In this document: one piece after another, positions 1 to 64,000 of the stretch
How positions within the stretch are numbered: the first letter of the stretch is position 1
Layout of the letters: the number at the start of each line of letters is the position of its first letter
Virus record (IMG/VR): IMGVR_UViG_3300029267_006021
Source: a virus
DNA length: 64,000 nucleotides
Direction: 5' to 3' (one strand)
Position numbers and translations under genes: made by a program
Notes under the pieces: generated by a model
The model's input: the letters and a program-made list of their open reading frames with translations, nothing else
The model's database searches: none
Told to the model about the DNA's origin: nothing

Positions 1-1209
1 TTCTTTATTAATATCAAAAGTAGTGCCTTCATCCATTAAACCTGCTGTAGGATGCATTGCTTTTCCAGATCTTCTCGTTTTTGGAAAAAGCAAGTGGAAT
101 AGACTGGCAAGTTTGTTTTCTTCATCTGCTGTTATTGCAGCTAAATACCTTAATGTAGGGGTTGTTGAAGCATGAGTCCCAAAAATTTGTCTTTTCAAAA
201 CTTTACCATAGTCAGTTCCTTGAATCCCGCTTGTACCTCCAACAGAGGAAGCCAACAACAAAGGATTATAACCGACCAAAGTACCAACCACTTGAACAAA
301 GAGAAGATTATCTTTTAATGTTGAAGAAGTTGACTGATCAGATCTAATTGAAGCATAAGGAGAATCTACATCCAGATCAGCATTTTCTTCCAAAATTGGA
401 GGTACTAATTCGCTCGTTTCTGTTAATTCAAATCTATATTCATTCCAAGCTGTTCCACCTAAATCTGGGTTTTGCAAAGATAAACTTGTTGTAACAACCC
501 AAAGACGCTTCCCATTAGGTAAAACAATAGGAGTTATATTTCCAATTTTTTGAGTAGCTGGGTTAATTCCAGGAGCATCTTGTATTGCTGCAATTAAAGA
601 AGAAATTGAAGGAAATGTAGTAGGTAAAAATTCGGTCGTTAAAACATCATTTCGAATTACTGGACCATTGGATATGCGGCCCGCATTTGTTAATAAATAA
701 TTTGATATTGAATTTTGACGAATGGATTGATCAGCAGAACGAATTTCAAATTCATTCAACTTAGAATTTGAAATATAAACATCTCTTGAGAGTAAAACTT
801 CACTCCCCTGTTTTGAAGCAAACCAACCCTCTCCCGGATAAATCTTTCTTTTCTTTCTACGAACCTCTGGACGCCCAACACCCCCGTCAATAGAATCATA
901 ATTAAAACCTGATTTCCAGCTTGTAGGTAAATAGGCCACAATAGATGGGCGGGCTGATCTTTGAGAATGTCTAAAGAAATGACAAAGGCATAGCGAATTT
1001 TCCTCGGGCATTACTCCCATAAAAGATCGCGGGCCATCATACGGATTTGTCAATTGAATATTTGAAGCTCCTCCAGGTCCATCCAACCACTCTATATCTA
1101 CAAACCATCTCTCAGGATCTACACGAGTTATCCGAGCAGGACGTAACATGAAATAGCGATTGGCTGCACTAATAGAAAGATCAGGAGGACCTATCGGGTC
1201 TAAAGGCAT
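1..1209 (-). CDS. Probable baseplate spike (gp5/VgrG-like) protein, truncated by the window edge
   Basis: Not in the ORF track. ATG at 1209 gives MPLDPIGPPDLSISAANRYFMLRPARITRVDPERWFVDIEWLDG..., an OB-fold-like start. It directly follows the hub gene; N-terminal part translated by hand. Confidence 0.6.
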   Translation of the reverse strand, partial: MPLDPIGPPDLSISAANRYFMLRPARITRVDPERWFVDIEWLDGPGGASNIQLTNPYDGPRSFMGVMPEENSLCLCHFFRHSQRSARPSIVAYLPTSWKSGFNYDSIDGGVGRPEVRRKKRKIYPGEGWFASKQGSEVLLSRDVYISNSKLNEFEIRSADQSIRQNSISNYLLTNAGRISNGPVIRNDVLTTEFLPTTFPSISSLIAAIQDAPGINPATQKIGNITPIVLPNGKRLWVVTTSLSLQNPDLGGTAWNEYRFELTETSELVPPILEENADLDVDSPYASIRSDQSTSSTLKDNLLFVQVVGTLVGYNPLLLASSVGGTSGIQGTDYGKVLKRQIFGTHASTTPTLRYLAAITADEENKLASLFHLLFPKTRRSGKAMHPTAGLMDEGTTFDINKE

Positions 1210-1211
1210 TA

Positions 1212-3569
1212 TTAACCCCCAAATAAAGTTAATTTTGCAGCTAACGCATTAATATAATCAGCATCATTTTTCCAACATTGACAAGCATTATCTCTATCAA
1301 AGTGACCAGCTTTCATTTCTTTAGTTAAACGAGCAACAAAATCCTTATCCATCTGATTAATAGCTAACTTTTCCTTGGATATATTGTAATTTAATTCAGC
1401 TTCTGAATCACTGTCCAACGGAGACATGACTGCTATCTGTTTAGCATTATTTCCAGATAATGAAGAAAATGCATTAGTTATTTTTTGAGTTAAACCTGTA
1501 ACTTGATTAGCAATTCCAAGACGAACTTTTTCGGCAGCCACTTGAGTAGAAAGAGAACTAACAGATTTAAAAGAAACATTACCCTTCCGGTTGATCTCCA
1601 TATTTCGTCCATATGGAAACATCCCAATTAAATCATATCCATTTTCATCAGTAACCGGAATAATTGTTGTATATGAAAAATTTGGTTGGTATTGATAATC
1701 AGCAAAACCAAAATGTTTAGATTTAACTTGAACCCTTTGATAATCTTTTATCTGATTGATTCTATAAAAATACTGCCCAGGCATTTGATCATAGACAAAT
1801 GTTCCACTCAAACAACCAAATACAGAGACATCAGAATTTTGTTGAACTTCTGTATTGACATAGTCAGGTATAGAATCAACAATAGCATCTTCTAATTTAC
1901 CAGTATTTGGGTTTCTTTTAAATATCGCCCGCTTTTGTCTCCAAGAAGTTGAAGTCAAAATTACATTTGGAGTACCTTTTTTAAACTCAATAGAATCTCT
2001 TAATTTAGCAATACCCTCTTTTGAAGCAGTATAAGGTTTAGCAATGTGAGGGGGTGAAAATTTTCTTCTCACACCCCTCACATTAACTGTCGTTGTAAAA
2101 GTAGACCCAACAGATAAGTTGTGAGAAATCGAATCAACATAATAATAAGCATCTCTAGATGGGACATAAATTGGATAACCAAGACGTAATTCAGGCCTAC
2201 CTGGAATTGTAATACTTCCACCTACTCGCATTGCGTTATTTCGATCAAGCCAACCAACGGCATAAAGTTGGCAAGCCCTAGCATCATTAAGCCAATTAAT
2301 TGATAAAGTTTTTTGACGGTTACCATATTGTCGAGTGAGTTTCTGGTCTATTGCACAACCTAACGGGCTCACTCTAGGATCAAATTCACCAGCAGGATAA
2401 AGGTTACCGTAAACATCACAACGAGTATAAATTTGTGATTCATCCTCAGAAATATTCCAACTAATAATATCTTCATCTCTCAAATTTAAAATCGGATTTG
2501 GTTTTACATCCAAATTATAAAATGGAGGTTTAAATATGATCTCTCCAGTAAAATCCATATAAAATTCAAAATTAATAAATTCAGCAACTTCTCGAGCAAT
2601 TGCTAATTTAGTACGATAATCACTTTCAACTGAAGAAATACTTGCTTGAAATTTTGGAAAAGGAGTCACATCAGCTACATAATCTTTAATTGTTGCTCTC
2701 TCAATATCAAAAGGCAAAGAACCTTGGGTGGCTCTTTGATCAGCCGTTTTATAATTTCTTAAATCTATATCATCTTTACCTTTTATTGGTACACCATCTA
2801 AACCGAACATACGCAAAGATTTACAAATCTGATTAAATCTTTTACTCCAATATTGGATCATTTCAGAAGAACGTTCTTTTAAAACTACATTGGATGCTCG
2901 AGTATCTTCAATCGTTGTAAAATCTTTTTTAAGCGCTTCTTCGGGACGTTTTGTGTTCCAGGTAATTCCAAGATTTAAACCTTGAAGATGTTGAATTGTA
3001 CCCATTGTCTGAGCAAGCGAATAAATAATTGAATAGGGGTTATGCCCATAATAACGAGCAGGTTTACCTACACCAGGTTGTTCCTTCGGAAAATACTGAG
3101 GAGCAATTGCAGCAGGATGCACATTAATTACCATTAACTCCCACCAACGCAAGATGTCTTTACAATTAATGCTTAAAGTATGCGTACCATCACTATAACT
3201 TTCTGAAAATGACGAGACAAGACCCCAAAACACTTGATAATATTTAGGTTCTGGATTTGTAGCCGATAAAAAACGACCTTTCATGAAAATTTCAACTTCA
3301 GACATTGGGCCAAAAACAGGCTCGCCATTTCGCACATACTGATTAACCGCATGTCTCGGCGTTGCCAAATCAAAAGAAGCAGTTCCTGAACCTGCATCAA
3401 GCCCTAGAGAAACTGTAACATTTGTAATATCATCATTAATATTACCTTTTCTTCCGCACTCTCTACAAACAGGTACGGTAATCTCTCCATTAATAAACAC
3501 TAAAAAATCAGGAGCTAGTGTTGTTACTTTCTTTTGATGATATGACTGGGCATATGGAAATCTAAACAC
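1212..3569 (-). CDS. Baseplate hub protein (gp27/gpD-like)
   Basis: 785 aa with motifs FEFYMDFTGEIIFKPPFY and GSITIPGRPELRLGYPIY...YYVDSISH, typical of contractile-tail hubs; lies after the tape measure gene. Confidence 0.75.
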   Translation of the reverse strand: MFRFPYAQSYHQKKVTTLAPDFLVFINGEITVPVCRECGRKGNINDDITNVTVSLGLDAGSGTASFDLATPRHAVNQYVRNGEPVFGPMSEVEIFMKGRFLSATNPEPKYYQVFWGLVSSFSESYSDGTHTLSINCKDILRWWELMVINVHPAAIAPQYFPKEQPGVGKPARYYGHNPYSIIYSLAQTMGTIQHLQGLNLGITWNTKRPEEALKKDFTTIEDTRASNVVLKERSSEMIQYWSKRFNQICKSLRMFGLDGVPIKGKDDIDLRNYKTADQRATQGSLPFDIERATIKDYVADVTPFPKFQASISSVESDYRTKLAIAREVAEFINFEFYMDFTGEIIFKPPFYNLDVKPNPILNLRDEDIISWNISEDESQIYTRCDVYGNLYPAGEFDPRVSPLGCAIDQKLTRQYGNRQKTLSINWLNDARACQLYAVGWLDRNNAMRVGGSITIPGRPELRLGYPIYVPSRDAYYYVDSISHNLSVGSTFTTTVNVRGVRRKFSPPHIAKPYTASKEGIAKLRDSIEFKKGTPNVILTSTSWRQKRAIFKRNPNTGKLEDAIVDSIPDYVNTEVQQNSDVSVFGCLSGTFVYDQMPGQYFYRINQIKDYQRVQVKSKHFGFADYQYQPNFSYTTIIPVTDENGYDLIGMFPYGRNMEINRKGNVSFKSVSSLSTQVAAEKVRLGIANQVTGLTQKITNAFSSLSGNNAKQIAVMSPLDSDSEAELNYNISKEKLAINQMDKDFVARLTKEMKAGHFDRDNACQCWKNDADYINALAAKLTLFGG

Positions 3570-4410
3570 CGCCTGTTACCCCAAATAGAGTTCCTAATTG
3601 AGACAAAAGAGCTGCCGGTTGCATGCCCCGATACCATTTACGAACAACAAATTCAAAACTATATGAAAATGAAAAGGGTCGTGTTGCTTCCTCAGTTATT
3701 GTGAAACTTCTAAAGCTTCCAATATAGTTAACAAAATCATAGTATAATCTAACAGAACCAACAGAGTTGATCCTGCGTTTATCATACTGTTTTTCATAGT
3801 TATATCCGTTATTTTTATAGATTAAATATAGGGCCATAAGATTTTGATAAGCAGCACTATTTCTCGCATTTATACGCGTAATTCCGGCTTTGTTATTAAA
3901 CACCTCATTCCCGATATAAAAACCTCCAGTTCTACCACTAATAAGGATGCGATCAAGTTCTTCTCCCCAATGTTCTACAATCCAACCACCTTTTGCATAA
4001 GTTGGCGTTGCTACCTTTTGAGCATTTAAAGTCATATCGGAGGGATTTACTAACAATGTCAAAGGAGGTATATAAGTTCTTTTCTTACCTTGAAAAGCCG
4101 CTTTTACAGTATCTGCAGGAGTTCTAGCGCTTAAAGCCGAAGAAGCATCTCCTGGTAAACCTACAGGAGAATTTGCTGCTCGAGGACCTCTTGGGTTGGG
4201 GTCTGTATCAAAAATGTCGACTGAAAAAATCATTGGTGAAAAATTAGGTCTCGAACTAACAACTGGAAAACCCCCAGGCACCGGAAAAATTTTAGCTTCG
4301 AACTCCTCAGGCATGTGCAAAACAAGAGAGGCATAATTAGCAATTGTGGAAAGCTTAGTTACCTGGCTACCTACAAAATTACCTAATTTCTGAAAAATAG
4401 CATTTGACAT
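3562..4410 (-). CDS. Baseplate / tube-initiator-like virion protein
   Basis: LLVNP...GGWIVEHWGEELD...FSYSFEF; paralogous to 4410-4979; tail operon context. Confidence 0.6.
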   Translation of the reverse strand: MSNAIFQKLGNFVGSQVTKLSTIANYASLVLHMPEEFEAKIFPVPGGFPVVSSRPNFSPMIFSVDIFDTDPNPRGPRAANSPVGLPGDASSALSARTPADTVKAAFQGKKRTYIPPLTLLVNPSDMTLNAQKVATPTYAKGGWIVEHWGEELDRILISGRTGGFYIGNEVFNNKAGITRINARNSAAYQNLMALYLIYKNNGYNYEKQYDKRRINSVGSVRLYYDFVNYIGSFRSFTITEEATRPFSFSYSFEFVVRKWYRGMQPAALLSQLGTLFGVTGGV

Positions 4411-4979
4411 TAAAATGGACTCCCTGGAGAAAGAACAGTCATCGTGTTTTGTACTTTAAAAGTAAAACTCACATCAAATCTATAAGGAGTATCCTCAACT
4501 TCACGAAAGATAAAATCCTCAAAATAACCACTATGATAACCACTATCATAAAGTACACGTAAACTACCTGCTCGTACCGGAACTCCGTTTTCATCCCATA
4601 AAAGCCCATTGCTTCTATAAATTTCTATGATACTCAAAAAATTCATGTAACCAATTGTACTTGTGCGATTTATAAATGGCTTTGAGGATCCTGAAGCTAA
4701 ACCCGCATAAGGCAACATAAAAGAGGCAGTAGCAGCCGAAGCGCTTAAAGTATCAAGTTCATCTCCCCAATGATATTCAACCCACCCACTTCTTGTTTTA
4801 GTTGTTGTAACAATTTTGGCGCTGCTCTTTTCAAAAGTTCTTGGATTAATTAACATGAACAAAGGAGGTACCCAAGGTCTCTTATCAATACCCTTAATAT
4901 CAAAAACCATGGGTATACGTTTATGGAGATTTACATTTAGGCCAATGTCTCGAAATAATGTATTCATAAAGGATGTCAT
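4410..4979 (-). CDS. Baseplate / tube-initiator-like virion protein
   Basis: MLINP...GWVEYHWGDELD...FDVSFTF; paralog of the adjacent gene. Confidence 0.6.
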   Translation of the reverse strand: MTSFMNTLFRDIGLNVNLHKRIPMVFDIKGIDKRPWVPPLFMLINPRTFEKSSAKIVTTTKTRSGWVEYHWGDELDTLSASAATASFMLPYAGLASGSSKPFINRTSTIGYMNFLSIIEIYRSNGLLWDENGVPVRAGSLRVLYDSGYHSGYFEDFIFREVEDTPYRFDVSFTFKVQNTMTVLSPGSPF

Positions 4980-7021
4980 TAATCAGCTCTTCCTTTTGCA
5001 AGCTTTTCAGCACGTTGCAATCCTCTTACGGCAGCCTCTCCCGCCTCTTTACTATCATTTGTATAAATGTTTTGATTTAGAGTCATTCCACTAGCCCAAG
5101 GAGATTGGAAACCTTCAAAAGGAGCCCTTTTACCTGCTCCAGAAATACTAGGGAAAAGTTTTTCTGCAATTTGATCAAGCCAAGGCATAACACCAGGAGC
5201 AAGGGCGGCACCTGCTGCCCATGCTGCAGTTCTGCCTGTTTTTCTCCCGCTTTCAATTTCTTTTAAAATGCCTGCTTCTTCCAACAACGCTTTATGATTT
5301 ACAGCTCCCAAATCTTTTAATTCTTTTAAATAGGCAGTCTGATCTAATGTTTTTCGTTCGCCCCTTTCATATTCTTGTCTAGCTTTATTCATAAGAATAC
5401 GAGTAGCTTTTATCTCAGCTGCAGTCTCTGACATGTAAGGAAGATATCTCTCAGCGAAGTCAAACATAAGGTCTAATCCCATTTGTACATAAGGAGCAAT
5501 CTCATTCATCAAAGCAAATAAAATGTTTTCTAAAACATTCCCTACCCGATCTTGGATTAATTTTCTGAATTTTTCCGCGCGTTCTTTTTCCTTATCAGGA
5601 TTTAAGCGTTTTTCAATCTCTTCCGGATTTTTTCTGAGAAATTTAATGAAATCATCGGTACTTTTAATATTCTCTTTTCTTGCAAGTACCGCCATATGTT
5701 TGATAACTTCTAAATGTTTTTCTGTTACATTCGCTAAACCAAGCCCTTTTAATGTTAGATATTCTTGTGTTGCATCTAAATTAGCTATATCCTCCAATGA
5801 TTTTAACTGTTTACCTATAAATTTTTCTGGAAGGGTCAAAATCATTTCTAAATGCCCAGCAGCCCCGACCCTTTTCATAGCCCTACCAGCGGCTATAAAC
5901 TCTCCAGCCATAACTGCTTGTCTATCTCGAATAGACTCCGCCAATTCCATTTCTTTTTGTAAATAGTCAGCACTGCCTTCTTCTAACTTTGACATTTCTC
6001 CGCGTAATCTTTCTATAGTACCCTGAATTATTTTAACCATATTTTCTTGGCCAACTAGAGCAGCTATTTCAATTCGTCTTTCAACATTAAGTTCCTTAAT
6101 TCCAACAGTTAAAGCATTAATGGATTCTTTGGCCTGTCTCATTGATATAGTGCTAGTTTTACCCATAAATTCTAAAAGACGAGAAGCTTCACCAATTGAA
6201 CCTCCGAAATAGCCCATAGTGGGAATTACCTGTTGTACAGTCATTAAAAAATTACGAGTCCCATAACGAGATTTCAAAGAAGATTCAAAAATCTCGGTGA
6301 AAGCTTCTTTACCCATTTCTCCAGAAATATTTAATTCACGTGTGAAATCGGTGATAGTTTTTGCCATTTCTCCATATTTCATTTGGAACAATGTTCCAAA
6401 ATTAATTGCCATACTTGTAGCTTCATATAAATTTTCAAATTTAGAAGAAGTACTATCTACAATCATCCCAGCTTCTTGATAACCTTTCATTGCCTCAAGT
6501 TGATCTCCTACAGTAGAAGTAAAGACACCACTAGTAACTGTCGCTTTTTCTAAGTCATCTCTAAGTTTTTGTACTGCTGTACCAACATCTCCAGTAGATA
6601 AATCTAAATACGCGAAAGCATCTCCAGTCTCTAATACTATTCTATTTTGAGCAAGTGTCATAGTATATAACTTTTTTAAACCTTCCCAAAGACCAGATGC
6701 TACTGCTTGAACTGCGGCTATTTGGGGCACTGCCTTTGCTAAACCACTAGCCAAACCACCTATGGCTTTTATATTTCCGCTAAAAATAGTCCCAAGGATC
6801 TTTCCTGTTTTAATCGTCGCTTCGTCTTGCTTCTTTTTCTTCTTTTCTTGATCTGTCTCTTCTTTTTTCTTTTTTCTAGATTCCTCTGTTCTTTTTCGTA
6901 AAGTCTCTTGCTTTTTTGATAGAGAATCAATAGACTTTGCAAGAGCCTTGACAGACTTATCCATATCCTTAAAGATGTCTTCAGCACCTTTAATTGTTAC
7001 TTCTAATTTTTTGTCAGCCAT
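4979..7021 (-). CDS. Probable tail tape measure protein
   Basis: 680 aa, helical, coiled-coil N-terminus and Ala/Gly-rich segment; lies between the chaperones and the baseplate genes. Confidence 0.65.
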   Translation of the reverse strand: MADKKLEVTIKGAEDIFKDMDKSVKALAKSIDSLSKKQETLRKRTEESRKKKKEETDQEKKKKKQDEATIKTGKILGTIFSGNIKAIGGLASGLAKAVPQIAAVQAVASGLWEGLKKLYTMTLAQNRIVLETGDAFAYLDLSTGDVGTAVQKLRDDLEKATVTSGVFTSTVGDQLEAMKGYQEAGMIVDSTSSKFENLYEATSMAINFGTLFQMKYGEMAKTITDFTRELNISGEMGKEAFTEIFESSLKSRYGTRNFLMTVQQVIPTMGYFGGSIGEASRLLEFMGKTSTISMRQAKESINALTVGIKELNVERRIEIAALVGQENMVKIIQGTIERLRGEMSKLEEGSADYLQKEMELAESIRDRQAVMAGEFIAAGRAMKRVGAAGHLEMILTLPEKFIGKQLKSLEDIANLDATQEYLTLKGLGLANVTEKHLEVIKHMAVLARKENIKSTDDFIKFLRKNPEEIEKRLNPDKEKERAEKFRKLIQDRVGNVLENILFALMNEIAPYVQMGLDLMFDFAERYLPYMSETAAEIKATRILMNKARQEYERGERKTLDQTAYLKELKDLGAVNHKALLEEAGILKEIESGRKTGRTAAWAAGAALAPGVMPWLDQIAEKLFPSISGAGKRAPFEGFQSPWASGMTLNQNIYTNDSKEAGEAAVRGLQRAEKLAKGRAD

Positions 7022-8196
7022 TATTCTAACTTCATAACGCTTTGTTTTCTGATCTTCTCAACTAATTCTTTATATTCTTTTGTTCCAGGTTTAGCCTTTA
7101 ATAGTTGATTATTAAGTTCTTCATCGGTTATAGCTGACGAAGACATACCAACAAAAAAATCGTCTTCTGAGTTTTTAAATTGACTTAAATGTTCCTTTTT
7201 TATCTTCTCAATTTCTTCAGGACTTAAATCTGCCATTTGGCTAGCAAGTTTTTCACTAACAGTTGGCATTTCTTTTTGACTTTTGACTGGTTTAGATAAT
7301 TTGGCAAGATCTTCTTCAGAAGCAATTCTAGTCTCCCCAATAACTGCCCCTTGATCTCTTTCAAGATTAAACTTCTGTCTGAAATCCTTTCTTATTTGTT
7401 CTAATTCAACTTCTTTATGTAAAGCGCGTTCTTTTATCTGTCTTTCATAATCAGATATAAATAAATCATGCTCGTCCTTCTCACCCCTAACAATTGAACG
7501 TTGGACTTCTTCATATAATGATTCCTTTGAGTCTTTACTTGGAGGTGCAGCATCTGCTCCCTTTAATATTCTCTCACGTTCTTCTAATTCTTCTTTCTTT
7601 CTTTGTTTATCTGAAGATTCTAAACGACTAAAATCTTGTTTTTTCATTTGTAAACGCATTAATGGTTTTATAAGACTCCACCCAATTTCAGAGTATTCTT
7701 TAATATCCTCATATTGATTAAGAGTATACCACATTTGTTGGTGCAGATTAATACCAAGATTTTCGGTTCCCTCGACTCCAGTAAATTGGGAACTATTGAT
7801 TCCAATTACTTTAGCACTAGGCCAACGCATTCTTGATAAATCATCATAAGTAAAGCGACGAACATCTCTAAGTGCCTTTATGGACTTTCTATTTAAACCT
7901 GTTATGGCTTTATAAAGTGGAGCCGTAATTGATCCTTTAAGTTTATTAAAAAATTTAAAAAGGTTCTCTATTTTTTCTATTCTTGGGCTTACTAACACAT
8001 TTACTTTCTCAAATAAATAAACTGAAAAAGCCAAAAGATAATTGATTTTTTCTCGATTATTTGTTGAGAGAGTATTAATTAAATCATGTTCATTTTCATT
8101 AACAGATTTTAAAACAATTTTAGTTCCTGCGATCTCAGTTTTTACTGTTAAAAACCCCCGAAAAATCAAATATTCAATTTCTTTAGGAAATGCCAT
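7021..8196 (-). CDS. Putative tail assembly chaperone (long)
   Basis: 391 aa, between tube and tape measure genes; call rests on synteny. Confidence 0.45.
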   Translation of the reverse strand: MAFPKEIEYLIFRGFLTVKTEIAGTKIVLKSVNENEHDLINTLSTNNREKINYLLAFSVYLFEKVNVLVSPRIEKIENLFKFFNKLKGSITAPLYKAITGLNRKSIKALRDVRRFTYDDLSRMRWPSAKVIGINSSQFTGVEGTENLGINLHQQMWYTLNQYEDIKEYSEIGWSLIKPLMRLQMKKQDFSRLESSDKQRKKEELEERERILKGADAAPPSKDSKESLYEEVQRSIVRGEKDEHDLFISDYERQIKERALHKEVELEQIRKDFRQKFNLERDQGAVIGETRIASEEDLAKLSKPVKSQKEMPTVSEKLASQMADLSPEEIEKIKKEHLSQFKNSEDDFFVGMSSSAITDEELNNQLLKAKPGTKEYKELVEKIRKQSVMKLE

Positions 8197-8197
8197 T

Positions 8198-8845
8198 CTA
8201 ATAACCTGTCTGGTCTAAAACTCCACCTGGCTCATCTTCAAGTTTTCTAAAAGAGACTTCCCTGGGTTCTGTCGTTTCAGACTCTTTAGATTCTTCAATA
8301 GAATCCTCTTGCATTTCCTGATCAATTTTGGACATTAAATCTTGATCAGACTGCAATTCATCTTTAACTAATTCGTCCAAACCTTCAATTTTAAATGCTG
8401 GCTCCATATTAGCAGACGCTTCATTAACTAAAGTAACATACTGATTAAAAAGATAAGTAACAAGAAATGGTGGCCAACTCTTTAATTTATTTCGTAAAAA
8501 GATTTGACGTTCAATCTTTAAGTCTTCCCCTCCAGATGGGTTCTTAACTATAAAAAAGTCAATTTTGTCTAGGCGTTCTCCATTAAGGGCTTTAAAAGCA
8601 TAAACAAGCGTTTCAACCTTAATATCACGAAGTAAAGCAGGTACCTTAACTTCTCCCTCACCCTTCGCTGCTGCCTCAGCATCAGGACGGCTAGACAAAA
8701 AAGATTGAATTGCTTCTTCAGATTTACCATCAACCACACCTAGAATAATCTCTTGTCCATTAATTTTAACCGGACGTTCGCTATCAGATATTTTTTCGAT
8801 CTCTTTAAAAGCAGTTTCAAGTTTTTCCATTAGAAGATCTGGCAT
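8198..8845 (-). CDS. Putative tail assembly chaperone
   Basis: 215 aa with acidic C-terminus, immediately downstream of the tube gene. Confidence 0.5.
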   Translation of the reverse strand: MPDLLMEKLETAFKEIEKISDSERPVKINGQEIILGVVDGKSEEAIQSFLSSRPDAEAAAKGEGEVKVPALLRDIKVETLVYAFKALNGERLDKIDFFIVKNPSGGEDLKIERQIFLRNKLKSWPPFLVTYLFNQYVTLVNEASANMEPAFKIEGLDELVKDELQSDQDLMSKIDQEMQEDSIEESKESETTEPREVSFRKLEDEPGGVLDQTGY

Positions 8846-9019
8846 TTAAAGCTCCTTGAAAATGGGAAGAAGGAAAACCTGAAGTGGTTTACATCTTGAT
8901 TCAAATTTATATAAATCTTCATCTAACCTTTATTAAAGGTTGTGATTCAAATTTTATCTGCATTTTATCTGTATTTAAATAATACCAGGACTAAAAATCT
9001 TCCCAAATTAATTATTCTC

Positions 9020-9718
9020 CTAAGATAGAGTATTCGTTGTTAATCCGGCATTCCCGGCAACATACCTAAGTGAGTTTGCAATTGCTCCGCCAGCAGTACT
9101 TGCGATGCCTGCTGGAGCATTACCTGATTCAATCTCCTCACCATAAATACTAGCACCGTCAATAACATCACTGGCTACAATCGTAACATTTTCATTAATA
9201 ATCGTACTATCAGCCTCATAGGATGTTCCCCAACTAGACATCCAACAAGCTTCAAAGAAAGTGAGTAGGGCTCTTCTGGTTCCATCTGAAGCGGCTACTG
9301 TACCAGGACCTGTTGCAGTCTGCTGCTCAGCATAAGCTAGTTCTGAGAAAATAATCTCTTGTTTAACATCAAATGGCCATCTGTGGTGTTTTAACGACCG
9401 AACTAAACCGTCAATACCACCGCGATAACCAAATGCTTGAAAAACATTAGAAAGATAAAGAGCTGCTCTTGTAACTGAAAGCTCAATTGGGTCTTCAACT
9501 TGAGGCACTAGCTCAGCTATCTGGTCACCAAAACCAACACCCCGAATAGTCTCTACTGATCTACTCGAACTTGGAGCAAAAGATCCTAATACTCCAACTT
9601 GTCTAAACGTATTAACATCAGGAGCATAAGAAAAGATCTTTACTTTAGAAGATATAGCTGCTCGAGTATTAGGAGTTGTGCCTTCCCTAAAAATGTAGGA
9701 ATCACGATCAAGCGCCAT
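9020..9718 (-). CDS. Tail tube protein
   Basis: RSVETIRGVGFGDQIAELVP...WPFDVKQ...FEACWMSSW; tube-like pattern, strong SD (GAGGAG) and late-type box at 9759-9771. Confidence 0.75.
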   Translation of the reverse strand: MALDRDSYIFREGTTPNTRAAISSKVKIFSYAPDVNTFRQVGVLGSFAPSSSRSVETIRGVGFGDQIAELVPQVEDPIELSVTRAALYLSNVFQAFGYRGGIDGLVRSLKHHRWPFDVKQEIIFSELAYAEQQTATGPGTVAASDGTRRALLTFFEACWMSSWGTSYEADSTIINENVTIVASDVIDGASIYGEEIESGNAPAGIASTAGGAIANSLRYVAGNAGLTTNTLS

Positions 9719-9758
9719 GTGTTTCTCCTCACATAATTAAATCTCGTTTAAAAGTAAA

Positions 9759-9771
9759 ATTAGTGAATTAT
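9759..9771 (-). promoter_or_regulatory. Late-type promoter box ATAATTCACTAAT (representative copy)
   Basis: Other copies at 11154, 12129, 32276, 34489, 36718, 37101(+), 43564, 48316, 50755, 52494, 53999 and 54017(+), nearly all shortly upstream of a gene start. Confidence 0.75.
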
Positions 9772-10202
9772 TGATTAAGCTTCTTTACAAGAAAACGTAA
9801 AGAAGCAATAACTGAAGATAAACCCTTTCGTTTAAAAACAGAAAACTCAATTTTGTATTCATTTTGTAATAGATTAACTAATTCAGGTAAATTAACTCCA
9901 TTCGTTACTACTTGTAATGGGCATTCATCTGGATTAACCACAAAAGTTTCTGGTATCCGATTAATATCTTTAATGAGATATTCCACAGATTCAGGAGGAT
10001 CTGGTATTAAAACAAATTTTCGTTGGTAAATAAAACCGGGCGTTTGAGGTTCGTCAGCTCCTGGATAATATAAACCTTTAGCTGGCATAAATGGCACTCC
10101 TTCGATATCAGTATGATCTCTTGTCCCATCCTCAAATTTACGTGGGTACTCCCCGCCTCCTTCTTCATGGTACTGGTGTAATGGTTTTTTAACTTTTCCC
10201 AT
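9768..10202 (-). CDS. Hypothetical protein (late region)
   Basis: ORF track, 144 aa. Confidence 0.6.
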   Translation of the reverse strand: MGKVKKPLHQYHEEGGGEYPRKFEDGTRDHTDIEGVPFMPAKGLYYPGADEPQTPGFIYQRKFVLIPDPPESVEYLIKDINRIPETFVVNPDECPLQVVTNGVNLPELVNLLQNEYKIEFSVFKRKGLSSVIASLRFLVKKLNQ

Positions 10203-10523
10203 TAATTAACCCAAAAATAATGAAGATCCAAATCTTCATCATAGATTACTGAAAGATTTCTATAGTCAAACTCATCTCCGTGAACTTCAATTAATCTAGC
10301 AAACTCACTTACAGAACCAAAGAGTTCATTAACAAGTTCCTCATTTCTGCAATCACCAAGTAGTTTCACTAACTCAAAGGCCTAACAATTAAATTAGTTC
10401 CGCATTTTGGGCATTTTAGACTGCTTTGATTCTTTTCACGATCTCTTAAATTCACTGGGATTCGAATATCCTTTCTATTTTCTTGATAATGACAATTTGG
10501 GCATTCTACTACATACATTTTAA

Positions 10524-10856
10524 TCAGCCATGAATTTTATTAATTGTTTTGTAGTATGGACTATTAATATATCTACTTATTAAAGATTCCCAAGTAGAAA
10601 GAATAAATGTGAGTTCTAAACTATATCTTTTTGCATCAAAATTAATTTTAGTCAATAACTCATTTGCTCTTTCTTCAAATTGACCAGCATCTGTTCTTCT
10701 ATTATGTTCCATTCTTTCAATATGAGGCCATGTAGTTAAAAGATCAAGATTGCGACCAAGTCCTGTATTATCTCTTACTGGAACATACTGACTAGAAGAT
10801 GGATACCAACTGCGTATTGTAATAATCTTAAAAGGTTTATTTTCGCCCTCAGCCAT
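10524..10856 (-). CDS. Hypothetical protein
   Basis: ORF track; stop/start overlap with the upstream gene. Confidence 0.6.
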   Translation of the reverse strand: MAEGENKPFKIITIRSWYPSSSQYVPVRDNTGLGRNLDLLTTWPHIERMEHNRRTDAGQFEERANELLTKINFDAKRYSLELTFILSTWESLISRYINSPYYKTINKIHG

Positions 10857-11137
10857 TATTTGGATTCCTGCAAATAAGATCTTATTTCAAGAACTTTAGA
10901 ATGAAATTCATCAGTTACTTTTTGTTGATCTTCAGATTCTAAATTACAAAAGCTACCGAGCAATAAACGTTCTTCTTCTTCAAGAATTAGAGCAACATTA
11001 TTTAAATCGCAAAAGCTAAAAATAAGGTTCCAAAGTTCGTCGGCTGGTAAATAAAGAGCTTCTTCCACTGAAATACCAACAGCATTCAAAAATCCTTTTT
11101 GATAGCCCTTTACTTTTTGCATGGTAACCCCGAACAA
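10856..11137 (-). CDS. Hypothetical protein
   Basis: ORF track; late-type box at 11154-11166. Confidence 0.55.
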   Translation of the reverse strand: MFGVTMQKVKGYQKGFLNAVGISVEEALYLPADELWNLIFSFCDLNNVALILEEEERLLLGSFCNLESEDQQKVTDEFHSKVLEIRSYLQESK

Positions 11138-11179
11138 TACAATAGAAAGGAAAATTAGTGGATTATAGATTAGAGGTGT

Positions 11180-12085
11180 TTAAAATCCGGCATCTATAAT
11201 TAAGCGGAAATCATGCAAATATGCTTGGCGTGCTGTATTAGGAGCACGGCTAACAACAACAAAATAAGGCTGCAATTGAGCTGCTCTTAAATCTGCGTAT
11301 TCTGCTCCGGAAATATCTAAACCTGATGCGATTGTCTCTCCATCAAAATGACAAGTTACTGAATTCCCGTCATCACTAATATTAAAACACATTCCATAAC
11401 GTTGTGTAGCTACTGGGACGCCTATTGAGGCATTATAACGCTCAACTCCTCCCGATCTTATAATAAAATGTGCAGAATTATCGACATCTGTATCAATTGC
11501 CAACCAGATACAATTATCCGGATAAGCAAAAGCATTTGTTCCTGTAGATTTTGAACTATCAACTAAACCACACATATGAGCAATAGACGTGGTCTGCTGA
11601 ATTGAACAAATAGAATGAAAATGCGGAGAAATGCTATTAATGATTGGGTAATTGCCACCCCAATGTACTGCAGTATAATCATTATCCTGGCCGCCCGCAG
11701 GTACTCCTATTATTAAACCTCCGCCTATCTCATTCGCTGGATCAAAACAGGTATCATCTGGAGCAACAGCCCCATTCTTTCGACCATTTACTACCCAGGA
11801 TTGCTCCATATTCAAACCTAAAATAGATGGTACAAAATCCACAGCCGTTATAAATCTTTCCCTAAATACGCGTGCGGGCAAAGCGTCCCATAAAACCCAC
11901 TGACCAGTGATTCCCTGACAAAGATGCCACCATTCAACTCGCCCCTTCGTTGTATTATAAATGCGTTTTACATTTGAGCCATATTGAAGAAACTCAGGAA
12001 TCTGATCAATAGATTGATTATTTTTAGCGACTGTTTCAAGCAAAAATTTTTGAGCTTTATTTAAATATTCTAAAAAAGTCGTCAT
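11180..12085 (-). CDS. Putative virion accessory protein (beta-sandwich-like C-terminus)
   Basis: 301 aa, Gly/Asn/aromatic-rich; late-type box at 12129-12141. Confidence 0.45.
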   Translation of the reverse strand: MTTFLEYLNKAQKFLLETVAKNNQSIDQIPEFLQYGSNVKRIYNTTKGRVEWWHLCQGITGQWVLWDALPARVFRERFITAVDFVPSILGLNMEQSWVVNGRKNGAVAPDDTCFDPANEIGGGLIIGVPAGGQDNDYTAVHWGGNYPIINSISPHFHSICSIQQTTSIAHMCGLVDSSKSTGTNAFAYPDNCIWLAIDTDVDNSAHFIIRSGGVERYNASIGVPVATQRYGMCFNISDDGNSVTCHFDGETIASGLDISGAEYADLRAAQLQPYFVVVSRAPNTARQAYLHDFRLIIDAGF

Positions 12086-12165
12086 CCGTGAATCCCTTAA
12101 CAGAGTTAAAAATCATTTTTTAAGAAGTATTAGTGAATTATGAAATGACAAAAATTAAGAAGGAG

Positions 12166-12216
12166 GTGAGATCACATTAGCTAAAGCACATGGCTTTCTT
12201 TGTTTTGATCATGTAA
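12166..12216 (-). mobile_element. IS200/IS605-type right-end / omegaRNA 3' remnant, copy 1
   Basis: AAAGAAAGCCATGTGCTTTAGCTAATGTGATCTCAC; 48/51 nt identical to 27278-27328; ends in TCAC. Confidence 0.7.
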
Positions 12217-12246
12217 ACTGCGGATTTAATGAATCATTTTAAAATT

Positions 12247-12792
12247 TCATGAATTCATTGATTTTGGAAATTCAATGAATTCACTAGGCACATGGTCAAC
12301 TAACCAAACATCATTTTCTGTATGGTGAAACTTGACTCCTGTTTCAGCTAATTCTTTAGCCTTGATTTTTAAGATTATAGGTTTTCCTTATCTAACTCCT
12401 ACTATATTTGCTGTCTTGACATCAGGTGATAGATGTACATGATGCCGATTCATTTTCAATAACCCTTGAAATTTAATGTGAGACAAAAATCTTTCAATTG
12501 TGCCATGGTAGAGAAATTCTGGCGGGTCTGTTGACTCATAGTCTAAATTAACACTAACTGAATGCCCTTGACGTGCTCTTATTTTTGTTCTATCGACGTT
12601 AAATTCAAATCTAGCTTTATTGTTTTGTTCTACAATTGTATTGAGTATCACAAGGTCTAAACCGGCTTTGTTAAGAAGATCTTGAACATCTACCCAGCCA
12701 TTCTCATCAAGAGTGATTCCGATCTTATCTGGCCGGTGTCTTAGGACCAGAGACAAAAATTTAGATTTGCGTGTTAGTTCTCTATGTTCCAT
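12247..12792 (-). pseudogene. kptA: RNA 2'-phosphotransferase (Tpt1/KptA) with one in-frame TAA
   Basis: SKFLSLVLRH, RARQGHS, LYHGT and RHHVHLS motifs. After TAA at 12388-12390 the frame continues GKPIILKIKAKELAETGVKFHHTENDVWLVDHVPSEFI to TGA at 12247. Confidence 0.9.
12250..12283. terminator. Inverted repeat at the 3' end of kptA
   Basis: TGAATTCATTGA-N10-TCAATGAATTCA. Confidence 0.45.
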
Positions 12793-15700
12793 TAAATTCT
12801 CTAACAGTTAAACATCCAGGAAGAATCTCATTATTCTCGTCTCTCTGAAGGTCACTCGATAATTGGCGGGTCCGGATTATTATCTTTCGATCTGCAAAAA
12901 GATCTTTATTTAAGGCTTTTTGAAGCATTTGAGCACGAACTGCAGGGATGTTTTGGTCAAGGTCAATATCTTTGATTTCAACTGAGATACCTAAGTTCTT
13001 TAAATAGCTCTCAATAAGCAAACATGTAGTCGTCTTCCCAACACCGGGTTGGGATGAAATATCGATGTAGATTTCATTCAGCATGAGATGATTCTTTCAA
13101 AGATTCTCGAGGTATATTGTGAACTCGTTTGCTCCAATCTTTTGGCTCTAAATGTTCTTGCCATCTACCTGGCATAGACATGTTGCATCTCTCGCATTGA
13201 CGAACGCACCATTTGTTAGGAAACTCAGCAGATGATTGTGGCTTTCTCTCGCCGCCTTCTGAGGTGCCTGGATCATCAGGAGCAATAGGCACTTCATCAT
13301 CTGCATACCAAACAACATCATCTTCATTATCTGATAATTGCTCATGAGGTCTATCACTAATCCCCCATGCCTTGTAACAGTTACCATCACAAACTACTTT
13401 AGCTTTTTGACCACAATACCAAATGATATCTTCAGGCATTAGAGCCTTCCTCAAGCATATAATCTGCTTCATATGGATTTGAGTCATTATGGCACATCCA
13501 TTTAGCAATTTTTTTCTCTTTAACTAACTGTTCCAAAGCATTCCAGAAATAAGGATGGGTGTTAGGAATCTTGATCGCGTCAGCAAGAGTACAATGATTA
13601 ACCCACTCATCATGCGCTGAGTCACCTTTTATGCACTCTTCTTTTTTCTTTCGAAGATATCTTAAAATCTCTCTTTTAACCTCATCTATTTGCATCTCAG
13701 TTTGTCTCTTTACGAATGCTGCTTCAGACTTGAGCGAAGGTCCTCCTGGGGTTCCACCCAAAGAGTCCATTGCTTCTATAATGCCGAGTGGGTCATATGG
13801 ATCATAACTCATTTGCTGTATTCTCGATCTAAAGTACAAAGTGCCTTAGAAATTTTATGTGAGGGCCTACGCTTCTTTTCTTTACCTCTCCCTCCTACGT
13901 CACTTAAAGGGCATTCATCACAATACATAATGTGGTCTTCGTCATGATTATGAATACACTTTCTAGCAATCTTGTCTCTTGCCCATTTAAGAGCAGATTC
14001 AAGAACTTTGATCTCTCTTCTAAGAGCTTCGTAGTCTTTCTTTGTTCTTAAATTGTTAAACTCTTCTTTTGTAAGGATATAGTACATTATGACTCCTTAG
14101 AAAGATCTTGAATCTTTTGCTCGATCTCTTCTAATGTTTCTTCAACAAATTTACGAACTTCAGCGAGTGAAAGATTTTTGATCTGTTGTAGGATATCTCG
14201 TTGTGCGAGGAAATGAACTAAAGCAGCATCTTTTTCTTTTGATTCCATCATTCACCTCATCGGTGATAAAAACATCCGGGCTTATGATTTGGATCTCTTT
14301 TCAAGTTCTTTATTGAGATAATTCAAGATATAATTCTCTTTGTTTCTCTTTGCTTCGGCAATCCAATTGCGTAACGCTGAAAGAGGGACATAAGAAGTTG
14401 CTTCACAAAACACACCATTAAAAGGACAACGTTCACTCACTACCCAATCTTTCTCGAAATGTCTATTTAACTCCTCTTCAAGCTCATAATTGCGTAATTT
14501 TGGCCATTCATATTCATGAAAATAGCGAACAAAGTTAGCATCGAGTTTCTCTCTCTGCTTTTCCCATAGATCTGACAATTTGCTTATTGCTGCTGACCGA
14601 GAAATAAGGTTAGGATTATCCATTAACTTTTTGTGCTACCTCAATGCATTTTTCACAAGTTACTTCTTCTCTTTTAGCAGACCAACGAACAAATTTTGGG
14701 TCCTCACCACAAAGGGTTAAATCTGGAACACTAATAAGGCCTTTCCAATGGACCTCACCATCTAAATGGGAGTTTTCAATCCAGGAACCTTGGGGATTTA
14801 CAGGTTGCCCAAAAATAAAGCTATTTTTATTCATCATTCACCTGTTTAGCAAACTTACCTAGAGATCTTGAAAGGGCATATCGAGCGTCATTAAGAGCAT
14901 CCTCTACCCGCCACACTTCTTTTAAGTCCATAACTCTTCTATAATCTGCCAGCCATTTTTCACAAGACTCGACTAAAGTACGCAAATGATCAGCATACAG
15001 ACATCTTACCATGAGGCTTTCTTTACCTTTATTGGCAAGATACTGTGGCCACCATTTTGGTTTACTCATTATCTTATTCTACTCATTCTTATCAGACCAA
15101 TTTTTGTCGTATGTGACAGTTCCTCCTGGACCTTCTTTTCGAATGTCAGGGTCCTCTTCCCCTTTCAAATCTCTCTTAGAACCTGGGCATCCTTCATCAT
15201 TTTGAGGGCAAAGCCCAATACACATGAAAAGAAAAGTACCAAAAAAAGAACCAATCCACTCAAAAAGATCTTCCATAGTCATCTCCTTTAATCTGGGGAG
15301 TCCTCATCTTTAAAACTATATTTAGATTCTTCTGGATCTTTCCAGAATTCAAAGGCTTTACCTTCCATCATACACGCACGATACTCTCGTTCTTCTTCAA
15401 TTTCTTCCCTTGCTTCCTTGCTTCCATAACAAACGCCATCCCAAACCTGCTTAAAATGCTCTAATTGGAAAATGTACTCCTCATCTAGAATCTTATCACA
15501 GATATGACAAATGAAACGACCATTTTTAGGAGTTGGAAGCCAAAAATGTTCTTTCTTTGCTAAATATTTAGAACGTTCTCTATTAAAGGCTTCTTGGTGT
15601 TCTTTTTTAACACCTAAAATTCGAGTGCGGTATTGCTTATATGTTTCTCTTATTTTGATTTTTAGTTCTGTTTTATTTGGGCCTGTAGCCATTTTAACGA

Positions 15701-16504
15701 ATTGTTCTCTTTGTATTTTATCTGCTTTTTTAACAAGGCATTCATCACAAATTACAAAGTGTAATATCTCATCCTCAAAAAGCGGATCATATTTTGTACT
15801 GCCATAATTTCCATGGGTCTGACAAAGGATTCCACCATAAACTGGAAAACTACAAAGAGTATCTCCTACTTCAGCTTCTTCAGTTTCTAAGGGTTTATCA
15901 CAAATAAGACAATGCATAATTTTACGTTTTATTTTATTCATTTTTAACCTCTTAACCAAACCAGTAGAAGGTCTCCACTCCCTCTGACGAGTCAACTTGC
16001 CTGCTTCATAGCCATCGCCTGTCTTCGAAGAGATTATTGAGCCTACTGCTTTCGCCCGTCACCACTCAAGCGCTCGCGGCTGTGCTCCACAGACTTGGGT
16101 TGATTCCCTTCCTCGACGGGACACATAGTTTTGTCCCTCGCCTCACTGGTTTGTTTTTTGAAAGACTCTAGATCTTCTCTCAACATTTTATTTTCAACAA
16201 GTACTCCCTGAACACAACTTTCTAAAGACATATCAGGATAAATCTGACCTTCTTCATCCAGAAGATTATGAATTTTTTTCAAAGTTGTTGTATGGATGAT
16301 GAGTTGTTCATTAAGGTCTGCAATCACACCCTCGTATTTTTTGGTACGTTCAAGATCTTTTTGAAACCCTAACCGATACAAATCTTGTGCCTCTGCGAGT
16401 TCTTTAATTTTTTCTACAAGCAAATCAATAATTTCTTCTTTACTTGCAAAGAGAAGTTTTTGCTTGAAAGACTGAACTTTCGGATCTTTTTTAAGATCAT
16501 TCAT
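12782..16504 (-). other. Run of small, overlapping hypothetical phage genes (several Cys-rich; 12782-13084 has a P-loop GVGKTT)
   Basis: Tightly packed minus-strand ORFs with overlapping stop/start codons and GGAG SD sites. Confidence 0.7.
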
Positions 16505-16528
16505 TTTAATTACATCCTAATTTAATGA

Positions 16529-16611
16529 TGCCCAAGGTGGGATTCGGACCCACACGGTCAAAGACCACAACATTTTGAATGTTGCGCGTATGCCAATTCC
16601 GCCACTTGGGC
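16529..16611 (-). tRNA. tRNA-Leu(CAA)
   Basis: GCCCAAG acceptor, CAACA-TTCAAAA-TGTTG anticodon arm, long variable arm; T-loop TCCGAAT is atypical at position 55; no CCA. Confidence 0.9.
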
Positions 16612-16615
16612 ATTT

Positions 16616-17286
16616 TTAAAGGTCCTCTTTTTCAAATTCCTCTTTTGTAATTTCTTTAAATGTGGAACCTGAATTTTCCTCAAGTACGTCAGACATTCCA
16701 GTTCCAGTGCATTTACCAATTACTTCATTTGTATGCTCACTGATAATTTTATAGTAGGTCTCAGATGGGCTTTTATTGCAGACCCATTCTGTTACTGTTG
16801 AAGGAAGTGTCTCCGACATTTGAAAACTTACTGGTCTTTTGGAAATTCTCTCAATCCAATCTTCTACAATTTCAGCATGTTTCAAATGCCCACCTGCTTT
16901 AAGTGCTTTAGCAAAAATCTTAGCAAGGTCTAAACTAACTCCCAATTGCATAACATTTGATGGAAAATGAGGATCTTTAAACAATGGATCTACTGCAAGA
17001 TAATGTTTAGAATAATCAGACTGCACGTAAAGAGCAGGCATTTTTTTAGATAACGTACTTCTTAATTCTGTTTCCATTTCTTAAAGAAATTAGTAGCTTC
17101 TTCTTCTGTTTCCCAAAAAGCACGCGAATCTGTTGCGCCAGAGCGAATCTCACCGTCTTTGTATAGATGGAAAACTCCGCTAGGTTCGCAAATGTACCAA
17201 CCGCGGCTGTCAACTGTGCGAATAAATACTCTGCCAGTTTGAAATTGTCGGATAGTCTCATCCCCAGGCATAACTTTTTCTTGCAC
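16616..17286 (-). other. Two hypothetical genes (16616-17077 and 17062-17286)
   Basis: ORF track; SD upstream of 17286. Confidence 0.6.
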
Positions 17287-17311
17287 TGTTTCTCCTTGTT
17301 TTTGGCTTAAA

Positions 17312-18454
17312 CTACCATCCTTTAATTATACAAATGGGAGATGATTTATTTTCAGTAGTCCCATCACCCAATTGTCCATGATCATTATTACCCCAAGTCC
17401 AAACATTTCCATTAGATTCCAAAGCCATTGTATGCGAAGAACCTACCATAATACATACAATATTCTGAAGCCCAGGTACTTGTATTGGAAAATAGCTGTC
17501 ACTATTAGTCCCATCACCCAATTGTCCATGAGAATTAACTCCCCAAGCCCAAACTGTCCCATCATTTTTCAAAGCTACGGTATAATAACTACCGCATTTG
17601 ATATCAACAATTTCATCTAGAGTAATTATTTCTTTTGGAACTAAGCGATCAACAATCGTATTATCGCCAATCTGCCCATAATAATTATAACCCCAAGCCC
17701 AAACAGAACCATCTGATTTTAGAGCTGCTGAATGCCAACGACCTGCACTAACAGCAAAAACATCTGTTAAAATTTGAGTACTGACAGGGATTTGTCTAAA
17801 AGTACATGTATTATCTCCTAATTGCCCCTTCCAATTATTACCCCAAGCCCAAACAGTACCATCATTCTTTATAGCGAGAGAATGAGCATTGCCGGCAGCA
17901 ATTGCTGTCACATTACATATATCAGAACACCTTGGAGCTATGCGATCTGTCTGACTATCATCACCCAACTGCCCAGCATCATTAGATCCCCAACCCCAAA
18001 CTGTGCCATTCGATTTTAAAGCTAGTGAATGGCGACCTCCAGCAGCAATAGAAACCACATCAAAAATACTACTAACCAGCATAGGAATAGAACTATCTTC
18101 TGTGGTGCTAACCCCTAGCTGGCCTTTACTATTGGCTCCACAAGCAAAGACGGCACCCCTAAAATCCAAAATAAGCGTATGAGAATAACCTCCCGCAATC
18201 ATCGAAATACCCTGAAAATTCAAAGAAACAGGAGTATATAAGTCAATACAAGTCCCAATACCAAGTTGTCCTTTATCATTACAACCTACACAATCAGCAG
18301 AATAATTAGGATAACCTAAAAAAGTAAAGGAATCTCCAGCAGCCAAAGTTGAAACTTTTGTTTGAGGTCCCCAAACAAAACTAGTATCTTGCTCATACTC
18401 ACTGCATGAGATGATAAAGAGAGCAAGCGTTAAAAGAGAAGTTTTGATTCCCAT
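17312..18454 (-). CDS. RCC1/BLIP-II repeat beta-propeller lipoprotein
   Basis: About 7 repeats of HSLALKxDGTVWAWGxNxxGQLGD; signal peptide ending FIISC; GGAGGA SD. Confidence 0.9.
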   Translation of the reverse strand: MGIKTSLLTLALFIISCSEYEQDTSFVWGPQTKVSTLAAGDSFTFLGYPNYSADCVGCNDKGQLGIGTCIDLYTPVSLNFQGISMIAGGYSHTLILDFRGAVFACGANSKGQLGVSTTEDSSIPMLVSSIFDVVSIAAGGRHSLALKSNGTVWGWGSNDAGQLGDDSQTDRIAPRCSDICNVTAIAAGNAHSLAIKNDGTVWAWGNNWKGQLGDNTCTFRQIPVSTQILTDVFAVSAGRWHSAALKSDGSVWAWGYNYYGQIGDNTIVDRLVPKEIITLDEIVDIKCGSYYTVALKNDGTVWAWGVNSHGQLGDGTNSDSYFPIQVPGLQNIVCIMVGSSHTMALESNGNVWTWGNNDHGQLGDGTTENKSSPICIIKGW

Positions 18455-18641
18455 TACTAATCCTCCTAACTCTATTTTTTTTGTTACAGGAGAAATTTAG
18501 ATAGAGTTTACTATTTTTTGGAAATTAGTGAAAAATTTAAGGCGGGATTAGGTATTCCAGTTAGATTTGGTTATTTTTCTTCGATCAAGTGGTCTTGAAG
18601 TTTTCTTAGTGAAGTAGCGTTTGAGCCACCTACCTACGCTA

Positions 18642-21026
18642 CTAAGATGTTTCTGTTGTAGACGCCCCTTCCGACTCTTCATAATCAGGATACTTTAAAA
18701 CAACTCCTCGAGGGTCCCACCTTTCCCAACCGTTTTCAGAAAAACGAACAAATACTTCACCATAGACTTCATAATCACTTTTCACTTGTTCTTTGAGATC
18801 CTCTGGTATTTCTGGGAGGTTTGATCCTGGTCTCCAGAGGATAACAGAACTTTGACCAAAAGAACCAATTAAAGCCCAACCCTTCTCAGGATGTTTTGAA
18901 ATACCAACAGGACCAGGCATTTCATTTAAATAACGAATCCAAAGGTCTTCCGGGATCTCCTCTAAATTTGGATCCTCAATAAGGTATTTTTAGAACTCGA
19001 ATGCTTCTTTGCTTGGATGCTCTGACATTTGTTACCTTTCTGGCATTGGGCACCAATGTGTGAATGAACCTAAGCCTTCTCCTGTTTCAACAGATTGCCA
19101 ACCCTTATTTGACCAATCTGCTTTGCGTTCTTCCTCTTCCGAACGCCAAACAGTGTAGGTGCCATCAAAAAATGGACTATAATCAGAAAAAGGAATCCAA
19201 CGTTCTCGGGGTTCAGGTAGAGTGGACATCTTCATTAAATCTTTCAATAAACTCTTCAATTTCTTTTTCACCATAACCATAGAGACGACCAACTTCACGA
19301 TGTCTTTCAGGCGTGGGTTTTCTTTTCGAATGGATGTGTTTTAAAAGTTTATCGAGATCTTCTTCTCTCTTATAAAGGATTAAAGCAAAGCCTGGAAGAT
19401 GATAAATCTTCTCCTCACCTTTAGTATCAAATTCAACTTCTCTTCGCTTTCCATCAGAATCAACTTGTAGAATTCTGCCTGACCCATTCACTCTAATTTC
19501 TTGCTCATAATGATCAATATACAAGTGGACATCATATTGATTAGCAATAGGTTTAATTGCTGCTTTAAACTCTTTTTCTGATGCAGATACTTCAAAACAC
19601 AACTCATCTATATCATCAGTGACTTTTCGAATACCTAAAGAAACCGCCCTACAAAGGCAGTGAATATAACCTTTTTGATAGTCGTTTAAAAGTTCCTTAG
19701 CCATTTATTGCCTCAATTAAGCAGACACCGCAATAGCAAACGATACGCGAATACATGCCTCCACAACCGCTATCATATTCTTGTCCACATTTTAAGCAAA
19801 TATGAAGATTAGGTTCGTATTCTTCTAATAGAAGGCGATCTATCTTTCTGTTTTCTTTTTCAAACTGTTTTAAATCTTCTTTTGTTAGCACTTTAGACCT
19901 CCACTAAGATTTCTATTTGTTTTTATCTCTCTATGTTCTTTTAGAGTAGACTCTGTCCAACAAGAATGAGAACATTGCAGGCATTCCCAAATAACGCCAT
20001 ATCTGTATCTTTTTGCTGTTAGATGCTTCTTCGTGAGATGCTTTGCATTCATGTCGCGTTTACATTGTTTGCATTTATACGGCTGCATCATACTCCTTCG
20101 ACTACATCATCTAAGATATCATGTGCCCTTTTTATTGCATCAAAAAGAGCAAGATTAAGTATCTTCTCATCAATCTCTATGCCAACAGTATCTTTGTATT
20201 CCGGATTAGTAATCCTGTCAATCAACGCAGCATTAACTGAAATGCCATTGTCCTTGCCACTTAAATTTAGACTTACAATCTCGAGTTCTCGTCCTTTTAA
20301 ATTAGATAAATAACCGAGTAGTTCCATTAACTCATTTAGGTTTTCAATCTCAAAAACACCACAAGAATCACTATCTGGATCTTCTGGATAAAATGGTTCT
20401 CTTGTGTTCAACCATTGATCATAAAACTTTTGGTTAAAAATTTTCTCTGGAGTCCTTAAAGTGTTGAAAATTGCTCTTGCATCACCGAGCACTGTGAGTG
20501 ACCATTTTGGTGTGACGTTTAATCGCATGTTGATTTCTCACAATACTCATGTACATGATCATAGCCAACTTTGCTGATCACACTATACCAATCTCCCGGA
20601 AGGTCAAATAGCATCTTCATGAGACTATCTTTAACTATAACAAATCTGTCGAAATGATTAGCACTTTCTCTCTTAAGCCAATGTTGAATATCTTTACCTT
20701 CTCCCAACCATGCATCAAATTCTACAAGAACTTCATCTTCCACAGTATCGAGGACTTTCCCTGGCACACAACGACCCATCTTGCCATCCTTCTGCGGATT
20801 GAATCTAGGCTCTTTTCTTTTCTCGATATTGTTATTGTTCTGCTTTCAGATTGCGTGGATCATTATCATAGTCGAAACCCATCTGGTGATAACAATTCAA
20901 TGCGGACGCAACACATCGTGCTTTCTCAAGCGTCGGAGCATGACAAAGGACATGACCGCCTTCCTTACCAATAGGATAGGAACCATCTTTTCGGAGATGA
21001 AAAACAGTATAAGATCCGGTCATCAC
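18642..21026 (-). other. Cluster of small hypothetical genes
   Basis: Overlapping minus-strand ORFs in the track. Confidence 0.65.
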
Positions 21027-21057
21027 TATCTCCTTTACATTCGCTTAAATATTCTAA

Positions 21058-21143
21058 TGAGGCCAGTGAGGCTCGAACCCACGTGGGGCTGGTGCTCTCC
21101 TAATTAAAAGTCAAGTACCTTCGGCCAGACCTGGTTCGTCTGC
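21058..21143 (-). pseudogene. Degenerate tRNA-Lys(UUU)-like gene with long variable arm
   Basis: D-arm ACC..GGCCGAAGGT, anticodon arm CTTGA-CTTTTAA-TTAGG, T-arm GTGGG-TTCGAGC-CTCAC; the 5' acceptor strand does not pair with TGGCCTC. Confidence 0.6.
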
Positions 21144-21908
21144 TCTTTTCAAAACGATCTTTAATTGCTCTATTAATTGCTGAATATTAGATTTAACTTC
21201 TTTAGCAGTAAATCTTAAAACTTCCCAACCTCTACTTCGTGACCAAGCATCTCTTCTTTGGTCAATTTTCTTAACTTTTTCTTGTAAATGGGTTCCGCCG
21301 TCAATCTCCACATCTAATTTAATCTCTGGGAAAGCAAAATCATACTCATAAAGACCAACTTGATATTTATACACCCAACCTACAATATTGTTTTCTTCCA
21401 AAGATTCCATAAATCTTTTTTCTGGATAACTCATTTTTGAGGAATGATTTAACCTATAAGGTATTTTATCAGGATGTTTCTTAAGGTATTCTATTCGCGA
21501 TTTCGATATGCGGTCTTTTGTTTCTTGAGGATGTTTCTTTCCTTTAAAAGAAGGTTTATTTCTACCAGATTTATAGCCCTCATGACATGCCGTTGCATAT
21601 CTTTTTACTCGTTCATCTGTTTCTTTTGTTAAACCTTTATTCCAAGCCTGCTTATCACCCTTCTTTGGATTAAATTTTTGTCCTTCTTTTGTATGCATTC
21701 TCCAAACATGACTGCCTATGCCTTTCTTTGAAAATTCTTTATTACAATCTGGACACTTATACTTTCCATTAGGTTGTTTCCATTTTTCTTTAACTCTATT
21801 TGAATTTTTAGCTTTTCCATCACAAACTTTGAAATGTTTTTCAAAGTTAGAATTTGTTATTAATCGGCCGCACTTAGTACACGATTTTCTAGGACGTGGT
21901 TTAGCCAT
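21111..21908 (-). CDS. Homing-type endonuclease: C2H2 zinc fingers, NUMOD-like motifs, DUF559/Vsr-like nuclease
   Basis: CxxC...H fingers, AWNKGLTKETD, FKGKKHPQETKDRIS, YEYDFAFPEIKLDVEIDGGTH...RDAW...GWEVLRF. Confidence 0.85.
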   Translation of the reverse strand: MAKPRPRKSCTKCGRLITNSNFEKHFKVCDGKAKNSNRVKEKWKQPNGKYKCPDCNKEFSKKGIGSHVWRMHTKEGQKFNPKKGDKQAWNKGLTKETDERVKRYATACHEGYKSGRNKPSFKGKKHPQETKDRISKSRIEYLKKHPDKIPYRLNHSSKMSYPEKRFMESLEENNIVGWVYKYQVGLYEYDFAFPEIKLDVEIDGGTHLQEKVKKIDQRRDAWSRSRGWEVLRFTAKEVKSNIQQLIEQLKIVLKRADEPGLAEGT

Positions 21909-22053
21909 CTTTTCATAACCTCGCAATGCTTTACCAACTAAACTACAAAGTTACGAAATCATTAGTAAAATATTATCGCTAAACTGCCGACCCAGAACAT
22001 CTTCTTCTGATGCCTTGAATAATTTGTTTAATTCTTCAAAATTGTCTGGAATC

Positions 22054-22812
22054 TCAAGATTCATCTGAAAACTTCCTGTCTTCTGAAAATTTGGTTGAGG
22101 AAATTAAATCTTTTTGAATGCATACTTGATGCTGCACCCCACGGTCTGTATGGACAAGATCAAGGAGGTCTTCCTGATCTAAAACAACGGTACCTTCAAA
22201 AACACGATCATCTTTTAGAGAAACACGAACATATTTTCCTACTGAAGAAGGTTCTCGCACATCTTTAATAAAATGGTTTCCAGATTCCCAAGGTTTATAA
22301 AATGCACATTCAGTAATAGACCGATGCCCATCCTCCCATGCCTCTTTTCGTTCAAAATCTACCCACAATGGAGTATAATTCTCATATCTGTATTCACCAT
22401 TTGGATGTGGAGGACGAAGGTTACAACGTCCTGAATACTGCATTGTTGGCCCAGTAAGAACCTTACAAGGTTCAAGTTTTGGTAGGTGCATACAAGTTAA
22501 ACATAAAGATCTCGCTCCTGAATCTTCTGTTTTTGGTTCAGACACTTCTCTGTCACTTTCAACTCTAAAGGTTGATTCTGGTAATTCTACAAGTTCACCA
22601 GCATCTTCCGGAACTCGACCTGCATGTCTTTCGCATAGAAAAGTATAAGTGCTAGCACTAATTAAACAATGTGTAGCCGAATTCTGGCATGGAAAACCTT
22701 TTTCTAAAAAATACTGCTTTTCTTTATCGATAATTTGATAATCCCGTTCATCGCACATACATTCGTGCTTTTCTGGTGGCCAACCTGGTTTAGGCCAATG
22801 GATTTTAACCAT
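22054..22812 (-). CDS. Hypothetical Cys-rich protein with Sm/SH3-like C-terminus
   Basis: ORF track; VGKYVRVSLKDDRVFEGTVV. Confidence 0.55.
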   Translation of the reverse strand: MVKIHWPKPGWPPEKHECMCDERDYQIIDKEKQYFLEKGFPCQNSATHCLISASTYTFLCERHAGRVPEDAGELVELPESTFRVESDREVSEPKTEDSGARSLCLTCMHLPKLEPCKVLTGPTMQYSGRCNLRPPHPNGEYRYENYTPLWVDFERKEAWEDGHRSITECAFYKPWESGNHFIKDVREPSSVGKYVRVSLKDDRVFEGTVVLDQEDLLDLVHTDRGVQHQVCIQKDLISSTKFSEDRKFSDES

Positions 22813-23206
22813 GTGCTGTTTCCCCTATACTTTCACTAAATCTTTAGCTTTGACACGAATCTCTGGGCAAGCCGGATATTCAACAAAAGTCACTTCAGCA
22901 GTCTTAAAATGACGAATGCAAACTTCACCTAACTTGCCCTTATGTTTTCCTTTGGTGATACGAACCTTATCACCGATCTGGAAGTCTTTTGCTTTCATTT
23001 TGATATCTCTCATATTCAAATTCTTCTTTACATCCCTGACACTTTGGGCCAACTATCTGTGCGATACAAGACACAGGATTTCCACAAACTTTACATTTCT
23101 TATCTTCTACATCAGCATCAGCCCAAACCTCTTGGCAAATGCTACAAGACCATAACTCTTTAAGAAATTCATCAAATTTCAAAATTAAGTCCTTATAAGT
23201 ATTTAG

Positions 23207-23512
23207 TGCGCGAGGCGGGAATCGAACCCGCACGGGCGATTAAGCCCAGCGGATTTTCTTACCACTACAGCTTTCGCTGCCAGTTTAAAAACTGTTTGTG
23301 GTCTGGACTTTCTCTTCACCATAGTCATCTGACCTTAGGTGCGCCCCGTAAAGTCTCTACACTCACCAAATATTCTTTGGTTAGCTCGGGATTACCATCA
23401 GCATTACCTGTTAAGGCTTCCCCGAATTAGGGGCGTCCACTTCACATGTTTCCATATGAAGGCTCAAATTAGAGCACCAAGTCCGCTGTGTCTTCCTTTC
23501 CACCACTCGCGC
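23207..23512 (-). tRNA. trnL: tRNA-Leu(UAA) interrupted by a group I intron
   Basis: 5' exon 23479-23512 (GCGCGAGTGGTGGAAAGGAAGACACAGCGGACTT) and 3' exon 23207-23257 (AAAATCCGCT...GGTTCGATTCCCGCCTCGCGCA) splice to anticodon loop CTTAAAA. Confidence 0.95.
23258..23478 (-). ncRNA. Group I self-splicing intron (IC3-like, 221 nt, no ORF)
   Basis: Follows U34 and ends in G; core elements AATTCGGGGAAGCC (P), AATCCCGAGC (Q), TGTAGAGACT (R), AAGAGAAAGTCC (S). Confidence 0.92.
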
Positions 23513-23517
23513 AAAAA

Positions 23518-24416
23518 TTAACTCTTTGGCCCATCTTTTTCATAGTCAAAATCATCGTCACCTGGAACAACTTCTTCTCCACAAATCTTACATTTATTAC
23601 TCTCGGTTATCTGATGAGTATACTTGATATATTTACATTTTTTGCAATAAAATACAGGTTCTACTTCTTGAGGAACATCTGCATATGGGTCAAAATCGTC
23701 GTCATCAGCATCATCGTCATGTGATGATCGAGTGACTGCCAAACAAACGGCAGTCATATTTTCCATAATCAAATACTCTGGCATATCTCCAGTATCAATA
23801 CGCTGAATACATTCAACGAACTCTTCTTTTCGAGAACGAAGAACGGCCATATACTTCTGGCAGGTCTTAAAGATATCTTCATAAATAGGATCCAATACTT
23901 TCTTCGCATGTTCCCCTGATTCATAAAGTTTGTCCCACTTAGCCAACCTTTCAATAGCATTTCCAAGTTTAAAAACCATCTTTAGGATAGGTTCTTCCAA
24001 GAATTCAGCAAAGTCAACCGGAGTATCTTCTTCAGACGCCTTGAAAAGTTTATTGAGCGCTTCGAAATTATCTGGAGTTTTCATCAAACTCTCTCTTTAT
24101 TTTTTCGAGTTTCTCGACAGTCTTCTTAAGGGCTGGAAGATGTTCCCAACCAAGCTGAATAGCATCATCTGTGAAAGCATCTGTGATAGTGAAAAAATGG
24201 GTTTCAGCTTCCGTTCTTAAGAACTCGCCTTCTTTAAACTTCTTGAACATCTAAAAATCTTCCAATAATGCGTTTAATTGTCTCATTATATGATTGATTC
24301 TTAGAATCAATCAAAGTCGTTTCTAGATCTTTTAATAGACCAGAAAGATTTTCTTTGGGAACATGCTTCTTAATGATATCAATAATCTTGTCGACTGTTT
24401 TGTACGGAGATGCCAT
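23518..24416 (-). other. Three hypothetical genes (23518-24087 has an acidic tract and a zinc ribbon)
   Basis: ORF track. Confidence 0.6.
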
Positions 24417-24570
24417 AATTTACAAACGTTTCCAATTGCCTTTACTTACAAATCTCACCTTACAAATGGCACAATGACCCCTCTCAGGTATACTTGCAAC
24501 ATGTTCACAGGGCCATCTAATTAAACCAATGCGAAATAACCAATACTTAATGAAGCCTCTTATCTTATCT

Positions 24571-24600
24571 ATTATACATAGGATGTATTAATTTGTTTAC
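24571..24600 (-). promoter_or_regulatory. Sigma70-like early promoter, TAAACA-N17-TATAAT
   Basis: Same architecture at 31419-31448, 36954-36983 and 61636-61665; TTGATC variant at 40572-40600. Confidence 0.7.
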
Positions 24601-25496
24601 AAAAGATTATGGTGTTTCCGAACTATCTGATTAATGTCTCGTAATGCCTGCACTGCAGCATCTGGATTCACTACTTCCTCACTTAAATTTCCATAATGCT
24701 CCTCGAGACAATGCAAGAGTAAATTCTTAATTTTTTGTTCGTTCGGTGAATAGGGAATCTTACTTTCTTCATATAATCTTTCTAAAGCATGTTCTTTTTC
24801 AGCTGCCCATTTTTCTACGTCATCCTGAGATATTTCACCTCGTCGAATGGCCTTGAGGTGCTCTCGATGCCGCATAAGATCCATATTCCCCTCACTCAAG
24901 ATTTGTTCAACCTCAAGAAGCAAGCGAACGACATGATGACCGAACTTCACATCCCATCCATATTTTTCGCGAATCTTCTCACGCTTGCTGCCTTTCTCAG
25001 GATTCTTGCCCCTTGCTTTATGAAGTTGGGAGTAGGCGTAGCCTTTAAAGCGATGCCAACACCCTTTATGTAGAAAATCTTTTCTAGCGTCTCTCACCAT
25101 ATTACCTACTCTAGTGATTTTCAGGATGCAAGCATCTGGGGCAAACAGCGAATCAAGCATATTTGGATTATTTTGCATGCATAGTTGAAAATACTTAACG
25201 ATATTATAGATTGTCAAATCATAAATCTTTCCGGCTTCGGAATCTTCGATATGATGTTTCTGGTATTGTTCAAATCTTTTCTTCTGGAGTCCAAATCCGA
25301 TGATCTCCCCACGCAAGTGCGGAAAAATAACATCCTTAGATGGAATACAAAAGCCACTCACATCCATATCTGAAAGATCATCTGAAACCCCATACATAAC
25401 ACTTCCAACCACAACTTCATATTGAGTCGCAGATTCAACTGCTTTCGGAACTTGTGCGAGCCCACGTGAAGTTACTCGCTGTACAATACTAGACAT
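24597..25496 (-). CDS. Pol-beta-superfamily nucleotidyltransferase (RlaP/YcgL-like)
   Basis: GSVMYGVSDDLSDMDV, NNPNMLDSLF, FKGYAYSQ, DVKFGHHVVRLL; likely start MSSIVQ at 25496. Confidence 0.85.
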   Translation of the reverse strand: MSSIVQRVTSRGLAQVPKAVESATQYEVVVGSVMYGVSDDLSDMDVSGFCIPSKDVIFPHLRGEIIGFGLQKKRFEQYQKHHIEDSEAGKIYDLTIYNIVKYFQLCMQNNPNMLDSLFAPDACILKITRVGNMVRDARKDFLHKGCWHRFKGYAYSQLHKARGKNPEKGSKREKIREKYGWDVKFGHHVVRLLLEVEQILSEGNMDLMRHREHLKAIRRGEISQDDVEKWAAEKEHALERLYEESKIPYSPNEQKIKNLLLHCLEEHYGNLSEEVVNPDAAVQALRDINQIVRKHHNLL

Positions 25497-26978
25497 TTCG
25501 ATCCTTCCTTGAACAACCCCCAAATTTTTCAAATGGACAATTTTTAATTTTGTCTCCAAGTTTCACTGGATTCATATGAAGAGGCAAAGAGTGCTCGGTG
25601 TCAATAAAAGTGATCTTTCCCTTAAAATGTCGAAGGAAATCTAAAGACAGATTTGTTTTTGGGGTGACTCCCGAGTAGAACTGTTTAAATAGATCCAGAT
25701 TGATCATCTTCTTTGACATCTGTCTCCTCCACTCCTGGACAAAAAAGATTTGCCCAACAATCCTTGCAAATGTTTTTGCCTTGTCTAGCCAAAAACAATT
25801 TTTCTATTAAACGTCTGTGTTGATCTTTTTTATACTGTTTTTCCTTGATCTCGCAACAAATAAAATCAGGACAGTCTTGTCCATCTTCTGGATCTCGTCT
25901 ACCATGTAGATCACATTGACCAACATTTAAATAGCAACCGCAGTCTCCAGGCTTAAAATCATAGTAATAGCAAAAATCGCAACAATGGTTTAAAACACAT
26001 TCAGCACTACAAAAACGAGAAGTATCAAAGCCCTCCTGCTCAATCTGGTCTATTTCTTCATAATAGTCTTTAGGTTCTTGGTCTTTCATGAAGTGTTCTC
26101 TTTCTTAGGATTAACCTGCCAACTGTTCGTACCATATTCTACTGCCCAATCAATTGCCCCATAGACCATTTCATGATCGACTGTTGGGTCTTCTTTCTCA
26201 ACAATCTCAAAACTTGCCTCAGCTAAGGTCTCTTCTGAAAAATCGTCTAGATCATCCAGTTTGTTCCACCTCAAAAAATCTCTATAAGCAATATCGTTTG
26301 CGCCCTGCCATTTAAATTCAGATTCCCACTTTTCTAATAATTCTACTGCTCTTCTTTCAATCTCTTGAGGAGATTCTTTGAGATCATCAACCCAAACTGA
26401 ATAAGGTGAAATCTCAAATCTCTCACCACTATGAATCATGAATCTTCTCATCATGAGCCTCTTAAATTAACTCCCAAACCTTAGTGCCTTCCTTAATTTT
26501 AAAATCAAAAGTATAAGGGTTTTCTTTTAAAACTTTAGTTACTCTAGTTCTTTGTTCATCTAAATCATAGACAATTTCTTGCGTTTTCATAGGCCCATTT
26601 TGAAGTAATAAAACCCGAATTTGATCAAATAGTTCTTCGTTTTTCACAATGCTCTAACCTTAAACGTATCTCGTTTCTCATGAAGATGAAACAAAGGATC
26701 TTCTGGAAGATGAAAATTGAATTTTAATCATTGATTCCCTCGAAGTATTGCTTGCAAGATTCATTCAATTCATCAGTTTGCTTAGCAGCATTCAACAAAC
26801 TGTAGGCCAACTTACGAGCCTCTAAGGCCGTCAAATCAATCTGGGCCTTTTTCACATGCCCATGAATTGAAATTCCAGGTCTGACCCCCTCGAGCAAAAA
26901 GACCACTCTATCATTTACGCACAAAAGCACATCTGGACCGTCACCCCAAGTACAAGATGCGCTTAACTCATTTCCCAT
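25489..26978 (-). other. Cluster of small hypothetical genes
   Basis: ORF track; 26462-26647 looks winged-helix-like. Confidence 0.6.
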
Positions 26979-27002
26979 AACTATTATCTCTCAAAATCAT
27001 AA

Positions 27003-27076
27003 CACCCTGAGCAGGACTCGAACCTGCAACCCCTGGATTAGAAATCCAGTACTCTCTCCAATTGAGCTACCAGGGC
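27003..27076 (-). tRNA. tRNA-Arg(UCU)
   Basis: CTGGA-TTTCTAA-TCCAG anticodon arm; canonical cloverleaf. Confidence 0.95.
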
Positions 27077-27515
27077 TATTGACCAAATGTATCTTTAAAT
27101 GCTTCGTGAAGTACATTAAATTCTATTACAGTGAGTCTATTTTTAAGACGATTTAAAATCTTCTTTTTAATGTGATACTCTTTCATTTCTTTTTGATAAA
27201 TTTCTAGCACTTGAGTGCGATACCAAGCAACAAACAACTTTTTCAGCCAACAACCTGTGCCAGAACAACTCCTACAAGTGAGATACCATTAGCTAAAGCA
27301 CATGGCTTTCTTTGTTTTGATCTTGTAATTTGATTCATAAAAGCATGTTCCCCAAGCCCAGGTTGAAAAGATAGAGAGGTAATCTTACCATATCCGTCAC
27401 AGTGAACACAAGGGTATTTACCATCTTTTGGAAGTCTTCCAAGACTTCTAAAAACACGAGCCTCTTCTAAATTTTTGTAGGTTTTCTGTGGTTTTTTAAT
27501 TTTTAAAGCTTTCAT
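27076..27515 (-). pseudogene. CxxCxGxG zinc-finger gene split by a 101-bp insertion
   Basis: Removing 27278-27378 restores ...CVHCDGYGKITCRSCSGTGCWLKK... in a 112-aa open frame. Confidence 0.85.
27278..27378 (-). mobile_element. Non-autonomous IS200/IS605-type mini-element (omegaRNA-like), copy 2
   Basis: Inserted 3' of TTAC, no target duplication, terminal hairpin CCATGTGC-TTTA-GCTAATGG, ends in TCAC. Confidence 0.8.
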
Positions 27516-27922
27516 TTTTTGGATCCCAAGAAGGATGCCCACAAATCTGTTTGATATCTGAAGAACCGCATTTTACACAAGTACCATTCCAGGTGTGGGG
27601 ATGATGTTCAAAAACATTAAATTCTGTTTTGCATTTATTACAAACAAAAATAGGTTCTTGATTACACATCTATTTGTGTTCCTCAAAACTAAATGAAAAC
27701 TTATCAGGTAGATTATCAATAACCTTAAAAGTGTACCATTTGTTAAAACATTCTTTGCAAAGAGGCACTACTGTATAGTTACCATGAAATTGCAGAATCT
27801 CTGCTCTATTTGTACATTTGCCATTCGCACATTTCCGAATTTCTGACCAAGATTTCCCACAAATTCGTTTAGCCATTTCAGAACGATAATCATAAAAAAC
27901 CATTTAAAAAGCCTTTCAAATT

Positions 27923-28207
27923 TTAAATAGATTGGGTTGTTTCACAGACAACCCAATCTATCATTTCTTTAAAAAATTTCAATTTCTGATTGTGCGAAAG
28001 TTTTTTGATCCTTGCTTCATATTTAGAAGCTATAGAACGATTTTCAACTTTAAAAGAATCTATTAATTTTACAGGACGTCTGCTTCTCGTATACTTACTC
28101 CCTGTGCCATTGTTATGCTGTATTAATCGTTTATTTAGATTTTTTGTGATACCTGTATAGTAAGTTCCGTCTCTGCATTCGAGTAAATAAACAAAATACA
28201 TAATCAA
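27923..28207 (-). CDS. GIY-YIG nuclease (UPF0213-like)
   Basis: YFVYLLECRDGTYYTGIT..RLIQHNNGTGSKYTRSRRPV. Confidence 0.9.
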   Translation of the reverse strand: MIMYFVYLLECRDGTYYTGITKNLNKRLIQHNNGTGSKYTRSRRPVKLIDSFKVENRSIASKYEARIKKLSHNQKLKFFKEMIDWVVCETTQSI

Positions 28208-28239
28208 AAGGCAGGAAGATGCAAGCTAAGCTATGAGCC

Positions 28240-29130
28240 CTAAGGCTCATAGTCCCGGTTATATCTCCCGGACACCCTCCTGTCTTTAAAATTGCACTCA
28301 TTTTGTTTAGGTCCGAAGACTGCTTTAAAATCTTCCCCAATAGATTTCCAATCTGAAGCAAGGGCTTCTTGATTTGTTCTATTTAAAATGCTATGGACAT
28401 TTGGGTTGTGAAGGCCACCCGAAAGATCAAAAAGCGAACCTATACCTTTAAAGAAATCTCTTATTTTCTGCATTATTTAAATCTCTTAAATTCTAACATT
28501 TATTTTACAAAGATTTAACGTTTTAGCCAATGGAGATGTTCAGAAATCTCGTTTGCTTTAACAATCTTATGTGAACTCATCTCTTCGTATATGTGAGATC
28601 CCCAAACTCTAATAACTTCAACTATACCATCTAGATTAAGCCAAATAGAAAGTTTCTTCTTGTTGAGCCAAACTTCTAAAATTGTTTCTTTTTCCTCAGT
28701 GGTAGAGATGAAGAATTCTAAGTTCTCATCTTTTAAAATTTTCTGTATAATTTCTAACATTGTGAATCTCTGGTATTAGCCAAAATGTTAATGGTCAAAT
28801 CATCGGATAAGTTGTATGTCCAGAATGAATAATTTGAAGACGCAAAGTGATAGAATGCACAGAGCCAAAAGGAAGTACAATAACAACCCCATTGTCTCCT
28901 TCGCGATAACAATCAAATTTAATTTCTTCATCTATTCGAGCAAAATAACTTGCTAAAAAATTCTTAAGTTCTAAAATGAAAGATATATAGAAGGTTGGCT
29001 TCATTAGAAGACCTTCATAGCGATTAAAAAACTCATTAAGATCTTTCTTGAATTTTTCTAAGCCTGCACTTAGAAAAATTTCATAACGAGCTTCAGGTGT
29101 TAAAGGATTTGGATTTTTAAGTGTGTTCAC
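28240..29130 (-). other. Small hypothetical genes
   Basis: ORF track (28240-28473, 28515-28760, 28795-29130). Confidence 0.6.
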
Positions 29131-29287
29131 TGTCCAAATACCTTAAAAAAGCAGTTGCGATTTCTTTCTTTATCAAAAGGTGTGCTTCATGGTCGTTGAA
29201 ATCACCAATACGATGTTTGGTTGCTTCTTATATGATTTCTTGGACTTCTTTTTTGATTTGTTCACGGTTCATGAATGCCCTCCTAAT

Positions 29288-29374
29288 TGGTGGAGGCGGC
29301 GGGAATCGAACTCCCAAGGGCTATTAACCCCGGCTGTTTTCAAGACAGCTGCCTTACCGTTAGACTACACCTCC
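29288..29374 (-). tRNA. tRNA-Ser(UGA), aberrant T-stem, encoded CCA
   Basis: GCTGT-CTTGAAA-ACAGC anticodon arm, long variable arm, ends CCTCCACCA. Confidence 0.85.
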
Positions 29375-29582
29375 GTTTTCAATCTTCTAATAACATGATT
29401 AACGTTTTTAAGACCTTCGTATAAATTATAAGTAGTTCTTATAGCAGGTAAAAGCATACGATTTTCTTTTGCAATCCTGATAATAGGTTCTTGGCCGACT
29501 TCTCGAAGTTGTTCTTTGAAAAAATCAGATTGTTTCTGGTCTTCTGCGTAAAGAACTAAGATTTCCATTATCATCTCCTATC

Positions 29583-29658
29583 TGGTACCGGGGCCGGTCA
29601 CGATCCGGCACTTCTGGCGTATGAAACCAGCGTGCAGAGCCAACTACACCACCCCGGC
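29583..29658 (-). tRNA. tRNA(CAU) (Met or Ile2), atypical T-loop, encoded CCA
   Basis: CTGGT-TTCATAC-GCCAG anticodon arm; T-arm GCCGG-ATCGTGA-CCGGC. Confidence 0.85.
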
Positions 29659-29929
29659 TTATGTTTTGCTCGTTGAAATATTTCGAGTTATTCGATTCAA
29701 CCATAACTGAATACCCGCTTTTTGCATCTCTAACAAATGATGGAGTTCTTTTAACAAATCCTCATAGTCTCTCTTATATGATACGACCAAGATACTCTCG
29801 TCATAACCTAGATGTAAACTGTAACCTTTTACAGCATGATGATTAACAATGTAACCCGCTGTTTCAGTACCTTCTATTGGATAAGGTAGTTTAATGGGTG
29901 TAAGATCAGCGTTCATTAGTACCTCCTAA

Positions 29930-30002
29930 AGCTCCCAGTCGGAATCGAACCAACAACCTACGCCTTACAAAGACGCCGCTCTGCCAGTTGAGCTATGGGA
30001 GC
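29930..30002 (-). tRNA. tRNA-Thr(UGU)
   Basis: GCGTC-TTTGTAA-GGCGT anticodon arm; canonical D and T arms. Confidence 0.95.
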
Positions 30003-30780
30003 GTGATCTTTAAAGTAAATTAAAGCGATCTTTAACAACTTTACCATTTAAGATAATTAAATCAGCTTGATACTGTACTCTTGTTGGAAGATTTTTTAAA
30101 GACAACTTCGGGCCGGATCTCGAATAAACTTTACAAGTTTTCATTTGAGCCTCTTTTTAATCTTTAAATTCTACAAAGGCGGCATCATGGTAGCCTTGTT
30201 TTAAAGCAGACTCTGAAATAAGAATAATTCGTGAATTCTCGCACCAAATTTCTCTAGTTGAAACCTTGTCTAAAGTATAACCCATTTCTCTTAAAACTGA
30301 TAAAAGCATTGGCTGAATGAATGAGATTCTTTCCCAAATAGGAACCACACATACAATAGTTTCCTCGCCAAGACCAACCAAACCAGCAACTGTATGACAA
30401 TCGTCAAAGGTTTTTCCATTTCGACGAATACATGGATTTTTGTCTTGATGTAGTTGATCAAGATCAGTCTTCAATCTCATCCTCCTTTGAAGGAGCTCCG
30501 CCATGACCATTAGAACATACAATTCCAGATGGTGTTTTAAATTGGGATTCACCACAAACAGAACAGTGAGTGCCAGTGTAGTCTAAGGATAAAGAGGGTT
30601 CACCGGAAGCAAAATTATGCTGATCTTTATCTAAATGCCATCTTTGAATAAACTTTGTGAGAAGAATATCAAACTCCCTACAAAAAGAACTTCGAACACT
30701 TGAAGTATACCTCAAAGCATATTTTAATTCATCTAAAATCTGAACAAGTTGTTGATTCTTCTGGATTGGTTCTATATACA

Positions 30781-31089
30781 TTAATTGACTCTTTCAATAT
30801 TCACAACCTTACCAAAAACATTATTTATTGAAGTCCATCCATTCAAATGTCCTTTATTATTACCAATAAGAACCTGGCCTTTTCGAAGACCTTTAACTAA
30901 ATGCAAATAATCATTCCCATTCACGCGAACTAGTACAATGTCTCCTCGAGTTAAAGTTAGTGGGTCACATGGAACTAATGTTACATTATCTCCACTAGAA
31001 ATCTTTGGTTCCATTGAAGAACCTTTAGGTTTTATTGCAATTGTTTGCCCATTTTTAAGTGCTTCAATTGCGTGAAGTGCCCAACTCAT
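30781..31089 (-). CDS. S24/S26 peptidase-like protein
   Basis: GSSMEPKISSGD...GDIVL...HLVK motif. Confidence 0.75.
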   Translation of the reverse strand: MSWALHAIEALKNGQTIAIKPKGSSMEPKISSGDNVTLVPCDPLTLTRGDIVLVRVNGNDYLHLVKGLRKGQVLIGNNKGHLNGWTSINNVFGKVVNIERVN

Positions 31090-31336
31090 TTTTCTTTCTT
31101 ATCCACCATCAACCCAAGTAGACTCAATACATACTCTTTAGATACTTTACTTGTGATGAACAAATCAAAAACGCAGTAACTTACAACAAAACAAAAAATA
31201 GTAGTTTCAGTTAATTTAGAAATTTCTGAAGTGATAGATACAAAATCTGCGACAGAATATTGGTTCTCATCTATTCGAACACTTAAATGTAGCCGCCGCA
31301 AGTTTTAATCTCTAAAATACTCTTTTGACCCATTTA

Positions 31337-31410
31337 TCGGGGCGACTGAATTTGAATCAGCGACCTCCTGGTCCCAAACCAGGCGCTCTGCCAAGCTGAG
31401 CTACGCCCCG
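31337..31410 (-). tRNA. tRNA-Pro(UGG)
   Basis: CGGGGCG acceptor; CCTGG-TTTGGGA-CCAGG anticodon arm. Confidence 0.95.
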
Positions 31411-31429
31411 TCTATAACATTATACAAAG

Positions 31430-31458
31430 AACAAGACCAGATGTTTACTGGTCTTATT
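31430..31458. terminator. AAGACCAG/CTGGTCTT hairpin overlapping an early promoter
   Basis: Near-identical hairpin at 35194-35225. Confidence 0.65.
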
Positions 31459-31478
31459 GAATGTTCGCTATTGAATGT

Positions 31479-31742
31479 TTAGTCTTCACCTGTGAAAACT
31501 TGTTCACCTTTTTGTTTTAGAACTGTATTATTATACCACATGGCCATGCCACGTACTGACGCGTCATTGCTTTTCATGGCTTTTTCAACGCAGGATTTAC
31601 AAGGACCTTCAAAACCTTGCCGTTTGCAATATGTAGTGAATCTTCCTTCTTTAAGATCCTTAGGCCAACCATCATCTTTGGCTTTCTTAGATAATTGCTT
31701 TAAATTAAGAGCAATCTTTTTGAGTTCTCTAATGGGATTCAC
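31479..31742 (-). CDS. Late small protein with LKK(I/L)A leader
   Basis: MNPIRELKKIALNLKQLSKKA... Confidence 0.65.
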   Translation of the reverse strand: MNPIRELKKIALNLKQLSKKAKDDGWPKDLKEGRFTTYCKRQGFEGPCKSCVEKAMKSNDASVRGMAMWYNNTVLKQKGEQVFTGED

Positions 31743-31754
31743 TAGATAGATCTT

Positions 31755-32240
31755 TTAAAAATTTGAAAGACCCATTTGACGACGCTCTTCCATTCGCTCT
31801 TCATAATCAGATGGGACATAGTAATCAATTTCCTTGGTTTCTTCTCTATCTATTTTTGTTTCTTCTTCGACCTCCTTAACCCAATTTTTGAAACCTTTGT
31901 CTATACCGTCTAAAATTTCTTCCGCGGATACTAAAATTGTCTCTTTTTCGCCTACAGTGTATATATTCGGATGATCATACGCCTCGAGTGGGTCATCACC
32001 GTAAGTTATTAAAGCATTTGTCCCTTCTTCTGATTCTATTGCTTCTTGAACTTCATCTGAAGTTACTTTTTTGCCTTCTGAAACATAATCGTCTTCCTGA
32101 TAGAGGAAATACCACTGATTGCCTCTTTTTACATATGTATGTGTACAAATAGGAGTATCAATAACAACCCAAGTTGTTTTGATTGGATCAAAATTTGCTA
32201 GCTGTGCAGCAAGTTTTTTAAGTGCCTTGATTGTATTCAT
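31755..32240 (-). CDS. Late acidic protein with LKKLA leader
   Basis: MNTIKALKKLAAQLA...; late-type box at 32276-32288. Confidence 0.65.
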   Translation of the reverse strand: MNTIKALKKLAAQLANFDPIKTTWVVIDTPICTHTYVKRGNQWYFLYQEDDYVSEGKKVTSDEVQEAIESEEGTNALITYGDDPLEAYDHPNIYTVGEKETILVSAEEILDGIDKGFKNWVKEVEEETKIDREETKEIDYYVPSDYEERMEERRQMGLSNF

Positions 32241-32495
32241 TTAGGGACCCTTAAAATTACTCATTTAAAATAAGTATTAATGAATTATTAAAATAAAATC
32301 ATGACTACACAGTTTCTTCTGGACCTATTTCTCTTTGCTCTTGAAAACCGCAATCAAAACATTGAATACCTAAAATCAAACAACCAAAGGATCTTTTGTT
32401 ATCCCTGGTTCCTTTATACTCTCGAAAACGTATTGTGCTAACAAGTTTTGAATTGCATTTTGAACACTTAAACCCTTCTTTCTGTTTGGGCATCT

Positions 32496-32951
32496 TTAAC
32501 TTCCTTTGAAAGGTCGAATTGTTTTTGTTTGAGCGCGTGTTTTCTTCAGGCGTCTGCGTGCTCGAATTTCTTTGCGAATCATCATTAGACGGCCAAGTAT
32601 CTGATTACAAGGAGCACACATCGTTCTGGTGTTATCTAAGTCACGTGAACCCATTTTTGCTTTGGGTTTGATATGGTCAACCGTGAATTCTATTAGTTTC
32701 GCTGTCCAACTATCTACTCCATAGAGAATAAGAACATGGCCTTCATTTTCTTTGTGGTAGTTTAAGGAAAAGTAGGGCGCTTTCAAACCACACAGATGAC
32801 ATTGTGTACCATTCTGCTTGAAAGATCTGAGTCTAAAAGAATTTCCTTTAACCTGTATGTTACCGATTTTAATCCATCTCACAGGGACCTGATCTAAGAT
32901 CTCTTCGATCTCGTGATCTGAAATGTGTACTAGGTATTTTTTCTTGTTCAT
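32496..32951 (-). CDS. HNH endonuclease-like protein
   Basis: CHLCG...FTVDHIKPKAKMG..DLDNTRTMCAPCN. Confidence 0.8.
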   Translation of the reverse strand: MNKKKYLVHISDHEIEEILDQVPVRWIKIGNIQVKGNSFRLRSFKQNGTQCHLCGLKAPYFSLNYHKENEGHVLILYGVDSWTAKLIEFTVDHIKPKAKMGSRDLDNTRTMCAPCNQILGRLMMIRKEIRARRRLKKTRAQTKTIRPFKGS

Positions 32952-32955
32952 ATAA

Positions 32956-33028
32956 CTCGGGAGGAAGGGTTTGAACCTTCAACCTTCCGGGTCAAAGCCG
33001 GACGTTCTGCCAATTGAACTACTCCCGA
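32956..33028 (-). tRNA. tRNA-Gln(UUG)
   Basis: TCCGG-CTTTGAC-CCGGA anticodon arm; U1-A72. Confidence 0.95.
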
Positions 33029-33065
33029 TCATCTTCTTTAGGAATCTCGCGATATTTAAGATTAA

Positions 33066-33222
33066 GTTAGGACACCAGACTTACGCCTCGTCACCTAGGC
33101 AACTTCAAGAGAAGTTTGCTTTTGTTTGTTAGCAACATAAGCTACTAACTCACTCATCTTAACCCCACTTCTTTCAAAGTCAGGTAGCCTTATTCTCTTT
33201 GGGTTAGACGTAAACCCACTAG
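33066..33222 (-). ncRNA. Predicted omegaRNA of TnpB-1 (scaffold overlaps the gene's 3' end; guide about 33066-33085)
   Basis: Conserved at nucleotide level with 38439-38573, including a compensatory stem change; identity ends after TAGGTGACnnGGCGT. Confidence 0.7.
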
Positions 33223-34471
33223 ACAGTCGAGCAATGGCAAATTTGCCATTGCTTCCCTGCTTACTTTTGATTGCTATGTTAGCAGCCCCATTCACATCAG
33301 CATTGATTAGAGTGCCTTTAGAGGTCCCGAACAAACCTCTATGAATACGTTTACCTAGATAAGTAGTGTGTTTCTCTGGGTACTCTTCATCTAAGAAACT
33401 ACACTTGGATGTGTAAGACTCATCTTGAAAAATTAGTTCTAGACCATAGATTTGGCACTTGTGTTTAAGTTTTTGTTTGAAATTGGCGAATGGTATTTGT
33501 ACAAAGTTTTGATTGTTGATCTTACCTAGTTTGATACTTTGTTTGATCTCACTAGACCAGTCACCAATGATGATAGTGCCTATATCCTTTTGAGCACAAT
33601 ACTTGATAATATAGGAGACCATTTGATTTAGATAGTTATTAATTTGATTCTTACGTTGTTGTGTTAGTCTGATTAGTCTTTTTGAACTCTTTTCTAGTTC
33701 AACTCCTTTCTTCTTTAAAGAGTTCTTGTGCTTGATGTAAACAGTCTTTAACTTTGCGGTTTGTTTGTTCCACCATCTGTTGATTGATTTGAGTTCTCGC
33801 CCATCCAGAATAAACGAACGTCCAGATTGGCAATCCAAACAAGTGGCAAAGTTATCAAGACCACAATCTATACTTAAGAGATTTGATTTATCTAAGTTAA
33901 GATTAGTTTTTGATTCGTCATGTTCGTAAGTGATCGCTAGTTCAAAGTATTGAGCGTTGTTGTGTTGAATTATAGCTACTTGTTTGATTTTGCCTTTAAA
34001 TTGTTTTTTAAATGAAATCTTGATCTTGTAGTTAGTTTTTAGGTTATTTTCTCTACAGACTTGTTTTGATGGGTGAAAATAGAAATAAGTATCTGTAAAA
34101 TTGAAACTCTTCGGTGACAGATAGATATGATAATAACCATCTTTTGGAAGATAATGTGGCATTTTGACTTTACAGTGATAGTCACCTGATTTTTGTTTCT
34201 TCTTTAAAGCGAAGAATGATCTAAAAGCCCAATCTATTCGAAGTTGGATGTGTGCTGCAACATCTGATTTCATCCTTTGTGTTTCTGGTAGTTGTTTTAC
34301 TAAATTATGGCGAGCGTACATACCTAAGAACTCACCATTATTAAAGAAATGTTGTCGCGTTATATAAAGAACTGAATTATAAAAATTTTTAGAATCTTTA
34401 CACATTTGTTTAAGAAATAGATAGTCCTGTTTTGATAATTTCCTAATCTGAATTTTTTGTGTAAGTATCAT
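33095..34471 (-). CDS. tnpB: TnpB RNA-guided endonuclease (TnpB-1)
   Basis: RuvC-I SIDCGLDN; IIIGD with relocated Glu in QDESYTSK; RuvC-III NADVNGAANI; no tnpA nearby. Confidence 0.92.
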   Translation of the reverse strand: MILTQKIQIRKLSKQDYLFLKQMCKDSKNFYNSVLYITRQHFFNNGEFLGMYARHNLVKQLPETQRMKSDVAAHIQLRIDWAFRSFFALKKKQKSGDYHCKVKMPHYLPKDGYYHIYLSPKSFNFTDTYFYFHPSKQVCRENNLKTNYKIKISFKKQFKGKIKQVAIIQHNNAQYFELAITYEHDESKTNLNLDKSNLLSIDCGLDNFATCLDCQSGRSFILDGRELKSINRWWNKQTAKLKTVYIKHKNSLKKKGVELEKSSKRLIRLTQQRKNQINNYLNQMVSYIIKYCAQKDIGTIIIGDWSSEIKQSIKLGKINNQNFVQIPFANFKQKLKHKCQIYGLELIFQDESYTSKCSFLDEEYPEKHTTYLGKRIHRGLFGTSKGTLINADVNGAANIAIKSKQGSNGKFAIARLSSGFTSNPKRIRLPDFERSGVKMSELVAYVANKQKQTSLEVA

Positions 34472-34504
34472 ATCGATTATAATCGATAATTAGTAGAGTA
34501 TTAA

Positions 34505-34577
34505 TGCTCCAGGAGGGATTCGAACCCTCTTCTTCGGATCGAAAGTCCGAGATTTTATCCGATTAAACTACTGGAGC
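34505..34577 (-). tRNA. tRNA-Glu(UUC)
   Basis: TCGGA-CTTTCGA-TCCGA anticodon arm; GCTCCAG acceptor. Confidence 0.93.
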
Positions 34578-34579
34578 AT

Positions 34580-34936
34580 TCATAAAAATGGCTCCTCATC
34601 ATCTAACTCTTCTATTTGTATTCCGCCTTCTCTTAACCATTTGGCAACTATGTGTCTGTGACAAAATTTATCCTTACCTTCATAACACAACAAAATAGCA
34701 TCATTTCCTAGATCTTTAAGTACTTTTGTCGGCACAAAATTACGTTTTTTTATACATTCTAAATAGAGTTTTGTATACTCTTGTTCATTAATTTTACCTG
34801 ATTTTAGATCTTTGACTAACTGCATTGGTGGCCCAAGAAGAGGATAGTACTTACCTTTAAACCATTTTGGTTTTCCAGAAGTAATCGCGACTGCATTTGG
34901 ATTATTTTTACTTTTAGCGAAGTATGATGTTTTCAT
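34580..34936 (-). CDS. DUF488-like protein
   Basis: MKTSYFA...LGP...AILLCYEGKDKFCHRHIVAKWL. Confidence 0.8.
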   Translation of the reverse strand: MKTSYFAKSKNNPNAVAITSGKPKWFKGKYYPLLGPPMQLVKDLKSGKINEQEYTKLYLECIKKRNFVPTKVLKDLGNDAILLCYEGKDKFCHRHIVAKWLREGGIQIEELDDEEPFL

Positions 34937-35193
34937 TTGATCTCGATTTCTACGACTCTTTTAATTGCTTTAATTTCTAATTCTTCAGCCCGAAAAACAC
35001 GGTAATTTTCTAGCGTCCGGCTCTTGTCTTGCTCTAAACGATTTTTAATCCATCTGGAAGCAGCCTCTACATCCCCAAATTCTTTGATACCTTCACCATC
35101 ATCATCCGCATAACCATCTGAATAATGAAGCAGGATGGTACTCATTTTATTTCCTTAAAAAGATGTTGATTATACAATTATTATTTTTACATT

Positions 35194-35225
35194 AAACAAG
35201 ACCAGTAAACAAACTGGTCTTGTTT
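35194..35225. terminator. AAACAAGACCAG/CTGGTCTTGTTT hairpin
   Basis: 12-bp perfect stem downstream of a late operon; repeat of the 31430 hairpin. Confidence 0.75.
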
Positions 35226-35242
35226 GAATTTTATGTTATTAT

Positions 35243-35671
35243 TTAGAGTAGTGAATCCGAAATGATTTGCAATTTGTCTATAATATCTTGAGCGCCTTCC
35301 TTCGGATGGATAAACCACTCTCCCGATTTAAGTTTAGCGATGAGATCAGTTAAAGTTATATTTTTGGTGTTATCGTTCATGTCAGCAAACTCTATCTCTA
35401 TACTCTCACCATTGTCAGTATATCCATAAGCATCTGTATCAAAATGAGCAAAATATCCAGATTCGTAAATAGCCTGATTTGGATCACCCTCCTCTTTTAA
35501 CGCTTCTTGAAAATCGAGATCCTCAAATGTGCCTTTATCAACAAAACTTATGCCTGCAGGAGAACCGATTAGTTCTGCCAGATCGTTAATTAAGTCTGCT
35601 TTTTTTAGTATTTTAAGATCGTTAGCTAACTTTTTGAGTTGCTCTACGTCTGCTTTTCTGATTGGGTTCAT
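35243..35671 (-). CDS. Late acidic protein with LKKLA leader
   Basis: MNPIRKADVEQLKKLANDLKILKKA... Confidence 0.65.
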   Translation of the reverse strand: MNPIRKADVEQLKKLANDLKILKKADLINDLAELIGSPAGISFVDKGTFEDLDFQEALKEEGDPNQAIYESGYFAHFDTDAYGYTDNGESIEIEFADMNDNTKNITLTDLIAKLKSGEWFIHPKEGAQDIIDKLQIISDSLL

Positions 35672-35689
35672 TTTTTTTCTCCAAACTAA

Positions 35690-36505
35690 CTACTCATGGG
35701 GACTTTCAGTAAAAATTTCTGATTCGCGTTCTTTATTAAAAGTTATTATTGGTAAACTTAATTCTGATCTACGTATCTTATTAATCTCTCGAGATAAATT
35801 AGGAGAAACTTTATCCCAAAAATCTGCAGGTGTTTTAGCATTAAACTTTGCATTTAATGCTTCCCAACTAGTCTCCTCCATATTAATATACTCAAGTAAA
35901 GTCTCTTTATTATGATGCACCAAGCCTAAAACCCTATCAATTGCCGAGATCTTTGCGTCTAAATTTGAACCAAGCAGTTTGGGCTTATTTTGTTTAAACA
36001 TATCCCAGGATCTTTTCCATTGTCCTTTATTTTGTTGACCTCTAAAAAAAGGCTTTACATCATCTCTCTTATCCAAAACTTCATATAATTCATCGATTTC
36101 ACTAAACGAAAGATCCAAACTATTCAAATCCAAATCACCACAACCTACAAATTTACTAAGGTCAACATCTTCGGGTTGTTCATAAAGAGGCTTTTCAGAA
36201 TTATAGAGCCTAACTCCAGCTTCTTTGTAGAGTTTTTGGTATAATGAAACACTGCCCCCTAGATCTTCCCAATACTCTAAACTTGGAACTCCATCTCCAC
36301 CTATAAAAGATCTAACTGGATGATGTTGAAAAGTATATAAAAAAACGTCATAAATCTTAAGTGCAAAAGAATTAATTTCAGGCTCGAAGTATTCTTGTGT
36401 AAGGCTGCCTGAGATGGCATAAAAATCATAGATATCCTGATTGGTAATTTTCCCACTAGACACCAAAAGATTCGCTAAACGATAAAGAAGAGAAATTGTT
36501 TTCAT
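35690..36505 (-). CDS. Late hypothetical protein
   Basis: Likely start MKTISLLYRLANLL at 36505. Confidence 0.6.
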   Translation of the reverse strand: MKTISLLYRLANLLVSSGKITNQDIYDFYAISGSLTQEYFEPEINSFALKIYDVFLYTFQHHPVRSFIGGDGVPSLEYWEDLGGSVSLYQKLYKEAGVRLYNSEKPLYEQPEDVDLSKFVGCGDLDLNSLDLSFSEIDELYEVLDKRDDVKPFFRGQQNKGQWKRSWDMFKQNKPKLLGSNLDAKISAIDRVLGLVHHNKETLLEYINMEETSWEALNAKFNAKTPADFWDKVSPNLSREINKIRRSELSLPIITFNKERESEIFTESPHE

Positions 36506-36518
36506 TTTCCCTTCCAAA

Positions 36519-36683
36519 CTATCTTAAGCGGCGTCCAAGACCCCTACCCTGGCCAAGACCTCTCCCATAACCATAACCCCGACCTGGACCATAACTAGGG
36601 CCTCTCCTTCTAACGCATGGGCCTAAACCACGTCCTGTTCCTGGGCCTGTTCCTCGCGGGCCTGTACGATCTCTTGCTGGCAT
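36519..36683 (-). CDS. Small Gly/Arg-rich DUF5320-like protein (54 aa)
   Basis: Missed by the ORF track: MPARDRTGPRGTGPGTGRGLGPCVRRRGPSYGPGRGYGYGRGLGQGRGLGRRLR; AGGAGG SD; late-type box at 36718. Confidence 0.8.
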   Translation of the reverse strand: MPARDRTGPRGTGPGTGRGLGPCVRRRGPSYGPGRGYGYGRGLGQGRGLGRRLR

Positions 36684-36726
36684 TTTGACCTCCTATTTAA
36701 GTGTTTAATAAAAGATTATTAGTAAA

Positions 36727-36863
36727 TTATAGAATGAAAGGTATTTCTAAGTTTTGTTTTGCTTTCTCTAAAGCTTGGTCTAGATTCTTTGATTTCCAGG
36801 GCATTGTATTGCCGAAAGCCTCTCTTAACTTTGATTTTATAAACTTTTCGTTTTCATGAGGTT
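36727..36863 (-). pseudogene. Probable orphaned C-terminus of the 38557-40554 endonuclease
   Basis: Frame PHENEKFIKSKLREAFG...LEIPFIL* with no in-frame start behind the nearby SD; joins in frame to VVRYD across the TnpB-2 cassette. Confidence 0.55.
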
Positions 36864-36953
36864 TTGAACCTCTTGTGAGTCTCCTTGGTATCCTTAACCT
36901 TTGTCATTGAATTCTCCTCCAAAAATAGGAAACATTACAAAACTAACTTTTCT

Positions 36954-37082
36954 ATTATACAAAATGAATACTTAAAAGTTTATTTATTTATCACTTTTTT
37001 ATTAATTAAGACGGGCTTCAGAAATTTCTAAGATCTGGAAATTAGTTTCTACTTTAATTATACAAAATGAATACTAAAAGTT
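36954..37082 (-). repeat. Direct repeat ATTATACAAAATGAATACT(T)AAAAGTT x2, read as tandem sigma70-like promoters
   Basis: Copies at 36954 and 37057; each reads TGTATAAT on the minus strand. Confidence 0.7.
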
Positions 37083-37151
37083 AATATAATTAACGTTCTA
37101 ATAATTTACTAATTGGTTCTTATTTATGAATTAATAAAAGAGATAAAAATA

Positions 37152-38564
37152 ATGTATCTTGCACTTAAATCACAGATCAGAAAACTTAGTAAACAAGACT
37201 ACCTCATCATCAAACAAATGTGTAGAGATTCAAAAGATCTCTACAACAAATCTTTATACGAAGTCAGACAACACTTCTTTAAAACAAGTGGTCATCTCAC
37301 CTACTTCTCAAGATACAAACAGATGAAAAATCTTTCGTCTGTTAAGAGAATGAAGTCAGACTTTAGCATGCATGTACAACAAAGAGTTGATTTTGCCTTC
37401 AAATCATTCCTTGCTCTTGATAAAATGGCAAGAAATGGTGAGTATGATAAGGAAAAAGTAAATATACCACACTATCTACCCAAAGATGGTTATTATAACT
37501 TGTTTATGTCTCCGAAAAGTATTGGTTTTGATAGTGAGTATTTCTATTTTCACCCTACAAGTTATATCTGTAAAGATCTTCTATTGTCTCAGAAATACAA
37601 GATCAAAATACCTTTCACCAAAAAAATAGAAGGTATAATCAAAGAAGTTCAGATCATACCTAAAAATAATGCTCGTTACTTCGAACTCTTAATCACCTAT
37701 GAATATGATGAATCTAAAACTAATCTTAAACTAAATAAAGATAATCTTCTAAGTATCGATCTTGGGCTAGATAACCTTGCCACTTGTCTTGATCTACAGT
37801 CTGGGCGATCATTTATTCTGGATGGTCGAAAACTCAAATCACTTAACAGATGGTGGAACAAAGAGGTGGCAAGGTTAAGAGGCATCTATGAAAAACAAAA
37901 GAATAGTCAAAAGAAGAAAGGAGAGAAAGTTCAGAAAAGTTCTAAACAACTTGATCGGTTGAGTAAGTGGAGAAAGGGCCAGATAGGTAATGCTCTCAAC
38001 CAAATGGTGGCTCATGTTATCAAGTACTGTGCAAGTCATAACATAGGTACTATTGTCATAGGTGACTGGAAAGGCATTAAAGATGGTATTCAGATGAGAC
38101 ATGAAACTAAACAAAACTTTGTCCAGTTACCCTACAACTTGTTCAAACAGAAACTCTACTCCAAATGTCAAATGTTTGGACTTGGCTGTGAGTTTCAAGA
38201 AGAGAGTTATACTTCTAAGTGTAGCTTTCTTGAGCAAGAAAAGATCTGTAAACACAAGAAATATATGGGCAAGAGAATTTATAGAGGCTTGTTCAGAACC
38301 TCTAAAGGCATTCACATCAACTCAGATGTGAATGGTGCAGGTAACATAGGTGTCAAGTTCTTGTTAAATCAAAAACAAAGTCAAGATCTAAAACAACGTA
38401 TGCGAGGAGATCGGGTCATTGATCCGATTGAACTGAGTAGTGGGCTTGCGCTTAGCCCAAAGAGAATAAGGCTACCTGACTTTGAAAAGAGCCAGGTTAA
38501 GATGAGTGAGTTAGTGGCTTTGGTTGCTAATGAACAAAAGCAAACTTCTCTTGAAGTTACTTAG
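37152..38564 (+). CDS. tnpB: TnpB RNA-guided endonuclease (TnpB-2)
   Basis: SIDLGLDN, IVIGD, QEESYTSK, NSDVNGAGNI; clear paralog of TnpB-1; the only long plus-strand gene; ATG at 37152. Confidence 0.92.
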   Translation: MYLALKSQIRKLSKQDYLIIKQMCRDSKDLYNKSLYEVRQHFFKTSGHLTYFSRYKQMKNLSSVKRMKSDFSMHVQQRVDFAFKSFLALDKMARNGEYDKEKVNIPHYLPKDGYYNLFMSPKSIGFDSEYFYFHPTSYICKDLLLSQKYKIKIPFTKKIEGIIKEVQIIPKNNARYFELLITYEYDESKTNLKLNKDNLLSIDLGLDNLATCLDLQSGRSFILDGRKLKSLNRWWNKEVARLRGIYEKQKNSQKKKGEKVQKSSKQLDRLSKWRKGQIGNALNQMVAHVIKYCASHNIGTIVIGDWKGIKDGIQMRHETKQNFVQLPYNLFKQKLYSKCQMFGLGCEFQEESYTSKCSFLEQEKICKHKKYMGKRIYRGLFRTSKGIHINSDVNGAGNIGVKFLLNQKQSQDLKQRMRGDRVIDPIELSSGLALSPKRIRLPDFEKSQVKMSELVALVANEQKQTSLEVT

Positions 38565-38593
38565 GTGACATGGCGTCATATCTAACAACTAAA
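38439..38593 (+). ncRNA. Predicted omegaRNA of TnpB-2 (guide about 38574-38593)
   Basis: Hairpins TGGGCT/AGCCCA, TTAGTGGC/GTTGCTAA and AACTTC/GAAGTT shared with the TnpB-1 copy. Confidence 0.7.
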
Positions 38594-40554
38594 AAGAAGT
38601 AATCTCCATTGATTGCCAATTCTCTTTTAAGATAGTCTCTTTTCTGTGCCTCTTTAAAATGAATAATGTTTTTATGTATGTGATTTGGGAAGACAAAATG
38701 GTGATAGCCGTGATACTCTACAATTAAATTTAATGTTTGAAGATAACCATCATACAGAAACTTGCGACCTGTTTCTGGATTTCGAATTTCATTAAAAGAT
38801 TTTTCCTCTTTATAGGGCTGTCCAGTTATTTTAGAGATTAGTTCGAGGATCTGATGTTGTGTGACAAGATAACGTTTAGGTTTCAAACCTAAATGCTCCA
38901 TTTCCCTTCTAATAATTGGGCAGCAGAGGTTTAAACCTTTAATTGCCTTCGGAACGAAAACATCTCCCTTCTCATCGAGATAGGGCTTGAAATCTTCAAG
39001 ATTGAGGGTGATTAGTTTACTTGGAGGTCCTACCCAATTAGGGTCTGATTTCGTTTCAATTATTTTTTGAGTTCTCTTATATATGCGTAGATCATCAAAT
39101 TTAGTTAAACCCTTGCACCAGGAAGTTTGGCCTTGACGACCTTTAGAGGTTTTCTCTATGCGTGGATCAGTCTCTTTTGTTAATCCTTTAGACCAGCCAC
39201 CACTTTTCTTTTGTTTCTTTCGTATTTTAGATGAGACAAAATAAGAACCAGGGAACATTTTGCAGTAGTCTATTGTGGACATTTTATGTGTTTTAGTGAT
39301 ATGTGTGGCTAAGAATTGGCTTTTAAAATTACAATCGGATAGTTTACAATAGAGGTTACCATCTTTATCTTCCTCTCTAGAAATGCAATCATAACAAATG
39401 TTACCTAAAAGAAAATTTGGATCTTTTTGTTCTTGGCAAATAATGCAAAAATTAGCCTCTTCACATAAAATCTGTTGATCTGCTCTACGTTGTTTCACCT
39501 CCTCTAAACGATGATCAATTATTGCACAATTAGGCAGCTTTCGTTCGATATAGTGTTTAGAATGGTACAGAGATTCATAATCTTCTGTGGTTAAATTATG
39601 GTTGAAGCGTAGGTGATCTTTAAGATTGTTTTTCGTTCTAAATGGAAATCCTGATTTAGTTGTACATCCTGGAACCTTGCATTCTACATAATCTATGCCT
39701 TCTTTTTTATCTTTCCATTCTGCAAGATATTCCTCTTTAGCTATTACTTTTTTGCACTGTGAGCATAATAAAAAATGCTGAGTAGATGATTGATAAAGAG
39801 AAATCTCAAAAGACTTCTGACATCTTTCGCAAATGCCAGTCTTTGTTTTATCGTAGAAATCTGGGGGTCTGGAAGCACTGTCCTTCTGTATAGACTCTAT
39901 GCGTTTTTCTTCCGTTTTTATAGCGATTGTTGGCGAATTATACTTAGAGGTGTAGTCTGAAATTGATATCTTGTGTACACTGGGTAAGTGGCGTCGTAGA
40001 GTCGTCATTCGGTATTCCGAAAAGTGCTTGCCTTCCCTCTTGCATATCTGACACTCTACATAGTCTATGTTAATGCGTTTATCTTCCCATTTCTTAGATT
40101 CTTCTTGATTAAAATAATCTAAATGGGCTTGATCATTCTTTTTAAAAGCCATTCTTTTGATATGATTTGTGAGACCCTTAACATCTCGCACTCTAAGATT
40201 ACATACTGGGCAGAATATCTGTTCTTGTGATTTGTAATCTCTCTTTGATTTACATTTTGGGCATAGAACTTGTTTGAATCTTTTCATCTGAGATAAAGCA
40301 GATACAGTAGTAGAGAAAGTTTGATTACAGATCTGGCAGATGGTTGTTGTTTGTTTAGATGTTTTTTTCTTGCTGTGTTTCTTTCTCCTGGCATCTACAT
40401 CTTCCTTTGGGTATTCTTTTTTAAAGAGAGATGTGACTACACTTATTTCGAGATCAAATTGTTCGGCTACTTTTCCTGCTGAGAGATCTGAGCGAAATAA
40501 ATCTTTGATCGTCTGGTATTCTTCTTTGGTGAGACGGTTAATTGAGTAGCGCAT
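38557..40554 (-). CDS. Multi-zinc-finger protein with C-terminal PD-(D/E)XK/Vsr-like endonuclease, C-terminally truncated
   Basis: Repeated DYVECxxC...H fingers, WSKGLTKETD, FLYDGY...LIVEYHGYHH...RDYLKRELA; last codons (AMSPK) lie in the TnpB-2 end; promoter at 40572-40600. Confidence 0.8.
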   Translation of the reverse strand: MRYSINRLTKEEYQTIKDLFRSDLSAGKVAEQFDLEISVVTSLFKKEYPKEDVDARRKKHSKKKTSKQTTTICQICNQTFSTTVSALSQMKRFKQVLCPKCKSKRDYKSQEQIFCPVCNLRVRDVKGLTNHIKRMAFKKNDQAHLDYFNQEESKKWEDKRINIDYVECQICKREGKHFSEYRMTTLRRHLPSVHKISISDYTSKYNSPTIAIKTEEKRIESIQKDSASRPPDFYDKTKTGICERCQKSFEISLYQSSTQHFLLCSQCKKVIAKEEYLAEWKDKKEGIDYVECKVPGCTTKSGFPFRTKNNLKDHLRFNHNLTTEDYESLYHSKHYIERKLPNCAIIDHRLEEVKQRRADQQILCEEANFCIICQEQKDPNFLLGNICYDCISREEDKDGNLYCKLSDCNFKSQFLATHITKTHKMSTIDYCKMFPGSYFVSSKIRKKQKKSGGWSKGLTKETDPRIEKTSKGRQGQTSWCKGLTKFDDLRIYKRTQKIIETKSDPNWVGPPSKLITLNLEDFKPYLDEKGDVFVPKAIKGLNLCCPIIRREMEHLGLKPKRYLVTQHQILELISKITGQPYKEEKSFNEIRNPETGRKFLYDGYLQTLNLIVEYHGYHHFVFPNHIHKNIIHFKEAQKRDYLKRELAINGDYFFLVVRYDAMSPK

Positions 40555-40670
40555 GTTGACTCCTAATTTAAATTATACAAGAAGCAGTCGACGGGATCAA
40601 GGGATTTGTTAGGTTCAGCGGTTCTAGAGGCGGTTAGCGGAGCTGAACTGAAGAAAATTAGCTCAAAAAA

Positions 40671-40704
40671 ATAAAGGTTTAAATTAAAGAATTTAAACCT
40701 TTAT
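40671..40704. terminator. Hairpin after the sheath gene
   Basis: ATAAAGGTTTAAATT-AAAG-AATTTAAACCTTTAT; T-run follows on the minus strand. Confidence 0.75.
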
Positions 40705-40738
40705 TTAATATCTTTTAATTTTATTTAGTTCAGGTTCA

Positions 40739-43504
40739 CTATAATTTAGTTCTTAGTTGGAACTGACAAATGATCCATAAAAGAGGAAATACTGGCTGAT
40801 AAAAAGCCTCGACATTACATATCGTAGGATCACTCGCATCCACCTCGGCACTCACCCCCTTGTAATCACTTATAATCTCAGCCTGAACAAGCATCTTTAA
40901 TGTATTTGCGAGAGCTGTCTCAACATCACCTAAAACACTACTCAGGAATTTCACACCAATAAATCTCTGCAAGTTAAATCTTGCAACCTGCTGTACATAA
41001 TCAGCAATTGCTGTAACTGATGGAGTCCTCGTTAACACATTGTCTATCTTTGTCGTAAGTGATTGTCTGATAACTAAATTCGGATCGAGATCTTCGACCA
41101 CTGTCAAACCAGAAATGGCTGTCTGGTTCTGCTCAACAGAATCAAGTTGTCTTGTTAGTCTCTTAAACCCAAGCAGATACTTATTGGTCATTGGGGTTGC
41201 TACATCATACTGTGGAGATACATTTAAGCCAGCAAATGCAGCAGACATAAATGTACTATCAATCGCATACTCTTGTTCAGATCCATATTCATCAATTAAA
41301 CCAATTACTGCTCCATCTGGATAGATACCCCACATTCTTGAAGAATTGGTATTACGAGCAATTACTTGAGCCTCATTAGGAGTTGTTCCTAGCGAAAATC
41401 CAAAGAGGCCCACTCGCTCTGCTCTATAACGAATAGAACTCATCTGCTCAACATGAGCCTTCAGAGCAACACGAACTGAATCATCTGTGGTCAAGGGTAA
41501 TACGAAGTTCGGAAGATAAATTCTTTGTATAGGTTTTTCTAAATTTGTTAATGCGGTTATATAACTGGCTGGTGCTGCCTGGTTCTCACCAGTCTCTTTA
41601 AGAACTTGACAAAGGCCTAAAGCGATTGCACCATTCTGGAAGGCAAGATAAGCGGCGAGAGTCAATTCATTTGTTGTACTAAGGGGCCCAAAATCAGCTT
41701 CTACATCCTTAAATCGAGTGTAAATCTTACAAGAGTAATCTGTTTTAGCGTATTCATAAGTTACATAATAAAAATCACCGATACCAGGTTCATTGCCCGA
41801 TTTGTCGTAAGTACAAATTGTTGCAGTGTCTCCCACATTTATACCAGTCGTATTTATAACAATTGTCCAGAGTCCTGGAATCGACAAAATCGGTTGATTG
41901 CTTGTTGTGTGATTTGCGACTGTCTGGAATTGTAAGGTGTCACCTGTCTGATAAGTAACAGTGGAACCCTGTCTTATTGTAAATCTAACCCCAGTCGTTC
42001 CATCAATATAAGTCTTTTCCAACTCTCCTGTTCCTGAAGACCCACTTGGAGCAAGAGATGAAGTTACGCTATAAGTCGTAGACGAAGTAAAGGTTACTGT
42101 AACTATTTCTAAAGGAGAATATCCAGGTATTGTCTGTAAATCTGGGAATGATGTTGGGATTGCGCCAAGACCTGTTGGCCAAATGATGCCTTCTGTTGCG
42201 AAGTCTGGATCTGTAACATGATCTTGAGAACTGTTGTGGCGTAAGTAATAAACTGCCCCATTATCACGGCTTGTAATTTTATATGTACCAACGCCTGTAA
42301 CTCCTGGTGTAATTACTTCTAAATAATAGCAATCATCTGCCAAAATGTTATAGAAATAAGTTGCATAAACTTTATGCCCTACTGCTGGGGCATCTTTTGT
42401 CCAAACCTTTTTGGCGCTACCATCAAGCTTTTTGACTGTTACTTCACCAGCATTAAAAGCATTAACTGCGCTCGTACCAACAAATACTTTTATTTTGGAA
42501 GTATCATCAGTTACTAAATCTCTACCGCCTCCGTCAACAGGTTCGCGTGAAAGCGTAAATTCTTTAGTGCTTCCATCTCCCACACCCACTGGGTCCATAT
42601 AAACTACATTGTCAATTAAAGTGCGAGAGACTTGTGTGTCATCAAAATATTCATAACCTGGCGTATGTGTTCCAGCGCTAATAACAGCGGCTGCCCCCCA
42701 CTGTATTGTATCGTCTACAAGAACAAAATCTGTATCTTCAATAAAATCTGTTGAATCTGGAGAATAGCCCACTCTAATTATATCCGTGACATTTTTGTTG
42801 AATAAATCATCTCCAGTATCTTGATATCTATTATAGTAGTAGGTAACGAGTACTGTGGCGCCCGCTGCCGGAGCAGAACTCAATTGAAATGTTCCAGATG
42901 TACCTGCGATCGAACTAGGTGTAACTGTACTTCCATTAACCTTTACTGTAATATCTGCGACCGAATTTGTTATAATTCCACCACCTGTTCCATCAACAAT
43001 TGGTACATAATTTGTTTTAAAAACCTTGTTCGTTCCATCAGCCTGAGATGAAAGATCTTCATCTGCTATCTGAGTATCTGTTCTATTATAATAATAAGTT
43101 ATAAGAACGGTTGCGTCTGCTGCAGGTATTGAATCTAAATAAACAACTCCTGTAGCCCCCTGAACTGCTGAAACCCCAACAGGCTCATTATCTACAAGAA
43201 CAGTTACATCTCTTGGGTTTGTAGTAGTTTGTCCTTGTCCTGAACCTGTTACAATTGGAAAATTAGCAACAGTAAAACTTCGATTTGTTCCATCTAACTG
43301 GCTAGAAACATCTTCCTTTGAAATCAAATTATCAGCAATAGAAGAAGAGCCTCTAAAGAGTTCGTCAGTTGCTTCAAGAGTCTCTTTTCCAACACCAATA
43401 AATGCCGGGAATCTAATGCCCCCAGTAAAACTCGGCACAGTTTGATCAGTAAGGGTTCTAGTATATGGACCTGGAGGCACGTATGATGTAAAAGGACCGA
43501 CCAC
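40739..43504 (-). CDS. Tail sheath protein with inserted repeated beta domains
   Basis: N-terminal YVPPGPYTRT; C-terminal sheath fold (HVEQMSS..RAER, IRQSLTT, YQPVFPLLWI); late-type box at 43564. Confidence 0.9.
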   Translation of the reverse strand: MVGPFTSYVPPGPYTRTLTDQTVPSFTGGIRFPAFIGVGKETLEATDELFRGSSSIADNLISKEDVSSQLDGTNRSFTVANFPIVTGSGQGQTTTNPRDVTVLVDNEPVGVSAVQGATGVVYLDSIPAADATVLITYYYNRTDTQIADEDLSSQADGTNKVFKTNYVPIVDGTGGGIITNSVADITVKVNGSTVTPSSIAGTSGTFQLSSAPAAGATVLVTYYYNRYQDTGDDLFNKNVTDIIRVGYSPDSTDFIEDTDFVLVDDTIQWGAAAVISAGTHTPGYEYFDDTQVSRTLIDNVVYMDPVGVGDGSTKEFTLSREPVDGGGRDLVTDDTSKIKVFVGTSAVNAFNAGEVTVKKLDGSAKKVWTKDAPAVGHKVYATYFYNILADDCYYLEVITPGVTGVGTYKITSRDNGAVYYLRHNSSQDHVTDPDFATEGIIWPTGLGAIPTSFPDLQTIPGYSPLEIVTVTFTSSTTYSVTSSLAPSGSSGTGELEKTYIDGTTGVRFTIRQGSTVTYQTGDTLQFQTVANHTTSNQPILSIPGLWTIVINTTGINVGDTATICTYDKSGNEPGIGDFYYVTYEYAKTDYSCKIYTRFKDVEADFGPLSTTNELTLAAYLAFQNGAIALGLCQVLKETGENQAAPASYITALTNLEKPIQRIYLPNFVLPLTTDDSVRVALKAHVEQMSSIRYRAERVGLFGFSLGTTPNEAQVIARNTNSSRMWGIYPDGAVIGLIDEYGSEQEYAIDSTFMSAAFAGLNVSPQYDVATPMTNKYLLGFKRLTRQLDSVEQNQTAISGLTVVEDLDPNLVIRQSLTTKIDNVLTRTPSVTAIADYVQQVARFNLQRFIGVKFLSSVLGDVETALANTLKMLVQAEIISDYKGVSAEVDASDPTICNVEAFYQPVFPLLWIICQFQLRTKL

Positions 43505-43572
43505 TTTATGACCTCCTATCTTTATTTACTCAGATTATCACAAACTTCTAATCAGTACAACAAATTAGTAGA

Positions 43573-44034
43573 TTATTTTGAATCATCGAATTGTGATAAA
43601 CCTTGGGCTTCTCTTTTTTTGCGGTGTTCTGACAAAGCTTCTCGATATTCACCTAACATTGTTTTGCGTTTAGACACAACACGATCATCCGCTGGAACAT
43701 ATTCCATCTCCCCTGGATTTCCTGAGGGTAATCTTCTTAAACGTTTTTCTTTAGTTGACTCCCGATATTTTTCTTTTTCTTTTTGTCTTTGTTCAAAAAT
43801 AGGTCGGATCTTTTTATCGACTGTTTCACCAACTCGTCTATCTAACTCTTTTTGAGAGTAGGTTATATCAGAGCTATAGGGAGAACTATCTTTCACAATT
43901 GGAGGAGCAATTTGGGAAATTACTCTATTACAAGATTTTCCACAAATTGGGCACTCATGCGAACTAACATGCACTGGAACTAACCGTTCAAATAAAGCTT
44001 GACAAGATGCACATTTAAATTCGTAAAGTGGCAT
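43573..44034 (-). CDS. FmdB-family zinc-ribbon protein
   Basis: MPLYEFKCASCQ...CPICG...RVIS; AGGAG SD before the ATG at 44034. Confidence 0.85.
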   Translation of the reverse strand: MPLYEFKCASCQALFERLVPVHVSSHECPICGKSCNRVISQIAPPIVKDSSPYSSDITYSQKELDRRVGETVDKKIRPIFEQRQKEKEKYRESTKEKRLRRLPSGNPGEMEYVPADDRVVSKRKTMLGEYREALSEHRKKREAQGLSQFDDSK

Positions 44035-44044
44035 GAATTTCTCC

Positions 44045-45505
44045 TTAAACCAAACGCTCGAAATTTCTATAACCCACACGCATGACTGGAACTTCATTTG
44101 GTAATATTGCTTCTAGCTGAAGAGACGAAACTTCATCTCCTCCGACCTCCCGAACATTCTCTTCACCTCCTAAAACATAATCAAATCTTCTGAAGGCAAA
44201 AGGTAGGGGCTTATGTAATTCCCAATCAGTCTCTAAAGATAGAGTTAAAGAAGACATAAAATACATGCTACCTTCGGTTTCATTATAGACTTCCTCAGAT
44301 TCACCTCCATGTGAGATATCCTTGACTACAATACCTTCACGATCGAGCCTTGGTTTTAAACCTTCCCATAAAACAGAAAGTGTAACATCTGCTAATTCTT
44401 CTCTCTGTAATGGGTCTCGAGCATAAACATTTATTGATAGAGAAAGGTCCCATTTGCCTCCGAAAGCCTGAGCTACTTGCTCTCGATTATTACGAATAAT
44501 AACTGCTTGTTTATCATCTTTTTCGACACCCCTCTCAAAAGCAAGAACAACACCTTTTATTGCCTGGTTATTACTTCTATCCTGTATTAATGGATAAGGG
44601 CCTCGTGAAGCTCCTGGGTATTTGTAACTCACAGTTAAAATTGTGCCTTCAGGCATACTCGGATTGATTAAAGTTAAAATTCCAGTAGTTGTATCTACTG
44701 TATATTCTGTACCCTCTATCATTTCAATTCGCTGATCACGCCAAAGATCTATAGGCACAGACAATACTGGGAAATGATCAAGTTGGAAAGTTGTCTCAGA
44801 TCCATCATAATCTAGAGTCAGAATTTCATCTTCTACCACATACAATGGATCAATTACAAATTCATTCTTACCTGTAACTTCAATATAATAGATACCTTGA
44901 GGTTCAAGAGTTCTATAATAATACATGACTTTAACTTCATCTGAAATAGCAGGAGCCATCTCTAAAGTTATTCGTCCAGTAATTGGATTTATTTCTTCAG
45001 GAAGAACAGGAACAGCGTTTACTGTAACACGTACAGATAAAGACTTAGTGGCATATTCTCCTGTTCTTGGGTCTACAATTGGGGTATTACTAACCTGAAT
45101 AATCCGTACAGTTCCATCCATTTGTGCCGAGACATCTTCTGTAACTTTAGCCTGTATATTTTCAACATCTTCACGAATCCATTCTATTGAGCGTCCCTTA
45201 TAATTTGCGACACGAGCTAAAAATACATGACTAATAACTGTACCTATAAAATTATCAGCTGCCAGCTTAATTAAATCGCCACTTATATTGTTGACTACAA
45301 TACCAAAACTTGGACGCTCATCAAAAGCATATTTATTTTGAATAAACTGCTCGATCTCCTTATAGGTCGGATGTCCCCGAAAAACTGTTTTCAATTCATC
45401 TATAATACGAAATTTAATAGCCTTAGTGAGACGACTCATATTAATTTTAGCCGTCTCACTGGGCGGAGTCGGCGGAGAAGTTGTAGCAGGAGTAGGCTGT
45501 GTCAT
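44045..45505 (-). CDS. Putative tail completion / neck protein
   Basis: Upstream of the sheath; LSINVYARDPLQREELAD; shares the EDVSxQxDGT domain with the sheath. Confidence 0.55.
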   Translation of the reverse strand: MTQPTPATTSPPTPPSETAKINMSRLTKAIKFRIIDELKTVFRGHPTYKEIEQFIQNKYAFDERPSFGIVVNNISGDLIKLAADNFIGTVISHVFLARVANYKGRSIEWIREDVENIQAKVTEDVSAQMDGTVRIIQVSNTPIVDPRTGEYATKSLSVRVTVNAVPVLPEEINPITGRITLEMAPAISDEVKVMYYYRTLEPQGIYYIEVTGKNEFVIDPLYVVEDEILTLDYDGSETTFQLDHFPVLSVPIDLWRDQRIEMIEGTEYTVDTTTGILTLINPSMPEGTILTVSYKYPGASRGPYPLIQDRSNNQAIKGVVLAFERGVEKDDKQAVIIRNNREQVAQAFGGKWDLSLSINVYARDPLQREELADVTLSVLWEGLKPRLDREGIVVKDISHGGESEEVYNETEGSMYFMSSLTLSLETDWELHKPLPFAFRRFDYVLGGEENVREVGGDEVSSLQLEAILPNEVPVMRVGYRNFERLV

Positions 45506-46467
45506 TGTAAACTACTCATTCGTTCTTTTAGAATCTGTATTGCTTGCTCTACTTCATCTTCAGTTATTTTTGCGTCATCTTCAAGTAATTTCTTTAATTC
45601 ACGGTAGACATAAAGATAACCATACCGAGCTAAATATTTAAATATTAAATTTTGTGGCGAAACCATTTCATAATCTTCCCTACGCTGTTCTTTGATCTCA
45701 ACTCCCTCTTCAACAAATTTTTCTATTTCATCTTCCACTTCTTCAAGCTTTTGTTTGATCTTTTCAGCAAATATAATTTTGTTTTCAGGGCTAAGAGTTT
45801 TTATTGCCTCTAATAGTAAGTCTATATCTTTAAGATCTCTAAATATAGAACCAATCTGCAGATCAAAATTTTGAGCAATTTCTTCGGCATCTTTTAGAAC
45901 ATCAGCAAAAGCCTTTTCTGGATCAAAACCAATCTCGACTATTCGGGGCGGTGCTAACCACTGATTTCCAAAAATAGAGTAAATACCATCATGTTTTCCG
46001 ATATCTTCAACTCGTTTAAAAGCTTGCTCTTCTGACTCAAAATAAAATTCAATTGGATGCTCAGTTCTAAAAACAAATTCTTTTTCTTGAGTATTCAATA
46101 TTCTACGCCACTGGTCATTCATAAAAGGTATAACCAAATCTTCAGAAAGCGTAGATTCTTCTAGATCAATAAACTTAGAAACATCAATTATAACATGAAT
46201 ATCTAAATCGGTTTTTCTTGTATACTGATAAGAGGTGAGAGAACCTAAAACAAGCATGTCTATAAGCCACTCATCAAAATTAGCATAACCTTGTCCAATT
46301 AAAAAAGAGAAAAGCTTGCTTTGAATTTGCTCTTTGACAGATTTTCTTAAAAGACCTTGCTCATTCCAAATGGATAAATCCAAACCTTGCTGAGGGTAAT
46401 CTAAAATACTACTTTTCTTCTCACATTCGTTTGAACTATATTTACTCATAATCCTAGACGTTTCCAA
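45502..46467 (-). CDS. Pol-beta-fold nucleotidyltransferase in a late operon
   Basis: LGSLTSYQYTRKTDLDIHV (GS...DxD), HPIEFY, GIYSI, NLIFKYLARYGY. Confidence 0.8.
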   Translation of the reverse strand: METSRIMSKYSSNECEKKSSILDYPQQGLDLSIWNEQGLLRKSVKEQIQSKLFSFLIGQGYANFDEWLIDMLVLGSLTSYQYTRKTDLDIHVIIDVSKFIDLEESTLSEDLVIPFMNDQWRRILNTQEKEFVFRTEHPIEFYFESEEQAFKRVEDIGKHDGIYSIFGNQWLAPPRIVEIGFDPEKAFADVLKDAEEIAQNFDLQIGSIFRDLKDIDLLLEAIKTLSPENKIIFAEKIKQKLEEVEDEIEKFVEEGVEIKEQRREDYEMVSPQNLIFKYLARYGYLYVYRELKKLLEDDAKITEDEVEQAIQILKERMSSLQ

Positions 46468-48279
46468 AGCGCTTTAATCGTTGCATAATGTACTTCAAAT
46501 TCAATGCGAGGTAGTGTTGTCCACTTCTCAGGACTAATTTGATTTCGCTTAAAATAATCTTGTATTAGCTGATCCTTAACTGAAGTTCTACAATTGGTTA
46601 TCTCCCCATTAACAAGCCAAGTTCGCTTATCTATTTGTTTAAATTTCATCTTTTAAAGCTTCTTCCAGGAAATCTTCTAAACGAGATCTATTGAAAAAAT
46701 CAGAATCGATTATATCTTCAAAAATCTCATCAACGAACATCTGTATGATTTCCTGCTTATCTAAAGTTTCCCATTTCGCTTCATATTCCTCAGGCAAAAC
46801 TTGCTCGAGTTTTCTTTGAATCTTTGAAGCAATATTGTTATCAATTGTGAGACGAACCTGGGCTTCTTTTGAATGCTCTGTAAGATTTTCTATTAAATGT
46901 TTGAGTTCTGCTTTTTTCATTATAATCCCCATTCTGACAAAGTATAGAGATCAGTATATTCCCGATCCATAATCGGATCAAAAAACTGGGCAAGATTTGA
47001 ATAACTTCCATAAGACTCAAGAAGATCAGACAAACCAGATTCTTGAAGTTTTAAAGCCTCTTCTCTAGCACTCTTTAAAAGATCAAGTGTATCTTTTCTG
47101 GCTTTATGATCAATTTCTTTCCAAGGAACAATTAGATCATCTGGTTCACTTAAAACCTTACAAGTTCTAATCAATATCTCAAAAGCATATTTTTCATCTA
47201 TAATCTCTTCGAGTATTCGTTTAATCTCCTGGCACAAATTTAGATATTCTCTATGAGAGATTTTGTCAGCATATTTTTGAAGAATTCGACTAATTTGTTG
47301 ATCCATTTTCAAACCACAAAGAATAACTAATTTAGAGAGTATAAGTGTATTATTGAAATGGATTATGAAGATTTAGGTTTTCTTCCCCGTTTTTTAGGTT
47401 CTGGCTTTTTAGGTTGCTTTTCTTCTGGAGGTATAGGAGGGGCTGTTTTTGCTTTCTTTAAAACCGTGACCCAACGATCACGAATAGCATCTCTAAGAGA
47501 AGCAGATTTTAGATACTCGTCATTTGAAAAATCAGCTATTTCATTTTGTGTGAGTTTTCTTTTTAATTCTGGAATATTGAGTGCTTTTACATTACACCTG
47601 ACTTGGACTTCCATTTAAATCTCCTTCAAATCTAAATCTTAAGCTTCTTCGATTTCTTTATTTGTGACGTTGTAAGTCACTGCCCTAAAAGGGAAAGATT
47701 GATCTGTAACCAAATACACATCCATTTTCAATGTAGTCGGACCATAATATGGATTAAGGATAAACATCTCTTGTTGTATAGTGGCCATTAAGAATCTCCT
47801 CAATCCAAAAACTGTGGCATGTCTTGAATATTAAAATCTGGCATCTCAGTAGGTTCAAATGGAGCAAAAGTTGGCATATCTTGAATGATAATAAACACAG
47901 GCATATCTTCTAAAAGAATCTCTTCTTCATCGGCAATTTTTGAAGGCCTTTTTGCTTCCTCGAGCATCTTAACAACTTGATCAAGTTTTTCGGCAACCTT
48001 TAGACGAAGATCATAACTTAATTTGGTTTCATCTTCACTGACTACTTTTAAAGCAGGATCTTTATAAGCCAGTAAAGCATCCCAAACATATTTCATCAGA
48101 GAAAAGGGCGATCTCTTTGAATCAATAATAGAATTCATTTCTCTTTTGGATTGGTCATTTACTTTAGATTTATTAACAGTTTCATGTAGAAGATCTTGCA
48201 TTGGTTCAAGATCTAAACCCTCAAGTTGATGGGCTACATCTTCAAAAACTGATTTAAATTTCTTTCTAATATCAGCCAT
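46446..48279 (-). other. Small late-region hypothetical genes
   Basis: ORFs at 46446, 46639, 46920, 47363 and 47800; late-type box at 48316. Confidence 0.6.
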
Positions 48280-48329
48280 TTAATAGACTCCTATAAATAA
48301 CTTAAAAACCAACTAATTAGTAGAGTATT

Positions 48330-49658
48330 TTAGTATTCGATGTTCTCAAAAGTAATTGTTCTGCCTTTTATTTCTCTCTTATCTGGAATTTCTGGTTTAT
48401 CAGTTATAACTGGACTATCGCTTGTTGTACCAGGAGGTTCTCGAGTATTATCGACTTCTGGAATTGGTCCCTCTATTGTAGCTTCTGGATATACTGGAAC
48501 CTTATAACGGGCATCTCTTGTGTCAATATATTGCACTTCAAAATGTTGTTGAAAAATCGCCCCATGAGCCCCTTCTGGTGTGATTGCTCCTACTGCATAT
48601 CTTTCGCCATTTGCTCGAATTATAAAATCTCTTTGAGAAAGTAAAGGAGATGGGCCAGTCCAAGTAGAAAAGGAAAAATTAAGCCTCATACCAGTTTCTG
48701 CAATTTCTTTATTTCGGGGAGCCTCTGGAGAAGCGATAATTATATCAAAAGGCCCAGAATAACCTCCTACATAGCCTGTCCCATAACAAATAGGACAATC
48801 ATGATAACTTCTCTTATGGGTATCCGACCAATCAGGACAACGAGTTCCCATCCATTTTCTAATAAATACTTTTACCCTTTCTCCCCCTTGTTGTAATATC
48901 CATCTATTGCGACGGATAGCTTCTCGCCACATCCAATTAATACGTTCAACTTGTTGAAATGTTTCACCTTCTACCTGATTAAGTGGGGTTTCAACTATTT
49001 CTCCCGTATCTTTACGTGTGCCTATGGTTGTAACTTTATAAAAAATTCGATTATCAATGCGTAATGGAACACTATTTGTATTATAACGATAAGTACATAA
49101 GACTCTGCTTGCTGAATTATTAAAATCAGGCAAACGAGCAGTTATAGTTTTTCTTGTTGCATGATCATAATAACCTGAAGTAATTAAAAACACCTCACCT
49201 GTTGAACCGATAACTCTATAAATCGGAGTTTCAACAAGTTCTCCGTCACCCTTATCTATCTTTACAACAATATCCTTTGTATCACTAGCGTATGATAATT
49301 GTGGAGAATCCTTGACTATTGGTCGATGCATTGTCTTAAAAATATATTCATTTCGTTCATTATCTCCTCGGCTTATAAAATTATTCGTTACATCCTCATC
49401 AACAATTAATTCATTCGTCACACGATCTCTATAGGTTAGAGTTCCAATAGGAGTTTCAGTTAAAAGTTTATAAGGCCCGAATTCACTATTTGGTGATTTA
49501 TAAACATTGACACCCGTTATATCAAAATTAGCATTATCTGGATCATCAACAGGATTATCAAAACGAATGTCTAAAGCACCATCAACAAAAGGATGTACAC
49601 AGAAAACATTACGAGGACCATTCGGATATAAATTATTTGTTTTGGAAGTTATAGACAT
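48330..49658 (-). CDS. Putative neck / head-closure protein
   Basis: FN3-like N-terminus; GGERVKVFIRKWMGTRC...CPICYGTGYVGGY pattern of myovirus neck proteins. Confidence 0.55.
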   Translation of the reverse strand: MSITSKTNNLYPNGPRNVFCVHPFVDGALDIRFDNPVDDPDNANFDITGVNVYKSPNSEFGPYKLLTETPIGTLTYRDRVTNELIVDEDVTNNFISRGDNERNEYIFKTMHRPIVKDSPQLSYASDTKDIVVKIDKGDGELVETPIYRVIGSTGEVFLITSGYYDHATRKTITARLPDFNNSASRVLCTYRYNTNSVPLRIDNRIFYKVTTIGTRKDTGEIVETPLNQVEGETFQQVERINWMWREAIRRNRWILQQGGERVKVFIRKWMGTRCPDWSDTHKRSYHDCPICYGTGYVGGYSGPFDIIIASPEAPRNKEIAETGMRLNFSFSTWTGPSPLLSQRDFIIRANGERYAVGAITPEGAHGAIFQQHFEVQYIDTRDARYKVPVYPEATIEGPIPEVDNTREPPGTTSDSPVITDKPEIPDKREIKGRTITFENIEY

Positions 49659-49664
49659 GAAATT

Positions 49665-50462
49665 TTAACCACTAGACCGAACGAAATATTTACCCCGTAG
49701 AGATTCAGCAGCGGCTTCAAGTTCTGGATTATTTACACTACGAGCAAAATTGGCAATCTCCTCTCGCATGCTATTCAGCGTTTGTGAAACATAACCTCTA
49801 CTAATACCGAGGTCTTCTTGAATTTGTTGCCCAGTTTTACCCTCAAGAAGCATATCAAAAACTTTGCCGAATCGTTCTTTAGTTTCATATAGATAATTAC
49901 GAATATCCTTAACTAGTGTATTATATTCCGATTCAGTTTCAGCTGTGTCTCTGATATCTATAAGTAAATCAGCTGGGATACCGGCTCCTTCTTCACTCTC
50001 TTCTGTAATAATTGGAGCTGTCCGTTCATATTGTTTTTGTAAACGTTTTTTATAGTCAAAGATACGACTCTTGGTATTTGTAATAATCATATTATGTAAT
50101 TTACCCCGATCAGGATCAAAGCGATCAAGCCAATCAGGCAATGATGCCAAAACTTCAGCCTGAACTTCTTCTACATCCATACCTCTAAGGCCATATTTTC
50201 GAATAGTTCCAGAAACTAAACCCGTAATACTAAATCCCTCGCCGTCTGGAAGAGTCTCTACAGGTATACCTTTTTCTTTGACCTGTTCTATAAACCATTT
50301 ATCAATTGCTTTTAAAGTATCATCACAAAGCTTCTTAAAATAAGCAAAATGTTCTGAACTAACTTTTAAAGAAGACAGAGTCTTTAAAGCTTTGAGCAAA
50401 AAATTTAGAGCCATTCTTTGAGTTTCTGAAACTTTAGTTACCATTTTTGGAATCTCCTTCAA
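49665..50462 (-). CDS. Phage sigma-70-family factor
   Basis: Region 2-like DVEEVQAEV...RFDPDRGKL...IFDYKKR; region 4 HTH GKTGQQIQEDLGISRGYVSQ. Confidence 0.8.
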   Translation of the reverse strand: MKEIPKMVTKVSETQRMALNFLLKALKTLSSLKVSSEHFAYFKKLCDDTLKAIDKWFIEQVKEKGIPVETLPDGEGFSITGLVSGTIRKYGLRGMDVEEVQAEVLASLPDWLDRFDPDRGKLHNMIITNTKSRIFDYKKRLQKQYERTAPIITEESEEGAGIPADLLIDIRDTAETESEYNTLVKDIRNYLYETKERFGKVFDMLLEGKTGQQIQEDLGISRGYVSQTLNSMREEIANFARSVNNPELEAAAESLRGKYFVRSSG

Positions 50463-50844
50463 TCTTCTTATTCAAAAACTGTTGATTGAGAATCAAACCT
50501 TTTACATAATCACTATAACGCTTGTCAACCCGAGCATTAGTTTTTTCTATTGCTTCTTGTTTTGTGGATTCTTGTTCTATAGATTCTTGTTCTATAATTT
50601 CTTCCTGTTCTAAGTTAAACTCTGGATTTTCAACATAAAAAAAATCAAAGGACAAAGGAGGTAAGACAAATATATTAGGTTCCTGTCCTCTAAGTTTTGA
50701 AAATTTTCTCAGTATCGCCATTAGAGAAACCTATAAAGGCCAATTAATAGAGGTATTAGTGGATTATAGATTAGGGAAGTGTATTCACAAAAAATAAGAC
50801 CAGGTCTTACCCAGCCTTATTTATTTGAGAGTTGCCGTGTATGC

Positions 50845-51165
50845 CTACTTATTTAGATCTAATTCTTTTAAAAAGTCGTCTAATTTTCCCTTATCTTTAA
50901 CTTCTGACACAACATCTGTGGTAAGATTTTTGGCTACCTCTGGATTCTTTGTTTTCTGTCCCTCAATTGCTTTAGTTGCTGCCCCAGCAATATCTTTAAC
51001 ATTTTCTAAATCTTCTTTGAGGGTGTCTGCTGTTTTCTTATTTACCCAACCATGCCGAACAGCGATTGCTAAAGCAAAACCTAATACAGGGATCACAATA
51101 CCTGAAATAATGACTGCAACCAACTGAACTGTTTCCATTGAAGAACCAGTATCTAAAAGTAGCAT
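50845..51165 (-). CDS. Holin/spanin-like single-TM membrane protein
   Basis: Hydrophobic LVAVIISGIVIPVLGFALAIAV followed by a charged tail. Confidence 0.5.
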   Translation of the reverse strand: MLLLDTGSSMETVQLVAVIISGIVIPVLGFALAIAVRHGWVNKKTADTLKEDLENVKDIAGAATKAIEGQKTKNPEVAKNLTTDVVSEVKDKGKLDDFLKELDLNK

Positions 51166-51175
51166 CTGAAACCTC

Positions 51176-51442
51176 CTATGCTAAAATAGCGGCGACAGTA
51201 CCAGCCAACTTCAAAATTTCTAACACTTTAAAAGCTCCGTCTTTTAAAGATTCAACGACTTCAATCTTATCTTTTTGAGAATTGAGGGCCTCAGCGGCTT
51301 TCAATAAAATATCAGCAGCCATTTCATCTGTAAGATCAGTTCTTTCTACATTGACATCAATATTATACTGCTTAAAATAATCATCTACTGTCATCTTTTC
51401 AGACGGTTTATTTTCTTCTGGTTTGTTTTGTTCTTCTGACAT
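51176..51442 (-). CDS. Hypothetical protein with hydrophobic C-terminus
   Basis: ORF track; GAAGGAG SD. Confidence 0.55.
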   Translation of the reverse strand: MSEEQNKPEENKPSEKMTVDDYFKQYNIDVNVERTDLTDEMAADILLKAAEALNSQKDKIEVVESLKDGAFKVLEILKLAGTVAAILA

Positions 51443-51549
51443 TATCTTCTCCTTCTATCTCAACTGGTTAACAGTTATTTGTTAAGAGTGGGTGCCCTAG
51501 CACCCACTCCAGGGAAAGGAGGCTTGGCTGTGGACCAAGCAGAGGAACC

Positions 51550-51951
51550 TCACTTAAATTGACTAATAAGCTTCTTGACCTCTGGAATTGTTTCATTTGA
51601 AGCCTTTATAACATCTGTAAAATTCTTAATTTCAAGTGTACTTGAATGTGCATCTTGATGGGCCAATTTAAGATAGGTAACCAGAAATAAAACTTGTTTT
51701 CTTGTTTCGACTACTTGATCTTTAACCTTGGTCAAAATCTCTTGACGAGTTTCTTCTGTCATTTTACCAGATGCTACAAATTCCGCTGTATTTTTGGAAA
51801 CATGATTATAATAATTTAAACAAACTGTTTCCACATTTTTATCAGCCTTTGGTCCAATCTCATAAGCTTTATCAGTAGCCGCAATATAGTCAGCTGGGTG
51901 CTTACAGCCAAAACTAACAAGCAGAATCAAACCGATAAAAATTTTCCTCAT
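51550..51951 (-). CDS. Lipoprotein (o-spanin candidate)
   Basis: MRKIFIGLILLVSFGC lipobox. Confidence 0.6.
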   Translation of the reverse strand: MRKIFIGLILLVSFGCKHPADYIAATDKAYEIGPKADKNVETVCLNYYNHVSKNTAEFVASGKMTEETRQEILTKVKDQVVETRKQVLFLVTYLKLAHQDAHSSTLEIKNFTDVIKASNETIPEVKKLISQFK

Positions 51952-52014
51952 TTCGTCTCTCCTAAAGATTTAACAAAACTATATGTTTAATATACAAGAA
52001 CCTAAAAAACTGTT

Positions 52015-52482
52015 TTAAACGTGACGTTCAAACATAATATCATGATTAAATTTGAGGTTTCTAAATTGCCCCAAAGATCTATTTCTCCATATAGCAACTG
52101 ATAAAATAGATTCTTTAGGCAAAAAGAAAAAACCATCAAGATCAAGAGTACCTTTTAGCCATCTAAATACAATTAAATGATTCAGAACAAAAGAAATACA
52201 ATGGGATTTGCCACTTAAAAATACAAGTTTGCTTTTTTGTTCTTCTTCGTCATAAACATATTCATCTGAGGATAGATCTTCAATTTCAAGTTTATTTTTT
52301 ATGAGCAACTCAATTAAACTCGAAACATTACGAATTAAAATTAAGTCTTCAGTGGCTGACTTGACGCCTGAATTAAAGATTTGTTGTTCTTGATCTAAGG
52401 ATGTAGGTTTTGTGTTTAGATTATTCTTACAAATTTCTTCTAGGAGAGCAACTTCGTCTTCATTGAAAAAATCACGCATCAT
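52015..52482 (-). CDS. Hypothetical protein
   Basis: ORF track; late-type box at 52494. Confidence 0.55.
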   Translation of the reverse strand: MMRDFFNEDEVALLEEICKNNLNTKPTSLDQEQQIFNSGVKSATEDLILIRNVSSLIELLIKNKLEIEDLSSDEYVYDEEEQKSKLVFLSGKSHCISFVLNHLIVFRWLKGTLDLDGFFFLPKESILSVAIWRNRSLGQFRNLKFNHDIMFERHV

Positions 52483-52526
52483 AGTTAAAATGTATTAGTG
52501 AATTATATGTGAAGATGTTTTAAAAT

Positions 52527-53951
52527 TTAAAGAGGTAATTGATCTGCTTGTCTGTACCAAACTATAATTTGAGCATCCTCGCTGCCTGAACCTGCCAAAG
52601 TCCCAGAGGCATTTCCAGCATTATCACACCCTGTAATGGCTAAATCATCTCCAGTCCCATCATTCCAAGTACCATGAATTCCCTGTATTCTTGCATTTGC
52701 ACTTAAAGAACCAGTTAGCAAGTATTTATCAGGATCTCCTGCTGCTTTTGTACCCAAACCAGCTTTCGTGGCACCAGCAGCTCCAGTTAAAGATTTTCTA
52801 AGACAAATTGCTGTTTTAATAACAGCCGCTCCAGTAGGGACATTCCAACCAAGATCATGATCAGCTGCTGCTCCTCCTATCCCTAACCAAATTTCCTTTC
52901 GTTTGAGGTCGCCAACGCACCAATCACCAGAATCATAACAAAGAAATTCTCCAGTTCTTCCATCAGCCCAAATAAGGCCTTCTGGAGGATTTAATGGAAA
53001 TGCACGAGAATTATCTTCATCAGTAGACATAAAAAAATATCCAGGATTATCAGCACTCGAAATGCCGGCCCCAAAATCTACAGAAACATCATTATTGCCC
53101 ATAAACCTAAATTCAGTTCTTCCATAAGCTGTCATTGAGCCTCCACCCGCATTCGAGACTATTGTGACTCCACCAGAATGGGGTTGAATATTAAAAATAT
53201 TATGATTAAAAAAATCGACATAATTAGTTCCGCCACCAAAATCAAATAGATTTATTGCAGCAGAAGGATAACCAGAAAAATAGCAATTAAACATGCGTAT
53301 GCGAGACCCATTGACAAATGTAATAGTATTTGCTGGGTTACTAAAACCGTAGGAGCAATTAAAAGCATACCAATAACCGTCCCCACCAGATGAGTTAGCA
53401 TCTAAATCAGTAAAGGATGAATTATGAGCAACATTTGATTGGTATAAGAAACATCCGTCTGCACCATGTGTTCTGGTAATTGCTCCGCCCATGATCGAAT
53501 TTTCCATATAGATATTCCATTTTGATTGCCCAGAAAAGCTGCCATTCAAATAAATGTTACAAAATCCAAGATGTCTTCTAACTATCTCAGCACTAGCACT
53601 AGCTAAAGTAATATTCCCCACAACTTCAGTGTTATTTTGCAAATATACTCCTCCGTCTCGAGGTATATTCACTATAATATAAGTATCTCTACTCACAACT
53701 GGACTAAAACTACCTCCTGTCAATGTGTGGGTTTTACCTGGGGCAAGATTAATAATTATAGGCTCACCTGCAGCTAATTCAGCGTCTGCTGCAGCAGAAG
53801 CTTCATTGATTGTTGAATAGGCATCAGAGTCATCTGGGTTTACATACCAAGTTGGGCCTGAATAAGTTGCTATTAGGTAATTGGTTCTTTGTGTGTCTCT
53901 AGCTAAGGTTTCTGGACCAAATCTAAGTGCTGTTTCTAAGTAGTCACTCAT
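52527..53951 (-). CDS. Putative fibre/tailspike-like virion protein (beta-helix-like)
   Basis: DAYSTINEA..AA start of a beta-helix; Gly/Asn/Ser-rich; late-type box at 53999. Confidence 0.5.
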   Translation of the reverse strand: MSDYLETALRFGPETLARDTQRTNYLIATYSGPTWYVNPDDSDAYSTINEASAAADAELAAGEPIIINLAPGKTHTLTGGSFSPVVSRDTYIIVNIPRDGGVYLQNNTEVVGNITLASASAEIVRRHLGFCNIYLNGSFSGQSKWNIYMENSIMGGAITRTHGADGCFLYQSNVAHNSSFTDLDANSSGGDGYWYAFNCSYGFSNPANTITFVNGSRIRMFNCYFSGYPSAAINLFDFGGGTNYVDFFNHNIFNIQPHSGGVTIVSNAGGGSMTAYGRTEFRFMGNNDVSVDFGAGISSADNPGYFFMSTDEDNSRAFPLNPPEGLIWADGRTGEFLCYDSGDWCVGDLKRKEIWLGIGGAAADHDLGWNVPTGAAVIKTAICLRKSLTGAAGATKAGLGTKAAGDPDKYLLTGSLSANARIQGIHGTWNDGTGDDLAITGCDNAGNASGTLAGSGSEDAQIIVWYRQADQLPL

Positions 53952-54083
53952 GAGTGTTTGACTTCTAATGGTTTAATTGTTATTGAGATAAGAAGATTAT
54001 TAGTAAATTATAGATTATAATTTACTAATTATTAGAATGAGTATAAAGTTCATTCTTGAAGATGGAATGAACTTTCACATAGG

Positions 54084-54120
54084 TTAGGAGATGTGTGGTA
54101 GGAACACATCTCCTAATTTT
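54084..54120. terminator. Strong hairpin at the early/late boundary
   Basis: TTAGGAGATGTGT-N7-ACACATCTCCTAA followed by TTTT on the plus strand. Confidence 0.75.
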
Positions 54121-54123
54121 ATG

Positions 54124-57100
54124 TTACTTTGTTTGACACCCAACCAAAAAGTTCTCTATGATATCTTCTTGATGTTCTGAATCTTCTTTGACTTTAGACA
54201 ACATAGAATTGATGAGAGTTCGAAAATTTATGCGTTCATCAAAATATAAATTAAGAGATAATTGAATTGCTTTAATCGTAGAACCTAGATCCATTTTCTG
54301 TTTCATGTACATATCTGTATAATTTGAAATAGTCGAAAGAACCTCTTTCTCTTTAAGATGTACTGAAGTTTCAACATATTTTCTAGTTCTACCTGCCCAT
54401 CTTGCAATTGCCATTTAAAATGCCTTTCAATTGTTTTTCATAGTACATTTTAAAAGTAGATTATGTTTACAATTTGATCAGAGAAAATTCGATGACTATC
54501 AGTTTTTGTTCTTGGATGAGATCTTCTGGTGTTTTATTGCGAAGACTTTCTAGTGCTCGATTTATAGCTTTTTCAAGAGATTCCCAATGTTTTTGTTTAG
54601 TCATGGGCACTATCTTTATTCTTCCTAAAACTACTTAAATCTTCTAAAAACTTAGGAAGATTTTCTACAGTCACAAGTTCAAAACTAAAAAAATGATAGC
54701 GGCTACTTTTACTCAAAACTTCTAATTTTTTCCATAAACAAAGCCAAGAGCAAAAACAAAATTCGTCACAACTGGAATCATTGTCTTTCTCAAGTGAAGG
54801 CCTAATAAAGGCACGCATTTCAGTATGAAAACCTTCTGATCCAGATTCCCATTCAGCTTTTTTCCCACAAAAATCACATTCAAAATGTGTTACTGATTTC
54901 TTTGAAAGCAAAGAATCACATTTAGAACAGCGTTCATATTCTACTTCACGTTTAAGCATCAACAAACTCCGATCTGCTTTCATGAGGAGCAGGAGTCCCT
55001 GCTAAAAGACAAAGAGGCGTACAAGCTGCTGCTAAAATTCCTCTTTTAATTTGACATAATGGGGTACTTAGTCCTATCAATCTATCGAGGTGTTGTACCA
55101 AAACATAAAACATTGAAAACAAAATGCTTATTTTATCCGTGACTCTTTCTGCAATTCTCTCTGATGCTTGTTGCATGAGTTCTAAAATGTTTAAAGATTC
55201 GGTTATTTCTAAAAATAATAGATGATCATTAGGAATTCGGTTATTTTTCATTTTTAGATTCCTCTATCTCATAATCGAATTCTGCATTCATCCAGGTAGC
55301 ATTGCGAATGAAGTTTTTAACTCCTTCAAGATAGCAGATATAGCGGATTAAATCACCAACTACACTAGAATCCCAATCTTTAAATGGAAAGGAATCTAGT
55401 TGTTTCTGAATTTCTTCTAGATCAGGACGTTTCACTTCAAGATTCTTCTTTTTGTCTTTGCTCACGGATCATCTGCTCTCTAAGAATTTCGGCACGATTT
55501 CTAGAATAACCCATTAATTTAAAGCGCTGATATGATTTAGTTACTGCTTCTTCATCCCCACTGAAACATCGATCTGTCCAATCTCTGGCCCCTGCTCGAT
55601 AAGCTTCTTCTACAGTAGTCTTAAATTTGTTTGATAAATAGACAAGAATTGAGCTGACCCAGGAAGCCAAACTCAATTCCTTAGGGCCATCTTCTTTTAG
55701 ATAAGGAGGTAGATCTAATTTTAAATAGCTGATTATCTCCTGTATTTCCTCAATCTCAGATCTGACGTCAAACATGAATACCTCTACTACTCATTTTGAT
55801 TTAGTAGCGACATAATCAAAATTTGACTCATCAAATTTTAAAGATATTTCATAGGGTTCTGAATTTTCTACCTCAACAAAAACTTTAATACCAAAACCTT
55901 TAATTGGTATTCCTTTAAATTTAAGATGCCGAACTAATGGCAAAATTTCACCATTTGCCATTCTCACAAGCATCTGACTCTCACCAAATGTTTTGCTAAG
56001 TATGCTTTGATTCTCTTTGTCCATTTTAATAGCCTTTCTAAAATCAGGGCGACAATTCTCGCAATAAAATTGAATTTTTTTGGAACCAGGTCTCAAAATT
56101 ATGTGCGGTGAGGCCCCAGGAGCTGGTTTTCCACATATAGAACAAATGGGAGATTTGATCTCAGCGAAATCTTCTGAAATAATGCTCTTCTCAATCAACC
56201 GAATGCAGGCTTCAGATACAACATCTAACTCCTCATTAAGTTTCAAGCTAAGGTCTGATGGGTCAATACCTGGGGAATGTTTCAAAACTTCAAGTATTCG
56301 TTTTTCAAGACCCATTATCCCTCCTCAGAGATAAAGACGATAACCACAATCTGGATAATCAGCCTCCTCTGCTATTAATTCAATAGAAGCAAGTTCTCGT
56401 TCCTTGTTAAAACCTAAATCTTTTTGGTCCAACCATTTACGCACTTTTTCATAGGCCTGCCCTGGATCTGGAGCAACCACAAAAGCAACACCATGAGCCG
56501 GTCCTGTTATTTGTGTAGTCATGCCTTGACAAGTCACCTTGTAGAGTTTATCTGTAGGCATCTAAAACTCCTCAACTCTCTATAGATTTATACAAAATAC
56601 AACCAAAAACTGCATCAACCAAAGGCGATGTACCATCGGAACTTTGAAGCTGAATTTCTCTTTGAAGCTTTTCACAAATACCATCTGGGCACCATGTTCC
56701 TTCTAAAGTAAAGTAACGTTTCAGTAGAGAATCTCGGTCTTTAAATGATTCAAGATCAGTTATTTGGTTAAACACAGCCTCTCGGTTACCTTGCCAAAAA
56801 ATACATGTGGCACATCTATTTTTGAGGTATTGTTTTAAATCATGATTCATTTTGTTAATTTGGGTTCCCAACAATCACAGGTCCCACAAGGGTCTACCTC
56901 TCTCCTTTTTGCCCATTCAATCCATTGGGATTCCAACAAAACAGCTTCTTCATTGGTTCTACGTTCCCTTATCTTATTATTGTACAAAAATTCTTCCTTC
57001 AACCAAACACTTCCGCATAAAGGCCTTTCTGGAGCATTCAGTGTGCAATAGTATTTGTCGAGATAATCATAGCAGTTAAAAACAAACTTACAGTCTCTAC

Positions 57101-60100
57101 AGCAAGGTTGTACTCTGTAGTTTCTCACCATGAAACCCAACAAAAAACCTTACCATCTTCATCTTTGAATTCTTCAAACATCTTTAAAATTTTTACAATC
57201 CATTTTTGATTTTCTAAAGGCTTTTTCACTTTAAAATAACTAATAGGAAGATAAAAATAACACCCATTACGAATCTCACAAACATCTAGCAACCAATGCC
57301 AAAAATCTTGATAGGGTGGTTCATACCAATGCCCCCTCTCAATATCTACTTTGTGCTCAGCACACCAAACCTGTGAACTACCTCGTGTTTTGCCTTCTGG
57401 ATCTATCTTTCCATAACCTTTAGAATCACACCAGGCATCGAAACTATGTATACCATGAAACTTGCCAGCAAAGTCTCTTAGGTCTACATTATGTTTTTGT
57501 TGTACATAGTTAACTATCTCATGATAATCCCAAGCTGTTTTAATTTGTTTTCTAGGCTTCTTCATCATCTTCTTCTGGAACTGAAAAATCCTCTGAACCA
57601 AAATTTATAAATAATTGCATTTGTTCAAGTAATGCTGCATGTGTATCAAAGGATCTCTCTCTAAGATACTGTATAACTTCTTCAAGAAGCTCATTATTAC
57701 TCATCATAGAATCAATATCACGAGGTATGTCGCTCCAGGGAGGAGTTATAGCATCTGGAGGTATCGCGTTTTTCCAACCAAGTAATGTTCTTAGCAATAA
57801 ATCACGAACACCCACTACTGTATTACCACACAGATGAACTCTACCTGGATCTTTCCAAGAAGTCATTCGCCAAGCGATATAACTATGTAGAGTGCTCTCT
57901 TCTTTTTGACAGCGTTCACAAAAATTCTGATGGAGTGTATCGACTTGATATAAAATAACACCATCAGATTCATAAATACGGGATACATCAGCAAGTATAT
58001 AATCCCCTTCCTGAAAAACAATATCTTTAAGATAGTCAAAAACAAAAGAATCGATTTCAAAATCATTAGAAACTGAAATATTATTTTCTTTTTCTAATTG
58101 ATTTAATGAAAATGGGAGTATTAAAGTAAAATCATAATCATAATTTCCAGAGTCATCCATTGTATCAAAATTAATATTAATAGCATGCTCACAAAGTTGT
58201 CTAAGTGAAACCGTTTTTAAACGTTGTACTGCCCGTTTTAAAACATTGTTAATAATCTTAGAACAAAGATTAAAGGTGAGATCCTGTTCAGATAGGGTTT
58301 TGCAAACTTCTAAAATACGGTCTTGCAACCAACCTAGATCAACAGAAGATGCTGGATAACCTTGAGATATATTTATTGTTTTAAGATTTTGATTTGTATC
58401 TTCTCGTAGTTTAGCGGAGAGTTTACAAAAATTCTCTTGGCGAATATCAGGCCCAAATTGAGGCCAATCATATTTGTCATAATCAATATCTTGCATAGTT
58501 ATTCCTTAAATGCTATTTTACAGTTTAAACAAAACCTTAAAGAAATTATCTATGGTTTTCCAAAATTTCTATCAGTTACTTCTTCAGTGTTTTATAGCGG
58601 GGAAGGTTGAAACCTAAACGCAGTTCACATGCAAGGCAATACTCTCGTCCCTTTTTTGCCAACCTTCCACATCGCTTACATTTAGCATGCTCCCTACTAA
58701 TCATAGCACTTTCTCTCATTTGCTAGTACAGACAATCAGTTGTCCTTCCCTCCACGCATCATGTCTCGTGATAGAAAGAGATGCTCGTATCGAAGGCAAA
58801 GACCTTGCCGCATTTCCCACACTCCTGCTCATATATTTGGTCTTCCTCGTAGCCGTACCCGTCGTCGTGGCAGATGTCCTGCCCCTCACCACAGTACGGA
58901 CATTCAACGTCTTTCATCTGTCCTCCGAATCTTGAAGTTCTACCAAACTGCATTATTGGTTTTTAAGTCGGCAAGTCTTCGCCCAATGCTTCCTTGTATG
59001 CATACTTAAATGCATCTTTTTTGGCTTGTTGCCAACTGTTCATTTCTTTGTTTATCTCTTTCTTCATCCATGCTGGTAGCCATGGCTTTTCAAATTCTGG
59101 CTTTTCATCAAACGACGATGTTCCGAATCCGGAAAATCCAATCTCATAATTTCGCCACGCAACATACTTGTCTATTCTCTTTTGAAAAAGCCAACTAAAT
59201 ACCTTCAAAAACCAACGATAACTTCTACTGTATTTCATATTTCACCTTCCTATTCATTATTGCTTTATGAACTCAACACAAAATACCTTGGGTCTCGTAC
59301 CCAAGGTAGTTGACTTGCCCTAATTGCTTCACTAAAATTCTTTAGCCTTTTCTTCTTCAAGAGAGGTTTCAAATTCCTTGATCTCATCAAAATCATAAGT
59401 ACATCCGGTATGGTGGATATCTGATTCGAAAGCAATACGATTTGGTAAAGGCGAATCATAACCATAATGAATTTCTGTGACATTTCTAATTATAGTTTCA
59501 GGAAGTTCTGGATCCTTAAGAACTACTCTAACTTTAATCCCGAAATTCATATCTAATCCCCACTACAACATTTTCAAAAACCTTATCTAAAAATTCTCTT
59601 TTCCTAAGAATGTCATCTGCTATTTTGCATACTTTTGAATGATCTCTTTCTGTATTAAATTTCTTGTGCAACTGGATTTTTTGTTCTCTTGTCAAAATAT
59701 CCCAGGTTAAGTTAAACAAAAAGAGACGAGCTTGATCTTCCATTCTAATCTCCTTCTTGAAAAATACAATCGCTTAATTGTCCGAGCCAATGGCCCATGT
59801 CTCTGCACATAACAACCGGATCGCCTATTGGAGCCTTTGAACCGTTTGTGAACTTCTGCCAATCCCCTCCCGGACAAAATACTCGATCTCTGCACTTAGG
59901 GCATCTCGCTCTATTAAACCGAGCGGAGATGGTTAGCCTTGGGTCCTCATAATCAGCATAGGTCATTTTGGGTCCTCTTCATCATATGTTTCTATACCTG
60001 TTCCATTGCAATCTGGGCAGGGGAGACGGAGTACGCCAGTTCCGCTACAAAGAGAACAAATAACAAATTCGCCATAATATTCTGTGATGTTTTCACCTGG

Positions 60101-61613
60101 TCCCGTTATGATGATGGTCATTGTTTTATCCTTTGTTTATTGGACGTTCATGAGGACACCGTCCTTCAACATAGTCATACACAACTCCTCGTCCATAGCA
60201 CCTACCACATTTTACAAATGCGCGCTCAGCCAACCTCTCATTAATCTTTTGTAGTCTCTTGCTAAAACCCGCCGGGGCCATTTGATTATATGCGTCCCAA
60301 TCACCAATAATTGTCCCTTCTCCATGACAACAAGGGCATTCATAGGTTTTAACTTCCTTCATCTCAAACTTCTTTCAATTTTGATTAGAATCCTCTGGTG
60401 GCCAAATTTGGTGCACCCAATGTACTGAACATCCAAGAAATGCATCCCAATAACCGCCACCTTCATAGACAGGAATGTGGTTGGCTACCTTAAGGCTTGG
60501 TATTGGCTTTGCTGTGACATTATCAGTAGTCATCTTTACTCCTGAATTAAACTTTCGAATCTATCTAAAATCCTGGTTTCACACTTGCTGACCCGAATTA
60601 TTCCACTTCATGAAACTCAATCTTGATGTCGAAAGCTGTACCACATCCTGGGCAGACCCATCGAAAGGTTCCCTGAACATACTCTCGACTCTTAATTTCT
60701 CCCTTAGCATCCTGCCATGTCCCACAGGCGGGACAATAAACAGCTAGATTATTCATAATTGCTCCTTTGAGAGATCTTGTGGCTTAACAGGATGACAAAC
60801 GGAGCATATTCATACACAACTATCCTTGACCAATCTCATCAAAAATAGAAAAGGTATCTGCTAAATCTCGCAAGCGTTCTTGGCACTTCTCAAGGATCAC
60901 AAATTCATCTAAATCACTATAAGTCTCATCATTTTCTGAATCCCAAATGACTTCATGTCCTAACATAATCTGATAATAACAAGCCAATGGCGCGCACATA
61001 AAAGCAAATGCTGGGGCATCTTCGCTTTTGTTAAGTAACGTCTCTTCATAGGTCTCACTAAGATACCTGACAATACGGCAAACCTCTCTTAGTGTTTCGT
61101 CGGCCATTATTTATCTCCTAAAGATTTTAACGCCATCTCAGATTCATCCCAACCCTTCTCCCAACATAATCTTAGTATGTGATCCTGGGGTTCCAGGTAG
61201 AGCATGTAACTCTCGTCTCTTGAAATCCCATCCTTATGTGCCCAAACGCCCCGCCAATAGTTTTGCTCATCTTCAGTTCTTCGATTATACTCAATCGAGG
61301 CCCAGACTTTATCATGATCTGATTTATCTTGACGCCAGAATGCTCTCCATGCTCTTTGTAGACGTGACCACATAAATTCGCCTCTTCACTTGATATCGAT
61401 CTCTCTTTCAACTACCCGGACGTAATCTTCTTCACTAGAATACCTAGCATAGAAGAGCCAATCGGAGATCTGACTCTCTTCGTAGATCTCTGGAGAGCCG
61501 CAGTATTCCTTGGCAGTTTTCCTGGCGTAATCAATGGCTTTTTCATCTGAACTAAAAGCTTCAACCTCGATATCTGTATGGCGATCATTAATTAAAACGA
61601 TGTAGACTTTCAT
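54124..61613 (-). other. Early-type cluster of about 25 small hypothetical genes, many with CxxC zinc ribbons
   Basis: Dense overlapping minus-strand ORFs; sigma70-like promoters near 58515 and 61636-61665. Confidence 0.7.
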
Positions 61614-61661
61614 GTATTAACCTTTCAAGTTTGTTATTTTACAAGAGAGGTTTGTAATTGT

Positions 61662-63842
61662 TTACTCGAGAAAAGGCTCTTCATCATCTAAACATAAATC
61701 TGAAGGGCCATCTTTCATGATCTCTTCTATTGTTTCTTTTGGTAAATTAAATAGTTGTTTCGTGGTTATAGTCTTTTTCTTTCTATAATCTCGGACTAAA
61801 TGTTTATGTTCTGAATTAAGGACCCAAAACTCACCACAGAATTCCTTAGTCAAACGCAAAGCTTCCTCAGAATTCTCAAATAAGAAATCTTCCCAAATAA
61901 CTAAACATTCTAAACCAAGCTTTTTATAGATAAGTATATGATCTCTTTCTGCTTTCGGTCTATCTATTCCAGGACGTGTTGAGTGGGGATGTACACCAAA
62001 AGTCTCAATCACCTTTTTTGAAAGTTTTATAGGTTGAACAATAAAATCTGGACAATGTGATCTGCGGGTTCCAGATTCCCTTCTCCAAAAACTACCACCT
62101 CCAACATAGGTGATATGTTCGGGAGTCAAGTCATCAAAAAGACATTCACATCTTGTCTTTATAGGGTATAAGCCGGAAACTCGATTATACAACTGAAAAG
62201 GATTCTCTACGCCATATTTTAAAAAACAAGTCTCTTTTGCTTTTTGTTGTCTTTGTTGAACAAAATTAGGATCCTTAAATTTTTGCTTATTCTCTTCAAT
62301 AAAATTAGGATCCTTAAAAGGGTTATCGACCCCTAATGTCTCTAAATTTGTTTTCTTACGCTCCTCTAAAACTTCTGAGCATTCTAATTGATACTCTGGA
62401 AACCTACTCATAAATTCGTCAACTGTGAGATTATGTTTTGAAAGATGAAGATCTAGCTTTCTATGTCTGTTTGGTTTATTTTCAGCCTTACAAAGAGGGC
62501 ATACAACATAATCTTTACCTTCTACCATATTCGATGAGTAAAGATAGCGGCCTAAAATTCGATCAAGTTCTCCTCTTTTAATATATCTACAACGTGAAAG
62601 ATGATTTGCCATAACTCCAATAAAATTCTTATCTGGCTTTTCAGTAATAATTGAGCCACAAGGACACTCAAAATATAGAATGCCCTTTTCTTTAAGATCT
62701 TCTATTTTTAAATCTGTATTCTTAGGTTTGGGTTGAGAACGAATTGGACAATCTGGATAAACTAACCTGTAATCTTCAACAGAAATAGAATGAAATCTTT
62801 TTAAATGGGAAACGAGATCTTCATATCGTCTCAAAGGATTACCTAATACCTCACAAAGTTTGCAAATAACATAATCTTCATTTTCTTTAGCTTCTGGATG
62901 GTAGAGACCTAATTTCAAAACGTAGTCTCTACCAGTAGAAGATTGAGAATATAGCGGATCAATTTTTCTACTGCATTCCGAATCTTGTCTAATTAAATGC
63001 CAACCCAAATAATTCAAATTAGGGAACTCTTCTTCACAAACAGGGCAAATATAAGGACCTCTAGGGTCGTAACGAGGTTCCTTAGGTATGGGTTTTTCTA
63101 CTCCTCTATCTCTCCAAGATTGTGTTGTATTTTCAATTCGTGTTTTAACTAAATTTTCACAAATAATAGGTGCATCCGGATAAGCAGTTTGATATTGTTC
63201 TTTATTTAAACCATGTACTGTCAGATGAAAAGATAATAATGTATAACGATTAGAGAGTTTGTTTTGTTCTCTACAAACCTGACACACTACATAATCTTTG
63301 TTTTCTATGGCCGTAGAAGCATATAGACCTTGTTTAAAGATGTAATCAAAGTCTTCTTCAAAATAGAGTTTTGGCACTTTAGATTTACATTCAGAAACAT
63401 TAATATGTTTTGCAAAACCTTTTCTACTATTAAATCTTTTATTACAAGCAGGACAGGGATAGGGTTTTTCTTTCTCTTCTTGGGTTTTCTTTTGTTTGTG
63501 ATAAACGCAATGCTGTTTATGTGAACTTAAACTTCGTTTCGACTTAAATCTGTGAAGCTTTTCTTTGTTTCTCTTACATAATTCACAAATAATGTAGTCT
63601 TTACCTTCTATTGCATCGGGATAATAAAGACCTTCTTTAAAGAAATAATCATGGTCTTCAGTGAAATATTCTTTGGGAATTTTAGACTTACATTTGGAGG
63701 TTCTAAAGTGAGCAAAAAGAGATTTCCTATTTGGGTAGACCTTTTCGCAGGATGGGCAGGTATAAGGACCTTGTTTTGTTAGGAAGTTTCTATTTGTTGA
63801 TTGATTTCTATTTGTTGATTGGCCTTGACTTCGGGCTGGCAT
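61662..63842 (-). CDS. Multi-zinc-finger protein with C-terminal endonuclease-like domain
   Basis: Four repeated modules (GPYxCPxC...LY..AxExxDYVxCxxC), KTNLETLGVDNPF / KYGVENPF repeats, CPDFIV...KVIETFG..H...LVIWE. Confidence 0.8.
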   Translation of the reverse strand: MPARSQGQSTNRNQSTNRNFLTKQGPYTCPSCEKVYPNRKSLFAHFRTSKCKSKIPKEYFTEDHDYFFKEGLYYPDAIEGKDYIICELCKRNKEKLHRFKSKRSLSSHKQHCVYHKQKKTQEEKEKPYPCPACNKRFNSRKGFAKHINVSECKSKVPKLYFEEDFDYIFKQGLYASTAIENKDYVVCQVCREQNKLSNRYTLLSFHLTVHGLNKEQYQTAYPDAPIICENLVKTRIENTTQSWRDRGVEKPIPKEPRYDPRGPYICPVCEEEFPNLNYLGWHLIRQDSECSRKIDPLYSQSSTGRDYVLKLGLYHPEAKENEDYVICKLCEVLGNPLRRYEDLVSHLKRFHSISVEDYRLVYPDCPIRSQPKPKNTDLKIEDLKEKGILYFECPCGSIITEKPDKNFIGVMANHLSRCRYIKRGELDRILGRYLYSSNMVEGKDYVVCPLCKAENKPNRHRKLDLHLSKHNLTVDEFMSRFPEYQLECSEVLEERKKTNLETLGVDNPFKDPNFIEENKQKFKDPNFVQQRQQKAKETCFLKYGVENPFQLYNRVSGLYPIKTRCECLFDDLTPEHITYVGGGSFWRRESGTRRSHCPDFIVQPIKLSKKVIETFGVHPHSTRPGIDRPKAERDHILIYKKLGLECLVIWEDFLFENSEEALRLTKEFCGEFWVLNSEHKHLVRDYRKKKTITTKQLFNLPKETIEEIMKDGPSDLCLDDEEPFLE

Positions 63843-64000
63843 AAGGAAAGTGAAACCTCCCCTCTCATAAGTTTTAGAATTAAATGCTCTAAAATCGCAT
63901 TTTTGGGTATCCTATTGAGTTTTGCATAGGCATTGAGAAATTTGAGTATAGTTGGGTCGAGTGTTGTGAATACTGGTATTTTTTTGATTTTATTGGGTTT

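Follow-up and report, generated by a model that had tools for sequence, protein, structure and literature searches.

The two intact TnpB cassettes present, together with their guide RNAs, in a 194-kb phage genome are, judging by sequence comparison, two diverged members of a small TnpB-omegaRNA family that has so far been encountered on phage-like contigs only. The best reading of these cassettes, and one that we favour by a modest degree, is that they represent transposase-independent, RNA-guided homing elements of phages. Coordinates refer to the window, i.e. the whole stretch of 64,000 nt of viral DNA that was analysed.

Cassette 1 (33083..34500, minus strand, 1418 nt) consists of a promoter-like box, a palindrome, tnpB-1 and an omegaRNA scaffold, while cassette 2 (37102..38576, plus strand, 1475 nt) consists of a box, tnpB-2 and a scaffold. 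Their edges were derived from a comparison of seven cassettes, being the two of the window and five more on other phage-like contigs; a cassette measures 1.4-1.5 kb and has almost no 5' leader. All seven follow the same order from the left edge, namely TAA, box, tnpB and scaffold, with the TAA located at 34501-34503 for cassette 1 and at 37099-37101 for cassette 2; the scaffold ends on the right with GGCGT in six of the seven and with GACGA in the cassette of contig L002. At least five different contexts are represented among the seven members. Cassette 1 is flanked by two tRNA genes identified by ARAGORN and Rfam: tRNA-Glu(UUC) (34504..34578, minus strand), which ends 1-2 nt before the TAA and is homologous (76% over 78 nt) to a tRNA(CUA) that precedes the cassette in L002, and, downstream, tRNA-Gln(UUG) (32956..33028, minus strand), which starts 54 nt beyond the end of the scaffold. 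The start of TnpB-1 had been placed 33 bp from tRNA-Glu, which agrees with the gap of 32-33 nt between the tRNA end (34504/34505) and the ATG (34471).

The proteins encoded by tnpB-1 (33095..34471, minus strand, 458 aa) and tnpB-2 (37152..38564, plus strand) are 60% identical to each other; for the latter, a TTG start at 37113 was replaced by the ATG at 37152, resulting in a protein of 470 aa. Both match the Pfam families OrfB_IS605 and Cas12f1-like_TNB (E 5e-18 and 4e-10 for TnpB-1, 4e-17 and 1e-6 for TnpB-2), and the predicted fold of both is that of TnpB/Cas12f. The AlphaFold2 model of TnpB-1 (pLDDT 83.5) retrieved Cas12f, ISDra2 TnpB, ISFba1 TnpB and Fanzor2 as its best Foldseek matches (AsCas12f, E 2e-19; ISDra2 TnpB 8h1j, E 2e-14, TM by target 0.75). 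The claim that the RuvC D/E/D residues are retained with a relocated glutamate was borne out, as D202, E351 (in an E-x-YTSK motif) and D392 are invariant in 40 homologues, among which the canonical RuvC-II Glu position is occupied by Gly303. The C4 zinc finger of the TNB domain was not found, a single Cys being left between RuvC-II and RuvC-III; since some large TnpB branches are reported to have lost this finger (PMC10691335), the finger does not define the family. The dN/dS values of the tnpB gene body range from 0.07 to 0.19, with dS above 1, and from 0.07 to 0.10 for tnpB-1 against its nearest relatives, which points to strong purifying selection on both genes. Both nucleases look active and are under selection. 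The clade comprises seven protein clusters among the matches listed from a database of 5.8 billion proteins, and its nearest cellular relatives are, among these matches, 43-46% identical.

The omegaRNA-1 scaffold (33083..33266, minus strand) overlaps the 3' end of tnpB-1 over 57 codons plus the stop and continues for 12 nt beyond it, while the omegaRNA-2 scaffold is located at 38396..38576 (plus strand); both are predicted from RNAalifold, a pairing test and a covariance model, and scaffold length is 181-184 nt. The RNAalifold structure contains 59 pairs, 16 of which show compensatory changes, and 96.8% of its cells are paired, compared to 32-47% when the partners were slid as a control. The covariance-model match of omegaRNA-1 scores 205 bits, and in the final 50 codons, where tnpB overlaps the omegaRNA, dS drops to 0.15-0.58. 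The scaffold itself is, from these patterns of substitution, under purifying selection. No match to the omegaRNA motif of the clade was found in IMG/VR or in 185,579 prokaryote genomes. The conserved scaffold sequence stops where the homology to empty alleles starts (within one base in the case of contig L027), and, considering that the scaffold represents the right end of the cassette, it is the adjoining flank that would supply the guide. On the basis of TnpB biology the guide of omegaRNA-1 is therefore predicted at 33063..33082 (minus strand), for which no second match was found in the window, the compared loci or the 185,579 genomes. The predicted guide of omegaRNA-2 (38577..38596, plus strand) is antisense to the last native codons of a split nuclease gene described below.

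The box claimed to precede each tnpB is present at 34489..34501 (minus strand) for cassette 1 and at 37101..37113 (plus strand) for cassette 2, its end being separated from the ATG by 18 nt for TnpB-1 and 39 nt for TnpB-2. Allowing one mismatch, this 13-nt sequence occurs 14 times in the window against an expectation of 0.94, a number reached in none of 100 shuffles, and nearly all copies are intergenic and oriented toward the next gene; by this distribution it is a genuine phage motif. The box was also said to precede the tube and sheath genes, which is correct for the sheath gene (40739-43504; PHROG tail sheath, E 9e-26), while the identification of the 159-aa product of the supposed tube gene (47800-48279) as a tube protein failed. 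We infer a late timing for the box. Each of the seven clade members carries it within the cassette, and the dinucleotide TA precedes it in 7/7 cassettes, as opposed to 1/11 of the other boxes in the window (hypergeometric p ~3e-4); because neither empty allele carries a box at the corresponding site, the box arrives with the cassette. In cassette 2 the box and ~20 nt downstream of it share 74% similarity with a native box region nearby (36697-36730). In cassette 1 the box is followed by a 16-nt perfect palindrome that abuts the ATG, without a Shine-Dalgarno sequence, and the left end also contains a sigma70-like -35/-10 pair, so that the box need not be the sole promoter.

A comparison with related phages, as suggested in the original prediction, retrieved two empty alleles at the DNA level. 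The first of these is in the window itself, where the site occupied by the cassette of contig L003 is empty (29211..29230, minus strand): a TAA (29228-29230) is followed by target-like sequence from 29227 downwards, with the empty junction at 29227/29228. Bases 1-68 of the right flank of the L003 cassette match 29227-29160 (82%, E 6e-14), homology resuming at the first base past the scaffold end, and the left flank is unrelated to the window. The second is provided by contig L027, which contains an intact zinc-finger nuclease gene that is split in the window by the TnpB-2 insert, homology again starting, to within one base, where the scaffold stops. The truncated zinc-finger and endonuclease-like gene (38557..40554, minus strand) is 65% identical up to residue 660 to the intact 705-aa protein P0122 of L027, and is homologous to the nuclease domain of L001. 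Its native codons end at 38577 (38575 if the junction-straddling Asp660 codon is counted), and the last five codons and the stop are supplied by the right end of cassette 2. The displaced C-terminal 44 codons and stop of the split gene are located at 36727..36861 (minus strand) and align, along with the box after them, with the last 44 codons and following box of the L027 allele. Between these codons and cassette 2 lies extra DNA of ~240 nt (36862..37098) that contains two outward-facing minus-strand copies of an early-type motif, TTGTATAAT, within a tandem duplication of 103 nt, and also an ORF stub of 17 codons and a Shine-Dalgarno sequence; because of this extra DNA on its left, cassette 2 is not a clean insertion. 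The TAA stop codon, which precedes all seven cassettes and one empty site (29228-29230), may serve as TAM and thereby bias insertion to positions just after genes; the left homology break of the TnpB-2 insert (36861/36862) is without TAA, and L027 has GAT directly 5' of the target-like sequence. At the level of gene order, one relative lacks a TnpB gene between its DUF488 and HNH genes. Related phages thus differ in the presence or absence of a cassette at the same site.

RNA-guided homing, as put forward in the original prediction, is partly supported: the conserved triad, the omegaRNA, the absence from the window of a cognate tnpA and of shared ends of the transposon type, the box within the cassette and the empty alleles are what one would expect of a homing element, while the untidy left junctions and the old divergence of the cassettes count against it. 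According to the mechanism that we propose, the phage transcription machinery would read the cassette from the box, and TnpB would trim its own transcript into the omegaRNA, an activity known for this protein family. In relatives that co-infect or co-replicate, the resulting ribonucleoprotein would then cut the counterpart of its own site that lacks the cassette, and phage recombination would repair the break from the occupied genome, thereby copying the cassette and some neighbouring DNA. The outcome would be homing of the non-restorative kind, independent of a transposase and accompanied by marker exclusion; PMC13565253 discusses 'non-restorative homing' as a concept in which co-infecting phages are the targets. 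Homing alone does not account for the first arrival of a cassette, flush on its right side, at a site not occupied before. Considering that all cassette pairs are anciently diverged (dS >1) and that a cassette is present on all seven contigs sampled for this strain wherever the contig reaches a cassette site, there is no sign of recent movement. That these TnpB-omegaRNA units of a lineage of large tailed phages dropped the transposase, exchanged the transposon left end for the late-type promoter of the phage, and spread between co-infecting genomes solely by guide-directed cleavage and recombination, is a tentative proposal which we are somewhat inclined to doubt.

Alternatively, the cassettes could be IS1341-type members of the IS200/IS605 family that are non-autonomous and depend on a Y1 TnpA supplied in trans, either from another part of the phage genome or from the host; TnpB would in that case do no more than restore the element after excision, as it usually does, and the box would simply serve for expression. 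We consider this unlikely, even if the right junctions, flush within one base at both empty alleles, correspond to the pattern of transposase cleavage and solo TnpB genes are common among the cellular relatives. As originally noted, the window is without tnpA, since Y1 and serine transposase families match no window ORF of >=90 aa, in agreement with the Pfam lists, and none was found beside any of the seven cassettes. The palindrome near the left end would suit such an element, but the left palindromes vary in sequence between cassettes, are missing from cassette 2 and do not resemble the conserved right-end stem, and similar subterminal hairpins at left and right ends were not found in the compared cassettes. 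The window does contain an IS200/IS605-like mini-element of 101 nt (27278-27378) and a half copy of it (12166-12216), which would be in line with movement in trans, but its ends and flanking motifs (TTAC, TCAC) are unrelated to the TAA and GGCGT of the cassettes. Furthermore, there are no near-identical copies, the two in this genome being only 60% identical, and the TnpB-2 insert has an untidy junction on its left.

Slightly less probable still is that the cassettes are domesticated and immobile, acting as fixed RNA-guided weapons that exclude competitors with uninterrupted alleles without being copied into them, or in another role beneficial to the phage, of the processing or regulation type. 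Such a function would fit the long-term purifying selection, the occupancy of all seven strain contigs wherever the site is reached, the phage promoter motif at the 5' edge and a guide 2 directed at a homing-endonuclease-like gene of relatives. Against it, cassettes of the same clade occur in at least five contexts and one genome harbours two lineages, and therefore movement between sites or genomes is needed; a purely regulatory, TldR-like role is unlikely because the catalytic residues are intact, and exclusion and homing are compatible with each other. That the cassettes are inert remnants of former insertions with a coincidental box, as the missing evidence of recent movement might suggest, is scarcely credible, since the data on selection and covariation already contradict it (dN/dS of 0.07-0.19 across saturated dS, constrained synonymous sites where omegaRNA and tnpB overlap, compensatory changes in 16 pairs and a box conserved in 7/7 cassettes).

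The persistence and movement of the very abundant TnpB genes that have no tnpA call for an explanation, and transposase-free TnpB homing has so far been argued from plasmid experiments and, with regard to phages, listed as a theoretical possibility only (PMC13565253). The present clade offers a natural case with defined edges, a covarying guide RNA, a phage promoter at the left end and identifiable empty alleles, and therefore specifies donor, target and guide for a homing test. If the homing reading is true, an RNA-guided class would join the phage homing endonucleases. For characterisation, the clade also makes available compact TnpBs of the RuvC-II-rearranged type whose scaffold is known.

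The TnpB-omegaRNA system of the IS200/IS605 family, reportedly the subject of Karvelis 2021, resembles the present cassettes in fold, domain order and an omegaRNA overlapping the 3' end of tnpB; in both, the guide comes from the right flank and the empty site is therefore the natural target. For this system (ISDra2, ISFba1) a homing role in transposon retention has been described (Meers 2023, PMC10055086). The present cassettes differ in that they are without a TnpA partner or a recognisable left end, a phage promoter motif being located there, and in that the proposed target is another phage genome rather than a sister chromosome. Unlike those of ISDra2 and ISFba1, the present TnpBs have a rearranged RuvC-II and have lost the zinc-finger cysteines, and no sequence-level match to any solved TnpB was found. 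RuvC-II-rearranged (RIIr) TnpB branches, some of them virus-enriched, have been reported (Altae-Tran et al. 2023, PMC10691335), and have in common with the present proteins that Gly takes the place of the canonical Glu and that a conserved Glu at an alternative position directly precedes the YTSK motif; the cellular proteins nearest to the present clade are only 43-46% identical among the matches listed. Solo tnpB genes of the IS1341 type likewise have no tnpA and a short left end, whereas the present clade has been encountered on phage-like contigs only, is promoter-capped, has one copy at each site and is matched by empty alleles in related phages.

T-even phages carry the free-standing homing endonuclease genes Seg and Mob, and I-TevI is expressed from late promoters. 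The cassettes are similar to these genes in placing a nuclease gene between or inside conserved phage genes, in presence/absence polymorphism, in a phage-type promoter and in an untidy co-transferred flank, and the cassette region also carries HNH, GIY-YIG and DUF559-type genes. They differ from T-even homing genes in that recognition is proposed to occur by RNA instead of protein, and that self and target would be told apart by the edge of the element instead of by differences in neighbouring genes. Finally, tnpB is common in phage genomes (cyanophage A-1(L), Lak, epsilon-crAss, Nodularia and Helicobacter phages); one such gene is induced during infection, and the phage TnpBs of the collection that was compared are 32-38% identical to the clade among the matches listed, and below 60% in 39/39 records. 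The tnpB of cyanophage A-1(L) is identical to host IS copies, which indicates a recent pick-up (preprint 10.64898/2026.02.14.705889), whereas no cellular counterpart of the present clade exceeds 46% identity, and its members have a phage-specific 5' end in common.

Read in reverse complement, the window spans bases 108,193-172,192 of a 194,001-bp phage contig, and carries a tail sheath gene, eight tRNAs and many small genes, almost all of them on the minus strand. Its two tnpB genes, being tnpB-1 (33095-34471, minus strand, 458 aa) and tnpB-2 (37152-38564, plus strand, 470 aa, with a start at ATG 37152 that was also chosen by gene callers), specify products that are 60% identical and that each contain an OrfB_IS605 and a Cas12f1-like TNB domain. 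The AlphaFold2 model of TnpB-1 (pLDDT 83.5) resembles Cas12f, ISDra2 TnpB, ISFba1 TnpB and Fanzor2, and no solved structure was matched by these TnpBs at sequence level. Among 40 homologues the RuvC residues D202, E351 and D392 are invariant, while the canonical position of the RuvC-II glutamate is occupied by Gly303. Considering that this catalytic layout is that of the RuvC-II-rearranged TnpBs described by Altae-Tran et al. (PMC10691335), the relocation of the glutamate put forward in the original prediction is correct. The absence of tnpA from the window, as claimed there, was also borne out, since searches for Y1 or serine transposase families returned no match in any window ORF of 90 aa or more; the designation “transposase-less” therefore holds for both the cassettes and the window.

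In a search of 5.8 billion proteins, the matches listed include only seven clusters close to TnpB-1 (59-100% identity), followed by archaeal or uncultured TnpBs (43-46% identity). Five foreign cassettes were recovered, all on phage-like contigs (L002, L003, L006, L015 and L016, with L012 being a second contig that has the same cassette and near flanks as L002), and none of the five is adjoined by a tnpA. No clade member was retrieved from IMG/VR by protein, alignment or omegaRNA-motif search. All seven cassettes (1394-1475 nt in length) share a left edge consisting of TAA followed by the box, and the two bases preceding the box are TA in each of them, as compared to only one of the eleven other window boxes. 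The stretch from the box to tnpB is 14-39 nt long with an absent or only weak ribosome-binding site, and is palindromic in five of the seven cassettes, abutting or nearly abutting the ATG (the L015 palindrome being imperfect), with palindrome sequences that differ from cassette to cassette. The right end following tnpB finishes in GGCGT in six cassettes and in GACGA in that of L002; the cassette and the omegaRNA thus stop at the same point on the right, which is a requirement of TnpB biology. TAG is the stop codon of four of the seven tnpB genes. The L002 cassette is directly preceded by a tRNA with anticodon CUA (amber suppressor; L002 9894-9968) that is homologous to the window tRNA-Glu, and is followed 2 kb downstream by a tmRNA gene (L002 13366-13711); TAG may be a sense codon in this relative.

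The box, ATAMTYTACTAAT, is represented in the window by 14 copies with no more than one mismatch, versus 0.94 expected. Almost all copies are intergenic and directed at the next gene, they are mostly followed by a strong Shine-Dalgarno sequence, and one precedes the sheath gene, in agreement with the original prediction of a motif shared with phage genes. The second gene named in that prediction, a 159-aa “tube” gene (47800-48279), has no significant match in Pfam, PHROGs or Atlas, and this identity is unsupported. The motif recurs in three related contigs (L002, L003 and L027), was not found in the more distant contig L001, and is distinct from a motif, TTGTATAAT, which marks other genes. The box is accepted as a phage-specific promoter-like element, for which late action is plausible. 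A sigma-factor-like gene (49665-50462; PHROG RNA polymerase sigma factor, E 2e-9, and a weak Sigma70_r2 match), located inside the structural block and preceded by a box, is a candidate reader of the motif. At the left end of cassette 1 (34476-34504, minus strand), sigma70-like -35 and -10 elements were observed with 17-nt spacing, the latter being a perfect TATAAT; such pairs are present also at the L002 and L003 cassettes. The cassette 1 TATAAT forms the palindrome centre, and because its end lies only 4 nt before the ATG it is too close to yield a translatable leader.

Comparison with related phages, through which the original prediction sought empty alleles, provided cassette-free counterparts at the DNA level for the window versus L003 (site A) and for L027 versus cassette 2 (site B), together with one case based on gene order. 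At site A, the 68 bases that immediately follow the L003 cassette on its right align with window 29227-29160 (82%, E 6e-14), with homology starting at the first base following GGCGT. The window has no cassette at this position, and TAA (29228-29230) directly precedes the target-like sequence, which has mismatches to the L003 guide at positions 8, 9 and 12. The surrounding region (29117-29320, minus strand) contains a 14-codon ORF terminated by TAA; 36 further codons follow in frame, conserved with L003 mostly by third-position changes but without a start codon, and in the L003 counterpart a TTG start and 12 codons are contributed by the cassette right end.

At site B, TnpB-2 is adjoined by a zinc-finger nuclease-like gene of 665 aa, of which L027, a contig syntenic with the window and without TnpB, has an intact homologue (P0122, 705 aa). 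The window gene is normal up to the right end of cassette 2 at 38577; the final 44 codons, together with the box after them, are located at 36727-36861, and the break has cost the gene one codon. The interrupting block (36862-38576) consists of cassette 2 and approximately 240 nt of extra DNA to its left, with two outward-facing early-type motif copies, a Shine-Dalgarno sequence and a 17-codon stub. A 103-nt tandem duplication (36954-36990 and 37057-37092) containing the minus-strand early-type motif TTGTATAAT lies directly left of the cassette, and an outward-facing promoter of this type is also present beside the L006, L015 and L016 cassettes. Site C, known from gene order only, comprises in a relative a DUF488 gene (82% identical), two small ORFs and an HNH gene, with no TnpB between them. 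TAA is a candidate TAM, with support from site A and from every left junction, though not from site B. TTGAA was considered as TAM at cassette 2 and is unsupported, the junction sequence being extra DNA rather than flank common with the intact allele; the L001 relative (sheath 47% identical) is too divergent for a TAM reading. Neither the site A nor the site B empty allele has a box, which rules out that cassettes simply land behind pre-existing promoters; the box is part of the travelling cassette and does not itself form the landing site.

Across the tnpB gene body dN/dS is 0.07-0.19 with saturated dS (1.3-5), and in the last 50 codons dS drops to 0.15-0.58; therefore, both the protein and the overlapping RNA are constrained. 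The omegaRNA occupies a 181-184 nt 3' region with eight helices, in which 96.8% of alignment cells are paired (versus 32-47% with partners slid) and sixteen pairs exhibit two-sided changes. It matches no Rfam family, and a covariance model revealed no orphan scaffolds in the 179 kb scanned. The omegaRNA motif and the predicted guide-1 sequence are both absent from 185,579 prokaryote genomes, and in the window and the loci compared the guides have no second match beyond chance-level ones with two or three mismatches.

The most economical reading of these sequences is that the cassettes would be transposase-independent homing elements. A 2026 review (PMC13565253) terms this type non-restorative homing and treats it as theoretical for co-infecting phages. 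Recombination would transfer the cassette plus donor flank to a new genome, and the left side of the insert, which is not clean at site B (the single fully visible case), fits such co-transfer better than two-ended cutting by a transposase. Weak points of the homing reading are that it does not account for the first colonisation of a new site with a flush right end, that dS exceeds 1 in all cassette pairs, indicating no recent movement, and that all seven sampled contigs of this strain carry a cassette wherever they reach a cassette site. Mobilisation of the cassettes in trans by a TnpA is judged unlikely, and a fixed role against competitors slightly less probable still. That the cassettes are inert relics is excluded by the low dN/dS at saturated dS.

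Contig L001 (13763-14082), compared with window 9700-38600, runs straight from the nuclease gene to the homologue of window 9020-9718. The 29-kb block that it lacks, with both cassettes, tRNAs, small genes and genes of the HNH, GIY-YIG and DUF559 types, thus constitutes an accessory insertion between structural genes. The gene interrupted by cassette 2 (38557-40554) combines repeated zinc fingers with a C-terminal endonuclease-like domain, is driven by an early-type motif at 40572-40580, and looks like a free-standing homing endonuclease itself; in L001 (12877-13910) the zinc fingers and nuclease domain are separate ORFs. Just outside the window, at approximately 64240-65615, the corresponding region of contig L017 (8386-9762) specifies a 458-aa protein containing an intein splicing domain, which is another selfish element of the same genome. 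A 101-nt IS200/IS605-like mini-element (27278-27378, minus strand), preceded by TTAC and ending in TCAC, lies inside a CxxC zinc-finger ORF. A half copy (12166-12216), consisting of a 94%-identical right half, adjoins the box at 12129, and related copies are present in L002 (9768-9904 and 14389-14436). These copies point to another family of elements, dependent on TnpA, that is active in the phage lineage. The mini-element ends are unrelated to those of the cassettes.

TnpB genes are common in phages, solo tnpB genes are common as well, and in bacteria TnpB has an established function in homing. The novelty of the current system resides in several features taken together: the clade has been found on phage-like contigs only, its conserved left end is a phage promoter motif, translation signals are nearly absent, and empty alleles are documented, including one within another selfish nuclease gene.

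Follow-up and report, generated by a model that had tools for sequence, protein, structure and literature searches.

How does a gene for an RNA-guided nuclease, accompanied by no transposase gene, come to lie inside the gene for another nuclease, and what could it do there? Cas12 descends from TnpB, whose natural role is understood chiefly from those bacterial IS605/IS607 elements that encode TnpA as well. The locus considered here lies in a stretch of 64,000 nucleotides (the window) from IMG/VR virus record IMGVR_UViG_3300029267_006021, and its phage context comprises eight tRNAs, a tail-sheath gene and a contig of ~194 kb.

A tnpB cassette splits the 3' end of a nuclease gene

On the minus strand of the window an ORF of 665 codons (38557-40554) ends in ...FFLVVRYD-AMSPK*. 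The first-pass annotation, made from the sequence alone, had placed this end (VVRYD-AMSPK) inside the end of TnpB-2 and proposed that deletion of 36864-38573 would rejoin the ORF to an otherwise orphan frame. Both steps could be reproduced: the ORF stops at 38557, and removal of the 1710 bp in silico joins ...ATGAGGTT to CGTCATATCT... and yields a 705-aa ORF ending ...VVRYDEPHENEKFIKSKLREAFG...LEIPFIL*. The cassette (36864..38573, plus strand), which consists of a left arm, tnpB and an omegaRNA scaffold, contains no tnpA, is flanked by no target-site duplication and lies antisense within codon 661 of the 705-codon gene, after the first base of that codon. Codons 1-660 and the first base of codon 661 are found at 38574..40554 (minus strand; 65% identity to residues 5-660 of the homologue P0002), and the last two bases of codon 661, 44 further codons and the stop form the orphan tail at 36727..36863 (minus strand). 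The aberrant end of the truncated ORF (38557..38573, minus strand) is the reverse complement of the cassette right end, i.e. it supplies the last two bases of codon 661 (now GCC, Ala), then MSPK and TAA. The inserted length is an exact multiple of three and no host bases were lost; the insertion swaps 45 residues for AMSPK, and the family alignment and an AF2 model show that the orphan tail codes for the last helix of the nuclease core plus a C-terminal extension.

P0002, an uninterrupted 705-aa homologue found in other metagenomes, is 65% identical and collinear over the junction in both DNA and protein. In tblastn its residues 5-660 map to 40551-38575 and its residues 656-705 to 36879-36730 (52% identity, E 1.6e-13), which bears out the earlier assignment of the orphan frame as the tail of the gene. 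The DNA alignment with the P0002 locus has no gap over the join and runs on into the same small downstream gene. When the rejoined protein was aligned to its homologues, the anticipated RYDEP-type motif and the helix that follows it were found in P0002 and in 42 more distant proteins, where the consensus R-x-D-E-P..D..Y-L-R-x-R-L spans the junction point. The cassette boundaries (36864/38573) were set by the coding constraint together with these homologues. The left junction, originally picked to restore the frame, is thus independently backed by the D-E-P consensus and by the gap-free DNA alignment: the junction codon G|AA (Glu) gives back D-E-P, and moving the junction by 1-3 nt produces K, A, EK or AK, all absent from the 43 homologues. 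Also discarded were junction shifts of -3 to +5 nt, a deletion of 1713 bp and a 'CG core' model (1728 bp), as each gives residues foreign to the family or loses host-homologous codons.

The only other reading of the two frames is that they are separate, with the nuclease ending naturally near RYD or the assembly being chimeric. Nothing favours it except the 665-aa ORF call itself, whereas P0002 and the 42 other homologues read through the junction with the consensus DEP..D..YLR.RL, the missing helix is included in the AF2 model and in the structure matches, and the same junction occurs on eight contigs from independent assemblies. We give it practically no credence, and on these observations it is already refuted. 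The exact truncated protein is present on those eight contigs in ENA and Logan assemblies of several runs, and the insertion is therefore not an assembly artefact. The interruption of the 3' end of a phage zinc-finger, Vsr-like endonuclease gene by a 1.7-kb tnpB cassette is real, and the observed split of the gene at the cassette is far beyond chance.

In several datasets this phage was represented by the disrupted allele alone. Searches of IMG/VR (18-mer) and of JGI metagenome contigs (22-mer) brought up no empty allele of it, nor did a protein search, which returned P0002 alone. The genomes with an empty site that the first-pass annotation had suggested looking for did not appear: the IMG/VR 18-mer matches (L003 and L004) are unrelated PAPS-reductase-like genes that merely happen to encode GLRYDEPHR, and are therefore chance matches. 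The left-flank 22-mer had no match in JGI metagenome contigs, IMG/VR held no relatives of the nuclease or of TnpB-2, and megablast of 36000-41000 against GenBank phages returned nothing.

The interrupted gene encodes a zinc-finger protein with a Vsr-like domain

The nuclease has an HTH-like region at its N-terminus and several zinc fingers of the Ros/MucR and C2H2 types (Pfam zinc-finger matches), and the protein also carries two GLTK(E/F)(T/D)D..RI repeats and a Vsr/DUF559-like nuclease domain. In the AF2 model of this domain (pLDDT 89.8) the junction falls at model residue 142, ahead of helix 147-158. Structural matches to Vsr (1cw0, Z 9.7; 1vsr, Z 9.2), I-Bth0305I (3r3p, Z 9.5) and a DUF559-like protein (3hrl, Z 8.6) cover model residues about 43-165, all of them extending to 162-165. 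Foldseek gave probabilities of 0.98-0.99, yet E-values of 0.03-0.05, and sequence similarity is marginal, DUF559 being detected in only 2/43 relatives; a PHROG annotated 'homing endonuclease' matches P0002. The product is a multi-zinc-finger DNA-binding protein with a C-terminal Vsr/DUF559-like endonuclease domain (PD-(D/E)xK superfamily, I-Bth0305I-like), and the zinc-finger endonuclease of the first-pass annotation is upheld, by the Pfam zinc fingers and by a fold of the Vsr / EDxHD homing-endonuclease type. The literal EDxHD motif is absent from the nuclease domain. Residues D, E, G, H, D and K are invariant in the 43 homologues; the window protein has them as YDGY...VEYHGYHH...RDYLK. As the break comes after all of them, the insertion leaves every invariant catalytic residue in place, their catalytic role being assigned by analogy.

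In three divergent phages (44-48% identity between their sheath proteins) the nuclease gene follows immediately downstream of the gene for the tail sheath, an arrangement that would fit long residence as well as repeated homing. The earlier claim that an RNA-guided nuclease had invaded a homing-type nuclease consequently stands as regards the splitting of the gene by TnpB and the EDxHD-type fold; the mobility of the interrupted nuclease that it implies is conjectural, given this shared position beside the tail-sheath gene.

TnpB-2 belongs to a phage-specific clade

The tnpB-2 ORF (37152..38564, plus strand; 470 aa from ATG, listed from an upstream TTG at 37113) ends at 38564 and the nuclease ORF ends at 38557, so the two overlap tail-to-tail by 8 nt. 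TnpB-2 matches the Pfam families OrfB_IS605 (62.8 bits, cut-off 30.5) and Cas12f1-like_TNB (29.0 bits, cut-off 26.3), and its sister TnpB-1 likewise scores above the gathering thresholds for both. Catalytic residues were identified by motif (SIDLG, ESYTSK, NSDVNG), and the RuvC residues D203, E351 and D392 are invariant in an alignment of 18 phage, archaeal and cyanobacterial TnpBs; judged by its residues, TnpB-2 looks catalytically intact. A profile search matched it to the RuvC region of 8j3r and reached only distant Cas12f/TnpB-like PDB entries, and phmmer against the PDB gave no match.

TnpB-2 falls in a phage-specific clade whose members are 58-68% identical to it, the next relatives being at about 41%. 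Clade copies always lie in phage-like contigs without tnpA, and the zinc-finger CxxC pairs of TnpB are reduced in them. The cassettes are preceded by phage promoter-like motifs, and tRNA genes are often their neighbours. No TnpA was found beside two 40-41% identical TnpBs (Haloarcula, Nodularia), and the type of TnpA therefore cannot be inferred from these neighbours.

An atypical left arm and a predicted omegaRNA

The left arm (36864..37151, plus strand; 288 nt) is atypical, and had no relatives in any fetched locus. It contains a 23-nt direct repeat (36954-36976 and 37057-37079), its segment 37067-37097 is an inverted 81% match to the host flank 36827-36857, and GAGGTT-TTG-AACCTC forms an inverted repeat spanning the left junction. 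Its minus strand carries a GGAGG Shine-Dalgarno and an ATG (36907), from which a mini-ORF of 17 codons runs across the junction in a frame other than that of the tail. The phage promoter-like motif TAATAATTTACTAAT lies upstream of tnpB (37099..37113, plus strand) and is common to TnpB-1 and to cassettes in other phage contigs, preceding 5/5 aligned cassettes. It recurs on the minus strand at 36718..36732, just past the stop codon of the tail and ahead of a 54-aa DUF5320 gene (36519-36683), and it occurs 14 times in the window (expected: 1.6), for the most part upstream of genes on the minus strand. A conserved 'left end' of the cassette was accordingly rejected, the motif being a genome-wide promoter-like one; together with the atypical 288-nt arm, this also makes it doubtful that the cassette is a minimal IS.

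The predicted omegaRNA scaffold occupies at least 38441..38573 (plus strand), overlaps the 3' end of tnpB and ends ...AGGUGACAUGG. A consensus fold from five cassettes has 45 pairs, six of them with compensatory changes, the single-sequence z-score is -2.9, and no Rfam family matched. Since the scaffold ends at the junction, the guide is predicted to be the adjoining antisense strand of the nuclease gene, i.e. 16-20 nt read from 38574..38593 (plus strand), antisense to codons 654-661; the 20-mer CGTCATATCTAACAACTAAA is unique in the window (38574-38593). The first-pass annotation's guide holds in these respects, but its start is possibly 3 nt later. Sequence conservation among seven cassettes stops at ...GG CG(T), with CG after the ...GG end in 7/7 and CGT in 6/7, and the predicted 3' limit of the scaffold is uncertain by 3 nt. 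The recurrence of CG(T) in seven independent cassettes suggests that the scaffold, or right end, may run 2-3 nt into sequence assigned to the host; if CGT is scaffold, the guide may begin at 38577.

In the left flank TGAGG (36857..36861, plus strand, 2 nt from the junction) resembles the right-end termini of the cassettes, (C/T)GAGG. By analogy with IS607-type TnpB, for which the TAM is TGGG and the scaffold end UCGG (PMC10690162), it is a possible G-rich TAM/target candidate. The one reconstructed empty site, ...TGAGGTT|CGTC..., is the single example for any TAM. When guide targets of the other cassettes were sought among the fetched loci only noise was obtained, except for the pair formed by the window and a related cassette (L011). 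L011 is not a second split gene: comparison with the window shows that its flanks are separate genes with tRNAs between them, and homology to the window restarts only after CGT.

How the cassette entered codon 661

IS200/IS605 elements (Y1 TnpA) have subterminal hairpins at both ends, insert 3' of a short A/T-rich target motif and have tnpA in the element or supplied in trans, and IS607 elements (serine TnpA) have an identical GG core at the left flank and right end, one GG remaining after excision. The cassette could have moved by ordinary transposition of either family, with TnpA acting in trans from the host or another element and TnpB serving only for restorative homing, a reading that we consider unlikely. 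The TnpB family, the omegaRNA architecture and the lack of a target duplication fit it. A right-end terminal stem is present; the flank reads GAGGTT, and the cassette is without tnpA. Right ends finish in GG and the flank has TGAGG, reminiscent of the IS607-type TGGG TAM and UCGG (PMC10690162). However, the GGs at 36860-61 and 38572-73 do not behave as an IS607 core, as crossover there would give a 1712-bp unit out of frame with the conserved tail and coding needs a 1710-bp deletion; a mismatched-core IS607 event, of a kind seen experimentally (PMC10690162), would on a speculative analogy fit the junction. The copies moreover share no subterminal hairpin or left end beyond the promoter motif, and neither the phage-clade copies examined nor the two more distant homologues have tnpA beside them.

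It is possible, if doubtful, that the cassette was instead captured once and for all, i.e. that during phage recombination the nuclease gene was broken and the cassette, together with about 230-290 nt of foreign or rearranged DNA on its left, was inserted there by joining of an illegitimate or microhomology-mediated kind. No homing would then occur from this site, and the match of guide to gene would be a mere consequence of position. The absence of tnpA and of a recognisable IS left end agrees with such a capture, the sole shared upstream element being the phage promoter motif, as do the uniqueness of the left arm, its outward Shine-Dalgarno and ATG (like a divergent-gene start beside the closest relative, in L008), the inverted repeat over the left junction and the inverted flank match at 37067-97. 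CGT could be a 3-nt microhomology between cassette end and target, and the L011 cassette replaces a tRNA-containing segment rather than being a clean insertion. Capture sits badly, though, with the lack of decay in TnpB-2 or the scaffold, with the removal of zero host bases and addition of an exact multiple of three, and with TGAGG by the junction, whose likeness to the cassette termini hints at site choice. Judged from its sequence, the unique left arm with its inverted host-like copies would not be explained by simple cut-and-paste, and entry at codon 661 was probably not textbook IS605/IS607 transposition.

Discussion

The explanation that we favour, and think likely as a whole, is that a transposase-less TnpB/omegaRNA cassette, having entered codon 661 by a probably non-textbook route, homes between co-infecting phages. 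TnpB homing at empty sites as a concept, and the G-rich TAMs of IS607-type TnpB, come from PMC10690162, and homing between co-infecting phages as a category from PMC13565253. During infection tnpB would be transcribed from the phage promoter-like motif, and the resulting RNP would leave its own genome uncut, in which the scaffold end stands just before the guide match. A co-infecting relative with an uninterrupted gene would be cut next to ...TGAGGTT, if that sequence is the TAM, and would acquire a copy of the cassette when the cut is repaired from the genome that bears it.

We extend homing to the whole clade only tentatively: phage-specific transposase-less tnpB/omegaRNA cassettes might be RNA-guided free-standing homing endonucleases spreading between co-infecting phages, one of which has here disrupted a resident, protein-only Vsr-like nuclease gene, a knock-out that it would also drive. 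Were this so, an RNA-guided and a protein-guided selfish nuclease would be in direct competition; a cassette that merely landed here and is inert would make the case an ordinary nested insertion. A TnpA-less clade with phage promoter motifs and a reconstructable target in a nuclease gene is a testable system for TnpB homing between co-infecting phages, and the case offers a TAM and guide paired in nature, as well as a compact enzyme (470 aa) whose native target is defined.

Comparison with known systems

With the TnpBs of IS200/IS605 and IS607 elements (ISDra2; CboIStron, PMC10690162) TnpB-2 shares the OrfB_IS605 and TNB domains and the RuvC D-E-D triad, as well as a structured RNA running over the 3' end of the gene to the element boundary with a guide from the flank, and the lack of a target duplication. 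As in IS607-type elements, the right end finishes in GG and a G-rich motif lies by the left junction. Unlike the elements of both families, the phage clade has no tnpA in or beside any member, and upstream its cassettes show a phage promoter-like motif in place of an identifiable left end. This copy differs further in its 288-nt left arm with host-like inverted copies and in the CG(T) kept just past its end; in addition there was no Rfam match here, and solved TnpB/Cas12f structures were matched only distantly.

IStrons combine a group I intron with tnpB, and resemble this case in being tnpB-bearing insertions within protein-coding genes. An IStron or group I intron reading was rejected, as Rfam detected no group I intron in 32000-41000 and the antisense orientation of the cassette within the nuclease gene means that splicing cannot rescue the nuclease mRNA.

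The C-terminal domain of the interrupted nuclease has the same fold as the I-Bth0305I, Vsr and DUF559 endonucleases (Z about 9-10), with D...E-x-H-G-x-x-H...D-x-x-K conserved, and, like them, it occurs in a phage protein joined to modular DNA-binding domains; unlike them it has Ros/MucR-type zinc fingers at the N-terminus and no literal EDxHD.

T4-like phages carry free-standing homing endonuclease genes (Seg, Mob), with SegB in the tRNA region (PMC13565253). The likeness to these lies in nuclease genes placed between conserved phage genes, in expression from phage promoters (predicted here) and in the proposed spread through cleavage of a co-infecting relative, followed by copying as the cut is repaired; the sister cassette TnpB-1 has a tRNA gene on either side, as does segB. 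The difference is that the nuclease here would be RNA-guided, and that self and non-self, as read from the DNA, would be told apart by the presence or absence of the cassette beside the guide match.

The split nuclease gene and its junction

From the sequence alone, the first-pass annotation proposed that a tnpB/omegaRNA cassette, TnpB-2 (36864-38573), splits the gene for a zinc-finger nuclease, and it had chosen the left junction so that the reading frame would be restored. The truncated nuclease ORF (38557-40554, minus strand, 665 codons) ends ...DYFFLVVRYD followed by AMSPK and TAA, i.e. by codons that are the reverse complement of the bases just beyond the stop of the plus-strand tnpB-2 ORF (37152-38564, 470 aa counted from the ATG). 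Removing 36864-38573 (1710 bp) gives a 705-aa ORF, ...VVRYDEPHENEKFIKSKLREAFG...IPFIL*, which continues through 36727-36863 (minus strand), a frame that is otherwise without a start codon. By coding logic the rejoined site reads ...ATGAGGTT|CGTCATATCT....

When the C-terminal 186 residues were used as the query, one relative of similar length was found besides the window's own protein. This was P0002, found in two JGI metagenomes and exactly 705 aa long, with the C-terminus ...LVIRFDDPYEDEAFIRANLKETFGNTIPW...IEIPFLI. The DNA of its locus aligns with the rejoined gene without gaps over the join, past the stop and into the same glycine-rich DUF5320 gene, and in tblastn its residues 5-660 map to 40551-38575 and its residues 656-705 to 36879-36730. 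An exhaustive HMMER search returned 1007 relatives of the nuclease domain with E of 0.001 or lower, 74 of which reached 1e-10 or lower; alignments of homologues to the truncated query end on RYDA, at its D or its A, whereas with the rejoined C-terminus they are 13-16 residues longer. In an alignment of P0002 with 42 more distant homologues, the consensus R-x-D-E-P-[YFW]-x-D-x-x-Y-L-R-x-R-L bridges the break, and the codon split at the chosen junction, G|AA (Glu), encodes the consensus residue. Moving both boundaries by +1, +2, +3, -1 or -2 gives DK, EK, AK or DA, with K and A absent from this place in the homologues, and with a 1713-bp deletion a residue is lost at a position that is ungapped in every homologue. 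Coding logic thus supports the junction to the single base. The collinearity with P0002 and the consensus over the break bear out the splitting of the gene, the left junction stands as it was chosen, the rejoined protein has the RYDEP motif that fits the family alignment, and an AlphaFold model of P0002 shows the subsequent helix. The structural claim is right, and its support is better than could have been known when it was made.

The exact truncated protein is present on eight contigs from several assemblies, and a collection of 5.8 billion proteins contained no intact allele of the window's nuclease; no true empty allele (the gene without the cassette) turned up for this phage. What circulates is therefore the disrupted form. 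Datasets that contain the phage include assembly ERZ27256778 and runs SRR14699969 and SRR6963311. Two Logan contigs with the truncated nuclease stop ~105 nt into the tnpB-2 3' end (window about 38460), probably because a near-identical omegaRNA scaffold repeat in the sister cassette, TnpB-1, branches the assembly graph.

The interrupted nuclease and its phage context

The N-terminal two-thirds of the nuclease gave weak C2H2/Ros-MucR zinc-finger matches, and its relatives contain clear Ros/MucR and HTH domains. The C-terminal domain had no Pfam match of its own in the window protein; DUF559 matched two relatives, and P0002 was matched by a PHROG annotated 'homing endonuclease'. The AlphaFold model of P0002 residues 520-705, built from the 43-sequence alignment, was confident (pLDDT 89.8) and resembled Vsr (1cw0, Z 9.7; 1vsr, Z 9.2), the catalytic domain of the homing endonuclease I-Bth0305I (3r3p, Z 9.5) and a DUF559-like protein (3hrl, Z 8.6), with these matches extending to model residues 162-165. 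The fold, modular architecture and phage location of the window nuclease would suit a homing endonuclease. In the model the junction is at residue 142, beyond the last strand and ahead of a helix at 147-158 (pLDDT above 90), so the cassette is predicted to take away the core's final helix together with an extension that is poorly ordered. All of the invariant residues (D, E, G, H, D and K) are kept in the 665-aa product.

The window DNA is phage DNA. Its ORFs are nearly all encoded on the minus strand, it carries eight tRNA genes, and a tail-sheath PHROG matched the 921-aa product of 40739-43504. The sequence is also present on a ~194-kb metagenomic contig, and no close relatives were found among GenBank phages or in IMG/VR. 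The nuclease gene lies directly downstream of the sheath gene here, and does so too in two contigs from distant phages, where the sheath protein has 44-48% identity to that of the window; the comparison covers the window and these two contigs. Such a position would suit an old free-standing nuclease gene located at a recombination boundary and, equally, a vertically inherited phage gene. The phage has a second multi-zinc-finger protein, a 726-aa ORF (61662-63842, minus strand), which resembles the interrupted nuclease family in the zinc-finger region (~25-27% identity) and has no match to its nuclease domain in tblastn.

The TnpB clade and its predicted omegaRNA

TnpB-2 scored above both Pfam gathering thresholds and keeps the RuvC D/E/D columns, which are invariant over 18 TnpBs. 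It forms a clade with six close relatives (58-68% identity to TnpB-2), TnpB-1 among them, the next relatives outside being ~41% identical to it. Among members with usable context none adjoins a tnpA, and all are in phage-like contigs. DNA conservation over the 3'-terminal ~135 nt of the ORFs and 9-16 nt past the stop is far above that of the rest, and the conserved 3' region has a shared fold in which six pairs are compensatory; no Rfam family matched it. Judged from sequence conservation, this structure is the expected omegaRNA scaffold.

TnpB-1 (33095-34471, minus strand; 60% identity to TnpB-2) is flanked by tRNA-Glu and tRNA-Gln, within 32956-34578. Between the tRNA 3' end and the ATG of TnpB-1 there are only about 33 nt, made up of a promoter-like motif and a palindrome, and the right end of the cassette reads ...GGTGACGAGG then CGT. 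On a 113-kb contig of a related phage (ENA ERZ27256770, locus L010) a tRNA with anticodon CTA (3894-3968) stands immediately before a TnpB cassette; this amber-reading tRNA is labelled Pyl by ARAGORN and may be a suppressor tRNA.

The right end and the predicted guide

In seven independent cassettes the conserved stretch runs to ...AGGTGAYNWGG (with GA instead in one); past this point the flanking sequences are unrelated, apart from CG directly after the end in all seven and CGT in six. In TnpB-2 this CGT is at 38574-38576, where coding logic places it in host codons 660/661; it may reflect a target preference, insertion microhomology or part of the scaffold. Since CGT is conserved past the end yet is assigned to the host gene by coding logic, the predicted guide could start CGTCATATC... 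or CATATC.... With either start it runs antisense to the nuclease gene, as had been proposed, and its match is unique in the window.

In another contig, L011 (1-1701), a TnpB cassette stands in place of the tRNA-Met, 69-aa ORF, tRNA-Ser and short ORF found at window 29100-29720 (minus strand), the short ORF there reading MNREQIKKEVQEII, an in-frame TAA, then EATKHRIGDFNDHEAHLL.... Homology to the window's cassette-less arrangement restarts exactly past the cassette's CGT, which suggests that cassettes replace segments in the tRNA region.

The left side and possible modes of entry

Upstream, the cassettes have only TAATAMTYTACTAAT in common, after which four of the five have a short palindrome that abuts the ATG. 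A left end of an insertion sequence (IS) was considered for this motif and rejected: (T/A)AATA(A/C)T(C/T)TACTAAT has 14 copies in the window where 1.6 would be expected, most of them a short way upstream of genes on the minus strand (e.g. 43564-43578, 48316-48330, 36718-36732 and 21961-21975, all minus), one copy lying directly beyond the stop of the nuclease tail. The motif is therefore promoter-like and probably represents a phage promoter class.

The TnpB-2 insertion reaches 235 nt farther left than the motif, and this left arm had no relatives among all fetched loci. It contains a 23-nt direct repeat (copies 103 bp apart) and a stretch of 31 nt that matches, in inverted orientation and at 81%, the host sequence lying 6-37 nt from the junction, a match that outscores all 635 control windows; similarity to the whole tail is weaker and collinear (p about 0.012). 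A small palindrome, GAGGTT-TTG-AACCTC, spans the left junction, and on the minus strand a Shine-Dalgarno/ATG opens a frame of 17 codons that reads out of the cassette in a different phase from the tail. These features argue against a minimal IS pasted in by a standard transposase.

The left flank, ...TCATGAGGTT|, contains TGAGG, a candidate target-adjacent motif (TAM) resembling the cassette termini ((C/T)GAGG). This recalls IS607-type elements, in which the TAM (TGGG) resembles the scaffold end (UCGG), both having a GG core (PMC10690162). A clean GG-core model requires a 1712-bp unit, which breaks the frame. Mismatched-core events have been observed experimentally (PMC10690162), and we speculate that one could account for TT on the left and GG on the right.

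Relation to known systems

Nested mobile elements are common. From established TnpB biology, TnpB-2 would be expected to cut the intact allele and hence to home. Phage-borne tnpB is already known, e.g. in cyanophage A-1(L) (bioRxiv 10.64898/2026.02.14.705889); to this the present case adds a phage-adapted, TnpA-less tnpB clade, the promoter wiring of that clade, and a native target that can be precisely reconstructed, inside another nuclease gene.
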